Origin: Amphiscolops sp. MND2022
Taxonomy: Eukaryota
Direction of reading: 5' to 3'
Assembly: GCA_964187785.1 (NCBI GenBank)
Contig: OZ076414.1
Span: 48,732,001-48,796,000, forward strand
Length of the DNA: 64,000 bases
Shown: one piece after another, positions 1 through 64,000 of the stretch
Position numbering within the stretch: the first letter of the stretch is position 1
Layout of the letters: each line of letters starts with the position of its first letter
Made by a program: the position numbers and the translations under genes
The notes under the pieces: generated by a model
What the model was told of the DNA's origin: nothing
Databases searched by the model: none
The model's input: only the letters and a program-made list of their open reading frames with translations

Positions 1-1312
1 AATGCCCTTTGTTTTTTGGAAATTTTTCAAAAAATATGCACAGTGCCGAAGAAACCTACACAGAGCTTAGTACAAATATAGTACAAATATAGTTCGAATA
101 CAAATGACACTTGGAATGATAGCGAGAGCGCTCTGAACCCAACCTCACAGACTAAATCTGAAACTAAACTAACTATAAGCTGATCCTAACAATTTTTGAT
201 ACTCCATTTTTCAGACAGTTGACTCAAACCCCATGTTTGTGGACGTACGAGATGACACTTTGACGAACCCACGTGAAGTCATTCCAGACTTCACTGTTTC
301 CAGAAAATCATTCGCGAACGGCAAGAGGTCTCAAAGAGGTCTTGATTCGTCGTATCAATCGAAAAGATCTTTCGCCAATGGATGAAACTACACCATCAAA
401 ACAAAACTCATTCTCAAGTCTGGCCAATCTTTAACTCGTTGAACATTATCATTCCCACAAAAGCCCTCGCTACAGAATGGAGCATAATAGTTTTAATTAG
501 AGTGTCAAGGATGAGTTTATGTTGTCTTTTCTTCAAATGCAACATCGAAACGAAAACTTTTTTCGTAGAAACTCAAGTGAAGCCTTCTACATTTAAAGGG
601 CAGTCAGAAATTTTGCAGAATTAAAAGTAAAGTTCACTATTTTCAGAAATATCAATAAGATGACGCTCAGCAGTATAGATCATCAAATTGCATGGTCAAT
701 TCCGAATCAAAGGTTTTTAACTATGTTTGTACGCACAGGGCAGGAAATTGAGGGAATGTGAAGGAAAGGTGATTCATTTAGGTCAAAAGGACTATCAAAT
801 TAGATTTAAATAAAGAAAGAAACAGTATAGCATCTAACGTCCAGAGAAAGCTTGCACAGCTCGTCGTGTCCCTGCCCTGAGAATCAATTCAATGTTGGTC
901 ATCACGTCAATCGTAGATTTACTATCTCAAGTAAAATCAATTGAAATTACTTAGTAGAATGATTAGACGAGACGCCACATAGCAACAAACTTTTCAGTTA
1001 GAAAACTCTTTATTTCATCCTGACTTTTTTGGATGTACAAGTTACAGAAATCTTTTAGGATAGAGTTTTGGTTGTTTATCAGTTAAAGACTTCATGTTAG
1101 CGGGAAGCAAATCTTTACTCGTCAACCAATTGTACTCTTTGCGCAGAGTATCTATAAATGATATACTTTTCATGACTTTTCGACTGTAAGTTATGGATAA
1201 AAACCCGACGAGTATAATATAGATGCTGGTAAACCATTTCACCCGTGCTGAAATTTGACCCCACTTGGTTTAGAATTTCGCGAACGATTTTTGGACAAAA
1301 TCTTGCTTCACT

Positions 1313-2474
1313 CCCAGGTTGTCACGCCATGGCCCGCCATCCATGACTCATCCATGATTCATGGCTCGCTATGGCATGGCCCATGACATGGGCAATGTAC
1401 GGAAATCCATGAATCGTGAATGAGTCATGGATGGAACTCCTGTGCCATGGCTGAAAAAAAATGAAACGGACCGTTTCAATAGCCAAAGCCGCTTCAAAAA
1501 AGATGGATATGTTCCTGTTTTTGACCACTCTCCATTACTTGAGCTGAAACAAAATGGTTAGAAGCATAATGTCGGATATTCAATTCGAAATATCGAAAGC
1601 AAAGCATTCATTAATTGAAGAATGTCCTTATTCTGGGTTGGAAGCTCACTTCTAGTGCGGTATAATATAAATATACCAAACGTGACAGGACTCACGACGA
1701 GAACGTGGCCTCCGAAAAATCCAAAAAAACTAACATCTTATAATAAATAAGGAAAATTAAAAAAAATCCTACTCAAACGTAAATGAATCTCGAAATAACG
1801 AAATAATGAACGAAAACAGTTCAAGTGAGTGAGCTCAAATTTTTATCGTGGCTTTGATCTATATACAAATTAGAATAAATCTACATTTTCTCTAAAATTG
1901 ATCTGAAAAAAGGTTTTTGTAGCAAGATTTCTTGAAAAAAAGACACGAAATCAACAAAATTACAGAACGATTAATGGGTATTAGACCATATAATTCCAGA
2001 ATTCAAGTCGAAATCGGTCGAGGAATTGATCTAGATACAAACTAGAATAATTGTACTTTTTTTCTAAAATTGATCCGAAAAGACGCGTTTTTCCGCAATT
2101 CCATCGAAAACCATCCCCGAAACCATCAAAAGCCCACCTAATGCTAACTAAATTCTTACCTATCTCGCGGCTTCGGGATACGCGGTGCTGAAAAGCGTCC
2201 TTTATGCTACACGGACCATTAAGGTAACCCTCAGAATCAAGAGACAGAACAAGAGACAAAAACTGACACAGTAATAGAAAAATTTCGACTCTGGACGGAA
2301 TTTTCAACATGGCTCATCGTGGATGAATCATGGGTCAAAATCATGGATGATGATCCATGGGGCCATGCACTGCCATGTGCCATCCATGATTTTCCATGAA
2401 AGTAGGAGTAATTCGTCAAAAAATCCATGATCATGGATGATTTTCCATGAACGAGCCATGACAGACAACCTGGG
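1313..2474. mobile_element. Non-autonomous CMC/EnSpm-like DNA transposon (CCC...GGG termini, 2-bp TSD CT)
   Basis: Perfect 11-bp TIR CCCAGGTTGTC (1313-1323) / GACAACCTGGG (2464-2474). CT on both flanks (1311-1312, 2475-2476). Dense subterminal CCATG/CATGG arrays at ~1325-1450 and ~2308-2460. Confidence 0.75.
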
Positions 2475-4470
2475 CTGTCTGAGCTTCTGTGTCTTTCTGA
2501 ACAACATCCGTGCTTAAAAGTGTACACAAAAAAAACAACGGAATCATTCCTTTTTCTTTGCACGAAATGAGTTTGATCGAGAGTTTGCGAGCAAACTGGT
2601 TCGTGAATTTTACCACTAATCCTACTAATCAAATTGAACTAGAGTGATGACTAGTAGAGCGTTATCGTTCTTCTCTGAAGTTCCAGTCGATTTAAACTCT
2701 ACAGTGAGCAGTTATTTGTTTTGTACTTTCCACGTATGATTTTCTAAGTTGCTGTAAGTTTGAATTTTAGTTGTGAAACTTGTGAAGCAAGAAAATACCA
2801 CTGGACGTGAAGTGAATTTTTGAAAAAAAATACTTTTGGCAAAACGCTTTTGATAGAAGCTAAAACGTTTTGACAACGTTTATGATAGATGATTCAATTC
2901 CTTCAGAAATTTTGTCCCTGAAACGACGTGAAAAAAAGTCACAACTTGTTGCAAAGTCACACACATATTTCAGAAGCACCTTTGAAACTATTTCTTCATT
3001 TTTCTTCTTCTTTCTATCTGGGGAAAGTATCGATTGTGACACCATTTCATTGGAATATAAACCAAAAATGAAACGTAATTATTGCAACATTACTACGTTT
3101 GAAGATGAATCAAACAATACGTCGACCTACAAAATTACTCAGCAAAAACACGATGATAAGAGACAGTATGTGAAACTATTCGCGTGAGAAAAAAACAGAA
3201 AGTATTCAATGCTTCACTGCTGTAAAAGTAAGCCAGCAAAAGAGTCAGCCTAAAAAAACAACAAGCGACATATTTTGCAAATTCTGCTTATGGGTTTCCA
3301 GAAGCAACTCGGACACCTAGCGGCGTCAATTGGTTGACCGAAAATATCCCAATACTTTGAACTAAAATCTTTCTACAGATCTGAAAACAAGCTCATGCAC
3401 TTATTCATATAGAGTTCCCAAATAAACACTCCTAGAAACACAAATTCAACTTGCCCTCAATCTGTCAAGCTCCATAATAAAAACGGTTATACCGTTGATA
3501 AAGTTCAGAGGTGTAGCATTTTTAGCATTGTCAATATTTGAACACAAAGTACTAAAATTGAGTTTCAACTTTTGAAATTAAATAATCCGGCCCTAATGAA
3601 AGCCGTGCCCCATCCTCATTCTTCCTTGCAAACGTTAAGTCTAATGGATAAAAAAGTACTAGTGTTTAATTGAAGTGAGAAAAATTGTAGTAGCATTTCA
3701 TTCAAAAATTTCAGACCAGAACTGACTAGATACGAATTGATAGTAAGTAAATTTCCTTTAAGGGCGGCGACTAACAGAAGAGCCAGAGCTGCAGTGTTAG
3801 GTCTATTGAAAATCAACCGTTGCGATGAAGATTTAGTCAGCTTGGGTCTTGGTATATAAATCAAATCGTTAACATAGAAATGCCTACACCTGATGAATAT
3901 GCTCTAGGATATAATAAAGGGAGTAACAGCTAAACCTATTGACTGAGTGAAACTGTCACTGAGAGATTGGAGCGGTTCATGGACAGGAATTTGAAGAAGT
4001 TTAATGCGCGGTATAGGTTGTTATGGTTTTATGGTTGTGTATGAAGTCATCGCGTTTCAAAAGCAGATGGTAAGAGATTGAGTTTGAGTGAGAGTGCTGG
4101 AGGAGTTCTGTTAAAATTGTTCGGAAGTTGGGTGCCTGTATCACTTGGGTTGAAAGGTATTGGAGGAGATGCCATATTAGGAGCTGTAATCGAATCAGAA
4201 TTTGATAGATTGAATTTTGAAATGTCAAAAGTTGATTCTGGTAACGGAGGTTTTTAACGTCTTTATTGGAGTTCGTTCAAAAGGCGGAAAAACTGCTATA
4301 GCGTTTTGAGACGAGGTCGGTTTAGTATAAAAGATGAGTTGAGGGAGTTTCAGTGGAAGCAAAGGAAAACCAGATCAGGAGGGGTTTTGGAAAATTCAAT
4401 TGGTAGTATTTGAGGTGTTGATAGTTTCATTATTGCTAACAAAATCCATAGTGGAAATGGAGTAAATTTT

Positions 4471-5936
4471 TGTAACAGACCCTTCTGGTACCGCAAAATC
4501 ACACGATTTTTAAATTTTGACATGATCAGAAAATTGGTTAAAAATTCAAATTCGATGTGTGACGTGGCACTGAGCATGTGATTGCTATTTTCGCTGTTTC
4601 GCCATTTTCAATGCAAAACAGGGACGAGAATAGACCGAGCGGGAACACGGAGTACGAAACAGCCTGAGAGCTTAGAGAATTCTAAAAAAGACTCGTTTTG
4701 AGGTGCCAACCCCGGTTTTTATCGATTTCAGCATTATGCTACCTTGAGTGGCGGAAGCCGGTGAAATGAGTCTTTTAGCTTGATTATCCTCGTTTGGTGC
4801 TTGGAACCCCTGCGCCACAGCTTGTAGCTGTGTGGATTGCCAGTTTGACGAGTGTTTTAATGTATTTTCACTGGTTGTATGTAACGACAAGCTCCCACCA
4901 TGGTCGCTGCTTCATCATAGAGATAGAGGAACCTACGGCATGGGTATTTGACCGGAACAGGCGCCCATGACCATTTTGCCTCCTTCGGGTAAAAGTTGTC
5001 CCGTCAGAGGAGGATTCCGCCTCTTGTGGAGTACTCGTCAACGTTTTCCAGTCTTTAACTTCTATCCGTAGCGCGAATTACGCGTTTCTATCGAAATTAC
5101 CACTCAGACAGCCTTTAAAAATGAAGGTGGTGGTAAAGATAAATTTCTGCATCACAGGTCATGGTGTAAAAAGTAGCTCATGAGCTAGAACATCTGGTAT
5201 TATTGATATTTCACTGCACAGTCAGCATGGCAAGATGATCATTAGAGGGGCACAAGCACGGATGCTTGCTTAAGCAATTTCAAGACGCATTTCAAGTAAT
5301 TGCAATTGGTAGCAATATGCTAGTGAAAGTGAAGGTCAGAAAGAGTCCGTGTAATTAACGAGTTTGAGTTCGTTTTCACACTTTCTCGGTTCGCACCTCC
5401 TTTTTTCTAGCTATTTTTGGGACCCTCTCTTGCTCCGAATCGTTCTGGGCTTTTTCAATTTAGCTGGCAAGTCATTTTTAAAGACACGGAGTCTGTTGGC
5501 GGAATATGATAGAAATTGCCAAATTCTACTTCCCAGCTGGTCCTTGAACGAATATTTCAAACTTTTGATGTTGATGTCGTCGATGCAAGGTGATCGTTAC
5601 AGTAGTTACATCTACTAGCTCGAACGCTTGTTTGTGCAATTATAGATACTGTTCCGAATTATAGATATTATTAGATATTATTCCGATACCACCCTGAAGA
5701 TGGAAATTTACACCGTTTATCCTTGGCTTCGTTTTTAAAGGCTGTCCAAACGGTGGTCTGAGGCGAAAATTCGAGACGAATGCCCGTTATTCTCAGCAGT
5801 TAGAGCCTGGAACAGGCCGGAGAGCAACCTTTAAGACGGTTCCCACTCCTCGGTACCGGTAATCCTAATGGAGATAAAATGAGCTGGTGTCATGGTGGTT
5901 TGTCCCGGACCATATCCATTAGCGCTTGCCGTTACC
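4471..5936 (+). mobile_element. Non-autonomous DNA transposon, TGTAAC...GTTACA family, outer copy (TSD TTT)
   Basis: Starts TGTAACAG and ends GCTTGCCGTTACC, with TTT on both flanks. Internal modules 4500-4870 and 5690-5935 align by eye with the copy at 60856-61627. Confidence 0.7.
4880..5601 (-). mobile_element. TGTAAC...GTTACA family element nested in opposite orientation inside the outer copy (TSD GTA)
   Basis: TGTAACGACAAGCT at 4880 and GATCGTTACA ending at 5601. GTA at 4877-4879 and 5602-5604. 4900-5165 is the reverse complement of the family's right-end modules. Confidence 0.7.
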
Positions 5937-6715
5937 TTTTTAGTCGGCGCTTCATGAAGTGAAACGCGACTATTATGGTGACTCTTTTTTTGAATCCACA
6001 CGAACTGACCAAAATAGTTCTCAGAAGTTCTACAAAAAATTATTGCACCAAATTGCAAAATTGCACCATTTGGCCTAGCGAACTGAACCAAAAATTCTTT
6101 TCTGTTTTCCCGCGTAACATATCATACCGGGCGAGACCAAATGTTCCCCCCTTTTAATTTTTTTCGGCACTGTGAGACTATTTTCGGAAAAAAAAGTTTT
6201 CCCCAAAGGGTCCGCCTTCAATTTTTTTGCTTTGTGAGATTTGTTCTGAAAATAAGAGTTTTCCCCCTTCAATATTTTGATGTTTTGCGACAGAATGGAT
6301 GTTGAAAAACCCCCAAAGGGTCCCCTCTTTCAGTTTTTTGGCATTTTGAGACTTTTGTCTATAATTTTTTTCTCTCCAAACTGTCCCCCTTTCAGTTTCT
6401 TTGATATTTTACAACAGATTGGGTGTTTAAAAATCCCAAAGGTTCCCCGTTTCAGTTTTTCGGCATTGTGAGACTTTTTTCGAAAATTTGTTTTTTCTCC
6501 AAAGGGCCCCCTTCAACTGCGACAAAAATGTTGACAATTTCGGAAGTGTCCCTCTTTTAGCGCGCCAGGGGCTCGCGCTAGCAGGCCCCGGCGCGCCACC
6601 CAATCAATTTTTTTGGTTTTTCGATTTTCGAGTACTGTAAATTGACACTTGGAAGTCCTTTTACTATTTTTGAGCCTTGGATATGGCGCCGACTTGGGCC
6701 GGTCCCGGCTTGTTT
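5937..6715 (+). mobile_element. Helentron-associated/HINE (DINE-1-like) non-autonomous element
   Basis: 5' T-run, then subTIR AGTCGGCGC (5942-5950) with a partial inverted repeat CGCGACTA (5965-5972). 3' subTIR GCGCCGACT (6686-6694) is followed by the stem-loop GCCGG-TC-CCGGC and TTGTTT. Internal degenerate repeats (GGCA(C/T)TGTGAGACT, CCCCAAAGGGTCC). Confidence 0.7.
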
Positions 6716-8944
6716 AATAATACTTCAGCTACCCATTTTAAGTGCGGTCTATCGAAAGCACCGACTAAAAATTGTAAACTGTCTAGATTGGAACCCACAT
6801 TCTCTCTCTACAAAGACCTAACTTGATTACCGTGCAATTTTCTTTCGTTATATGCATTTTATCGGTATTTATTCACGGAATTCGCTAATCATTCACCCCT
6901 ATGCAAGTAAAACAAAAGCGCCATAAAAACTACATTGGAATGGGAATTAAGCGGTTCTCATTGACAGTTGATTGTAGGGTTGGACGTTCAAGGGTTTTTA
7001 TTTGTTCCAGGTAATTGTATGCAATAGAGTAGGAGTGTCTGGAGGTATGACCAAATTATTAAAGGCAAAACGCGAAAAAGTCATTTCACCTTTTTCCGAG
7101 TTTTGGACCCTTTTTCTGATTTTCATAGATGACTAGGGATGAAGCATGGACGTTGGTTTTCCATGTGGTTCACAAAATCATTTCTGTAAATTCAAACTTC
7201 AAAATGGCTGGGATGGTACCAGCGATCACATTTTGTGAAGTGCCGTTGAATTCCAGTACAAGCTTTCCATTGAAATCTACTGTGTCGAGTTTTTTCTTCT
7301 CCAAGAATTATTATAACAAAAACCCGTGGGCGTTTGCCATAGTTCATTCAAACCTTTTTTCATGTGCTCGTCAATTTTTCTCGCAGCTCCCTTCAAAAGA
7401 AATAACATGGTCCAACATCTTTGCTACATCAGCATAATAAACCAAATTTGTTTTCACCCAAAGCAGCAACTCTTGGAGCGCATATCGCTAATTCGTTGAA
7501 AGAAACTTGCTAAACTTTGAGAGTTTTCCTTTCCACGTTGCGTCTTACAGACCCTGTCTGGTCATGCAAATTTCTTGAAATAACTCGAAGGATTAATGAT
7601 ACTTCCGAGAGATTCCTTGAAAAAGTCCCTGAAATACTTGCAAGTGCTTGAAACAAGTGTCTGCCAGCCTACTGAAGCATATAAAATTTTCAAAAAAAGT
7701 TCAACTGAAGGCAGAGACCAGTTTGCGACAAATCTTATGCCTAAGTGTGATTAAGAAAATGAAAGTTGAAAGAAAAAACATACTGTAGAAAAAATCATCT
7801 TGTAGAAAAAATAGTCTAAGTGGAAGATCAAGAAAACCAACAAATTACCAAAAAATTTCTGCAAAAAACGCAAAATAAAAAAGAACCCAGATTATTAAAA
7901 TTGATTTTTCCCTCTAATGTGACGCTGCAGAATCATCAAATAGTCAAAAAATGTATGAGATATTTCAAACAAAATGGGTGCAGCCTAATTTCCTAAATGG
8001 ATCAATATTACAAAACAACTTGAAATAGTTTTTTTCCGGCTTGCATAGATTTAATAATATTTGACGTTCAAAAGCTTTGCTCGTTCAACTTGCATATACT
8101 TTCAATCGTCATGATTCTCTTTTCATTATTTAAGTGAAAGTTTCTGAAGTACAGATTATTAGAACTTGATATGTAGGGAAAATATATGGAATATTTCATA
8201 GGTGAAAATAAACAACTCAACGTTCTTTGATTTCGCCGAGTTTCTTTAAGTGTGACTAAAGTTGATGAAAAGAGAACGCAGTGTGAATTTAAGTATATTG
8301 TATCAGTCACTCCAGCACTTGAAGTAATATTACTTTGAGCTGACAATCATTGCAGTTTGTTTGCTTCTCAGGTTAGTGCATACTTTTTTAACAGGAACTA
8401 TTTTTAATGCAAGCTGCATGCCTCAAGTAATTGCAGGTCTATGTTTGAGTGACATTGGAAAAATTGTACTTCAAACTGCTCTTAATCGAATAGAAAAAAG
8501 TGTTAGACGTTAATCAAAAACTTTAAGAAATTTAAGTGGTAGTGATGATGAAATTTTAAAATTTCGAACAAAACCAACGCAATGCCGAATATACCCTAAG
8601 GGCGATCATTTGGTCTCGGATCGATTCGAGGATACTGTAAAAACTGTGAAACACTCAAAGGTAGTACATTTTAGTCTCCTTAGGGGCCTCTGGAACTCTT
8701 TAGAACTTAAGCGTAAATGTTAGGTGAAATTTATGAAAATTTATAATAGTGGACGTTTCACGGTGACTGAAGGAAAAAACTTGGTATTGTAAGAACCGTG
8801 TACTTTTTGCCCAAAACGCGCCTACTAAAAAGAATTATTGTTGAACAATTATCATTTCTGCATCAAAATTGGGATTTAGATCATAGCAATGAATAAAAAA
8901 TGTACTGATCTTTTTGAGAAGATAAAAGATATTCCTGAAAAAGT

Positions 8945-11900
8945 TCAAACTAATTGTTGGGAAGAATGGTCTTTTTTCTTCCTTTTCGACCATATCACAG
9001 AAAAAGGAATGAAGGCCGCACTCAGGGCCCAACAAGCTCGTTTTGAACAAAAACGCAACCTGTTATCGGTCAATACAGGCCGCCATGCAGTTTGGCATTT
9101 TTGGAGTTTTTAAAAATTGTTTAAGAGGCACAGAAGGTTTTCAGACACAGATTACTGGCTAATTTTTTATCCAAAAATAACTTTTAGTTTCTCAGTAACA
9201 TAAAAATTTGTAATACGAATACTTCATTAGTAGTTTGTTTTTATTAACGGTAGCTTAACTTGGGAGGGGGGTTTGAAAGTTTACAAAAAAAATTATCAAC
9301 ACACCTCCTCCACACTCTAGATGAAAAAAGTGGAATTTTTCAAAAAAACCCAGGAAAAGTGTGAAACATTCAAAAATGTGATGGAACGCATCGTTGACAT
9401 CACAAATCCAACACAAAGCCAAAAAAGGAAACACATCCCCCCTCCACACTCTACATACAAAAAAAAATCAAAAATTTAAAACTTTTTCAAAAACCCAGAA
9501 ATGGTGCGAAACGTTCAAAAATCTTGTTAAAAGCGTTGAAGCCGTCAAAAATGAGGGGGAAAAGTACCAGTATACACTTCTTCAGGACACGTAAAATCTC
9601 AAAAAATGAACAGAAAACAAAAACTTGCTTCAACTTGGAGTTTTTAAGCAATTTGGAGCAAATTTTTGACAGTGGAAGACAACTGGAATTAAACTTTTAG
9701 AGAAATTGTTTCTGTAAATCTGATTCTTCCGGGAGTTTTTCATCAGAAAACGAAACTCAAATTCAAGAGTGCCCATGACTTGTCAACTCATTTTATAGCG
9801 GTGACTGAGTAACTGTGAATGGATGCAAAGCCGCATTATGCAAAGTTTGACATGAAGCAATTTATCGCATTGATACATATCCATACTGAGCAAAGAAGTT
9901 GAAATACTTAGAATTCTATGACCCTGAAAACCTTGGTTCATCTTGTCTTGCACCATGAAAATTACGTAAGTCATGTTTATGAGTTGTTTTATGAAAAGAA
10001 AACAGACATCGATCAAGAATAACTATAGTCATTGCTTCCATTCTTCTTGCAAACAGAGACTCAACAGAACTATTAACAAGAAGAAAAGCCGGTAAAAGCA
10101 AGGCTAATGCTTATCAAGTCCAATTGAGCCTCATATTATCTGGTAATCATTGACAAATATATCATACTTACACCTTCTGACCGTGATCATAAAAGTCTTA
10201 GAAAATGGAGATCTTATTAGAAAGCTCCTTTCGCGAAGAGGAATATTGAAATTTAGCCGCTAAACGTTTCATTTGTCTAGTTTTGGGCTGTAAATGAGAG
10301 GTTAGTGAGCCCGTCATTTAAGACTTTACCAGTCGGCTGTCTACCACTAAGATTCATCTCAATTTCTAAGTTTCCAGGCATTTATATTGCAATTATTAAT
10401 ACAAGAGATCAAAGATATCCCCTGGGAAATCATCAATCACCGAGTTTTGGGTTCTCAAGAACAACATTTTACGCTATCGAAACTTCTAACCCTTGAACTT
10501 CTCAAATCAATTTTTGGGTATCTTTCGGCTCAGTGTAACAGTGTGTAATCAATTGCAGGTCTAGTTTTTATCCATTGCGTCAGTTTCAGTACTGGATTTT
10601 TAAGCGAAATGTAAAACATATAGAGGTCAATTGCACTTGATCAAATTACCCCTGGTCATTTCAGGTAAAGCTAGCAAAGATACTTCAAGTGACTTGTTCT
10701 CTAATTGAAAAAGTCCTATCGATAGTTTTCCAGAATCAAAACCTACATCTCGGGCTGTACATTCTTGCAGTGTTTTGGCCTAAGTGGAGAACAAAAGTCC
10801 AAATGCCTGTCGATAATAGGTTTCATTGTGTTCAAGTATTTTAGCGATAGTCGAAAAACATGAGTTGAAAAACATGATGACTCCACCACTCCAATTTTAT
10901 GCTTTCCAGAATTTAGGCTGTTTTCAGAGAATAGTTTAAATTGACATTTCGGAAACTTTTACAAAAAAAACTGTCATGCGAACCGAGGGTTTCATTTCGA
11001 TTACCTGCCAACTAGAAAAGGTACTGCTTGACAGGTTAGAGCAAGCAAAGTCTACATTTTGATAAAATTGCATTTGTTTTATGAAAAAGATTGCATTAAA
11101 TTGAACAAAAAGGAAACCTTACGCTCATCTTCGTTATCAAAGGTACTTCTTGAACACGTCCAACTGAGACACGGAGCTTTTACTCTATCAAAATTCGAAT
11201 TTTTCAGAATGCTTCTCCCTACAAACGAGGCTTCTCAGGAATTTAACGTTGTGACCAATCAAGTGCATGATCTACACCGTCTCAAACAGTTCATCATAAC
11301 CTCCAGAGCTCAACGGTACATCACCTGGAATTTTTCTCTGAAATACTACAGAGACAAGTATTCCCAATATTTAGAGCTGTACATATTCAAGTAGTTGACA
11401 GTGCGTAGTGCTGTAATTTTTGATTTTCTTCCCATTTTCGAGAAAAGAACGTTTTCTGCTAAAATTTTCTCTTCATTGATGCCGAGAATTATATGATTGG
11501 TTTTGAAAATTGTACTTCGCTATTTTTTCAAGTCATGCAATCTCAACTCAACAACAAACATGAGATTGACAACAACTGTCAGTTCTAAAAGCAACTCTGA
11601 AGACATTCAAATTAGGTTCAACAGCTTCGCTGCACAGTCACACCAACTGTGTCGGTACCGCTTTTGAGCTTATCTAGCGTCGCGCTCTGCCAAGTCTGTT
11701 TGCTTAATTGTTTTCCGGTTGTTTGGCTCACGTTAAAAAGAAATGCCACTGGGATACGCCTATTGACGCTACTGTTCATAATTAATCACAAGTACAAAGA
11801 GCTGACGTCGCTTTCATGTTCACGCAGCACGTCGCTCTGTTTAGTCAATCTTCAATTTGCAACGACGAAGATCTATCTGCCACTCGGGACACGCTTCTTG

Positions 11901-14900
11901 CAGCTACTGGTTAATAAACAATTATTAAATGCAATGACCGACGTTGCTCCCATGTTTACATCGCGTGCGCTCTGTTCAATCAACCTGCAATTGGCAACTG
12001 CGGAGATCTATTGATCCAATATCAATCGTGTAGCCGGTGTGCTCGACCAAAACAAAAATTCCCTTCAAAAGCTGTTCACGATGAACTAGCAAATGGAAAT
12101 GTTGTTAATTTTTTGGTCTCGATTTTGTTACAAGCATTGGTACCTAGCTTCAAAACGTTTATGAATTTTACCAAAAGAAAAAAATAGGAAGCCATTTCGG
12201 TGGTGTCAAAATTTTGTGCCAGTTGAACATTGTTCTGTGTGCGACAAGTCCACCGTCAATTTTCATTATGAGCTTCCGTTTACTTCAAGTATCTTCTCAA
12301 TGAAATTTTTTTTCAGACTTTTGTCTTGAGATCATCGGTATCACAGCTTAATCACCAGTCAAAATCGTTCAGAAATCAACCTTGATTTTCAGCTCTCTCT
12401 TATCCTCAAACGATCTCGAGTTTGGAGAAACCCATATTGACGTAGCATCATCTGATAAACGAGTTCTTCGCATGACCACAAACACTTATAAAAACAGTGA
12501 AGTCACGTACATCAACATCAAATTGATCAAGAAATAAAGAGGATCAAGATGAGTATCGCCTGCAGCAGAGAGTGGGACTTACTGTGAAGAAATTTTGGGA
12601 AATGTTAGCGAATGTGGAAAACATTAGCATGGGTCCTCTCACTTCAGAAAGCAATATGGGGAGAAAAAAATCAACAAGAGGATTGCTCCAACCTATATGA
12701 GGCTGCTGAGATGAAAACACAAAAAACTGCTAACAAAAAGGAAAAAAAATTGTACAACTCATTTCAAATGTAATTACGGCATGCAAGTTTTGCTATTGTT
12801 TCTAGTTTTAATCTGTTTTCATATCCATGAGTCGTAGTGAAATAACCGTTTTTCGATTGTTTTTGTTTTTTTTGCATGTTTTTAGCGTTGAATTATTCCA
12901 TCTTTTTCTATCGCGCTTTTTTTGATGTAAACTTCTAGTCTGTTTTCGTTTTGTTTGGCGCTGACTTTATATTTTCTTTCATCTAAATCCTCTATAAAAT
13001 CAAACTGTATGTCGTTTCTGTTTCCATTGCATATTCTCCTGTCCTCATGAACGCTGTGTCCCAGTTCGTCCTGCAACGTATCGATTTGAGCTTTGTTAGT
13101 TTTGATCTAGTGATTTTGTTCCCTTCCTGTGCTATTTGATGGTTTGTCCGATCTTCGCCTCTTTCCTAAACTTACATTGATTTACATTCTTTTACACTGT
13201 AGTTGATTTACCATTTTCCAGTGTGCTTCATTCTGTTTGAATTACCCTGGCTTTTCTATTGTCCATGTGAAGTTTTTATATCAATTTTACTTTGTCATAC
13301 TAGTTTTTGTAGTCGTGATATGGTGGAGGCAATGCATGAACAACATCTGGACTTTTTCAAACAACATCGGAAACGATTTCGGTACCTGGTGTTAGAAACG
13401 GAACGAAGGATTGGGCTTGACTTTCCTCCAGTATGAAAATTACGCATTTGGAGTTCATTCTTCTACCTTTGATTACTTTTCCGGCTTTGAGAATCAACCA
13501 CTCTACCATGTTCTTTGTGAGTGCGATTCCAGTAATAGAAAAGGTTACAATGTAGCCTGCCTCTATTCGATTTTCTGCCAACTTTTGGCGGATTGTTCGA
13601 GTCACGTCAAGCAATGTGAGATTATGAATCGTCTGCAGGTTGCAATGAAATACAATGTAAAAGAAAACAAAACCTTGACGGCGCAGTGTCGATGCAAAGT
13701 CCGTTTGGTTCAAATCGGACGAGCAAAAGTGTTCAAAGTGGATTTTTACCGACTGCCCCGTTTAGCCGATATCAGTAGTTAATTCAAGGCCCATCGGTTG
13801 CAACTTTGTACAGTTTAGACATTCTCAATGACGGATACGGAAGCATCAACACTGCTTATTTGTATCTTTCGAATGACAAATCCAAAACTTTGTAAAACTT
13901 GCATGGTTTATGAAAATTGGCACGAATATATTCTTCAAACCAGTGTTTCCTTGTCACCGTCAGCCAGTGCTTGACAGCAAAAATTGTATTTTTGGATAAA
14001 TATTGAGCGGTTGGGTATCATTAAATTGGATCATTGTGTAATGACATGTTTGCACTATCAATAATTCATCTGAACGCTGGTCACGCTTAGTAGGAATATT
14101 TGTTTGTATGATGAACTAGTGCCGTTGGATTCAAACAAATTGGATCATCTTAGTGGCATTTTAAAGCTGTCATTACTTCACCTGGACGTTGCGAAGCTGT
14201 CAAACCTTGAAAAAAAAGTATCAGAATCAAGACATTCGGAAACGCTGAAATTTCTTGGAGTGTAAATTTAGTTCTATACATGTACTGTCTAACCAATGAG
14301 TTAGCTCAGCTATTAAGGTATAGTACTCCAGCGTACAAGCGTGGTTTATTCAGGACTGTGTACTGAATAGTTAAACTGCAACACATGCTTTGTTTGTCAT
14401 TGCAAAGTTAATTCTTCCTTTTCAGCTCCGTCAACAACTTTTCAGTTCCAACCAATTCTTTCAAGACTCAAAACGTCACGGTAGAGTAAAAACAGTCATA
14501 GATTGTGCCCACTCATACACATCATAATATTTTGGTTGTCCTTAAATCCGAGAGCGTTTACTGTTACGAAAAATAATTACCACTCAAGCTCAGAGTTCAA
14601 TCGAGAGTAAAAATAGAATACGGCTAAATTGTATACTCATTTTTGAATTTTTATCTTTGGTGAACAATAAGGTACATTCTTCAACTTGTCAGCGTTTGAG
14701 CTACCATGAAACAACCGATGCAGACTTTCATCGTTGTGTGTTTTAACTCGCGGTTCACGTTTTATGAAACTTGGTTCAACAAAACAATAGCAATAATTGA
14801 AGGAGTATGGTGGAAGTACGACTGGTCAATAAAAATTCGGATTCGATCCCAAAAGATTTGTTTCTTCTGCTGAGAGCTGAATGTGTATTGGGAACAAATC

Positions 14901-15146
14901 CAAGCAGCTTCAATCTAACGGACATGGTAGAAATGCCATTCACTACAACAAAAGTCTATGATCGTTCCGAGTTGCCGTATGGTGTACGACAGCTTCAGTT
15001 CGACATTGACTGTCGAAATCTACCGTTTTCATAAATCAATTGGGTTGTATGACAGACTTGGAAAACTTAGAAAGTTACTGGGATATTAGAAGTACCCCTG
15101 AATCACAGAAGAATATTCATGTTCTCTGTCGCCAAAGCATACCGGC
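8945..15146 (+). repeat. Left arm of ~13.2 kb imperfect palindrome
   Basis: Collinear reverse-complement match to 15264-22132 along its length, with indels. Examples: 9781-10235 vs ~20845-21300, and 15040-15146 vs 15264-15370. Confidence 0.92.
12385..12700 (+). pseudogene. Decayed PC4/Sub1-like ssDNA-binding small ORF, copy 1
   Basis: Translation across one frameshift gives ...DKRVLRMTTNTYKNSEVTYINIKLIKK/KEDQDEYRLQQRVGLTVKKFWEMLANVENI. This resembles the PC4 pattern (FKGK-LIDIREY...GISLNPEQWSQLKEQI). Family call by eye only. Confidence 0.4.
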
Positions 15147-15543
15147 ACAAATCAAGAACAAATTGCTTGTGACAGTCAAATTAAATCAGAAACTAGTCCA
15201 GTGAAGCATTGCCCGCCAGCGCCAAAGAAGTATAGAGTTGAAAAATTCAAAAAAGCATCATTGGCCGGTATGCTTTGGCGACAGAGAACATGAATATTCT
15301 TCTGTGATTCAGGGGTACTTCTAATATCCCAGTACCTTTATAAGTTTTCCAAGTCTGTCATACAACCCAACTGGTACTCTAAAAAAGGTATATTTTGATA
15401 GTCAGTGTCAAACAAAAGCTGTCGTACATCATACGGCAACTCGAAACGATTATAAATACACATTCAGCTCTCAGCGGCATAAACCATTCTTTTGGGATAT
15501 CGAATTTGAGCTTTTATTAACCAGTCGTCCTCCCACCACATCA

Positions 15544-15864
15544 CAGTGCATAGGCAAGCTATTTTGCTGCTTGTCGTGAAATCCGGGACACGAAAATTGA
15601 GAAAAGTTGTGGAATCCAGGAGGTTTATTTCTGCAATCTGATTGGTTCGTTTTGCAAAACGTTTTTGTGGAATCCGGGACAAAGCGGTATGCCGATAGTG
15701 CGTACAGCTAAGCATTTGTTACTGGAATCCACAACAAAATCCGTGGAATCCGGGACTTATAACGTAATTTGCCAATTTTGCACGGTTAAAAGTATGATCG
15801 TGGAACCCGAGGTATTGAAAGCACAAAACTGTTCTGTGAGCAAATTTAGCTTGCCTATGCACTC
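15544..15864. mobile_element. Tc1/mariner-like MITE inserted in the right palindrome arm
   Basis: Perfect 17-bp inverted repeat AGTGCATAGGCAAGCTA (15545-15561) / TAGCTTGCCTATGCACT (15847-15863). CAGTG-like end, TA on the right flank and CA on the left. Internal GTGGAATCCGGGAC repeats. Absent at the matching left-arm position (~14810). Confidence 0.55.
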
Positions 15865-17379
15865 TAATACATACTCGTTAATTATTGCTATTGTTTTGGT
15901 GAACCAAGTTTCATAAAATGTGAACCGCGAGTTAAAACACACAACGGTGAAAGTCTGCATCGGTAGTTTAATGGTAGCTCAAATACTGACAAGTTGAAGA
16001 ATGTGCCCAATTGTTCACCAAAGATCAAAATTCAAAATTGAGTTACAATTTGACCGTATTCTATTTCTACTCTAGGTTGAAATCTGTTCTTGAGAGTTAA
16101 TGATTCTGCTTAACACTAAATGCCTTTGGATTTAGGAACAACCAAAAGATGATGATGTGTATGAGTGGGCACAATCTATCATGTGTTGCAATTTAACCAT
16201 TGAGTACATAGTATTAAATACACCACGCTTGTACTCTGGAAAACTATATCTCAATAGCTCAGGTGACTCATTGGCTAGACAGTACATGTAGAGAACTAAA
16301 TTTACACGCAATTTTTGCTGTCAAGCACTGGCTGGGGTTGACAAGGAAACACTGGTTTGAAGAATATATTCGTGCCAAACTTCATAAACCATGCAAGTTT
16401 TACAAAGGTTTGCATTTGTCAGTCGGTAAAAAACCAGTTTGAACACTTTTGTCTTGTCTGATTCGAACCAAACGGACTTTGCATCGACCCCGCGCTAGCA
16501 ATGTTTTGTTTTCTTTTACATTGTATTTCATTGCAACCTGCAGACGATTCATAAGTTCGCATTGCATGACGAGACTCGAACAATCCGCCAAAAGTAGACA
16601 GAAAATTGAATAGAGGCAGAGTACATTGTAACCTTTTATTTTACTGGAATCGCACTCGAAAAGAACATGGTAGTGTGGTTGAAGCCGGAAAGATAATCAG
16701 AGGTAGAAGAATCAACTCCAAATGCGTAATTTGATCCTGGAGGAATGACAAGCCCAATCCTTGGTACCTTTTCTAACACCAGGTACCGAAATCATTTCCG
16801 ATGTTGTTTGAAAAAGTCCAGATGTTGTTCATGCATTGCTTCCACCGTATTGCGACTACAAAAACTAGTTTGACAAAGTGAAATTGATATAAAAACTTCA
16901 CATGGACAATGAAAAGCCAGGTTAATTGCTTGGAACACTGTTTTTTTCGTTGCATAGGACAACCCCAGTTTCAAGATCTTTGGGGCGTTTTTCAACAGAA
17001 TTGCTGTGAAACTTAGAGCTGTGAGGTTATGAATCTAGATTTGAAACCCACGAGGTAAAAACGTGTATAGGTCGAATTATGGTTACTTCACTAATTTTTG
17101 AAGATTGAACAAAAGTATCGAAACAAAAATAGAAATGTTGTGGATTATCTAAATAGTGAATACTTCAACGACGTACTGAATTGAAAGAAGGAGAGGATTG
17201 AAACGGAATGAAGCCAACGGGAAAATTGTAAATCAAGGTAAATCAAGTACAATGCAAACGAATCTAAATCAATGTAAATTTCGTAAAGAGAAAAAGATCG
17301 GATAAACCATCAAATAGCACGAGAAGGGAACAAAATCACTAGATCAAAACTAACAAAGCTCATATCGATACGTTGCAGG

Positions 17380-18700
17380 ACGAAATGGGACACAGCGTCA
17401 TGAGGAGAGGAGAATATGCAATGGAAACAGAAACGACATACAGTTTGATTTTATAGAGAATTTAGATGAAAGAAAATATAAAGTCAGAGCCAAACAAAAC
17501 GAAAGCAGACTAGAAGTTTACATCAAACAAAAAGCGTGATAGAAAAAGATGGATTATATCAACGCTAAAAAACATGCAAAAAAACAAAAACAATCGAAAA
17601 CTGTTATTTTATTACGACTCATGGATATGAAAACAGATTAAAACTAAAAACAATAGCAAAACTTGTATGCCGTAATTACATTTGAAATGAGTTGTACAAC
17701 TTTTTATTCCTTTTTGTTAGCAGTTTTTTGCTTTTTCATCTCAGCAGCCTCATATAGATTGGAGCAATCCTCTTGTTGAATTTGTTTTGCCCCACATTGC
17801 TTTCTGAAGTGAGAGGACCCATGCTAGTGTTTTCCACATTCGCTACCATTTCACAAAATTCCTTCACAGTGAGTCCAACTCTCTTCTGCAAGCGATATTC
17901 ATCTTGATCCTCTTTGTTTCTTGATCAATTTGATATTGATGTACGCGACTTCACAGTTTTTATAAGTGTTTGTGGTCATGCGGAGAAGTCGTTTATCAGA
18001 TGATGCTACGTCAATATGGGTTTCTTCAAACTCAAATAGCACAGGACGGGAACAGAACGAAATGGGAAACAGCGTGAATGAGGAGTGTATTCAAGGGATA
18101 CAAAAACGATATATATTTTATAATTTCATAGAGACATTAAATGAAAGAAAAGTTGAAGTCAGCGCCAACAAAACGAAGGCAGTCTAGAAGTTTACATCAA
18201 ACAAAAAGCGTGAAAAAGATGGAATCAACATTAAAAACGTGCAACAGAAACAAAAACATTCGAAAACCTTGATATTTGTCTTCGATACATGGATATGAGG
18301 ACAGATTCAAATTAGAAACTTCAACAAAACTTGAATGCTGTAGTTACTTTTGAAATGATTTGTACAACTTTTCATTCCTTCGTGTCAGCAGTTTTTTGGT
18401 TCCTGATCTCAGCAGCCTCCATATAGTTTGGAGCGATCCTCTTGTGGATTTTTTTCTCCCCACATTGCTTTCTCAAGTGAGAAGATCCATGGTAATGTTT
18501 TCCACATTCGCTACCATTTACCAAAATTCCTTCACAGTGAGTCCCACTCTCTGCTGCAGGCGATACTAATCTTGATCCTCTTTTTTCTAGATCAGTTTAA
18601 TGTTGATGTACGTGACTTCACTGTTTTTTAAGTGTTTGTGGTCACGCGAACAAGTCGTTTATCAGATGTTGCCACGTCAATACGGGCTTCTTCGAACTCG
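17380..18700. repeat. ~670-bp diverged tandem duplication within the right palindrome arm
   Basis: ~17380-18030 and ~18050-18700 both match left-arm ~12430-13080 in reverse complement. Confidence 0.75.
17750..18032 (-). pseudogene. Decayed PC4-like ORF, copy 2
   Basis: EFEETHIDVASSDKRLLRMTTNTYKNCEVAYINIKLIKK/KEDQDEYRLQKRVGLTVKEFCEMVANVEN, with the same frameshift as copy 1. Confidence 0.4.
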
Positions 18701-18731
18701 AGATCTTTTGAGGATGTGAGAGAGCTGAAAA
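18410..18731 (-). pseudogene. Decayed PC4-like ORF, copy 3
   Basis: Same protein without the frameshift but with several in-frame stops (NT*KNSEVTYINIKLI*KKEDQD*YRLQQRVGLTVKEFW*MVANVENI). Confidence 0.4.
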
Positions 18732-21700
18732 TCATGGTTGATTTCTGAAAGCTTTTGACTGGTGATTAAGCTGTGATACCGATGATCTCAAGACAAGAAA
18801 AAAATTAAACGAGAACATACTTGAAGTAAACCGAAGCTCTTGAGGAAATTTGAAAAACAGAGACCTTGTCGCAGACAAAAGAATGTTCAACTGGGACAAA
18901 ATTTTGACACCACCGAAATGGCTTCTTTTTTTTTCTTTTCCTAAAGTTGATGAACGTTTTGGAGCTAGATACTATTGCTTGAAACAAAACCAAGACCTCA
19001 ATAGTAAAACCATTTCCATCCGCTAGTTTAGAATGGATTTTTTGTTTTGGTCGAGCTGACCGGATGCATGATTGATATTCGATCAATAGATCTCAGTAGT
19101 AACTAACTGCTAATTGATGAAACAGAGCGACACGCTGTGTAACCATGAAAGCGACATCGGTCCTTTGTATTTGATGATTGTTTATTAACCAGTAGCTGCA
19201 AGAAGCGTGTCCCGAGTGGCATATAGATCTCCGTAGTTGCAAATTGCAGATTGACTAAACAGAGCGCCACGCTGTGTTATCTTGAAAGCGACGTCCGCCC
19301 TTTGTACTTGTGATGACTTTCAAACAGTAGCTTCAATAAGTGTGTCTCAGTGGCCTTTGGTTTTAACGTGAGTCAAAAAACCTGAAAATAATCACGCAAA
19401 CAGACTCTGCAGAGGGCGACGCTGGATACGCTCAAATGCGGTTCCGACACAGTATGTGTGAATGTTTATCGCGGCCGCTGATCTCAATCTGACTCTCTTT
19501 ACGGTTGCTTTTATAGCTGACAAATGTTGTCACTCTCATGTTGCTGAGATTGCATGACTTTTGAAAACAGCAAAGTATAGAATTCAAAACCATCCTTTTA
19601 ATTCTCGGCATCAAAGAAGAGAAAATTTTAGCAGAAAACGTTCACTCTGGAAAATGGGAAGTAAATCAAATTGTACAGCTCTATGCACTGTCAATTGCTA
19701 GAATATGTACAGCTCTAAACGCTGGGAGATACTTTACCGTTGAGCTATCGTGGTAATGATATAATGTTCGAGACAGTAGAGATCATACCCTTGATTGGTC
19801 ACAACGTTACATTCCTTAAAATCCTCATTAGTAGGAAGATGCATTCTGAACCATTCAATTCTTGATAGGGTAAAAACTCGGTGTCTCAGTTGGACTTATT
19901 CAAGAAGTACCTTTGATGACGAAGATGAGCGTAAGATTTACTTTCTTTTCATTCCAATGCAACCTTTTTCATAACACAAAGCTTCTCGCTGTCACATCAA
20001 TATGTAAACTTTGCTCCAACTTGTCAAGCAGTACTTTTTTTAGCTTGCAGGTAATAGAAAGGAAACCCCCAGGCTCTCATGACAGTTTTTTTGTAAAAGT
20101 TTCCAAAATGTCCATTTTTTCTATTATTTGAAAGCAGCTTAAATTCTCGGAAACATACAATTGGAGTGATGGAGTCATCATGTTTTTCGACTCATGTTTT
20201 CCGACCATCACTAAAAGACTTGAACACGATGAAATCTAGTTTCGATAGGCATATGGAATTTTTTCTCCAGTTAGGCGGAAACATTACAGGACTGTAGAGC
20301 CCGAGATGTTGGATTTGATATGAGGTTTGTTGTTGGATTTGTTAAAGTATCGATAGAGTTTTTCCAAAGTTTAGAAAACAAATTAACTTGAAGTATCTTC
20401 GCTAGATTTACCTGAAATGACCAGCGAGTAATTTGATCAAGTGCAATTGACTACTATCTGATGTACTGTTTGCCTAAAAATCCAGTATTAAAACTGACGC
20501 ACTGGTTGTAAACTAGACCTGCAATTGATTACACACTGGTACACTGAGCCAAAATATATTCAAGAATTGAGATGAGAAGGACGAGGGTTAGAAGTTTTGA
20601 TAGCGTAAAGTGTTCTTCTTGTAAACCCAAAACTCGTTGATTGATGATTTTACAGGGGATATCTTTGACCTCTTTTTCTATTATTCGCAATACTAAACGT
20701 CTGGAAGCTAAGAAATTGAGATGAATATTAGTGATAGACAGCTGACTGGTAAAGTCTTCCTTGACGGGCACACTAACCTCTCATTTACAGCCCAAAACTA
20801 GACAAATGAAAGGTTTAGCTGCTAAATTTCAATATTCATCTTCGCGAAAGGAGCTTTCTAATAAGATCTCCATTTTCTAAGACTTTTATGATCACGGTCA
20901 GAAGGTGTAAGTATGATATATTTGTCAATGATTACCAGATAATATGAGGCTCAATTGGACTTGATAAGCATTAGCCTTGCTTTTACCGGCTTTTCTTCTT
21001 GTTAATAGTTCTGTTGAGTCTCTGTTTGCAAGAAGAATGGAAGCAATGACTATAGTTATTCTTGATCGATGTCTGTTTTCTTTTCATAAAACAACTCATA
21101 AACATGACTTACGTAATTTTCATGGTGCAAGACAAGATGAACCAAGGTTTTCAGGGTCATAGAATTCTAAGTATTTCAACTTCTTTGCTCAGTATGGATA
21201 TGTATCAATGCGATAAATTGCTTCATGTCAAACTTTGCATAATGCGGCTTTGCATCCATTCATAGTTACTCAGTCACCGCTATAAAATGAGTTGACAAGT
21301 CATGGGCACTCTTGAATTTGAGTTTCGTTTTCTGATGAAAAACTCCCGGAAGAATCAGGTTTACAGAAAGAATTTCTCTAATAGTTTAATTTTAGTTGTC
21401 TTCCGCTGTCAAAAATTTGCTCCAAATTGCTTAAAACTCCAAGTTGAAGCAAGTTTTTGTTTTCTGTTCATTTTTTGAGATTTTACGTGTCCTGAAGAAG
21501 TGTATACTGGTACTTTTCCCCTCATTTTTGACAATTTCAACGCTTTTAACAAGATTTTTGAACGTTTCGCACCATTTCTGGGTTTTTGAAAAAGTTTTAA
21601 ATTTTTGATTTTTTTTGTATGTAGAGTGTGGAGGGGGGATGTGTTTACTTTTTTGGCTTTGTGTTGGATTTGTGATGTCAACGATGCGTTCCATCACATT

Positions 21701-22139
21701 TTTGTATGTTTCACACGTTTTCTGGGTTTTTTTGAAAAATTCCACTTTTTTCATCTAGAGTGTGGAGGAGGTGTGTTGATAAATTTTTTGTAAAATTTCA
21801 AATACCCCCCCTCCCAAGTTAAGCTACCGTTAATAAAAACAAACTACCAATGAAGTATTCGTATTACAAATTTTTATGTTACTGAGAAACAAAAAGTTAG
21901 TTTTGGATAAAAAATTAGCCAGTAATCTGTGTCTGAAAAACTTCTGTGCCTCTTAAACAATTTTTAAAAACTCCAAAAATGCCAAACTGCATGGCGGCCT
22001 GTATTGACCGGTAACAGGTTGCGTTTTTGTTCAAAACGAGCTTGTTGGGCCCTGAGTGCGGCCTTCATACCTACCTGTGTGATATGGTCGAAAAGGAAGA
22101 AAAAAGACCATTCTTTCCAACAATTAGTTTGAGTTGTAT

Positions 22140-22236
22140 TCCCAAGGTTTAACAAGACGCCCGCTAAACACCGGGATATTTTCCGCCTTATCAAAAAAAT
22201 CAGGCGGAAGCGAGATTCGAACCCAGACCCTACTGA
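22140..22236 (-). mobile_element. Possible tRNA-derived SINE fragment
   Basis: B-box-like GGGTTCGAATCTC on the minus strand (~22211-22223). Shares CGGAAAATATCC and AGCGGGCGTCTTGTT with ~57863-57897. No A box seen. Confidence 0.3.
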
Positions 22237-23194
22237 TTGATAGTAACTAAAACAGTCAAGAAACTAAAATAGTCAAGTGGTGGATGGAGATCGTGGAGAT
22301 TTGACAGAATTTACCATTAGTGACTACTTGACTAATTTAGTTAAAAAATAGTCAAGTAGTGGATGACGGTGGAGATTTGGCAAAATTTGTAAAAAAAAAC
22401 GCATCACAGATCATGATTTTCCTCCCCCATTGTATTTCTCTCAAAGACACCCGATCGAGCATTTCAAACCGCAATTACTTTTCACATAAGCATTTGACGG
22501 AAAAACGCAAGGCTTAAAACTTTTTTCGATCAGAGGTATACGCGTATCTTTTGTTTTGAATCAAAAAAAAATTTTACACTTGGGATTTTTGACTTTCGTT
22601 TCCGAAATGTATCGTGCAATATCTCAAGAACCGATGTTAGCAACAGAAAAGGTTCCGATTTTTAAAATTTGCTTCGATCTCTAACTTTTCACGTTAACAC
22701 TTTTTCTGAAACCGCCCTCCTTAAGCATTAACCTAGCAAATTGATCACCAAATGTCAAAACTTTTATTTCTACTCCTTAAAAATGTGGTTTTGGCGTACT
22801 TATAATCATCATTTTTGACTATTGGGTGTTTCATTAAAAAAGCTTACAGGAAAAGATTAAAAGTGAAAATTGAAATCTTTTGTCAAGACTACAAAATGGT
22901 CACGAGAGGTTTTCAGAGATAAATCCAGATAAGTTCGAACTATTCCTAAACATCATCCGATATATCTTCTAAACTTTTCATTCGACTTGAAAACAAAAAC
23001 TACCGTTCTAATTGTCAATACAGTTTCAGAGGTTTCTGATTCGGAGTTTTGTTTGTAATTAGAATTTTAAAAATGATATTGCGCTTGAAAAGCCAAATTG
23101 AGTGTCTTTAGCTTTTTGGTACCCCTGCTTACCTCGGAAAAACCCCGGTCGAACCCCTCTCTTGTTTGTTCCTTTCCACTGGGGCGTAGAAATT

Positions 23195-23800
23195 CCCGTG
23201 CTGACAACCCAGGGCAACCCACGGGTCCACCGCACTACACATCGCAGCACCACCGGTGGCCACCGCGGTGGCTATGACACATTTTATGGCGGCCACTGGT
23301 TGTAGAAAAATTTTCCCCAGCGGTGGCCACCGCAAAATGGGTTATTATAGAAAAACCGGAACAAGATCTGAAATACCAAAAAACCACTGAAATAAGAGCA
23401 AAAACTACTGAAAAAACACCGTTTTAAGATATAAAATTACCAACAAACTCCACTCGTATAAGTCTAAAATTATAATTTTAGACTTATGTGAGTGGGGTTT
23501 GTTGGTAATTTTATACCCAAAACCCACTGGAATAAGATCTAAACGTATCTCGGACACGATCTGAAACTGCAAACGGGGTTTACAGATACTTCAGAACCGG
23601 TCCTTATAATTTTCCCATTTTGTTTGGCTTCGATGCATTAGGGGCGCAAATAACGTCAAAATAACAGCACTCAGTTGCTACAAATTTTGAACGAAAATCG
23701 CCGGTGGGAGAGCCTCCACGTAAGCTAACTTTCCCTCATCGGTGGCCATCGGTCTTCCATTGATGGCCAGTGGTGGGTTACCATGGGTTGTCAGTACGGG
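23195..23800. mobile_element. Non-autonomous CMC/EnSpm-like element (2-bp TSD TT)
   Basis: 26-bp TIR CCCGTGCTGACAACCCAGGGCAACCC vs CCCGTACTGACAACCCATGGTAACCC (23/26). TT on both flanks. Subterminal GGTGGCCA(C/T)C repeats. Confidence 0.78.
23430..23515. repeat. 86-bp loopless palindrome in the centre of the CMC-like element
   Basis: TATAAAATTACCAACAAAC...TCTAAAAT-TATA-ATTTTAGA...GTTTGTTGGTAATTTTATA, with 3 mismatched pairs. Confidence 0.9.
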
Positions 23801-24158
23801 TTATTTTTGTTCATTTGTCCCAAACATCTTACTCTATGTTTTTTAACGTATCTCTTCCAGTCTCTAATTTAACGAACCTGTCTTTCTTACGTTATAAATA
23901 TTCTGTGATGAAGCTGGACTCTCAGAGTTCTGAGCATTTTGATTTTCAATACCCATTTCAGTGTTATTCATATAAAAGTGAAACCATGCTACCACTGCGT
24001 AGTTTTCTAGGAAAAAATCATGAGGGAAAGTATATGTTGCACTGAACGGTCGGTTCTTCACTGCATTAAAATAGAACGTTGCTATTTGTTATTACGTAAT
24101 ACGTGAAAGCTGTGAATTAAAACATTGACATTTAAAACATTGAGAACTGAATATCGAA

Positions 24159-24989
24159 ATGTCGGACATTCAAAAAGACATCGAATCGTTTGAAGACCCC
24201 AAAATACGAAGGGTTCTGCTCCAACTATATGGAAATTTACTCGTCAAAGAAGAAGAAATTATTGTGTTACAAAGCCGCGTTACGGAGCTGGAGACAAGGG
24301 TGTTGGAGAATGAGAAGTATATGTCAAAAGACTGTTTAATTTTTGAAAACATGCCCAGAACAGATGACAGCATGACACTATCCCAACAGGTTTGCGAGTT
24401 TTTAAAGATTTATCTTAATCACAACACCAACCCTGCAAATTTCAAGGCGTGTCACGAACTTGGTCGCGGAAAAGGTATTTATCCTCCTGCAGTCATCGTA
24501 AAATTCATATACTTTGGTGACAAAAATGAGATTTTCCTGAGAAAATCATGGCTTGCACGAGCGAGAAACCCAAAAAATGGCCGCCCAATTTTCATCAAAG
24601 AGAGACTCCCAAAATTTCAAAAAGAGTTAAAAGAGCATGCGGAATCAATGGACATTGTCACGACTACGAATAACTGTAACATCAAAGTTTTTACCAAAAC
24701 CACGGATGGATCCTTCAAAAGTGTCACTGTTAACACAAAAAAAGCTATTAACGATATAAAGAGTGAGGCAGTGGTAAAACAAAGAGCAAGCAGTGGTAAA
24801 ATGTACAACAAGCCTGCAGACCCAAAAACGCCAGAAAGAGATAAAGATATCGATGACAATAATTTATTAAAAAGAGTAGCAAAAAGGATACGAGAATCCC
24901 CTGGTGATGGAGTAGCCGTACTAAAGCAATTTTGTTTGGACACCCGAGCTAATATGGAAGAGGAAACGATACCCAAAGGAGACTCATAA
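24159..24989 (+). CDS. LINE ORF1 protein (coiled coil + RRM-like + CTD), 276 aa
   Basis: Motif LETRVLENEKYMSKDCLIFENMP matches the ORF1p 'LE..SR..NLII.G.PE' pattern. PPAVIVKF and IFIKERL segments. Lies upstream of ORF2. Confidence 0.8.
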   Translation: MSDIQKDIESFEDPKIRRVLLQLYGNLLVKEEEIIVLQSRVTELETRVLENEKYMSKDCLIFENMPRTDDSMTLSQQVCEFLKIYLNHNTNPANFKACHELGRGKGIYPPAVIVKFIYFGDKNEIFLRKSWLARARNPKNGRPIFIKERLPKFQKELKEHAESMDIVTTTNNCNIKVFTKTTDGSFKSVTVNTKKAINDIKSEAVVKQRASSGKMYNKPADPKTPERDKDIDDNNLLKRVAKRIRESPGDGVAVLKQFCLDTRANMEEETIPKGDS

Positions 24990-25114
24990 ATTGCAGTCAA
25001 ATTTAAAAATCTGAAACAAAGTAACTATAGCAAACGTTCCATTTAGGCAGTGAAAAATACAAAATAAAGAATTTGACTGCAATTTCGGTAACACCGCCAA
25101 CATCAACTCTTTAA

Positions 25115-27943
25115 ATGAATCTAACATCTACTGAGAACCAACAACATGCTTTCCAGACTTTTCTTTTTGGTTTAAATATACGTTCACTAAGACATAACTT
25201 TGAAGAATTGGAATTACAGGTGGAGGAATATTTACCTGAATTGATTTTTCTAACCGAAACATGGCTCACAGAAAGCGACCCACTAACTCATTATAATATA
25301 AATGGTTATCAAGAGATAGAATCGAAACCTAGAATTACAGGGATCCGTGGAGGTGTAGCTTTCTACGCTAAAGATGAAATTGCGTACGAGGTACTGGAAT
25401 ATGAAAGTGAACTTGAATGTCTCATAGGAACTTTCACGTTTAGCAAAGGCAATAAGAAAAACTTTTGTGTTGTCTATAGGCCAGATTCCATACTTTACAG
25501 TAAGTTTCTTGAATTAATGGAATCGCTTCTTAGTTTCTTAAGGTCACAGAAAAATGATTGCATCATATTCGGCGATTTTAATATAAATACACTTATTGAA
25601 AACTCTGAATCGATAAACTACACAAATCTTTTAGCAGCCTACGGGTTCAAAATACAAAACTCCGAACCAACACGTGTCACAAGTACGACGGCAACTTGCT
25701 TAGATCACATTATTTCCAGCAACGAGATCAATACAAAAACAGTGAAAATAACAATCAGTGACCACTACGCGATTGAGACTGATTTATCATGGCTAGGAAA
25801 ACAAAATAAAAGAAGTTCGGATAATAATTATACACTTGTTAGAAATCTCAATCATATCAAGAAAAATAAAATTCTTAATTTCCTTTTCCTTCTGGATCAG
25901 AAACTACGCCAAATCAATGAAAATGCAGACGTTGATACTTATGTAACTAAAATAATTGACTGCATAATTAACTGTCTTGATCGCTTTGCGCCAGAAAAAC
26001 CACCTAGTGAAAAGAAACATTCACCTTGGATAAATAATAAGATTAAAAACCGCATTCAAAAACGGAACCTTTTGTTTCAAAAATGGATTAAGGATCCTAG
26101 TGAACAAAATCGTCAAGCCTTAAAGAACTTGAGAAATGAGATTAGAGGACTAATACGGAACGCTAAACGCGAGCAAAACTTCAAAGAACTAGGCTCTAAT
26201 CCTTCATCCAAAACGATTTATAAGAAATTAAAATATAAAAATGTTCAAAAGCAACAAGTCCACGGATCCCTCGATGCAAATAAAATGAATAAACATTTTG
26301 CAACCATTGGTCAAACTCTCTCTTCAAACATTCCTCACACTGACTTCACAAGCAATATAAAAACTGTGGAGAATAGTATGGTTCTGAATAAAACAAATAT
26401 TGATGAAATAACAGCTATTCTAAAGAAGCTCAAAAACAAACGGAGCACTGGTCCCTCAGGCATAAGCAATGAAATATTAAAACTATGTTCCCCTGTTATC
26501 GAGCCATATATATGCAAAATTGTGAACAAATGCATAGAGGAGGAAACATTTCCTGAGTGTCTGAAGGTGGCAAAAGTAATCTCACTGTATAAAAAAGGCG
26601 ATAAAACAAATCCCGAGAACTATCGTCCCATAAGCCTCTTGAGTCCAATAGGCAAAATAATTGAAAAAATACTTCATAAACAAATGAATAAGTATTTTAC
26701 CAAATATAATTTATATTCGAAAAATCAATTTGGATTTCGCAGTAAAAGGAGTTGTAATCACGCGGTAGCTGAATTAACGGATTATATAAGGAATGCAATT
26801 GATGAACGGCGCTCTGGCAGCGCTTGCTTTATTGATTTAGAAAAGGCATTCGATACACTTGATCATTCTATCCTCTTGCAAAAGCTATATAGATACGGCT
26901 TCAGAGAGCCAATTTTCAACATCATCAAAAATTATCTTTCAAATAGGAAACAATATGTATTACAGGATGGAAAAAAATCGGATGTTCTAAGTATAAACAC
27001 TGGTGTTCCACAAGGTTCTGTTCTCGGACCATTTCTATTTCTCGTTTACATTAACGACTTACCAAAGGAATGCAATCTGAGCATGATAACATTATTCGCA
27101 GATGATACAACCGTCTACAATATTGGCCAAAATACATCTGAGGAAATTTGCAATGATATCCAAAATCTTAGGAACTGGTTTAAAGAGAATAAACTAACTG
27201 TCAATATAGGAAAATGTGAGTATGTTTGTTTCGGTCGTGCTCAACCTCTTAGCGAAGAAGCTTTTGGCCAGAGAATTTCACTAAAAGATCATTGTAAATA
27301 TCTTGGTGTCACAATTGACGAGAAACTCAATTTCAAAGAGCATATTAAATACGTAACAAAGAAACTGAATAAATTTTGTGGTTTGATGTATAAGGTAAGG
27401 CACATATTTCCCGCGAGATGTCTCTTACTGTTTTACAAAACCATAGCTAAACCAATAATCAAATATGGCCTAATGAATTATGGTGCAACTGCAAAAACGA
27501 ACTTGGATCCTATCGAAAAAGCGCAACGAAGGATATTACGGGCAATTTTCTTTAAGAAGCAAACAGACTCACTAGAAAATGTGTATGCGTCACATAACAT
27601 ACTGACAATTCATGAAACCTATATTGCTGAACTCGTATGTGAATTATTTCGACAATTGAGGGGTAATTCGCCGTTTGACTTTGTGGCCGGTAGTTTCATA
27701 CCGCCCGATATAAACACCCGCAGAAGAAAAAGAGGTTTACTGAAAATAACTTTCAGCAGAACAGAAACTAAACGGCGATCGTTAAAAAATTCAATTGTGA
27801 AAACGTACAATTGGTTGAAAACGCTCGATCTTATCCCATCAAATATTAAAAACTTAAGTGAAAATGCAACAAAAAACCTCATAAACGGTATTGCTCATAA
27901 TTATGTTTCGAACAACAGAGACTTGTTCAATGTTTATTTTTGA
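25115..27943 (+). CDS. LINE ORF2 protein: apurinic endonuclease + reverse transcriptase, 942 aa
   Basis: APE motifs LNIRSL, LTETWL, GGVAFY, GDFNIN, LDHI, SDHY. RT motifs NYRPISLL, QFGFR, FIDLEKAFD, GVPQGSVLGP, FADD, KYLGV. Confidence 0.97.
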   Translation: MNLTSTENQQHAFQTFLFGLNIRSLRHNFEELELQVEEYLPELIFLTETWLTESDPLTHYNINGYQEIESKPRITGIRGGVAFYAKDEIAYEVLEYESELECLIGTFTFSKGNKKNFCVVYRPDSILYSKFLELMESLLSFLRSQKNDCIIFGDFNINTLIENSESINYTNLLAAYGFKIQNSEPTRVTSTTATCLDHIISSNEINTKTVKITISDHYAIETDLSWLGKQNKRSSDNNYTLVRNLNHIKKNKILNFLFLLDQKLRQINENADVDTYVTKIIDCIINCLDRFAPEKPPSEKKHSPWINNKIKNRIQKRNLLFQKWIKDPSEQNRQALKNLRNEIRGLIRNAKREQNFKELGSNPSSKTIYKKLKYKNVQKQQVHGSLDANKMNKHFATIGQTLSSNIPHTDFTSNIKTVENSMVLNKTNIDEITAILKKLKNKRSTGPSGISNEILKLCSPVIEPYICKIVNKCIEEETFPECLKVAKVISLYKKGDKTNPENYRPISLLSPIGKIIEKILHKQMNKYFTKYNLYSKNQFGFRSKRSCNHAVAELTDYIRNAIDERRSGSACFIDLEKAFDTLDHSILLQKLYRYGFREPIFNIIKNYLSNRKQYVLQDGKKSDVLSINTGVPQGSVLGPFLFLVYINDLPKECNLSMITLFADDTTVYNIGQNTSEEICNDIQNLRNWFKENKLTVNIGKCEYVCFGRAQPLSEEAFGQRISLKDHCKYLGVTIDEKLNFKEHIKYVTKKLNKFCGLMYKVRHIFPARCLLLFYKTIAKPIIKYGLMNYGATAKTNLDPIEKAQRRILRAIFFKKQTDSLENVYASHNILTIHETYIAELVCELFRQLRGNSPFDFVAGSFIPPDINTRRRKRGLLKITFSRTETKRRSLKNSIVKTYNWLKTLDLIPSNIKNLSENATKNLINGIAHNYVSNNRDLFNVYF

Positions 27944-28028
27944 CTTTCAAATGATTTTGAAATTTTCAAAATTCTCCTACACAGCTCCTATTTATTTTTT
28001 TTCTCTTAAAAAAGCATGTTGGTTCTCG

Positions 28029-28072
28029 GGGCGAAGACTTAATTGACGAGCTGAAAAGCTCTTTCTTCGTCC
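28029..28072 (+). other. LINE 3' UTR stem-loop (putative RT recognition element)
   Basis: GAGCT-GAAA-AGCTC hairpin with a GNRA loop (28048-28061), inside an outer stem GGGCGAAGA/TCTTCGTCC. Confidence 0.6.
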
Positions 28073-30713
28073 TTTTGACGATAATATATCTTCAATGTAT
28101 TTATGTTTCATAGAAGTAATGTAATTTATAATCGTCAATAAATTAAACTATTCAACTATTCAACTATGTATTTGGAGTGAATTTAATTTACAAACAATGC
28201 TTCAAGTCTGCTTTCCACGATTTTATGTTCAATGGGATTTCTGTTTTCCATTCATGACAAACCCATTTGTAAAAATGCCGGAAGTGTTTTTTTTATAACA
28301 TTTCAATTTAGGTTTTGTTATGTATGTTTGGAATTCAGGAGATTCTCTCTGGCTCGAGACAAATTTTGAGATAAAACAGAACATCAGACAATCTAACGGC
28401 TGAATGTCTCTTCAACTACTGGTTTTGATACAATGTGTTTCCTAAGTTCTTTTCATCTTCAAAGCTACTGAAGAAGAACAAAACTACCTTAAATGTATTT
28501 TTCATTACCATCTGGCATTGTCTATCTTGAACGTTTTTCAAGCATACATTCTGAAAAGCTTTTTGAAGCATTAGTAGTTTGACCCCTAGCTTGTAATTTC
28601 CTGCTTGCCGCGATTTTGAGTGTAATGACGTCATCGATGATTGTTTGTTTTAATGAGAAACGAATTTAATTATTATTTTTTTCCTTTTGATTTTTAAAAA
28701 ACAAATTGTGAGAAAAAGGAACTTCTTTTGATTTCAGGTAAACCTTTTTCACTCCGATTCAATTCAGAGTATCAAAAGCGTCCATACTGGTAAACGAATT
28801 CAACCGTTCTTTGACGTATATCATCCTTCAAAAAGATGTCAATCTTCCGTTCAGTTATCATCCTATTATAAATTATCTCATTATAGTACGTAGTGGGTTG
28901 AATAATATACCATTATAAACTATTCGTTTTCCGTTCTGCACATTTTTCACTAATTCCAAACGTTCATTCCAGAAACTTCAATTTCCAAAGAATTTTATTT
29001 TCAAAGTCTTTGTAAGTAATTTTTAATTTTGACTAAACGACTTTTGCTTTCGCATACGTTATTTACACTTGTGGTATAAAAAGCGTCAGCTATCGCTAAA
29101 CAATAGCTTATCCTGCTCTCCTCATGCTTTGCTTTTTCTTTGAAGCCTGCAAGGCCTCTGAATGAACTTGGGAATGATTACGAGAAACTCAACTTTAAAT
29201 GTGCAGGAAAAGTTGATCACGAAATTTGATCACAATGAAAGACCCAAGTTGTGAATGAAATTTTAGAAAATGAATATTCATAAATAGAAAACTGTCGATA
29301 CCTGTTCCGACACCTTATGATATCAATTTCTGCATTTTACCATTGTGCTCACAGGCAGTTTTTGGGACCATCCTAAAAATATCACTATATACAAAAAGGG
29401 ACATTTTGGTTCCACAACGTTTTTCCTAACTGATACGCTTGAAAGCGGACATTTAAATTAATTCTTTGGATCAATTTTACCACAAATGTAGAAACTTCTA
29501 AATCCTGATCAGCGACTTTTAAAATTCATTGTTAGCAGTTTGTTTTTATCAAAGAAAAGAAAAACGGCGAAAATTTGATGTCCTGTTGTCACGTGTTGAT
29601 AGAAGACCCTTTTCTAAATGTTTTTTGCTTTTACTTAACCACAAAAGCAAAGTGTTTGAGAGATATCATTGTTTGAAATATATGTGGACCGCATCAATTT
29701 TTGACGTGAACTATAAAACCCTATTGTAAAATATATTCGAAGAAATATCTGAAAATAAATATCATCACAAGATCTTTGGTATTTTGGAAACTTTCGTGGA
29801 GATTTCCGTCGATACTGCACATGAAAGGGAAACTTTTTGAATCAGCTGTGTTTTTCCAAGATTTATCTTGTTCCAAAGGGCTGAAGGCCAATTACACCCA
29901 GGCTGAAGGATGTCGCCATAGAATTCAGCTGACGTAAACTTAGTTTCATGCGTTATGTCTCTGTAGAGAGTTTTAGATTCTTTTCTTTGACATCAGAAAA
30001 TCCAGAACGACACAAACTGACACCGAAAAAGACTAAAGTTCCAAAATTTTTCGTTTCCCAAAAAATTAATTGTAAGTTTTGTATAATTCTCAGTTTAACT
30101 ATAATTCCCAGAACAATTATTTCCAAGTTTATTCCGGTTCTCATGCTTTTAGTGTACAAGTTTCGAAGGTTTTTCTGAGTTACAAAGGTCACAGCAATCA
30201 AAGAGGAACCACCTATTCATTATGTTTTTTTGATGAGAAAGTTGTAATGTTTTGCATCAAACACTGATCCAAACGACAACCACCAATGAGTTGAAAACAG
30301 AAAATTTCAAATTTTTTCAGTGCAAACTTTGTGAAGTTTTATGCAAAGTTCGTGAAACTTTTGATATGTTTCGAGAGGTAAAGATTGTTCAAAAACGACT
30401 GCAGTCAAAACCTATTTAGCTTTTTCAAAGAAACATTCACGTATTTATAATTAGAAAGGGAAACAAACTGATCCAAAAGAAGTAGAAACTTTCATCTTTT
30501 GACAATTTTGGTGATTGTATGCGTATAGTTTCGTGAGTGAGACGGTTCTAAAAGCTCCAAACCATTAATCACATCATCGTTCAGTACGCCATCGCAGAAA
30601 AATTTTGTAGTTTTCCAGGTAGAATTATCACTCAAAAGGCCCAATAACGTCGAAACTCATTCATAACATTTCGGAATTCAAGTTTTCCGGAAAATTTGTA
30701 ATTTTTTGCTCCG

Positions 30714-31099
30714 AATTTGTTCCGAAAAATTGAAGGAAAAATAAGTCGAGTTAGCCAGTTTCAAAATGCTGTAAAAATGTGTAGAATTGAATTTGAGTGC
30801 TAGTTTTCGCCCAATCGACATATTTTGACCCAAATGAGAGATTTAAACTATAAAATCGAAAATCGAAGCCAAAAAATTTTCAATTCCCCTCTTACGTCCC
30901 ATTTTGGATTCCTTTTTCAAAGTCAGTGTATATTTGGACTTTATTCTTTGTTTATCGTATTTAACTTGATATGAACTCCATATTTGGGCTACGTGGGTGT
31001 CTCTAGGACCCATGAGGACTATTTTTCAACTTCACTGAGTATTTCACAGCAAATAACATGTGTAAATGTATGCCTTAATCTTGCTTAAATGTATGCCTT
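30714..31099 (+). repeat. BEL 5' LTR, left piece
   Basis: Matches 55316-55701 with 2 substitutions by eye. Lacks the first 14 nt (TGTTGGCGCCTCAA) of the 3' LTR. Confidence 0.85.
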
Positions 31100-32858
31100 T
31101 GTCGCAGCCCCAAAGATGCGATGGGTCCGGAGTGCATCAGTAAAAGATAACCAACGACTTCGACAAACATTCTAAATACTGATATTTTTGTTTCTTTTCT
31201 CTTCATTTTTAACAAGTCATGTAAATTCTAGGTATATTTTGTATATTTGGATCATTGTGAGATTTTCCTGAGCTGTTATTGAAAGATAATTCATGTAAGA
31301 AGGCGCTAAAATACATGGTTCATTACAAATATTAGTGTAAAACTCTCTATGCTATGAATTCCGTGCTTATTATGCGTCAATATGCCGTAAATGTTGTGAC
31401 GTATAAGCGTCAAAAGTCATTTTTAGAATATTTTATATGCGTCATCATACGTAAACTTGACTCACGCATATGCGGCATTGTACGTTTTTAACTACAAGAC
31501 AATATACGTTTTTGGATAAACTGCATATGCGGCAATATGCGTTTTTACAATGCAATTATACACTGTTGAGCAGTTCTTATGTTATCGTATGTACGTCAAC
31601 ATGCGGTTTTCGCAGTGAAAGTATGAACGAATTGTGCAATATGGATTATGGAGTGTATGTGCTATTGTGCGTTATTGAATGTTGATGCTTACATGTTGTA
31701 TACGCTATCCTGCAGTACAGGGAATACCGCATATACGTCATTATGCATTTTTAGCTGTACTCTCATCATTTTGAAGTCATGTAGCGTTTAATTCATCTAA
31801 TGATACTTGAAACGTATTATACAGCGTCTAGCCTTGTTTTCCTAGGATTTTCACGGTCCCTTGATAATATTTAGGGTGTCATTGTAGTGTGATTTAAAGG
31901 ATATAAACAGAATGATGTGATTTTGACGTTATACTGTTTTTAGCTCTTCAAACTTTGAAGAGCTAAAAACAGTATAACGTCAAAATCACATCATTCTGTT
32001 TATATCCTTTAAATCACACTACAATTATTGAAATACAATTATTGAATAATGATACCTGTAAATGTGATTGTCATCCTTTTTGTATTTTTTGGAAAACTGA
32101 AGGGACCATTCATTCGAATTTTATCTCTCCCATCAAGCAGTTGCTCACTTTTCAACCTGGTCTTTTGAAAGCAGTCTTTTTGACTAACATTGTTTTATCT
32201 CCCGAATTGTCTTTAGATAATTCTTTTGAATAAATTCAAATTCTTCCCCAACAGCCAAAATATCGTTTTCCTTTGAGAAAGATGGGGAACAAAAGAAGTA
32301 GAAGGTCCAGGAGATTGGAGACCCCGTCTCCAGAAAGAGAACTCAATGAAACACAGGTAGAAACATCAACCCAAGGTAATATTACTTTGACAAATGCTGA
32401 ATCTAATACCCATAGAAACCTTGACAATGATGAACTTAGGAACCAATTAATTGAACCTAGCCAATTAAGCAATGAAATACAAGCGTGGACTGAGAATTTT
32501 GAACAAAAGAACAATGATAGAATAACAAAAATGAGAGAAGAAATGGAGAACAAACTAGATGCAATCCTGAAGGAGATAAAATCTAATAAAAGTGTATCAA
32601 CAGTAACAAACCCAAGATCTGAAATGGATGATATACAAAACATACAGCCTTCGGGATCCAAAACTAATAGGTCTATTGGAGTACACGCATCTCACATCTA
32701 TAACTCAGACTCAGAAAACGACGATTATCCTCTACAAGCTTCTAAAATGGGAGACCTGAAACATCCTGCTAAACCATTGTTCAGATGCGAATCTGATGTA
32801 GATGTAACTATACATTCGGACGAAGAGTCCGACGCAGAGGAAGTGGAGGATTATCACA
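31100..32858 (+). repeat. Gypsy 5' LTR (1759 bp)
   Basis: TGTCGCAGCC...GATTATCACA. About 99% identical to 46215-47879 (~15 substitutions by eye), plus one 94-bp insertion. Confidence 0.95.
31881..32025. repeat. Perfect 145-bp palindrome (72-bp arms, 1-nt loop) present only in the 5' LTR
   Basis: 31881-31952 is the exact reverse complement of 31954-32025. The 3' LTR has only the left arm. Confidence 0.95.
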
Positions 32859-33979
32859 TGGTGACAGGAGCTAACAAACATCTCCATAGACAAAGTTCAC
32901 AAAACTCCCAACCCTTAAACGATACCATTGGATCCCGCGCAGATCGACAAACATCAACAGCCATAAAAACGCCTTCTGACCCAGTAAACCAAATTGCCCA
33001 AGCAATAGAGAAACTAGCAAACAAAAATGCACCACAATCACTGTTTCATCCAAAAAACACATTGACTTTCAATGGAAAAAATGAGAAAAATGAGAAATTC
33101 GAATACTTCGAAGACTTGTTCCACACTACGCTTCGTATGCAGCCAAATCTAACCGAGGAAATGAAAATTAATCACTTCCACGCTCACCTTAGGGGTTTAG
33201 CCTTGAAAACCTTCGAAAACATACAAAGAACTCCAACCACAACCCTAGAGGACATCTTGAAGGTCTTCCGTAGAAAATATGTAAAACCAGAATCCAGTGC
33301 TTCGGCAAAGCACCGATTTAACAGACTTTTCTTTGACCCCGAAAACCAAAAACTACCAGACTTCCTCGAAGAGCTCCAAGAAAGTGCTGAAAAAGCGTTT
33401 GGAGACAATGCACATCCGATGATAGAGAATTTACTCTATGCAAAGATGCCCCCTCACCTTAAAAAATCCATCAATCAGACCTATCTTGAGAATGGGAGTT
33501 ACGAACAGATCGTAAAACATCTCGAGAGAGAGATGGAACTAAACGGCTTGGAGGCAGACGAACCGTCGGTCAAGACCCAAATGACCGTCACCAAAAAAGA
33601 ACAAAAGACTGACAAACCGACCAAAAAACAAAATGAAAACCCTAAAACGCAAACCCCAAAAACAGTACCCAACAAGACACTTAAAAATGACCAATGCCGT
33701 TATTGCAAAGAGGCGGGCCACATGATGGCCAACTGCCCCAAATTAGCAAAACGGCGTAAACTTGAAGAAGATCCGGATGCAGAAAAATGTCAAAACTGCA
33801 ACACACCCGGGCATGAAGAGGAAAACTGCTACTTTGGTGCCAATATGGAAAATCGTCCATCGAAATGGAACCTTACTGACGCTCAAAAGAAAGTCATCGA
33901 AGCTTACAAACAAGCTCGAAAACCTATTAAACCAAAAATAGAACGACCTCAACAATCCTCTTCCAAGGATTTAAACTAG
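32282..33979 (+). CDS. gag: Gypsy Gag, 565 aa from the first ATG, starting inside the LTR
   Basis: Two CCHC knuckles (CRYCKEAGHMMANC, CQNCNTPGHEEENC) and a retrotrans-gag-like core. ORF is open from 32273. Confidence 0.92.
   Translation: MGNKRSRRSRRLETPSPERELNETQVETSTQGNITLTNAESNTHRNLDNDELRNQLIEPSQLSNEIQAWTENFEQKNNDRITKMREEMENKLDAILKEIKSNKSVSTVTNPRSEMDDIQNIQPSGSKTNRSIGVHASHIYNSDSENDDYPLQASKMGDLKHPAKPLFRCESDVDVTIHSDEESDAEEVEDYHMVTGANKHLHRQSSQNSQPLNDTIGSRADRQTSTAIKTPSDPVNQIAQAIEKLANKNAPQSLFHPKNTLTFNGKNEKNEKFEYFEDLFHTTLRMQPNLTEEMKINHFHAHLRGLALKTFENIQRTPTTTLEDILKVFRRKYVKPESSASAKHRFNRLFFDPENQKLPDFLEELQESAEKAFGDNAHPMIENLLYAKMPPHLKKSINQTYLENGSYEQIVKHLEREMELNGLEADEPSVKTQMTVTKKEQKTDKPTKKQNENPKTQTPKTVPNKTLKNDQCRYCKEAGHMMANCPKLAKRRKLEEDPDAEKCQNCNTPGHEEENCYFGANMENRPSKWNLTDAQKKVIEAYKQARKPIKPKIERPQQSSSKDLN
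32859..32870 (+). promoter_or_regulatory. Gypsy primer-binding site, tRNA-Leu-like
   Basis: TGGTGACAGGAG immediately follows the LTR-terminal CA. 11/12 match to the Leu PBS TGGTGTCAGGAG. Confidence 0.7.
33970..33976 (+). promoter_or_regulatory. -1 ribosomal frameshift heptamer T TTA AAC at the gag/pol junction
   Basis: Correct X XXY YYZ phase just before the gag TAG. The -1 frame (FKLETPRLS...QVETINIQ) is open into the protease ORF. Confidence 0.8.
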
Positions 33980-34047
33980 AAACGCCACGCCTTAGCAATC
34001 GAAACGCCCAAATAACAGAAAAACCACAAGATGACTGGCAGCATCAA

Positions 34048-34746
34048 GTGGAAACAATAAATATACAACTCAAACAACTCACCACAGAACCAGAATACAC
34101 ACCCCAAACACATAATCACTCCGACAACGATGAACCTCCACAGGAATCATACTATGAACTTATGAGAGATGCTCCTGATAAGTATTTTTCAGACAATACT
34201 CAAACCCCCCCTCTACCTACAGATAAACCACCAGCAAATGAACACCCGAGTACTTTTTCTTGCACTGAACAAAAACAACCCCTTCTAGATGAAGATATCC
34301 CAAACCACATCCAGTTTGATCAGGAACGCAACCTGTCATATCTACCTATGTCAACCTCGCTAACATTGAAACGAAAACGCCATATGTACTATATGCCAAT
34401 GGACTTCGAAAAACTCACACTTGACGGACTCATCGACACAGGAGCCCTGACTAGTGCAATCTCCGAACAAGACCTTAACAAAATCAAATTAATTGCAAAT
34501 GAAGCAATAAAAGATACTGGCCCCCCATCAAACTTTCAAATTATGGTGGCTAACGGTCAATTAGAAGTACCCATCGGCACAGTTTTACTTGAATTCGAAG
34601 TGGCTGATTTCATGTTACGAGAAAATTTCATTATCATGAAAAACCTACCAAACCCACTCATTGGTCTCTGCTTTCTCCGCAGAAACAATGCAGTTTTTGA
34701 TGTCACACAAGGCATCCTAACTTTCCATACCTCTCAATGCAACTAA
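34048..34746 (+). CDS. pol: Gypsy Pol N-terminal part, aspartic protease
   Basis: LIDTGA catalytic motif and LIGLCFL flap-end motif. Separated from the RT frame by an apparent 1-nt deletion near 34727. Confidence 0.9.
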   Translation: METINIQLKQLTTEPEYTPQTHNHSDNDEPPQESYYELMRDAPDKYFSDNTQTPPLPTDKPPANEHPSTFSCTEQKQPLLDEDIPNHIQFDQERNLSYLPMSTSLTLKRKRHMYYMPMDFEKLTLDGLIDTGALTSAISEQDLNKIKLIANEAIKDTGPPSNFQIMVANGQLEVPIGTVLLEFEVADFMLRENFIIMKNLPNPLIGLCFLRRNNAVFDVTQGILTFHTSQCN

Positions 34747-37700
34747 AACCAGATACGCAGGTAACAATGCGTCAAGCGACGCCTTTATTTGCTGAAAATA
34801 CATACACACTACAACCAGGTGAATCCCTCGCCATAGCTAGCAGAATGCCCCACCTGTTAGACCATGATGCAACAGGAATAGTCACACCTTCACCACAATT
34901 CGAAAGCCACGACAGCATTTTCATCACATCGTCACTTAGTACGGTTAACAATAATGCTATCGGGTACCAAATAGTCAACTTCTCAGAACTTCCATATACA
35001 ATAGTTTGCGACACCCATTTAGCAGACTTCAAAATCCTCACACCAGAACAAATCAAACATATACAACCTGTAGATCCAGCGATGTTGTCATTCATGATAC
35101 AGCATGAAGAAACCACCGAAATCTACATAAATGAATTACTGAAAGTTCCTTCACAAAACCCCGAACAAGAGTCTTATTGGTTCCCAACACCAGAAGATCC
35201 AGGAGACCCTACAACCTATACCCCAATCCAACAACGAACCTACAATGAACTCCTTGAGCTTAAAGAACTCGAACAACTCAACCCACAAGAAAATGAAAAA
35301 TCCAGGAAAACTTTCCCTTCGAATTTCGACTGGACCGACACAACGCTCAACCCAGAAGAACAGAAACAAATTGAAGAAATCCTCATTGAATTCCATGACA
35401 TTTTTGCCAGACATCGATTCGACATTGGCACCAATCGTGAATTTAAGGTTAAGCTTACACCAAATGATGACCGACCAGCATACAGTCAAAGTTTACCAAC
35501 ACCAATCAACCTTAAAGATGACATTACGGTAGAACTAGCACTTTTACACAAATATGGAATCATAACAACCCTACCTTTCTCAAAATACGCTAGTCCAATT
35601 TTTGCACAACGCAAACCGAACGGACGCCTCAGACTGCTAGTGGATCTTAGAAAAATCAACAACTTAATCACCGAAGACTACATCAACAATAACCACCCGG
35701 TAAGCACATTATCGGATGCAGCACAACATATGGCAGGAAAGAAACTTTTCTGCAAATTAGACTGCTCCCAAGCTTACCACTGCCTCCAAATGGCAGACTA
35801 CCAATCTATCCACATGCTTGCTTTCAACTTCGCAAGCCGAACTTTTGCTTACCGCAGACTCGCTCAAGGGCTTAGCAGATCTCTTTCAGCCTTCTCAAGC
35901 TTCATGAGGGAGTACCTTGACAAGGCGATCAAGGCCGACCAATGTGCACAGTACGTTGATGACATTGGTATAGCAGCAAATGACTCAAAACAACTATGCG
36001 CCAACATAAGGACGGTCTTTGAATGCATCCGAAATGCTGGTTTAAAACTCACAATGTCCAAATGTCATTTCGGAGTTAAACAAGTCGACTTCCTAGGCCG
36101 AACAATTACACCCAAAGGCGTGGCCCCTCAAGCTGACAAAGTCAAAGATTTCTTATCGAAATTGAGATTCCCTAAATCCAAAAAAGCACTCCAAAGGTAT
36201 ATAGGATTCCTAAACTGTTTCCGCAATTACATCCCGAGACTATCTGAACGTCTCTCTCCATTCTTTAAACTCCTTAAAGAAACCTCCAAATTCTATATAC
36301 CCACTAATTTGGTCGAAGATTTCACCAACCTCAACAAACTTCTTGAAAACTCATGCCAATTAGCATTGAGACAACCCCTTAAAGATAAACAACTCATAGT
36401 AATGTCTGATGCAAGCTTCACAGCAGCAGGATATGCTATCATGATAGAAGATGATCCCAACCAAAAACTCCAGTCCAAGCGCAAAACCTATGCTCCCATA
36501 GCATTTGGTTCGAAAACATTCAACCCAACACAAACAAAGTTATCGATCTTTGCGAAAAAATTCCTTTCCATCTACTTTGCTTTTGTCGAATTTGGACACC
36601 TTATGTGGGGGAGCAAATTCCCCATCATTGTGTTCACAGACAACAGAGCGGTTACCCGCTTTTTCCAAGCAAAACTTATTCCTCCAGCACTCTGGAATGC
36701 ATGTGATTATGTCCTGCAATACAATTTTGTCATTGCTCATGTTGCTGGTTCAATGAACACTGCGGCGGATTTCCTGTCCAGAACGGAAGTCAACCCAGTC
36801 GAAAAACTTGAAATGAGCATAAGAAATGATATACAAACGAAAGCGATAGAAGTCAATATACAATCCTCAGGCATCGTAGAAGAAGAACAAATTTACATCC
36901 TCCTTGATGATGAATTTGATGAAAACAAACTTTGGGAGGAAAAACAAAACGTGAGAAATCAGGCTCAAAATGAAACTCACAATGACCCAGAAAACAATGT
37001 TACTGAACTTCAACAATTCCACAAACCAACATCCGGCTTAAACACATGCTCTGAAGGACATTTCCGAGACAATGCCAGAATCAGACTCGAACAAAACAAT
37101 GACATTGTTCTTAGAAATCTCAGAGCTAAAATCGAAGGAAACCCTTTTGATGAAAACGACTTGGCATCTGACTACAGATACCAACATTACCTCCAAAACA
37201 TAACCAGAATTGAAATCAAGCAAGAGGTTCTTACTCGCAAATACTACACAGACACTGGAACCACTTCGCATTATCAAATTCTGCTACCAACACAACTCCT
37301 AGAAGAACTACTTCAAGCCTTACATGGCCACAACTCAAACCATCCAGGTATCACAAAGATGATACAAGAGGTGAGGCAGAAATACTACTACCCGTGTATT
37401 GCAAAATACAATAAAAAATGGGTGACTAATTGTCAAACCTGCATACAAACCAAAAGGATCAATAATGACCCCCTCAGGACCGAACTACTTAATTGCCCAG
37501 AATGGGACCTCGGCCCTGAAGACATTCTCCAAATGGACATCCTACCAAACCTTCCACCCAGTGGTGGATACGACCACATTATAACAGCAATTGATGTTTT
37601 CTCGCGATACTTGTTTGCTTACCCAGTGACTCGTATAACCGCAACATCAGTCGCTCGAGTAATAATGGACATTTTATGCAAACATACATACCTTCCAACA

Positions 37701-38846
37701 ACCATAATCACAGACCTTGGAACACAATTCAATGCCCAAGTAACCCACGAAGTAACAGCAGTCCTAGGTGTTGAGATTAAACATGCAACAATGAAACACG
37801 CTCAAACAATAGGACTCCTGGAAAGAATACATGCTTCAGTAAAAACCCAACTTAAAGCAGCTACTGGAGAATTCCGACATAACTGGCATAAATTTCTACC
37901 ATTAGCGGTTCTAAACCACAACACAACATATCACGCATCGCTTGGTTGCGAGCCTTCACGAGTTTTTCACGGCCGCATACCACATAACATACTGGACTAC
38001 AAGTTAGGATATAATCCTAATCCGAAATACCAGCCGCAAACTGATGTCGCAGAACAAATACAACGAAGAATGCGAATATTACTAGACCAGACCAAAAAGA
38101 ACATCATGCAATCCTATCTTAAATATAAAGCTTATTATGATAGGAAGGCCAAGGCCTCACCGCTGGAAACAACGGACTACTGCTATATTCTTAATCCGAA
38201 GGCCGACACACAGGCAACGAAAATACCATTCCGTGAATTCAGATGGCAGGGTCCTTACAAGGTTGAAAAAGTCCTTCCTAACAACAATTACATAGTTAGG
38301 AGACTAGGAACAAACAAAACACAACTCTTACACCGAATTCGGTTGAGGAAATTTACACCGCACGCACTTTTAGCTGACATTTTTGTCCGAGAATCCGATT
38401 GGCAAAAAGATGATCAAATGCCAGTGGCTCATGATGACTTATATGCTCAATCATGGAACACAAATTTTGGACCTAATCCCTTCGAGGACAGCCCTCCGGA
38501 TCATACACAGAACACTGATGATATTGAATACGTATCTGTTGATGCACCTGAAAATAACCACCCTCCCTCCCTCGAATTTCCAAAAAACAGTGGGGGGAGC
38601 CCAGTGGAACAGTCCACTGAACGCGAAGAAGATAATTATGATGAAATCCAGCAAGAAATCCAAGATAATGATACAGAAATCTCCCAAACAACCCCAAAAG
38701 AAAATACACCAGATACACAATTACAAAAAACTCCAGAAAATTCACAAAATACCCCATTGCAAGAAGAACCCATAAATACTCGTGGTGAAAAATACAACTT
38801 ACGCCCTAACCCTAACCCAAACTTCTCAGACTCTTACAGATATTAA
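34737..38846 (+). CDS. pol: Gypsy Pol: RT, RNase H, integrase
   Basis: RLLVDLRKIN, KLDCSQAY, YVDD, SDAS, FTDN. HHCC (HGHNSNHPG...CQTC), D-D-E (QMDI, TDLG, LERIH) and the GPY module. Confidence 0.97.
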   Translation: MQLKPDTQVTMRQATPLFAENTYTLQPGESLAIASRMPHLLDHDATGIVTPSPQFESHDSIFITSSLSTVNNNAIGYQIVNFSELPYTIVCDTHLADFKILTPEQIKHIQPVDPAMLSFMIQHEETTEIYINELLKVPSQNPEQESYWFPTPEDPGDPTTYTPIQQRTYNELLELKELEQLNPQENEKSRKTFPSNFDWTDTTLNPEEQKQIEEILIEFHDIFARHRFDIGTNREFKVKLTPNDDRPAYSQSLPTPINLKDDITVELALLHKYGIITTLPFSKYASPIFAQRKPNGRLRLLVDLRKINNLITEDYINNNHPVSTLSDAAQHMAGKKLFCKLDCSQAYHCLQMADYQSIHMLAFNFASRTFAYRRLAQGLSRSLSAFSSFMREYLDKAIKADQCAQYVDDIGIAANDSKQLCANIRTVFECIRNAGLKLTMSKCHFGVKQVDFLGRTITPKGVAPQADKVKDFLSKLRFPKSKKALQRYIGFLNCFRNYIPRLSERLSPFFKLLKETSKFYIPTNLVEDFTNLNKLLENSCQLALRQPLKDKQLIVMSDASFTAAGYAIMIEDDPNQKLQSKRKTYAPIAFGSKTFNPTQTKLSIFAKKFLSIYFAFVEFGHLMWGSKFPIIVFTDNRAVTRFFQAKLIPPALWNACDYVLQYNFVIAHVAGSMNTAADFLSRTEVNPVEKLEMSIRNDIQTKAIEVNIQSSGIVEEEQIYILLDDEFDENKLWEEKQNVRNQAQNETHNDPENNVTELQQFHKPTSGLNTCSEGHFRDNARIRLEQNNDIVLRNLRAKIEGNPFDENDLASDYRYQHYLQNITRIEIKQEVLTRKYYTDTGTTSHYQILLPTQLLEELLQALHGHNSNHPGITKMIQEVRQKYYYPCIAKYNKKWVTNCQTCIQTKRINNDPLRTELLNCPEWDLGPEDILQMDILPNLPPSGGYDHIITAIDVFSRYLFAYPVTRITATSVARVIMDILCKHTYLPTTIITDLGTQFNAQVTHEVTAVLGVEIKHATMKHAQTIGLLERIHASVKTQLKAATGEFRHNWHKFLPLAVLNHNTTYHASLGCEPSRVFHGRIPHNILDYKLGYNPNPKYQPQTDVAEQIQRRMRILLDQTKKNIMQSYLKYKAYYDRKAKASPLETTDYCYILNPKADTQATKIPFREFRWQGPYKVEKVLPNNNYIVRRLGTNKTQLLHRIRLRKFTPHALLADIFVRESDWQKDDQMPVAHDDLYAQSWNTNFGPNPFEDSPPDHTQNTDDIEYVSVDAPENNHPPSLEFPKNSGGSPVEQSTEREEDNYDEIQQEIQDNDTEISQTTPKENTPDTQLQKTPENSQNTPLQEEPINTRGEKYNLRPNPNPNFSDSYRY

Positions 38847-39031
38847 AAAATACAAACAATTAACACTTTTTCAGTACCCCTCTTCAATTCGGGAGTCCTT
38901 GTTTTTTTCTTTTCAATAAGCAAGTACGCTCCTGACAAGTAAATAATGGAACGACTTACTAAATCACAAATAAATACAAATTGTGATACAAATAACTAAA
39001 GTTCAATCGAACAATAAGTTGAATTCCAACG

Positions 39032-42000
39032 TTAGTTTTTCTTCGACTTAGAAGACTTTGGCTTGGTGGCTGCAACAGACTCACTAAAATCGTCTTCAGA
39101 GCATCGGGCAACGGACACGCTAAGTCGCCCAAGGGAGGGCCCAGGAGAAGGAGTACTGGCATTACTGGTCGATCTACTGAGACTAGGAGTGGTCCCACCA
39201 GACTCTACAACAACTTTCTCAGCTTGTAGGACAGACCTCTTGTAGGCAGCTTCAAGTTTGCCCCGTAGAGCAGTTCTTCGCGGGCCACTACCCTTGAGGA
39301 AATTCCAAATTGAAAATTTTTTGTCAATCAACAAGTCCTGACCTCTGCCCAACAAGCGAAATGCTCGCCCAATTGAACGCTGATCTCTGTACAAACTGGA
39401 AACATGCGGAACGCTCAAGTAAGATTGCTGCAGACTAGTCACGCACGATTGGAACATCTCTTTATCAGATGATAATGTTGGGACTGGCACTTCAAAATGA
39501 TCAACTTTGCCAACAAATGGAGGCAAGCAGAGACAAGCGTAACGAAACAAATGAAGCAGGTCCGGTCGACTTTGCGTTTCATAATGTGAGGCAAGGTATT
39601 GCACCCAATTGTCGTCCTTAACCACAGAATCAGCCCGCAATTTGGTAGCCAGAGAACGATATTGGCTGACACACTTGACTTTATCGCTAGGAGAAAGCCA
39701 TCCTGAATTAACGAAATAGGTTGTGAGCTTTTCCACTGCACTAACGTAGTGCCTCTCTGGTCCTTCTACCATAACAGCAAAATCGAATGACGACAATCCT
39801 CTAATCAGATTTGAATTGACAAGCTCATGTTTCAGCAGAATTTTGCAAAAAGATTTGCAAAATGCAATCGATTGATCAATGAATTTGCCCGGCTGGGGCA
39901 ATTTGCTAGCGATCACTAATTTATGATAGTCAACATTCAAAACGAATTCCGAAGCAGTTTTGAAGGGAAGGTCGGTTCGATCCAAATCAAGGCACAAATA
40001 ATTGTCCCAATCAGAAATGCTTCCCAAAGTTTGATCGGGTAGAATATTCTGCAGTTGGCAATACAGAAGCACAGCAAACTTGTTGAAAAGTCTAAATCCA
40101 CTATCCTTTTGACCTTCCAATTCGGAGAACGCTGAATTATCTAAAACAAACAACATGGAATCCAGTTAAACATTCCCCTGAAGTCAGATATACGAAAAAT
40201 ACAACAAGAAGAACGTCGAAAAGATATACTATACACTATTCTCCATGTTGATTTACGAAGAATATACGTCATTAGAAGGAAATTTTTATCAAATATACGC
40301 CATTACACACTTTAAGTTATGCCGAGTATACGTTATTATACGGAACTCGCTGCAAAGCTTATACGAACACGTGTATAAATACTATACGTCAAAGTACAGG
40401 AAGAAAGATGGTGAGTGTACGTCATTATACGCATCTTACAAGAAAAGGTATGACGTCAACGATTGGAATGAATTGTAATGTCTATACGCTATCATGCGGA
40501 ATGAGGCGTGATGACTAAACGTCATTATGCGGATGCAGCAGTATGACGGACGAGTCACAATGGTAATGCATCATTATACGGAATGAGGTGTGATGACTAT
40601 ACGTCATTATGCGGATACAGTAGAACGAAGAACAAGACATCAGTGGGATGCATCATTATACGGAACAAGCTATAAAAACTATACGTCATTATGCGGTTTC
40701 AGCATGACAGAGAGCAAATTACGGCGTCGTTACACAGAACGAGTTACAATGACCATACGCCATTATGCGGAATACGAATAACTTTGCGAAGCTAGCTTGT
40801 AATGCTAAACTAAAAGGAAGATGCACATATATGCAGATTAATCTTGAATGATTACACTGAAATATGCGGAATTAGCCTTAGAAAAGCAAAAATTGCAGTG
40901 TTTTGTTCGCACCGGACAAAGCAGGGCAGTAGTAACGGTCAAAGCAACAAAATGTGGAAAATGAGACGCAACTACTAGGAATTAGGAAAGAAATTGGACG
41001 TTGGGAAGTTAACACACATAATATGCAAAAAGTTAGTCAGGTTAAAAAACTGTCCCGAAAAGACTAAATATATAAAGACAACTCACAATGGTCAATCACA
41101 CATCGAATGATGAATAGTCGGGCCAGGTAGGCTGTGTCCAGCTTGAAACATTCATCAAGGGTGTTTGGCTAAAAGCAGTGGGGATTGAAATAAATTGAAA
41201 CTCGGACATTTGTAATACGTGATAAAGAAAACCGACCTCTCTCATGTGGAAGCGATAAATTGGCAGTCGCGAAACCTGATTGAGATGCTGCAACACATGG
41301 TCCCAGTTCGCAGAAAGCTGTTCAATATTGATGGACGCCTCATGGAGCGAGTAGTCGAGTGTGATGACACACCAAAAACGAAAAATTGGTATTATTTTCA
41401 GTATACTAACCAAGACAAATGCTCTCAGGAAAATACCAACTTTGTGTAAGGTCGGCAATGAGTGGAGCCAGTCTCGATCGAGAGCTGTACGAAGCTTCAT
41501 CAGGAGGTAGTCGAGTATCGACCGGAAGTCGTGCCTCTCGATAATTTGGGTTGTGGGCTTTTCAAGAGACTTTTCAAAATCAGCAGGTCCATATGTTTTG
41601 ACAACTTTCGGTCTTCGGTTCCCGGGCAGTGTCGAAGCCAAGCAATTGCCTAATTTGTCTCCACCCCCAAGGACACTGATGCAAGAAGGAGGTTGCTCGA
41701 GTAGGCTCAGAAACGATGAAATTAAATCCAAAATGCGTCGGGGAATCAAAACCCCTCGGGGGCCAGTACCGATGCAGACACGGTAGAGTACATTTCCTGT
41801 CCAGAAGCACACGAAGAGACGAACGTGAGTTGGGTCATGCTGGAAGATGATTGAATAGACCCCAGAAGATGAAATTGCAGTCACGCAATAAATTACCAGC
41901 TCTCGAAACATGTACACCAAGATTCCCTGGGAACAAAATAAAACTCAGAAACTCAAATGACAATTTGATCATGGGTAGAATTTCCTGGTTGAGAACGCTA

Positions 42001-43784
42001 ACTTAAATTGGAAAGTAGGAGAATTTACATACAAAAATGCGATGTTCGCTCCAGTTGAGTGATGTAGCTTGTTGAACACTCGGGAGGTGTCGTACCAACT
42101 CATCATGGACTCCAGTCAGACTATTTAGATGGCCTCCAAACCGCAACCCGAACTCAAGGATGCAAATTTGCGACAAAACTTCTTCGGAAGTGCTGGTATG
42201 ACTGGCTAAATCAGGTACTGAGGTTTGGTTTACCAAGGGCCGGCAAGGATCCAGTTGGGGCGCAATCGGGTAGGTGTCTTTCGCCTTTCTTTTAGCCTCG
42301 CTGAGAGGCACTCCTTGCAGTTCTTTCTCTTCCCGATCGAAGAGTGGCATTCCAGGAATTTCCATGCGAATCCTGTGTTCCTTTACTAAGTGGCCCTCAG
42401 TACGGTAGTGGGACATTAATTCTAAAACCCCTCTGCGCATAAGGGATAACTCCACATTGCAGACCCTACACCACCATTTGTAGGGTGTTTTCTCCTTGTC
42501 AAGGGGCCCAGTAGCCGAAAACTTTAAGACAGGATGTTTCCTGAACATATGGGTTTTCAGGGAGTATTTAGGTCTTTGCCTTTTCCCTCGCACAAAAGAA
42601 GATCCAGCTGTTGGAGGGTAAGGCACCATAGGCAGCTCGGAACTGTTTGCTGCATTGGGATTGGGGACATTCGTTGTGTCTCCTTGGTTCCCCACGGGTT
42701 CGTTTGTGACCATTAATGAAATCGGTCGGTCCCACTCGGCTTCCTCACCATGCAGAAGAGCAGGAGGTAATCGGTCTAGTACCCTAGACAAGGCAAGTAT
42801 CTCATTTCTCGTGATGCTGATTCTCCCTGGATTCACTTGAGCCATCATCTCTCCTTCATCGATCACAAGGTTTTCAGTCGGGGTATTAGTAAGATTAGCT
42901 TGAGCAATTGGTTCCGGTTCAGCAATATGGTGAGGAGGGGAGGTTATCTCTTCTTCGTGAGAACGATCAAGGATGTAACGACTAAAAGGAGAAGACATCA
43001 TGTGGGAACTTCCAGCTGCCATAATCCCTTCCAGCAATTCTTGGGATATTTCCCCAGGAAATAAATCCATTGCAGGTGGAGGAGGAGTGTCACAACTTTG
43101 AGTTTGAGTGTTCTCGCTTTGTTCTGCTCCGAGGGGCTGTTCTACGTGATGCTCAATCCCTTCACAAGTTTGATGGAGCACAACTACCGACGAATCATCG
43201 TCTCGCACGACAGAATCTGGCACCCCTTCTTCTGCTGGGGGATCTTTTGGGACGAGAGTTTTCTCTGCAGTAGAATGGGGCAATACAGACGTGAAAGGAC
43301 CAGGATTGTTTGTCTGGATAGTTGGGGAAATGACTTCCAATGGGGTATATATCTTGGTAGGGGATCTTCCAGGAGACCTCTCTGTTGCTCCAAGTTCGAC
43401 TAAAACAATCAAACCGTCACCGTCTGAGTAACTCGGACTGGTTTCAAAACAAATGATCTCTGTTTTAGCATTACCGGAAAAGAAAGCAGAAATACAGCTA
43501 ATTCGGAAGTCACAAAATCCGAACCGGAAGTTGATAAGCTTCCGCGAAGAGAAATTTAGCTATTGTAGTACTCTAGCTTCAAAATAGATGTTAGCCTGGC
43601 CAGCTTTTCATCTTTTAAAAATTACCGATCGAAAAAATTTGGACAGAAACAAAATTCACTCGAAAGAGTAAAATGAGTCAAACTTACCAGGAGTAGCGGT
43701 AGTCGGAGATTTGTAGCCCCAAGAAGTGAAGTGTTTACGAGACAGCATATCCTTCCGGGATTTCCGCCTTGAATTAGAATCCAT
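39032..43784 (-). pseudogene. Four-exon antisense gene in the Gypsy element: BED-like C2H2 finger + hAT-transposase-like C-terminus (~1170 aa, lightly disrupted)
   Basis: Predicted exons 43784-43688, 43474-42033, 41926-41087 and 40177-39032. Donors GTAAGT, GTATGT, GTGAGT. AG acceptors for introns 2 and 3; CG for intron 1. All junctions keep frame. Stops at 41098-41096 and 40168-40166. Motif WWCRVC-x16-H-x5-H. Confidence 0.75.
40240..40880 (+). repeat. Array of TATACGTCATTAT(G/A)CGG motifs, including an 82-bp periodic core
   Basis: CATTATRCGG at 40523, 40572, 40605, 40654, 40687 and 40761 (82-bp period), with many partial copies around them. Confidence 0.85.
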
Positions 43785-44259
43785 CTTTCGAACAAATGAG
43801 TGTAAAGGGTGTTGAAAGTACAATAAATAATTCAGAATGGTAACAATTAAATACGGGAGTTAAAATGAGTGAAGAATTGAAATTAAATTTAGGATCCTTG
43901 GATTGAGGGGAGTACGAGAAAAGACTAAATAACTAGAAACTAACTATGATATACGACGAAAAGACTGATTAAAAAAGTTTAAAATTAAACAGATTGCAGA
44001 AACTGGTGAAATAATCAAAGGCGTGGCGTAACAAAACGAGGCAAAGAAGCAAATGAAACATGTATTTATTGAATATGCTTGTTCAAACTGAACGCTGATT
44101 GGTCAATTAAAATGTCATTCACCACTGCCAGGGTGATAGATTGATTAATTGACAGCCACAAATTACTTCCCACTTATGCGCAAAGCAGAGATGGTTAGAT
44201 GAAGTAATATATAAACTTCAATACATACAAGCACGCGGCAGTATACGATTTAAGCTGTG

Positions 44260-44485
44260 ACGAACATACGTCAGTATACGAACTACAGGACGTGAGTGAG
44301 CGTCAACGCCCATACCAAGCAATGATGAGCATACGGCATTATGCGGAATTACCATAGCCACGTGCAATACAATTTACAGAGCTACATGAGATTATGCGTC
44401 AACATGCGGATCAACTGCAGATGATTATACTGTAATATGCGGATTCACAAAGTGGTTACGCGGTAATATGCGGAATTACCATAGC
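44260..44485 (+). repeat. Second cluster of the (C/A)AT(T/A)ATGCGG motif
   Basis: CATTATGCGG at 44337, AACATGCGG at 44401, TAATATGCGG at 44433 and 44464. ATGCGGAATTACCATAGC occurs twice. Confidence 0.75.
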
Positions 44486-45208
44486 GGAGTATAAAGAGGT
44501 ATTCTGAACCACACGAACGGCAACAGAACAGACCGAACAATTATGTTACGTAATACGATGCACGATAGCCACACACAACGGTGTTAGAGTGGGTATTGGA
44601 AAGAAACGAAAGGTGACTGGTTACTCAATGACAATGGACAACTCCCCCAAACAATTACTGATTACAATGCGCTTTTAAAGTAAAACTTACAAACAAAAAC
44701 GTATAAACTGATGTTTATTTCAATATGGTTGCTTGAATTTTTAGTTTCGAACATCTTGTTGGGAAAACTGAATTTTAGTCATGTAAGATGATTATATGTT
44801 CCTTTTATACTATATTTTCATATAACGGAAGGAGAGTCATGTAATCCTTTGATGATGATCATAATTTTGTTTCTTAGCTATTAAACTAAATGAAACACCG
44901 CCAAAGGGTTGAGGTGAAGAAGACATCATCCTGAGAATAGCCTTAAATGGAATTTGTTTACGTTGAGTTACAAGGAATCACGACAATTTTCTTGAATCCA
45001 AATCCTAGCGTCAGGGTAGAGACCAAATAAGGAAGCAGTGAAACCCTGAGAATCATGACACTCAACTTTTTCGCGGGTTTTGTCGAAGAAAAGGGAGAAC
45101 TGAAAAAGATATCACCATATGGTCTACAATAACTTAAAGTTCAGTTGTCTCTAATTTCAAAACTTTGCCTTTTGCTGATCCTTAATTCATAAATACATCT
45201 TCAAAATA

Positions 45209-46258
45209 ATGAATCCAACACAATCTAACATCACTGAAGATCTGGGTTACTCGCCCATTTCCCCTGATGTGATCGATATATCAAGCGAGTCCGGAGAAGA
45301 ATTTGTCGTGGAACCTGGCAATATCGCACAACTAAATGAAAGATTTAGAATCAACACTATGGGATCTAATATCATGGCCGCTTTTGTGGGATCAGCGACA
45401 GCCGCTTTGTTCCCTCCTTCGAACTCAGTCGATCGACAAGGGACCATTGATATCGCTGGCACCACTATTGAAAGGGAGATCATGGAGTTGATTGAAGAAA
45501 GTCCACTTTCGCCTTCTACTTCCTCCTTGTCTTTCATAGACTCAGAATTTGAAGAAGTGGACATGTCGCCGAGAGACTCCACCGGAGCACCAGAAAGACA
45601 GTTAAACAATTACGGGCGACCCGTCGCTGCTATTTTGCCCACGCCTAGGATTCCCAGACAACAATCAAATGAGATGATCAGACCAATACCAACATACCCA
45701 CTGAACTTCTCACAAGAATCTTCCAATTTTCAGCAAATCAATACAACGAATGACCAAGGGATTACAAACACTTCAGCGTACGAAGCAGGTGGTACACATT
45801 CACAAAATGCATTCGTGTCAACAGAACCGCAATACCCAGCTGTAGGGGACATCACACCCATGGTAATACATTTGCCCCCTAGATCTATGGTGGATGTTTC
45901 TGCCAATTTTATTGGCCCATCTCAACAAGTTACCCAATTTGGATTCCCATTCAACATCCTACATTGCCCCAACGTTCCTGCGATGGTAGCCAACGAAGGA
46001 CAAATCTTCCGGCTGTTTCCCACGGTCATGCCCAACGTTTCCGGATACTGTCATTGGTGTGGTCGCACTTTCGATCAAATTGCGTTAGAGACCCTCGGGG
46101 ACTATCTTGGAGCAACTGCCTATGATGGGGAAACAGTCAGAGATCGTGGAGTGAGGTCGAGAGCTTTCAACGACGGTTTTGAAGCTGCGTTGTTTATCTT
46201 TAAACACGCAGGACTGTCGCAGCCCCAAAGATGCGATGGGTCCGGAGTGCATCAGTAA
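45209..46258 (+). CDS. Extra sense ORF of the Gypsy element, 349 aa, unknown function
   Basis: Uninterrupted ATG ORF with an acidic/Ser/Pro-rich N-terminal part and a C-terminal YCHWCG motif. The stop codon lies 44 nt inside the 3' LTR. No signal peptide or TM segment evident. Confidence 0.7.
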   Translation: MNPTQSNITEDLGYSPISPDVIDISSESGEEFVVEPGNIAQLNERFRINTMGSNIMAAFVGSATAALFPPSNSVDRQGTIDIAGTTIEREIMELIEESPLSPSTSSLSFIDSEFEEVDMSPRDSTGAPERQLNNYGRPVAAILPTPRIPRQQSNEMIRPIPTYPLNFSQESSNFQQINTTNDQGITNTSAYEAGGTHSQNAFVSTEPQYPAVGDITPMVIHLPPRSMVDVSANFIGPSQQVTQFGFPFNILHCPNVPAMVANEGQIFRLFPTVMPNVSGYCHWCGRTFDQIALETLGDYLGATAYDGETVRDRGVRSRAFNDGFEAALFIFKHAGLSQPQRCDGSGVHQ

Positions 46259-47879
46259 AAGATAACCAACGACTTCGACAAACATTCTGAATACTGATAT
46301 TTTTGTTTCTTTTCTCTTCATTTTTATCAAGTCATGTAAATTCTAGGTATATTTTGTATATTTGGATCATTGTGAGATTTTCCTGAGCTGTTATTGAAAG
46401 ATAATTCATGTAAGAAGGCGCTAAAATACATGGTTCATTACAAATATTAGTGTAAAACTCTCTATGCTATGAATTCCGTGCTTATTATGCGTCAATATGC
46501 CGTAAATGTTGTGACGTATAAGCGTCAAAAGTCATTTTTAGAATATTTTATATGCGTCATCAAACGTAAACTTGACTCACGCATATGCGGCATTGTACGT
46601 TTTTAACTACAATACAATATACGTTTTTGGATAAACTGCATATGCGGCAATATGCGTTTTTACAATGCATTTATACACTGTTGAGCAGTTCTTATGTTAT
46701 CGTATGTACGTCAACATGCGGTTTTCGCAGTGAAAGTATGAACGAATTGTGCAATATGGATTATGGAGTGTATGTGCTATTGTGCGTTATTGAATGTTGA
46801 TGCTTACATGTTGTATACGCTATCCTGCAGTACAGGGAATACCGCATAAACGTCATTATGCATTTTTAGCTGTACTCTCATCATTTTGAAGTCATGTAGC
46901 GTTTAATTCATCTAATGATACTTGAAACGTATTATACAGCGTCTAGCCTTGTTTTCCTAGGATTTTCACGGTCCCTTGATAATATTTAGGGTGTCATTGT
47001 AGTGTGATTTAAAGGATATAAATAGAATGATGTGATTTTGACGTTATACTGTTTTTAGCTCTTTAAATAATGATACCTGTAAGTGTGATTGTCATCCTTT
47101 TTGTATTTTTTGGAAAACTGAAGGGACCATTCATTCGAATTTTATCTCTCCCATCAAGCAGTTGCTCACTTTTCAACCTGGTCTTTTGAAAGCAGTCTTT
47201 TTGACTAACATTGTTTTATCTCCCGAATTGTCTTTAGATAATTCTTTTGAATAAATTCAAATTCTTCCCCAACAGCCAAAATATCGTTTTCCTTTGAAAA
47301 AGATGGGGAACAAAAGAAGTAGAAGGTCCAGGAGATTGGAGACCCCGTCTCCAGAAAGAGAACTCAATGGAACACAGGTAGAAACATCAACCCAAGGTAA
47401 TATTACTTTGACAAATGCTGAATCTAATACCCATGGAAACCTTGACAATGATGAACTTAGGAACCAATTAATTGAACCTAGCCAATTAAGCAATGAAATA
47501 CAAGCGTGGACTGAGAATTTTGAACAAAAGAACAATGATAGAATAACAAAAATGAGAGAAGAAATGGAGAACAAACTAGATGCAATCCTGAAGGAGATAA
47601 AATCTAATAAAAGTGTATCAACAGTAACAAACAGAAGATCTGAAATGGATGATATACAAAACATACAGCCTTCGGGATCCAAAACTAATAGGTCTATTGG
47701 AGTACACGCATCTCACATCTATAACTCAGACTCAGAAAACGACAATTATCCTCTACAAGCTTCTAAAATGGGAGACCTGAAACATCCTGCTAAACCATTG
47801 TTCAGATGCGAATCTGATGTAGATGTAACTATACATTCGGACGAAGAGTCCGACGCAGAGGAAGTGGAGGATTATCACA
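46215..47879 (+). repeat. Gypsy 3' LTR (1665 bp)
   Basis: TGTCGCAGCC...GATTATCACA, followed by TSD GCCTT. Contains a second copy of the first ~192 gag codons. Confidence 0.95.
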
Positions 47880-47884
47880 GCCTT

Positions 47885-48636
47885 TTATATATACTTTTAC
47901 ATATTTTAGTGTATACCTCTAGCCCAGTTAAATAGTTTGTTTCTGCTTATTCTATATATCAAGGCGCTTGTATGGTGATGGTAAATTTAACCACAAACAT
48001 CCGCCATTTGGTATTTCCTGTATGCTAAAGTAACCAGAGTTAACTCCTACTAAGACACACAGCAACCAAGTAGAGATTCAAACCAGTCGACTTTGCTACT
48101 CAAGTATTGAAGAAAGTGAAAGCTTGGAAGTTTCTCGTAAAATTAATTCAGTTAACTCTGGCTATTGAAGAGCTTTTTTGGAGTTGAACGAGTGATATTA
48201 CATTGTTTCGAAATTCCAACGTCAATTTATTATATTGCATATGGTTGCGATATTTTTGCTTGAGAAAGTTATCGTGGACACAAGGATTGGGATCGATCAA
48301 TTGGTTTAGCAGATCAACAGAAGCTACTCTTCATCAGGACAGCTAAGTTGATTCCTATAGTCACAGTTTAAAGCTACTTTTTGTTTGCGAAACAGAATAA
48401 GTGCAAAGTCAAAGATGCAGTAATTGCTTCACCGACTTCCGAAATTTATTCAAAGTAACGCAAGCAAAAACTTTCATTGAAATTAGTTGCGAATCACCTA
48501 TTGAAGGTTTTTGATTAGTGGTTTTTGCAAGTGCCTTTCCTGGATAAATCAGATATAGAAATTGACCGCAAGTTGTCAACCAGGCCGTCGTAAAGCTTGG
48601 TAAGTGTTTCTGTTAGCTTACCTTGCAGACGCAAAA
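47885..48636 (+). repeat. BEL 5' LTR, right piece
   Basis: Matches 55702-56453 with about 15 substitutions by eye (~98%). Confidence 0.9.
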
Positions 48637-48639
48637 TTT

Positions 48640-48657
48640 TGGTGCCGCGACCCGGGA
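48640..48657 (+). promoter_or_regulatory. BEL primer-binding site (tRNA-Phe/His-like)
   Basis: TGGTGCCGCGACCCGGGA just after the LTR. 16/18 match to the Phe PBS TGGTGCCGAAACCCGGGA. Confidence 0.75.
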
Positions 48658-48733
48658 AAGCACTCTGCAAATTTTACCTATTTGAGAGTTGTAATTATTG
48701 CCTATCAGACCGCTGTGAAAATAGCAAAAGACA

Positions 48734-51700
48734 ATGGCTGAAGGTGGGCTTTATCATCCTCAATTCATGACCGTGTCAAAAAATGGAACTGAAAGAAAAG
48801 TCCCATTTTCGGATTCGTTAAAAAACTCATACACATTGAGCGACTGGATCAATCATGAAAAACGGGTAGTTGACATTGTCTCGACCATTCGAAATATGGA
48901 ACATGACTTGCGAAATATAAAGTCAAACAATCCAGTTCTTTGGATCGATAAGGGCAATTTTTGTTTAAAGTTTTGGGCGTCTAAGGTTGAATTGAAGAAA
49001 GAATTCGAACTGTATCTTCCAATGTTGAAAGAAAAGAACCAATATAATCGCAGAACGGCTCTTAGAAAACTAAATTTGGAATTCGAAGAAAGATTCACAG
49101 AATGGTGTAAAGACCTCCGAAATCTTGGATTTATCGGTAGCCTTCCCCAGAAATTAAAAGATGAAGGAGACTTGCTGAAGTTTTGTAAGTCCATGGATCA
49201 ATTTTCCGAAATGACACGAAACTTGTCCAGTGAATTACATACGATTAACAATTTGATGAAACGAGAAGAAAGGTCAAGTAAAGTGAAGTCATCCATACAA
49301 AAACTTCAAGAATTCAAAACTAAGCTGGACAAGGTTTACGAAAGTGTGTGTAGCCAGCTGAAAACGGAATCAATTGGAGAGTTGTCAATGTTTGAAAAGG
49401 AAATTAGAGAATTCAGTGTGAAAATACAACAAGCGACGACAGATTCATTGAACTATGTCGATCGTTTGAATGAAGTAAAAGATCATTGGAACCAACCAAT
49501 AACTTCAGATGGGTTGGGGGAAACTACCTCAATGAAAGACATTCCAGTGACATCGACTGGCGATGAAGGTAGTCAAACTCGGAATTTGCGCCAAAGTGCA
49601 GACGATACACTGGAAAAAAGTCTGAAATTGCTAAGAGATGTTAACCAATCCACAGTGTTCGATAAAAGTGAAAACCGTACGGAAGTTGCTCCTCGGCAAA
49701 CAGGATCAGCGACTTACAGTGAAGCGACGTTCATTAGTGGACTTCTCACCTTCAAGAACTTTGCACAAAAGTGATACCTGCAAACCGTTGGGCTCAAGAG
49801 TGGGTTTCGAGTTGTCAAGGGTTAGTGAACTACGACGCTCAGAGATGCATGCTAAAGTGCTAGAACAAAAGTCTCAGTTAGAAATTGAGAAAAGGCAGCG
49901 AGAATTGAAACTGGAGAAAACGAAAATGCAAATGGAAATGGAGATGCATCAGAAGCTCCTAGATCTACAAGCGGAAGCTGAAATTGCTGAAATGGAAAGC
50001 AAAAAAGCGCTTGAGCAGCACGAAATGAGACTGCAAATAGAAGAAGCTGAAGGGTCAGTTCGTGCTGTGTCGATTTGTCCCAGCTTGATGTCTCTCACCC
50101 TTGGAGAAGACAAAAACAGTGACATCAGAAGCTGGTTAAAACGAAGTGATGAAAATCTCGAAAAGGGCTTTTCACAACCGAAGGAATCTAGTAGAGAGGT
50201 AGAAATCAAACGTGGATCAAGAAGACTACCTCAGAGATTTCCAGAACACTCTCCTGAGAGAAATCAATGGCTGACTTCGCAACCTCATAGCAGAGGTACC
50301 AGTAAGTCACCTCCGAGAAAAAACACTGCGATCAATTGTTCGAAAACAAAACCTTCACTTCAGCAAGGCAAGGACGAACCGAAGTCAAAACATGAATTCG
50401 CGAATCCCACTTTCAAAGTAGAAAATCCTTTTCCTTCCTTTACCCCAGCAGTACCTCAACAGCAACCTGTACAATTTGTTCAAACAAGTTTACCTAAGTT
50501 AAAATTATCTGACTTTCACGGAGATCCATTGGAATGGCCGGAATGGTCCAGCTTGTTTACAGCAACCATCCATAATGCACCAATCGATGACAATGCAAAA
50601 ATGAGTCATTTGAAAACGCGTCATTTGAAAACTCGTTAAAGGTAAAGCCAAGGCGGCAATTGCTGGTCTTGGGTACTCAGGAATCATGTATAGTGCTGCA
50701 TGGAATGCTTTGGTTACCAATTTCGGACGTCCGCAAACAATTGTGAATGCTCAAATGAAGCAAATACATTTGAGTCCGTTTATCAAGTCGAATGACTCAG
50801 CAGCTATTATAAAGTATGCTCAGTTGATCACTACTTGTGTCAACGTATTGAAACAATTTGGTTTCACTGGAGATTTGTACTCAGAATCAGTCCTCATTTC
50901 AGCTTTGAGAAAGTTACCTCCTGAATAGAAAACAAAATGGTTTTTCCTTGCAAAAAGCAAAAGCTACTATAATGCAGATCTTTGCAAATTTAGCGAGTGG
51001 CTAAATGAAGTTGCCTATGTGCATGATGAAATGATGGTGCAATTCAAAACACCATTTGAGAAAAAAGCCACTGGATCAACCGAAAAGGTTAAGACTTCAA
51101 CATTTGCTGCCAATGACCAAGGTAAACCAACATCAACTTCTATTAAGCAATGTCCATTAAAAGATGGCGAACATAAACTTTGGATGTGCAACAAAGTCAA
51201 ACAGCAAGCTGTCAGCGAAAGATATGAAACGTTGAAAAAGCTGAAACTTTGTTTCTGTTGTCTTAATTCTCACCTGATTAAAGACTGCAAATCAGAACGT
51301 GTCTGCGGTGTGAATGGTTGCACTAAGAAACACAACAGGCTTCTACACTCTGATGCGCAGAAAATAGATAAGGTCACCAATGACAAGAAAACAGAAGACT
51401 CGGTGCCTCAAAGCAGGGCCGGCAGCTCTTCAATGATGTCGACAGGCAATAACGGTTTCTTACAACTGATTCCTATTTCGATAGGTAGTGAAAAACGACG
51501 CGTCGAAACCATTGCGCTCTGTGATACCGGATCCACTGTTTCGTTTGTGGATCAAAGTTTGGTTGATCTTCTCAGGTTGAAAGGTAAAGAGTCCGTAATG
51601 TCCGTTGCTGGCATTCATGGTTTGTCTGATTTGAAAACGCAAATAGTAACAGCCAAAGTGGGTTCCAGCGAAGCAGAAACGGCTGGAGAGACTGTAACGT

Positions 51701-54700
51701 TCTGCAGTCATCCTAACCTAAATGTTGGTGAAAAAGACTATGACTTCAGAAAACTAAAAGAAGAGTACCAATATTTATCTGATCTGCCTAATATTAAAGT
51801 CTCAATGACTGATGTTAAAGTGATTTTCGGACAGGATGCTTATCATTTGATCAGGCCGCCGGAATACAAATCTGGCGAAAGAAATCAACCATGGGCAGTT
51901 AAAACAGCACTGGGTTGGACCATTAGCGGAGCCTTGCCAAAAAAGGAAACAAGTAACATATCGGTTTCTTGCAACCTTTCAGTTGCACCCGACCCACTGG
52001 TAAATCAGATGAAAAAATGGTGGGACATGGAGACATACGCGTCAGTGTGTGATGTCTCTGGTCGATCCAAAGAAGAAAAGAGAGCACTGTCAATTTTAGA
52101 AAGAACAACAAAGCATAACGGTGAACGTTATGAAGTTGGTTTAATGTGGGCTGATGACAATCCCGATCTGCCTAACAAATATTACTCAGCATATCAGCAG
52201 TTCTTGTCGATGGAAAAAAGGTTGGAGAAAGACCTTGAATTGCAAGAAGCTTACAAAGCTACCATTGAGAAGGACTTGGAAAACCATTTTATTCGAAAAC
52301 TGGATCAGGAAGAAGTTTCCAGTACAGAGAATGATATGCAATGGTACTTACCTCATCACCCAGTGAAACATCCACATAAGCCAGGCAAGGTCAGAAGGGT
52401 TTGTAATGCGGCTTCAAAGTTTAGAGGCGTTTCGCTAAATGACAAACTTCTCAGTGGACCTGATTAATTGCGCAACTTAGTGGGAATTGTTTTCAGGTTC
52501 AGAGAGCACCTGATAGCAATCACTGCCGATATAGAATCAATGTTTTTACAAGTAGCAGTTCCGAAAGAAGAATGTAGAGTTCTACGTTTTCTCTGGAGAG
52601 ATAAACCAGAAGATAACATTGGAATTTTCGAGTATAATAGGCATGTGTTCGGAGCAAAGAGTTCCCCAACGTGGACCAATTATGGTTTCCAACAAGGCGG
52701 TAGGGATAACAAAAGGGAGTTTCCTGTAGCAGCCGCTACAATAGACAGAAACTTCTATATGGACGACCTAGTCAAGAGTGTTGATACACCACAAGAGGCC
52801 ATTGAATATTATCAACAGTTAGTGGAAACACTGAAGCGCAGTGGCTTTACTTTAAAGAAATGGGCGAGCAATTGCCCTGAAGTGCTTGAAGTTATCCCCT
52901 CGGAAGACCATCTGGAATCTAATGAATTTACATTGAATGCGGATTCTTCGCCCATCCTAGGTCTCAAATGGACCATAGATTCGGATAGTCTTCAAATCTG
53001 CCGAGGACCAAACAAAGAATGTCCACAAGAAGTAACGCAACGAGTGGTACTATCCTTTGTTTCATCTGTATTTGATCCCCTGGGAATCTTCGCACCGTTT
53101 ACCATGCGAATGAGAATGCTTTTGAAGAGTATTTGGATCCGTTTTGGTCAGTCGTGGGACGAAAATATCAGTGAAGATGATAAACGAATATTCTTAGAGT
53201 GGGTACAAGAAATGCAGACAATTAAGCAGACATCTCTTTCCCGGAAGTATTTTTCCAATATCCCCAAGAACGTGCAGTTACATATTTTCAGTGATGCCTC
53301 TTTGGAAGCAATGTGCATTGTTGCATATTTTCGAGGAGAACTTGAAGATGGCATCGAAGTGTCCTTTGTGTTGGGCAAATGCAGAATAGCTCCTATCAAA
53401 CAGTTGTCTATTCCTCGTCTAGAGCTACAAGCAGCCTTGTATTCTGTGAGGTTGAGAAAGTTGATCATTCAAGAACACGATTTACCTATTAATGGTGTAA
53501 CTCATTGGACAGATTCCGTTACTGTATTGCAATGGTTAAACTCAGCGGACAAAAAGCAGAATGTCTTTGTTGCCAATAGAGCAGCTGAAATTCTGGAAAA
53601 CTCCACCATTGACGAATGGAAACATATCCGAAGCGAGTTGAATCCATCTGACATTGGAACTCGTGGGATAACTATTGAAAAGTTATCTGAAAGCGAATGG
53701 TTAACCGGACCTTCTTGGTTGAAAGACCAGCCTGAGGATTGGCCGTTAACTTTGCATCCAATTCACGTGATTTCTGATGATCATGCTGAAGTTGCAGTAA
53801 TTGCGAACACAAGTATGACTCAGGAGCCACCTGTTGATTGGAAAAAATTTAGTAGTTTCTCGAAATGCGTCCGTGTTATCGCGTTTTGTTTGCGGTTGAA
53901 GTATAAAAGTCAATCTAAAGTTTTACTTGTTGAAGAATTGAATCGAGCAGAAGAAAGAGTTTTGAAAATGATTCAGAAAGAATCTTTCCCGGACCTTTTT
54001 GATGAAAAGGAAAGTTTCGGTAAAACTAAAAATGGCGGAAATCTATCAAAATTTGCACCCTTCTTTGATGAAAAAGGAGTTATCAGAAATAGGGGTCGCA
54101 TCAAACATGCCAACTTGAGCTTCGAACAGCGTCACCCAGTATTGTTATCTACTAAACACGACATGGTAATGACCATGTTGCGAGATCTACATTTCGAACA
54201 CAATCATGAAGGTGTAGAGTATGTGAGAAGTGTTATTCAACAAAAATTTTGGATAATCGGGTTACGAAATGCTTTGAGAAGTGTTAAAACTAGTTGTGTG
54301 TTCTGTCGCAAATTACGTGCACAGAATAAAACCCCGTTCATGGCCGACTTACCCCCAGAGAGACTTGATTATCAGTCATATCCGTTTACCAACGTTGGGG
54401 TGGATTATTTCGGTCCGTTTGAGGTGAAACTATTAAGAAGATTTATGAAACGTTGGTGCTGCTTATTTACATGTTTAACTACCAGAGCAGTACATATCGA
54501 AGTAGTTCGAAGTCTTGACACGGATTCTTGCTTGGTAGCAATCAACAGATTTATTGCTAGACGCGGCAAGCCGACTACTATCATCAGCGATAATGGTATC
54601 AACTTCGTTGGATCAGCAAGAGAGTTGAAGGAGTACATCAACTCATGGAATCAAGATCAAATAACGTCAGAGCTTGCTCAGAAGCACATTATATGGAAGT

Positions 54701-55335
54701 TTAACCCTCCTGGTGCACCCCATTTTGGTGGTGTATGGGAGAGATTAGTTAGAAGTTGCAAAAAGGCAATAGTGGCTATATTGGGTAATCGATCTCTTAC
54801 AGATGAAGTTTTATTGACAACTATGTGCTTAGTGGAACAAACATTAAATGCGCGTCCTATTACTCCAGCAAGCGATGATCCTGAAGATCTCGAAGCACTT
54901 ACACCGAACCATTTTATTATTGGTCTAGCGAATGTTTGCATTTCCTTTATTCCAAACGCAGAGGTTTATGCTAACCATAGAAAGATGTTTAGATCAAGCC
55001 AAGCTTATGCAGACATGATTTGGAACAGATGGGTGAAAGAATACCTTCCACAGAACAATGTAAGAGCACTATGGAACAAGTCAGAGCCAAATATTCAAGT
55101 TGGAGATCTTGTTTGGCTGATAGACGACAATGTTAGAAGGTCTCACTACAAGCTGGCGCGAGTCATGGAAATATTCCCTGGAAAAGATGGTATTGTGAGA
55201 TCAGCACTAATCAAAACTGTCGATGGAACCCTGAAACGACCTGTGGTTAAACTGGCGCCACTTTTTGAAAAGCGTTTTCGAGCTGAAAACGGGGCCGGCA
55301 TTGTTGGCGCCTCAAAATTTGTTCCGAAAAATTGA
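48734..55335 (+). pseudogene. BEL/Pao gag-pol polyprotein, broken into five ORFs
   Basis: Gag LPKLKLSDFHGDPLEWPEW and three Cys/His knuckles; protease LCDTGS; RT FYMDD; RNase H FSDAS; integrase DYFGP/SDNG/WERLV. Lesions: frameshift ~49760, 15-bp duplication plus frameshift at 50605-50635, and stops at 50926-50928 and 52465-52467. Confidence 0.95.
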
Positions 55336-56453
55336 AGGAAAAATAAGTCGAGTTAGCCAGTTTCAAAATGCTGTAAAAATGTGTATAATTGAATTTGAGT
55401 GCTAGTTTTCGCCCAATCGACATATTTTGACCCAAATGAGAGATTTAAACTATAAAATCGAAAATCGAAGCCAAAAAATTTTCAATTCCCCTCTTACGTC
55501 CCATTTTGGATTCCTTTTTCAAAGTCAGTGTATATTTGGACTTTATTCTTTGTTTATCGTATTTAACTTGATATGAACTCCATATTTGGGCTACGTGGGT
55601 GTCTCTAGGACCCATGAGGACTATTTGTCAACTTCACTGAGTATTTCACAGCAAATAACATGTGTAAATGTATGCCTTAATCTTGCTTAAATGTATGCCT
55701 TTTATATATACTTTTAGATATTTTGGTGTATACCTCTAGCCCAGTTAAATAGTTTGTTTCTGCTTATTCTATATATCAAGGCGCTTGTATGGTGATGGTA
55801 AATTTAACCACAAACATCCGCCATTTGGTATTTCCTGTATGCTAAAGTAACCAGAGTTAACTCCTACTAAGACACACAGCAACCAAGTAGAGATTCAAAT
55901 CAGTCGACTTTGCTACTCAAGTATTGAAGAAAGTGAAAGCTTGGAAGTTTCTCGTACAATTAATTCAGTTAACTCTGGCTATTGAAGAGCTTTTTTGGAG
56001 TTGAACGAGTGATATTACATTGTTTCGAAATTCCAACGTCAATTTATTATATTGCATATGGTTGCGATATTTTTGCTTGAGAAAGTTATCGTGGACACAA
56101 GGATTGGGATCGATCAATTGGTTTAGCAGATCAACAGAAGCTACTCTTCATCAGGACAGCTAAGTTGATTCCTATAGTCACAGTTTAAAGCTACTTTATG
56201 TTTGCGAAACAGAATAAGTGCAAAGTCAAAGATGCAGTAATTGCTTCACCGACTTCCGAAACTTATTCAAAGTAACGCAAGCAAAAATTTTCATTGAAAT
56301 TAGTTGCGAATCACCTATTGAAAGTTCTTGATTAGTGGTTTTTGCAAGTGCCTTTCCTGGACTAATCAGATATAGAAATTGTCCGCAAGTTGTCAACCAG
56401 GCCGTCGTAAAGCTTGGTTAGTGTTTCTGTTATTTTACCTTGCAGACGCAAAA
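55302..56453 (+). repeat. BEL 3' LTR
   Basis: Starts TGTTGGCGCC right after the PPT-like GAAAACGGGGCCGGCA (55285-55300). The pol ORF runs into it. Homology with the 5' LTR ends at GCAAAA. Confidence 0.85.
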
Positions 56454-57344
56454 CGTTTGTTAGAAATATGAAACTATTCAACGGCAAACGAACGCGTCAT
56501 GCACTGACTTTGAATATCGAAAGTAGTTTGAAGTTAGAAAAGAGTCTCAAAATCACTACAAAAAAATCGAAAAACCCATATTTTTTACTTTTCAACACAA
56601 TTTTAAAAAATTTCGCGGATTAAACTGAAACAGTTCAACAACCGTTACATTCGTTGTCCAGTAGGTCTTTCAAAAAAAAGTAAATTCCCCTTTCCTTGGA
56701 GAAATATCCCTCAGTTTGACCACAAAAACTGAAAAAGTCCGAAAGTTTTCCAATTTAGGTTGTCTTTTATGCAATTTTTGTACAGTTTTTACAAACTTTC
56801 ATTCTTAAAAAAGTTGAAAACAATCGAAAATGAACAAAAAAGCTGTAAAGTAAGACGTTTTGCAAGAAGAGCTGCAGTATTTTGCTTCAAAACACTTCAT
56901 TGTTACCTCGAAAAGTAGAAAAAAAATCAAAGTTTAACAAAAAATGTTATACTTTTATAAACGTTTTGGAGCAAATTTTGTGAAAGCGTTGAAACGTTTT
57001 GTTGATAAGAAAAAAATTTTAAGAGCAAATAAAAGCAGTAGAGAAGATTTTTGAAAATCAAATACATTTTCACGTTAGAGAAGAGCCTCAAGATCACCAC
57101 AAAGGATCGCCAACTCAATGTTTTTTCACAATTTTTTGCAAACTTTAGGACCTAATTGATGAGATTTTATGAGTTGAATTCGGTTGAAAACTATAAAAAG
57201 AAAAATGAGCCATAAAAAAGTCAGAAAGAAGTCAAAAGTCATTAAACTTCATTCACACGGTTGGCCCCCGACGTTTCAAAGAACTCTAAATAGTTAACTC
57301 AGGTGTGAGTGCGATTTTGAAAGAAATTTGCTATTTGAATGTAG

Positions 57345-57526
57345 AACAAGACGGGACGTCTAAAGTCGGCGCTATATTTTGTGGGCGTTTCCGCTTGCTG
57401 GTCCCGTAGTTTAGTAGTTCTGTAGAAAAAGTGTCCACTATACATTCTGTGGCTGACAAAAAAAAAGAAAAAAAACTTGCCACTGTAATAGTCGGGCTCA
57501 TTTTGATAAAATGCGCCGACTAAAAA
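57345..57526 (-). mobile_element. Short HINE/Helentron-like element, same family as 5937-6715
   Basis: SubTIRs AGTCGGCGC (57364-57372) and GCGCCGACT (57513-57521). Hairpin TAGTCGG...CCGACTA. Terminal AACAAGACGGGAC. Confidence 0.7.
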
Positions 57527-58051
57527 TACCTCAGACTGACACAAAGTATTTCAAATGTAAGAAAAACGTCAAGTTTTGAATGTTTCATGCATTTTTTGTA
57601 CACCTAGAGAGAGTTTTTCGTTAGATAGACTTAAGTTGTAATAGTGTAGCTCGATAGAGCAAAGTTTAAATTGTCTGCATATCTTGTTTCCACAACATAT
57701 CTATTAGGTTTTTAGTGTCTTCTTGAAGCAAGCGACTCTGTATAAAGTGGGATAAATTTATTCAAAAGGTGTCGAAACGTTCTTCTTGAAACTTCTATGC
57801 ATTTTCATGATGCATTGGCTTCTCTTGAGCCTCAATTTATATCGTTGCTGGACCAGTTTCGACGGAAAATATCCTGTTCGTCAGCGGGCGTCTTGTTCAA
57901 ACGATTTTCCCAGCGGAAGCAATGTGGTGTCGGATAATTCCAATGTAAACTTTTTTGGATTTGTGGGCGTTTTCGAAGGAATAAAGAAAAAAGCGCTTCC
58001 GAATTTGTTTGTAGAATGTTTGCGCCTTCTGAGGCAATGCGCACGTGATAA

Positions 58052-58838
58052 CCCGGGTTTCCCTCCCATACAATAGCAGAATGGCCATACTCTGGACCGT
58101 ATGTGGTCACGCGTATGATCTGCATGGAACCATAAACCTTTATGGCCCATAGTATGGTCAGCCTGGAGCCATAAAAAATTAGGATAACGTAGTAAATCAA
58201 CGCATAAAGTGATTAAATTACTAAATATTCCTCAGCCAAAGTACCAATACAATCACCAAGCTGAAAACAAAGTAGCAATCATTAATTTTTGGCAGCTTTC
58301 GGTTAATAATTGGTACTTTTTCTCGATAGAATCAAAAATCACACTGCAAAGTGGGTACTGCTATAACAAAGGTGTTAGGTATTAGCTAAGGAGTGGCTGA
58401 GAACGAATTGAGTGTCTATAGTTTGTCTTTAACTCCGCTAAGAGTTTATCGGAGTTCTGACCTGCAATGTATCGTCCGCGGATACAAAACGTCGAATGTG
58501 GCTCTATTGCCTTCAGCCTATAAAGCTGGCGGTTCTCAATTTTGAAAATTTTTGTTCAAGCTGCACGTCACGTCAACCCGCGTATGGAAGAAAATTCATG
58601 ATTTCAGTTTGATCATAATCTGGGCCATCTATGATTGCAGACTGGACCATTTATGGTTTCAGACTGGACCATTTATGGTTTCAGACTGAACCATAGAAGT
58701 TTATGGTTCCTGGTTGACCATACTCTGAATCATATATGATTCCAGATTGATCATGTTAAGATAATAGAAAAAAAATTGTATGATTTGTATGGTACCATAT
58801 ATGATCAGAGTATGATCAACCTGGTCGGGAAACCCGGG
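58052..58838. mobile_element. Non-autonomous CMC/EnSpm-like element (2-bp TSD AA)
   Basis: TIR CCCGGGTTTCCCTCCCA vs CCCGGGTTTCCCGACCA (15/17). AA on both flanks. Subterminal CCATA/TATGG arrays and a 22-bp tandem repeat at ~58638-58695. Confidence 0.78.
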
Positions 58839-60855
58839 AAACTCCTGAAAGTCTATAAACTCTTAACAGAACCTTGCATGTTCTTGAAACCATTTTTAAG
58901 GGTTTGCCAATATTCTTACCAAGATCACCAAGGAAATGTACTGTCTGGTGAGACCTTTCCATAAGTTTCACGAGGAATACCGACAAAAGTGTAAAAAAGA
59001 ATAAAAACAAAAAAACACCTAGAAACGATTACCAATTAGAAGTTTATGAGCTTCGCCGCAACCAAATAAAGAAGATCTTCTCACGGTTCTCAAGAGTGAA
59101 AGGGGATATGTAAAACTATGGAAGATCTTGGCCATATCTACAGAATAATTTGCACTGGGTGGCCTAAAAGTGCACAAATCATTGAGCATCTTCGAGGTCA
59201 TTAGCATTTCCTCTCAAACAGTAACTACTTATTGCGCAGCATAAACTAGCGCACCTTGAACTCTTCAACGATTTTTTTTCCGTTATGTGACGTGATATAA
59301 ATCAGCGTCATCTTCACCGTGCAATTCGACTAACGGTGATTACATAAGTTGAATATTTGAGCAATCAACGCTTGAAAACAAAGTGATCGAGACGATGAAG
59401 AAGTAGGAATATTTTCAAAATTGATCAAAGTAGTGAAAGCTGGATTGTAATCCTACGTAATTTTTCCAAGCAGGATCCCGGAATTTTCCATATTTCGTTT
59501 TCAAAAAATAGCCTTGTATTATGAAAATGGCATGGAAAATTTCATAGCAGATTTAATTTACCAGGAATAGCATGCCGAGGGTAAACTGGAAAAGTCCATC
59601 AGGTTTGTTTTGTATCACTTCAATTTTCACAGAAGGAAATTTTGGCTCAACACACACAATATGGTGGTTATGTATGATGTAACTTGAACTGATGATTGAA
59701 CGACTGGCCTAAAAACAAAAAAACAGTGGGGTAGACTCACTCGAAACCTGAGCTGCAGACTAACTCCTACAGACCTACTCTGCTACTTCAGAAGTTTGAA
59801 CGCTTTTAAGAAATGCTTCTAAAATTACGTAATCCCTCGTGATTGTTTTCTCTGACGTCACGATTCATACGTCATCTGGTCAACCTCGGGGTTACGTAAT
59901 CAGTGCACTTCAAGATTAGGCAATAATACCAAAATTAGCCTTCGGGGATCATTATTTGCTCTCTTTTTAATAGTCTTTTTTTCACACACACGAATTTTTA
60001 TATATTTTGTAGTATTGAATCAACTCGGCCACCAAAGGCTTTAGCTCGCGAAATTATCGACCAGGATTTGATAACATTTTGAACGGCACAGCAATTCGAG
60101 ACACTTGCCGCGTAATTGTTTTGTGTCAAAATTTAATGACTTCTTTTAATCTCGAATCTGTGGTTCGGGTTATTGCCACATCAATTAATCGGCACTGTAT
60201 GTCGCTATATTGGACAGGTTTTTAATTGATGCTGCAAAAGTGCATCCTGCATTAATCACTTGCAGAACGTGAAGCAATAAAAGGTAAAAAAAAGTAAGAA
60301 AAGTGAGTTTTTCTGAGCGAATAAATTTTAATAATCTTTTCGTTTCGCTTCGTTGCATAGCCTTCAAACTGCGTGAAATCTTTTTCTCCCAAAGGATTTG
60401 GGAATTCAAACCCAGTCGGCGTATCAGCAACGCAATAACAGCTCTGTTTGTCGAAAACTGGGTTAGTTTACTTTTAATTTATTCATCCAAATATAAATTT
60501 CAAGCACAATTTCAGGCGAAATTAGGATGGGTTCCTAGGGTTTCTGCTTTGCGGGGAGGCTTGATAGTAATTTTTCATTTTATCCTACCAAAACAGCCTT
60601 ACGAGTAGCTATGGCCTACTTCTTTTCCGTAGTCCAAAGCTTCTATCAGGAATTAACAACAATAAACATCAAAATTTGGAGTTGTACATTTATATCAATT
60701 TTTAAGTTACCACTTTTTGGAGATGTAGATTTTTCATCTCAGATCATTTTTCTGAGACAACGTGAAAGTTTAAATGTTCACAAATGTAACTACAACATGC
60801 AAATTTTCAGCTGACAAGACAAAATCATCTTTCAAATTAAAGTTCGCCGTAGAAA

Positions 60856-61627
60856 TGTAACGGCAAGCTCTGGTACAGCAATATCAACCGATTTTGCAAC
60901 TTTGACATGTTCAGAAACTTTGTCAAAAATTCTAATCCGATGTGTGACGTGGCACTGAGCATGTGATTGCTCTTTTCGCTGTTTCCACGAAATTGGCAGG
61001 TACTTCGACAACAAAGAGCAAGAACGAGCAAAAACACGGGCGCGCCGCCATGACAGAAGCCAGAGACGGCAAGAACATCCGAAAATAGACTCTTTTGAGG
61101 TGCTAACACCGGTTTTATCGATTTTCAGCATTATGCTACCCTATGTAGCGGAAACCGTAAAAATGAGTCTTTTCGCCTAAAGATCCTTGTTTGGTGCTTG
61201 GAGCCCCTGCGCCCCAGCTTTTTAGCTGTGTGGTTTGCCATATTCGTGCCCGTTTTCAAGTATTTTCAATGATTTTAGCTGTATTCAGTAGCGCTAGCGC
61301 TAGTTTAGATCTTAGTCCCCAATTTTAGATCTTATTCACATGTCACCCTGGAACTGGAAATTTACCTTATTCTTGGCATTGTTTTTATATGCTAGTTAAG
61401 CGGTGGTCTTTAGAGAGCCAGAAAGATGCCCGTTATTATTAGCAATCAAAGACTAGGACCGGTTGGACAGTATTCGTCGAAGCACCCGCGGCCCCGGGAC
61501 GTATTTCACCCCTGAAGGCAAAATGGATCTGTGGCGATGGGCGCCTGTCCCGAGCGATCCACCCATTCCTGCAGGTTCCTCCACCTCTGTTAACGTGTTA
61601 AGCGACCGATAACAGCTTGCCGTTACA
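60856..61627 (+). mobile_element. TGTAAC...GTTACA family element (TSD AAA)
   Basis: Perfect 14-bp TIR TGTAACGGCAAGCT / AGCTTGCCGTTACA, with AAA on both flanks. Confidence 0.85.
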
Positions 61628-61802
61628 AAAGCTTGTACAGTATTTTGAATTCAATCAATCTTAAAAAACAGAAAGTTAATTCAAGGCAAATCTACGCAGT
61701 CAAAAATTGATTCAAACTTGAAGTTGCAAAATTACTTCCCTCTTCAACAATATACTCGCTATCTTTCCCACCGTCAACTTGATTTGAACCACGTACAAAG
61801 AG

Positions 61803-63145
61803 AAACAAACCGGGACCGGCCCAAGTCAGCTGCCCGCTCAAGCTTCAAAAAACCAAGTTTCCTAAATATGCAAAGGACACTTCTGTTGAAACTTATCAAT
61901 TTGGTGTCCGGAAATTACGCCCAAGGAAATTACGCCCAAACGTAAATTACGCCCAAACGTAAATTACGCCCAAACGTAAATTACGCCCAAACGTAAATTA
62001 CGACCAAGGAAATTACGATAATGTAATCAGCTATGCTCACATACTTCTAGTGCCCTAAATGCAGGAGCGAAGCGAAGCGGAGCGACGTGCCATATTGCCA
62101 TGCTTCAATGTTGCTACTTGACGAAGGGAGCGAAGCGACCGTGCCATTCAACAAACATGCTAACCTCTTCAAATAATAACCTTAAAATAATCGCTGCTTT
62201 TCGCTTTGAATAGCTAAATTTCCTTGGGCGTAATTTCTGTTTGGGCGTAATTTCCTTAGGCGTAATTTCCTTGGGCGTAATTTCCTTAGGCGTAATTTTC
62301 TTGGGCGTAATTTCCTTGGGTGTAATTTCCTTGGGCGTAATTTCCTAGAACCATCAATTTCTCAGTGCCAAAAAACCCCCCAAGTGTATGCATAAGACTT
62401 GACTTGGGAACCACTTTTTACTCAATCCATTTTCGAGAATTATTTTTTTTCATTTTTTTTGGAAAAGTCTCAGTGCCAAAAAAGGAGCTTCCAGATCGCA
62501 AAACAACTTATTCTTCTGGCGAAATCAGCTAAGAAAGCACGAGGGGTACCTTTTGACCAAATGGAAGTTTCGGAAAAAAAGCCGAAAGAATGCTGAAGAA
62601 GGTTTTTTTCCACTATCATTAAGAATACTCATCAGTTCCACAGGATTAAAGAAAAAAGAAACACAGAGGTCACTCTCAAGTTTCGAGAAACATGTTTCCT
62701 TGAAGAAAACCTCAAAAAACTAAAATATGTGAAAAAAGCTTCATTTTTTCCTCTTTTTTAACTTGCTTCAGGTGCATAGTGCCGATAAAACCTAAATTGG
62801 CCATCTATGTGGCAAAACGCTGTTGTTTCTATTGAAAATCGAGGAAGAAGGTTAGATTTGAGGAAAAACTGAAAAGTCGCATAGTCCCGGAAAAAAATTC
62901 TAAAGGGGACCGACACTTTGGTCACCCCTTACTTTTAGAAACATCAAAAAAATTAGTGCGAGACTTAAACCTACGTCCCCTGCTTCTCAGACATCGTCTC
63001 AGACCTTCTCAGAAATCCGCCTTAACCTCTGCGCCAGGTTGAAGAATTTTTAGTGAAACTACTTTTACTAGCTCAGGTGTATCAAAAACTCACGAAAAAT
63101 GATTACTATAGTCACTCTTTTCTGAAGAAAAGCGCGGACTAAAAA
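61803..63145 (-). mobile_element. Diverged HINE/Helentron-like element carrying a MITE insertion
   Basis: AAACAAACCGGGACCGGCCCAAGTCAGC matches the end of 5937-6715. Hairpin end TAGTC...GGACTAAAAA at 63109-63145. Internal CTCAGTGCCAAAAA repeats. Confidence 0.6.
61903..62352. mobile_element. MITE with GG...CC ends, 8-bp TSD ATCAATTT and tandem-repeat TIRs (Merlin/Mutator-like)
   Basis: ATCAATTT at 61895-61902 and 62353-62360. Arms are built from AAATTACGCCCAAGG / AAATTACGCCCAAACGT units, inverted between the two ends. Confidence 0.8.
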
Positions 63146-63250
63146 CAAACAAAAAAACTATAAGTCGAGCAATAAACGTTCATTATATTTCAAGATGCAG
63201 TGTTCTAGCCTGTTGTTGAGATAATTTAAAAGAAAAATGTTGCGAACAAT

Positions 63251-63890
63251 TGTAACGATAAGCGCTGGCGCTTGAACCGCAACTTAGAATGGAGGAACCA
63301 AAGCAGCGAATAGGATCCGGGACCTAAATCTCCGCGGCCCTGGCTCATTTTCCCTCCGAAGGAGCCAGTCCCAAGGTGGGGGAACCGTCTGGTAAGAAAC
63401 TCTCTGGCCTGGTCCTAGTCTGTAATAGAAGGTTGAACCATAGTATTGGAGAATCTGATAAAATCGACATCGCCAAATTGGGTAAATACAGATGTTAAGG
63501 GGCAGCTCTCGAGCATATCAATTTACTGCAAGGAAAAACATCATAAAATCAAGAGTTCGAGTCATTTGATGGAAATTGACCTCGGCTTCCCAGCGCTAGC
63601 GCTAGCCACCACACAGGACACCGCAGGGATCTTTAGGCAAGCATCTGGAATACTGGTTTCTGCTACTAAAGCAATGTCAATCTCCCAGGGATGGGCACAA
63701 TACCGTGTTCTGCAAATGGAATAGACGTCTATGCAGTCGTCTCTTGTGCTCGTTTTTTGCGGGCGGCGCTTTTCTGCTTTTTGCCGTACGATTTCTGACA
63801 GGTCTTTCACCTTTAACATGTTTGGGTGCCACGTCAGATCTTGAACGAATTTTTGCATCGAAAATTCCGTTATGGGCAGTTGCCGTTACA
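63251..63890 (-). mobile_element. TGTAAC...GTTACA family element (TSD AAT)
   Basis: TGTAACGATAAGC at 63251 and TTGCCGTTACA ending at 63890. AAT on both flanks. Shares GTGCCACGTCA and GGAGGAACC modules with the other copies. Confidence 0.8.
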
Positions 63891-64000
63891 AATTCAACTG
63901 ATTTTCATCACTTGGTGAAAAGAACTCGATGTGTTTCGAAACTTATTGTTAAGAGCTTTCACACTCTGCCACGTGCAGTTTTGATGACGACATCTCAGGA

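What the first reader, a model, noticed from the sequence alone, without database searches (positions are those of the whole stretch)
8945..22132. 13.2 kb giant palindrome with a 117-bp loop
Seen: the two arms are collinear reverse complements from the outer edge (8945/22132) to the centre (15146/15264). They differ by many substitutions, indels, a MITE and a tandem duplication, so this is not a read fold-back artefact. No transposase, no TSD and no canonical terminal motif are visible. Inference: this is either a giant non-autonomous fold-back element or an old inverted duplication of a large DNA element. Such short-loop palindromes are normally unstable, so its persistence is notable.
Basis: partly seen in the sequence, partly recalled or inferred. 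Interest (0 to 1): 0.8.

Follow-up and report, generated by a model that had tools for sequence, protein, structure and literature searches.

The report
Decayed giant palindromic Maverick-like transposon
The 13.2-kb palindrome is real: it is an old copy that has lost its middle, from a many-copy family of 15-17 kb mobile elements built almost wholly of two 7.5-kb inverted arms, whose ends and insertion footprints match the virus-like Maverick/Polinton transposons.

Summary
The palindrome is confirmed: arms 8945-15146 and 15264-22132, 5,644 aligned columns, 88.5% identical. It is not a one-off. Nine of nine related loci inspected in the same assembly (the window's own among them) have the same plan: about 7.5-kb inverted arms around a 1.4-1.7-kb centre that encodes a TRAF-like protein without a RING domain. 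[quoted passage not shown] These are the published hallmarks of vertebrate Mavericks/Polintons, as is the total size. But no Maverick core gene is detectable, and the arms are about five times longer than any reported inverted repeat in that survey.

In the window copy the true ends lie 284 bp inside the palindrome's edges, at 9229 and 21848. The outer 284 bp is flanking DNA duplicated in inverted orientation by a later event, which explains why no duplication or end motif is seen at the edges. The '117-bp loop' is left-arm sequence left over by an asymmetric deletion that removed the inner arms and the TRAF centre.

The Maverick affiliation, the mechanism of movement and the origin of the arms are inferred. 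Reads do not specifically show the centre junction.

The parts
8945..9228 (+). Outer 284 bp of the left side of the palindrome. This is not element sequence but flanking DNA present in inverted orientation on both sides.
   Evidence: It pairs with 21849-22132 at about 96-97%. It has no homology to any of the other copies. The family terminus starts only at 9229. The 6 bp next to the two termini are reverse complements of each other (TTCATT / AATGAA), not a direct duplication.
9229..9234 (+). Left terminus AGTAGT of the element, followed by about 35 nt and a G-run, as in the other copies.
   Evidence: Alignments A1 and A3 with the termini of L001-L005, L007, L014 and L015.
9229..15146 (+). Left arm of the element, paired with the right arm.
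   Evidence: 77-89% identical to the arms of L001/L003-L006 in collinear blocks. About 900-1,000 contigs per run lie on 9450-15449 at 80% likeness or more.
15147..15263 (+). The '117-bp loop': a continuation of the left arm, unpaired because the right arm was deleted further out.
   Evidence: Window 13252-15252/15264 aligns in one block with L001 9987-12016/12028, and the right arm resumes at L001 position 11900.
15264..21848 (-). Right arm of the element. Its terminus at 21848-21843 reads GGTAGT on the minus strand, one substitution from AGTAGT.
21849..22132 (-). Outer 284 bp of the right side: the inverted copy of the flank 8945-9228.
8945..10400 (.). Youngest identity zone (96-100% with 20680-22132). 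Read as a late arm-to-arm copying tract that ran past the terminus into the flank.
   Evidence: Sliding identity. Here and in 12420-13160 (93%) the two arms are each other's closest relatives, but not elsewhere.
15540..15868 (+). MITE-like insertion in the right arm only.
   Evidence: 22-nt inverted ends, 91% matching. L001 has 9 bp at this place. Its target-site duplication is not resolved.
17376..18699 (+). Tandem duplication of about 660 bp in the right arm (17376-18033 and 18053-18699, 83% alike).
13396..13779 (+). Remnant of arm ORF 'o209' (128 codons open here, 98 in the right arm at 16403-16696). This ORF served to find the other copies.
   Evidence: Coding status is uncertain.

Best explanation
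The palindrome is an old, decayed copy of a multi-copy family of giant palindromic mobile elements. An intact member is 15-17 kb: two inverted arms of about 7.5 kb, nearly identical in young copies, around a unique centre of 1.4-1.7 kb that encodes a TRAF-like protein (coiled coil plus MATH domain, no RING). Members end in 5'-AGTAGT...ACTACT-3' and make 6-bp target-site duplications.

Inferred: they carry no integrase or polymerase of their own and are moved in trans by a Maverick/Polinton-type retrovirus-like integrase. They may be copied by its protein-primed polymerase, for which the repeated end motif is thought to serve 'jumping back'. Because both arms start almost identical, arm divergence dates a copy as LTR divergence does.

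The window copy (element proper 9229-21848) is among the oldest. Three later events are read from the sequence. First, an asymmetric central deletion removed the inner 1.1-1.2 kb of each arm and the TRAF centre, and left 117 nt of left-arm sequence as the 'loop'. Second, the arms decayed independently through one-arm deletions, a 660-bp tandem duplication and a MITE-like insertion. Third, patches of arm-to-arm copying occurred, the latest of which (8945-10400) ran past the terminus and duplicated 284 bp of flank in inverted orientation. That erased the target-site duplication and moved the palindrome's edge outward. This copy is most likely inert.
For: Multi-copy: laid 896-1,006 contigs per run on 9450-15449. 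Summed word depth is 300-12,000, against about 14-60 (by run) for contigs that match the window exactly. At many places every contig shows another letter than the window.

Recurrent architecture: arm, centre, inverted arm in L001/L002, L003, L004/L007, L005, L006/L008, L013, L014 and L015. All are from the assembly that the window comes from.

Mobility: perfect 6-bp duplications CATTCA, GTGGTA and AACGTT in 3 of 3 complete copies. The ctg180116 copy splits a Gypsy integrase ORF exactly. Ends are AGTAGT/ACTACT. Sizes are 15.3, 16.7 and 17.1 kb.

Published hallmarks of vertebrate Mavericks: (AGT)2//(ACT)2 end motif, perfect 6-bp duplications, mean size 16,862 +/- 1,678 bp (PMC8097293).

Age series of arm identity: 99.85%, 98-99%, about 97%, about 94-95%, and 88.5% in the window.

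Centre ORF: Pfam TRAF-mep_MATH 2e-19; PDB TRAF5, TRAF4, TRAF6 and TRAF3 at 5e-16 to 1e-9, including the coiled coil.

Window copy: termini at 9229/21848; the loop is a continuation of the left arm; zoned identity.
Against: No autonomous partner with the same ends was found or could be searched for.

The arms are about five times longer than the longest inverted repeat reported for vertebrate Mavericks (1,447 bp). The host's phylum is unknown, and the end motif is documented for vertebrates. A 6-bp duplication is not unique to Mavericks.

The arm ORFs give dN/dS of 0.3-0.6, like the MATH ORF, but frame controls are noisy and AlphaFold gives pLDDT 32. So it is open whether the arms code.

The order and mechanism of the deletion and the copying events in the window copy are inferred from one sequence. 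The centre junction is not shown by the read rows returned.
Confidence: 0.72

Rival explanations
1. It is a member of the same palindromic family, but the family belongs to another DNA-transposon superfamily (Foldback/Mutator-like, P-like such as Galileo, IS3EU, Dada) or has an unknown transposase of its own encoded in the arms.
For: Long inverted arms with subterminal tandem repeats (84 bp x 6) recall Foldback elements. No Maverick gene is present (and the precomputed Pfam lists). The arm ORFs o127, o209 and o197 show dN/dS of 0.3-0.6 and have no known family. From memory, IS3EU and Dada also make 6-7-bp duplications.
Against: The exact (AGT)2//(ACT)2 end motif together with perfect 6-bp duplications and the 15-17 kb size is the published Maverick signature (PMC8097293). 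From memory, Foldback/Mutator duplications are 8-10 bp and P-like ones 7-8 bp. The arm ORF o209 does not fold (pLDDT 32).
Confidence: 0.18
2. It is a one-off inverted duplication of ordinary repeat-rich DNA, not an element.
For: The edges 8945/22132 have no target-site duplication and no end motif. The outer 284 bp is indeed inverted-duplicated flank.
Against: Eight other loci have the same arms, the same order and the same fold-back plan, with defined ends and duplications. The family's terminus lies inside both window arms.
Confidence: 0.03
3. It is an assembly artefact: two different family copies, or two haplotypes, joined head to head at the centre.
For: The family is high-copy, so graph assemblers can make false joins. 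The window and the ENA contig are the same assembly. The read rows returned do not show the junction 15263/15264.
Against: The two arms share 284 bp of non-family flank and a 1.45-kb zone at 96-100%, so they are local partners and not random copies. Fold-back read chimeras give identical arms, not 88.5%. The contig name gives about 100x coverage. The share of sampled words held by four runs is the same around the centre (0.57-0.67) as along the arm (0.60-0.68).
Confidence: 0.04
4. The copy has been taken over by the host as a hairpin-RNA or small-RNA source that silences the family.
For: Transcription through a 6-kb inverted repeat would give long double-stranded RNA homologous to an element with tens to more than a hundred copies. 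That is inference only.
Against: There is no RNA evidence: no run labelled RNA was returned. The arms decay like neutral sequence. No promoter was tested.
Confidence: 0.03

Closest known systems
Maverick/Polinton virus-like transposons (vertebrate Mavericks; Barreat & Katzourakis 2021, PMC8097293)
   Same: [quoted passage not shown]
   Different: No polymerase, integrase, capsid, ATPase or protease gene. The inverted repeats are about 7.5 kb each (about 90% of the element), against 46-1,447 bp. The only recognisable gene is a RING-less TRAF in the centre. A partner element was not found.
Foldback (FB) elements and Mutator/Foldback families (e.g. Tm1 of root-knot nematodes, PMC3169594)
   Same: The element consists mostly of two long inverted arms around a short middle. 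It has subterminal tandem repeats, most copies are non-autonomous, and its size varies.
   Different: A 6-bp duplication instead of 8-10 bp (the latter from memory). The arms are mostly unique sequence, not arrays of short repeats. No Mutator-like transposase was seen.
Snap-back / copy-back defective viral genomes (reviewed in PMC13506859)
   Same: One end of a linear genome is copied in reverse complement, so both ends are the same and the molecule is a near-complete palindrome that depends on a helper.
   Different: Those are transient products in infected cells. Here the form is integrated in the germ line, has spread to many loci and has been kept over a long time. The arms show no homology to known helper genes. 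The link is an inference.
Large genomic palindromes kept alike by arm-to-arm gene conversion (e.g. ape sex chromosomes, PMC11168930)
   Same: Patches of much higher arm-to-arm identity inside an older palindrome (97-100% and 93% zones against an 80% background).
   Different: Those are host gene-bearing palindromes of tens to hundreds of kb with long spacers. This one is a dead transposon copy.
Mobile elements and viruses that carry TRAF/MATH genes (planarian Burro giant Gypsy elements, PMC6431247; a 'TRAF' gene label in a gene-map figure legend of the adintovirus paper, PMC8502044)
   Same: A TRAF-C/MATH domain gene carried as cargo.
   Different: A different carrier. Here it is the only recognisable gene, and it is intact only in the youngest copies.

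Membership tests
Maverick/Polinton | Perfect 6-bp target-site duplication | tested here: met
   CATTCA (ctg180116), GTGGTA (ctg183346) and AACGTT (ctg185112): 3 of 3 complete copies. The window copy has none, because of the later flank duplication.
Maverick/Polinton | Repeated end motif, 5'-(AGT)2 ... (ACT)2-3' or (AG)3 ... (CT)3 (PMC8097293) | tested here: met
   AGTAGT at the arm ends of L001, L002, L003, L004, L005, L007, L014, L015 and window 9229. The window's right end reads GGTAGT.
Maverick/Polinton | Terminal inverted repeats and a size of about 12.7-24.6 kb | tested here: met
   15.3, 16.7 and 17.1 kb. The repeats are about 7.5 kb, far beyond the published 46-1,447 bp.
Maverick/Polinton | [quoted passage not shown] | tested here: not met
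   No such Pfam family on any called ORF of nine loci nor. So it is at most a non-autonomous, Maverick-ended element, not a Maverick proper.
Maverick/Polinton | Ends shared with an autonomous Maverick of the same genome | not tested
   The assembly cannot be searched by DNA with these tools.
Foldback / Mutator-Foldback | Long inverted arms made largely of tandem subrepeats | tested here: inconclusive
   The arms are long, but only two short arrays are present (84 bp x 6 and 137 bp x 2 in L001).
Foldback / Mutator-Foldback | Target-site duplication of 8-10 bp (from memory) | tested here: not met
   6 bp in 3 of 3 copies.
The palindromic family itself (window copy as a member) | Collinear homology of both arms, the family terminus, and inverted arms | tested here: met
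   77-89% identity in collinear blocks to L001-L008. Terminus plus G-run at 9229/21848.
The palindromic family itself (window copy as a member) | Unique centre with the TRAF-like gene | tested here: not met
   Deleted. The window has no match to the reference stretch L001 12029-15795, i.e. the inner ends of both arms and the whole centre.

The most novel reading that the evidence does not exclude
The family is a germ-line-fixed 'snap-back' derivative of a Maverick-like virus. A strand switch during protein-primed replication made a near-complete palindrome that keeps two identical ends and the helper's genome length. The palindrome spreads as a parasite of the helper, keeps its two arms identical in the active lineage, and carries a RING-less TRAF that could blunt host TRAF signalling. 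That would be an integrated, long-lived defective-interfering genome of a DNA virus in an animal genome.
Probability: 0.3. Interest if true: 0.8.

Novelty: new variant of a known kind. Interest (0 to 1): 0.62.

Why it matters
If the Maverick link holds, this is a non-autonomous Maverick-type element of an unusual build: 90% inverted repeat, the helper's genome length, and one immune-signalling-type gene. It has been successful enough to reach tens to more than a hundred copies. That bears on how protein-primed, virus-like elements replicate and keep their ends alike. It also bears on whether packaging length constrains their parasites, and on how genomes tolerate many near-perfect 7.5-kb palindromes. 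In practice, such families are likely to be missed or misjoined by assemblers and repeat annotators. The window copy also gives a clear example of how a long palindrome is disarmed, by central deletion and arm decay, and yet partly re-homogenised.

Tried and rejected

Rfam found nothing in the window or in L001. ARAGORN found no tRNA, so the 'tRNA-like' stretch near the ends of some copies rests on my eye alone.

Pfam found nothing for the arm ORFs except a sub-threshold chance hit. The ESM Atlas gave only unnamed or weak neighbours for o209 and o197. AlphaFold of o209 with seven relatives gave pLDDT 32, so I ran no fold search.

dN/dS of the arm ORFs is lowish (0.3-0.6), but the off-frame controls scatter from 0.2 to 2.0. 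I do not claim that they code.

A 54-aa ORF from the outer 284 bp found nothing useful among 1.84 billion representatives, so the origin of that flank is unknown.

The RNA search returned only the same four runs of unknown kind, so expression is untested.

Reads were laid on 9450-15449. It proved multiplicity, but its truncated tables do not show the junction 15263/15264, and the outer edges were not covered.

I first read the edges 8945/22132 as diverged or replaced termini. A more sensitive alignment showed the true termini 284 bp further in.

In one search I read the two flanks of the ctg180116 insertion in one frame to test the duplication. The joined sequence is not reproduced here, and the conclusion also follows from the two flanks translated apart. 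No consensus of the family was built.
Full report
**1. The observation**

The inverted repeat is there as described. The repeat finder and BLAST of the two halves give collinear reverse-complement blocks from 8945/22132 to 15146/15264, around a 117-nt spacer. A global alignment has 5,644 aligned columns at 88.5% identity, with 318 transitions and 333 transversions.

The right arm carries a tandem duplication (17376-18033 / 18053-18699, 83%). It also carries a MITE-like insertion with 22-nt inverted ends (15540-15868). The arms have no ORF above 134 codons. The window has no N and no third copy of the arms.

The surroundings are animal repeats: a LINE with endonuclease and reverse transcriptase, a Gypsy element and a BEL/Pao element.

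Identity along the arms is strikingly zoned:
- 8945-10400: 96-100%
- 10450-12320: 81-85%
- 12325-13955: 91-93%
- further in: 74-90%, with many indels

**2. The arms are multi-copy**

- It laid 896-1,006 Logan contigs per run. In run X1 these split into 65 at 99% or more, 111 at 95-99%, 282 at 90-95% and 445 below 90%.
- Contigs that match the window exactly have word depths of about 14-60, depending on the run. Summed depth per 200-bp bin is 300-4,700 in X1 and up to 12,000 in X4.
- Every bin is therefore repeated roughly ten to more than a hundred times.
- At many positions every contig shows a letter other than the window's, which is the mark of private mutations in one old copy of a family.

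This removes the 'single-copy, one-off' reading.

**3. Other copies, and where the window comes from**

An ORF of the left arm (13396-13779) found 14 related ORFs, all on contigs of ENA assembly ERZ25074608. Exact look-ups of the window's LINE proteins returned contig ctg185268 of that assembly. Locus L011 is 100% identical to window 14159-34989. So the window is part of that assembly, and all fetched copies are from the same genome.

I used the twelve look-ups to fetch eight further loci: L001/L002, L003, L004/L007, L005, L006/L008, L013, L014 and L015. Each shows the same plan: arm, centre, inverted arm.

In the youngest copy (ctg180116) the arms are 7,550 bp and 99.85% identical, around a 1.63-kb centre. 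In the other copies arm identity is 98-99%, about 97%, about 94-95% and about 94%. The fold-back plan is therefore the family's own, not an accident of this locus.

**4. The copies are insertions**

All three copies for which both ends could be read have perfect 6-bp direct duplications: CATTCA, GTGGTA and AACGTT. All three have ends AGTAGT...ACTACT. Their lengths are 16.7, 17.1 and 15.3 kb.

The ctg180116 copy lies inside a Gypsy integrase ORF. The left flank's translation ends in ...GIRHS. The right flank, read from the second copy of the duplication, goes on in the same frame with the rest of the integrase core.

About 40 nt in from the end there is a G-run in all copies. Further in, L001 has an 84-bp x 6 tandem array.

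**5. What the family carries**

The centre encodes a 344-aa ORF in the youngest copy.
- Pfam gives TRAF-mep_MATH at 2e-19.
- It matches solved TRAF5, TRAF4, TRAF6 and TRAF3 structures at 5e-16 to 1e-9, and the TRAF3 match includes the coiled coil.
- Its Atlas neighbours are short TRAF/MATH proteins.
- It has no RING or zinc-finger part.
- It is shortened in L003 and broken by frameshifts and stops in older copies.

No ORF of any copy hits a polymerase, integrase, capsid, ATPase or protease family. Three arm ORFs (127, 209 and 197 aa in L001) show dN/dS of 0.3-0.6 between old copies, the same as the MATH ORF. However, off-frame controls are noisy, neither Pfam nor the Atlas recognises them, and AlphaFold gives pLDDT 32. 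Whether the arms code stays open.

**6. Comparison with known kinds**

Barreat & Katzourakis (PMC8097293) describe vertebrate Mavericks as having:
- conserved 6-bp end motifs, most often 5'-(AGT)2//(ACT)2-3'
- sizes of 16,862 +/- 1,678 bp
- terminal inverted repeats of 46-1,447 bp
- two gene modules that point to the centre

They take the end-motif repeat to serve 'jumping back' in protein-primed replication.

The family here meets the end motif, the duplication and the size. It fails the gene content, and its inverted repeats are about five times the published maximum. I therefore file it as a non-autonomous element with Maverick-type ends, not as a Maverick. The helper is inferred.

Foldback-type families share the build but, from memory, not the 6-bp duplication.

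TRAF/MATH cargo has precedents. Planarian Burro elements carry it (PMC6431247), and a 'TRAF' gene label appears in a gene-map figure legend of the adintovirus paper (PMC8502044).

A near-complete palindrome with two identical ends is also the form of snap-back defective viral genomes (PMC13506859). That the family arose in this way, by a strand switch during replication, is my inference. So is the idea that its length is held by packaging.

**7. The window copy in detail**

A more sensitive alignment and the alignments A1 and A3 place the family terminus inside the palindrome:
- AGTAGTTTG... followed by the G-run, at 9229
- its mirror at 21848, reading GGTAGT (one substitution)

The 284 bp outside these points (8945-9228 and 21849-22132) match no other copy, yet they are inverted repeats of each other right up to the termini. 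The hexamers beside the ends are TTCATT and AATGAA, which are reverse complements, not a direct duplication. So this is flank copied from one side to the other.

It lies in the youngest identity zone (8945-10400). Here and in 12420-13160 the two arms are each other's nearest relatives. In the other zones they are no closer to each other (80-90%) than to copies elsewhere (78-90%).

I read this as an old insertion whose arms diverged about as far as the family itself, with later patches of arm-to-arm copying. The last patch overran the terminus.

**8. The 'loop'**

Window 13252-15264 aligns in one block with L001 9987-12028, straight through the spacer. The right arm resumes at L001 position 11900.

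The spacer is thus left-arm sequence whose partner was lost. One asymmetric deletion took the inner 1.1-1.2 kb of both arms and the whole centre, about 3.9 kb in L001 terms.

Most other arm differences are stretches of family sequence missing from one arm only, that is, independent decay.

Central deletion, 10-20% divergence and an insertion about 275 bp from the spacer should all weaken hairpin formation. Divergence and distance between repeats are known to lower their instability (PMC10164571, abstract). The survival of this copy is therefore not the surprise. The presence of many young, nearly perfect 7.5-kb palindromes in one genome is.

**9. What is not shown**

- The helper element, the mechanism of movement and the origin of the arms.
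- The host's identity beyond 'animal'.
- Expression.
- The junction 15263/15264 and the edges at read level. The rows returned confirm parts of the left arm only (10538-12234 and 14064-14482, with 0-1 differences).

A misjoin is unlikely, because the arms share non-family flank and a zone of 96-100% identity, but it is not excluded by direct evidence.

**Verdict.** The 'giant fold-back element' reading is supported and sharpened. The window copy itself is an inert relic. The family behind it is an unusual variant of a known kind.

Noticed in passing
window 24159-27943: A LINE with intact ORF1 (276 aa) and ORF2 (942 aa, endonuclease plus reverse transcriptase). The identical ORF1 protein is on four contigs of the assembly, so the LINE family looks young and possibly active.
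   Followed up: partly
window 30709-55996: Nested LTR retrotransposons: Gypsy pol at 34737-38846 and BEL/Pao pol at 52468-55335, with 99% direct repeats at 30709/55311, 31100/46215, 32042/47063 and 47880/55697.
   Followed up: no
window 31159 and 46274 (minus strand): Inside those 99% repeats, a 25-nt stretch (AGTCGTTGGTTATC...) resembles the terminal 26 nt of the ctg180116 copy of the palindromic family. It may be chance.
   Followed up: no
window 22200-22232 (minus strand): A tRNA T-arm-like motif (GGGTTCGAATC) followed by a T-run, just outside the right edge. ARAGORN calls no tRNA. It is possibly a SINE remnant.
   Followed up: partly
window 40491-40654: Two tandem units of 82 bp, 78% alike.
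   Followed up: no
window 4471-4823 and 60856-61220: Direct repeats, 81-85% alike and 56 kb apart: another interspersed repeat.
   Followed up: no
L004 2065 and 5980: The left terminus of the ctg183346 copy, together with its flank, is present twice, 3,915 bp apart. This is a local tandem duplication that includes the element's end.
   Followed up: no
L013 1677 and 18719: This copy has arms 98-99% alike, but no AGTAGT lies within about 180 bp of either end of the inverted homology (none in 1501-2600 or 17900-18900). Its ends may be truncated or of another type.
   Followed up: partly
L001 5610-5690 and the same place in L003, L004, L007: A stretch that looks like the reverse complement of a tRNA (T-arm and D-arm motifs) lies about 60-140 nt inside the terminus of some copies. 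It is absent from the window, L014 and L015. Rfam and ARAGORN do not call it.
   Followed up: partly
L001 8720-9103, 10001-10630, 11467-12060 (and mirrored in the right arm): Arm ORFs that stay open in several diverged copies, with dN/dS of 0.3-0.6 but no known family and no confident fold. They may be unknown element genes or chance.
   Followed up: partly

Follow-up and report, generated by a model that had tools for sequence, protein, structure and literature searches.

In a large group of Ty3/Gypsy elements, the frame of the structural gene gag starts 375–590 nt inside the long terminal repeat (LTR) and reads on through the LTR end and the primer-binding site (PBS). Judged by its pattern of substitutions, the 3' part of the LTR is protein-coding and under purifying selection clade-wide, and it very probably encodes a translated N-terminus of Gag. 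Across a whole Ty3/Gypsy radiation, in other words, purifying selection acts on an LTR that can contain one third of a structural gene.

The window analyzed here, a stretch of 64,000 nt from Amphiscolops sp. MND2022 (contig OZ076414.1), contains a 16.8 kb element on the plus strand (31100–47879) with TG..CA ends, flanked on both sides by the target-site duplication (TSD) GCCTT (31095–31099 and 47880–47884). Self-BLAST delimited a 5' LTR of 1759 nt (31100–32858) and a 3' LTR of 1665 nt (46215–47879), which differ at 16 of 1670 compared positions. The 5' LTR has the family length of 1665 nt plus a local inverted duplication near 31954–32041; the 89-nt addition (31881–32041) is largely an inverted duplication of 72 nt, which creates a palindrome of 145 nt adjoining a TATA-like site. 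With its pol order, TG..CA LTRs and TSD, tRNA PBS, and Gag with capsid and CCHC knuckles, the element is a member of Ty3/Gypsy (Metaviridae). The pol region (34162–38846, plus strand; two ORFs in this copy, split near 34740) encodes protease, reverse transcriptase (RT), RNase H, and integrase in that order (Pfam: protease ORF first, then RVT_1 at 292–457, RT_RNaseH at 527–658, and integrase at 851–1017). Ty1/copia membership was rejected because the order protease-integrase-RT is not that of the window element. A stretch between protease and RT (34737–35040) had no Pfam match and by eye resembles a dUTPase-like insert.

Antisense accessory ORFs (39032–43070, minus strand) lie between pol and the 3' LTR, two of them with weak relatives in a metagenome contig (L197:3643–5737). 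The site before the 3' LTR is of the AAACACGCAGGAC-type, rich in purines without forming a clean polypurine tract; the tract is clean in L197. A sense ORF of 349 aa (45209–46258, plus strand) has its final 44 nt inside the beginning of the 3' LTR, and its C-terminal end, F-x-F-K-x-A-G-L-S, was kept in all four families checked. Coding sequence thus seems to cover the plus-strand primer site and the left LTR end as well. The element is inserted in the 5' LTR of a BEL/Pao element (30714–31099 and 47880–48636 match 55316–56453), which spans 30714–56453 and has LTRs about 98–99% alike. Elsewhere, the window holds a large inverted duplication (8945–22132; about 86% alike over 4.2 kb, plus further pieces) and a LINE (24159–27943, plus strand) whose two ORFs are open, the first of 276 aa and the second, encoding endonuclease and RT, of 942 aa.

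The gag frame across the LTR end and its copies

The gag ORF (32282–33979, plus strand) encodes 565 aa, with the capsid at about 255–425, CCHC knuckles from 471, and TTTAAAC before the stop. From its ATG to the end of the 5' LTR there are 577 nt (192 codons plus 1 nt; 32282–32858), which agrees with the first-pass annotation of a gag ORF that starts about 580 nt inside the LTR and reads through the PBS. These codons comprise a basic tip (1–12), predicted disorder, a helix (60–105), and an acidic tract, and the GCCTT duplications on either side of the element place all of them within the LTR, as had been proposed for the first ~192 codons. The junction given as EDYH-MVTG reads CAC A|TG GTG ACA GGA (H-M-V-T-G), in which an ATG at 32858 is formed by the final LTR base together with bases of the PBS. 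The PBS (TGGTGACAGGAG, 32859–32870, plus strand) is read as M-V-T-G and is complementary at 12 of 12 positions to the 3' end of tRNA-Leu(CAG) plus CCA. The integrase end, the primer site, and the protein code overlap here. Among homologous proteins, 91 of 120 begin with MG and 116 of 120 carry MVTG.

The tRNA that matches the PBS is encoded by a tRNA-Leu(CAG) gene of the same genome, found by pattern search (ARAGORN called two of eight dispersed loci). The tRNA-Leu 3'-end pattern has about 1000 matches in the genome, many of them in a tandem array spaced 180–530 nt; the loci tied to this pattern are L031–L038 and G000:C8:35.587–35.634 Mb. At the other end of gag, positions 33961–33979 read GGATTTAAACTAG with the TTTAAAC heptamer, and KDLN precedes the stop in 23 of 24 aligned Gags; the heptamer is a likely -1 frameshift site into pol.

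As claimed from the letters, the frame is intact in both LTRs of the window element (L001, L018), and 3' and solo LTRs retain an open N-terminal frame. In the 3' LTR, the copy (47303–47935, plus strand) starts at ATG 47303, an in-frame TTG lying at 47294, and comprises the 192 codons followed by 18 read-out codons into the flanking BEL/Pao LTR. The first-pass annotation had presented this ORF, given as 47294–47935, as an example of fusion with flanking DNA. This part of its account shows no sign of being more than chance read-out: the 18 extra codons enter a BEL/Pao LTR and not unique host DNA, and across 92 LTR ends that lack an adjoining PBS the frame stays open for another 1–84 codons (median 10, mean 17), which is about the length expected from the stop frequency in AT-rich DNA (an estimate, not a simulation). 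The window's 18 codons are ordinary chance read-out.

Each solo LTR would be a promoter plus an open gene fragment, from which new genes or restriction factors could arise, a use of which we found no instance. One such use would be a built-in brake on copy number, with capsid-less Gag fragments, made from the first 190 codons in hundreds of 3' and solo LTRs and containing the coiled coil, joining and poisoning Gag assembly. We regard this idea as improbable. If true, the brake would grow stronger as solo LTRs accumulate and would need no internal promoter. It would be a structural analogue of the truncated Gag p22 of Ty1 and of Fv1-type restriction.

Purifying selection and recurrence of the boundary

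To analyze selection, 44 loci with a long intact gag (of 131 with a recognizable start) were clustered into 14 subfamily representatives that are 58–100% identical. The representatives are related and were picked for open gag frames, so counts of stops and motifs among them are not independent. Using a codon model on a fixed tree, we obtained an omega of 0.134 for codons 1–190 (likelihood-ratio test statistic 602 versus omega 1), and IQ-TREE gave 0.116 for the LTR-coded segment. The dN/dS comparison across family members that had been suggested as a check thus shows purifying selection (0.12–0.13 over 14 subfamilies). Constraint varies along the segment (0.021 for codons 1–12, 0.188 for 13–58, 0.080 for 59–105, and 0.165 for 106–180), with 0.154 for the linker after the PBS, 0.020 for the capsid, and 0.058 for the nucleocapsid as comparison. 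Pairwise omega was 0.06–0.17 in all eight pairs, and differences fell mostly at third codon positions in all four pairs (70 of 106 in L001/L030). Over eight pairs, 233 gaps were counted in the non-coding LTR versus 25 in the coding part; 13 of the 25 coding gaps and 39 of the 233 non-coding ones are multiples of three, a noisy test. Coding on another frame or strand was rejected, as the five other frames hold 3–33 stops in 14/14 representatives. Between families, divergence in the coding part of the LTR does not follow the course of non-coding DNA.

Within clades, the 19 copies of the P0178 clade carry 33 synonymous and 6 non-synonymous shared variants, and 49 and 64, respectively, among rare variants; the young P0124 clade has too few variants (5 synonymous, 2 non-synonymous). 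Among 30 loci from the DNA search, which were not selected for an open frame, the LTR frame is intact in 21. The suspicion that it might often be broken in young copies does not hold, given that it is retained in 17 of the 19 copies whose identity to the query is 98% or more. The five differences between the window's own two LTRs that fall in the coding stretch all alter residues, as expected for neutral change after insertion.

To determine how widely the boundary recurs, the genome was searched at the DNA level (41 matches from 40 scored candidates), and three further searches used N-termini from homologues of greater divergence (150 scored matches each). With 30 loci per search, 120 loci were taken, and 40 pairs lying 5–35 kb apart on one strand were scored for TSDs. 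Exact 5-bp TSDs surround the full repeat in 31 of the 40 pairs, which belong to four subfamily groups, and the ATG lies 550–580 nt inside. Of the nine pairs without an exact TSD, one matches on inspection, three are off by a single base, another is off by two, a further one turned out to be a solo LTR that is duplicated together with its TSD, and three were not scorable. The solo LTR with TSD CTTGC (L079, L078) is present twice, about 11 kb apart. At another locus (L013), an LTR has the 3' internal end at its left and a PBS at its right, as in tandem elements with a common LTR between them.

More distant Gags were recovered by a profile search of 1.84 billion proteins, and the motif H/D/N/Y-M-V/M-T/A was present in 13 of the 20 that have enough sequence before the capsid. 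For two distant clades the layout was examined in the DNA itself, at 24 loci per clade out of 150 scored matches. In the P0124 clade (capsid 64% identical), LTRs are 1728 nt long with TSDs in 5/5 pairs and the ATG 586 nt inside, and the similarity of its N-terminus to that of the window Gag is not significant. In the P0178 clade (capsid 49% identical), the repeat ends at the same junction 376–397 nt after the ATG in 3/3 pairs, a count that does not include TSDs since the LTR start lies outside the loci retrieved. For a third type, P0136, a search of G000 using its N-terminus as query gave no match. The metagenome locus L197, which has one LTR only, shows the purine tract, a TG start at 8173, an ATG at 9577, and the CA|TGG junction 388 nt later; from this single LTR, the layout probably extends beyond the Amphiscolops genome. 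Chance does not account for the layout, since the boundary is found in the same phase throughout four related subfamily groups as well as in two distant clades.

Predicted expression, role of the extension, and competing readings

Motifs in the leader suggest that transcription is likely to start about 170 nt before the gag ATG. An Initiator-like TCATTC (32110–32115, plus strand) would place the start 170 nt ahead of the ATG, at A 32112, and a DPE-like AGTTG (32139–32143, plus strand) lies at exactly +28 to +32 from it; both motifs were defined by the Drosophila consensus. TCATTC followed by RGWYV at +28 is exact in 7 of the 14 representatives, within 1 nt in 11, and absent in 3, and the pair sits 158–182 nt before the ATG in these related leaders. 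Exact spacing occurred in 90 of 7000 shuffles and in 65 of 131 loci. Scans of this kind have been applied to LTRs, for example in a preprint that deals with motifs in rover LTRs (10.1101/2025.01.02.631056). Across the 14 related leaders, the final 170 nt contain 4 ATGs versus about 23 expected for 160 nt, and stretches 200–900 nt upstream contain 18–33 each. All 14 representatives have A at -3 and G at +4 around the gag ATG. A rival promoter, TATAAATA, lies at 47017–47024 in the 3' LTR, 286 nt upstream of the ATG; read by eye, TATAAATA also occurs about 140 and 160 nt upstream of the ATG in the P0124 and P0178 clades. A transcription start downstream of 32282, which would conflict with a coding LTR, finds no counterpart in these motifs, since every promoter candidate lies before the gag ATG. 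No poly(A) hexamer is shared (AATAAA occurs at -53 in only 2 of the 14 representatives, and none is common to the coding part). Of the earlier statement that U5 is protein-coding, the coding nature of the 3' part of the LTR stands, but U5 should read R/U5, as no conserved poly(A) signal places the coding part in U5 rather than R.

AlphaFold2 with 73 sequences gave a poor model of the whole Gag (mean pLDDT 49, pTM 0.22), in which a helix of 45 residues (60–105; block pLDDT 73–93) is confident between disordered parts. Hydrophobic residues at 62, 73, 84, and 95 form an 11-residue repeat, a pattern typical of coiled coils. The basic tip (codons 1–12) is the most conserved piece of the LTR-coded part and is also present in the distant clades. 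No Pfam family was found for the N-terminal 192 aa, PDB sequences gave only zinc-knuckle matches at E<0.001, and the ESM Atlas search yielded no relative (one match at 0.78, below lead level). Gly2 occurs in 91 of 120 near homologues, with Ser or Asn at position 6; N-myristoylation as a clade-wide role was set aside, as Gly2 is not kept in the distant clades. Downstream, zf-CCHC and Ty3_capsid reached E<=0.01 in 68 and 53 of the 73 members, respectively (the window protein is below Pfam cut-offs), and Foldseek matched the modelled capsid part weakly to Arc CTD, PNMA2, and RSV CA (best E 0.049, none at E<=0.001). From its composition, the extension is predicted to be a matrix-like targeting and oligomerizing part.

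Under the reading we prefer, the RNA would start about 170 nt before the ATG at 32282, and use of this ATG would yield one Gag of 565 aa, the first third of it written in R/U5. The basic tip would likely serve RNA, membrane, or nuclear targeting, and the 45-residue helix, set between disordered linkers, would likely form a coiled coil that helps Gag molecules gather. During reverse transcription, the coding stretch would be copied into a minus-strand strong-stop DNA of considerable length (about 750 nt, provided that transcription starts where predicted) and would in this way end up in both LTRs; an N-terminal ORF in 3' and solo LTRs would then be a by-product of this copying. Unusually long strong-stop DNA is a prediction of the layout.

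The ATG at the junction (32858), which the first-pass annotation offered as an alternative start, is very unlikely to be the sole one. Gag made only from there would leave the upstream frame untranslated or kept for RNA or DNA signals, in keeping with a junction Met in 116 of 120 homologues, with synonymous sites that are more conserved near the junction (0.81–0.86 at codons 181–204), and with a capsid and zinc knuckles that all lie downstream of 32858. However, the Met follows automatically from CA|TGG in that phase, cis signals would not give an omega of 0.02–0.19 and third-position bias over 190 codons, and the upstream ATG has the better context behind an ATG-poor leader. Use of both starts, with a long Gag from 32282 and a short one from 32858 that arises through leaky scanning or is made from an internal transcript, is compatible with our preferred reading rather than exclusive of it, and has a small but appreciable chance of being correct. 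In every clade the junction ATG shares the gag frame, and it carries G at +4; Ty1, moreover, makes its truncated Gag p22 from a subgenomic RNA (PMC4551931). Several in-frame and out-of-frame ATGs between the two starts nevertheless make leaky scanning unlikely, and nothing marks an internal promoter.

The remaining readings question what the LTR frame is. An accessory gene in its own right, with expression from the 3' LTR as for MMTV sag or HIV nef, would fit a frame that is present and open in 3' LTRs, but there is no stop in the LTR, the frame is continuous with the capsid in every clade, ORFs from 3' LTRs end after a random 1–84 codons, and the promoter-like motifs just before the ORF place it downstream of U3; we hold this highly improbable. 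The chance that the repeat was mis-called, being in truth a short LTR followed by duplicated gag sequence or else a product of faulty assembly, is close to negligible. Even though 9 of 40 pairs lack an exact TSD and LTRs of 1.5–1.9 kb are long, exact and differing 5-bp TSDs flank the full repeat in 31/40 and 5/5 pairs, the PBS abuts the repeat end, and one solo LTR (L079/L078) is flanked by a TSD of its own.

Comparison with known systems

Mammalian Arc and foamy-virus Gag have N-terminal coiled coils, which are not known to be encoded by an LTR. Both resemble the window Gag in having a helical segment of oligomerizing type ahead of the capsid, but neither matches its N-terminal part in sequence or structure. 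Coding sequence inside an LTR, and hence present twice, is shared with MMTV sag and HIV nef, which lie in U3 and are separate genes expressed from the 3' LTR. The window LTR ORF differs from them in forming the first part of gag and in lying beyond the predicted promoter; a U3 accessory ORF of the sag/nef type was rejected for want of its own stop inside the LTR.

Ty3 and other Ty3/Gypsy elements (Metaviridae) share with the window element TG..CA LTRs, a 5-bp TSD, a tRNA PBS, a Gag with capsid and CCHC knuckles, and the order protease-RT-RNase H-integrase. The 5' PBS segment of Ty3 adjoins the 5' UTR (PMC4974528) and gag of soybean Diaspora starts 873 bp after the LTR (PMC1142308), unlike the window gag, which starts 577 nt before the LTR end. 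The first-pass annotation's premise that gag normally starts downstream of the PBS agrees with Ty3 and Diaspora but omits Ty1, whose PBS is in GAG (PMC4974528). No long case of gag starting inside an LTR was found in the literature covered, which was also searched for long LTRs, included passages of PMC3601003, PMC1142308, and PMC3383448 and lay apart from most subscription papers, Repbase, and GyDB. Annotating such elements as a non-coding LTR with a coding interior would shorten these Gags by 125–195 residues.

The closest likeness is to Ty1 of Saccharomyces cerevisiae (Ty1/copia, Pseudoviridae), in which the gag frame also begins before the PBS and reads through it, with about 40 nt of GAG in the LTR. 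According to PMC4974528, the Ty1 PBS lies inside the GAG ORF at RNA nt 94–104, so GAG starts before the PBS, and fewer than 94 nt of RNA precede it, compared with 376–586 nt of coding LTR with a predicted helix in the window clades. The primer is tRNAiMet in Ty1 versus tRNA-Leu here, and the domain order protease-RT-RNase H-integrase of the window element is unlike that of Ty1. The principle is known from Ty1 over a short stretch; here, it extends over a much longer one and occurs in Ty3/Gypsy.
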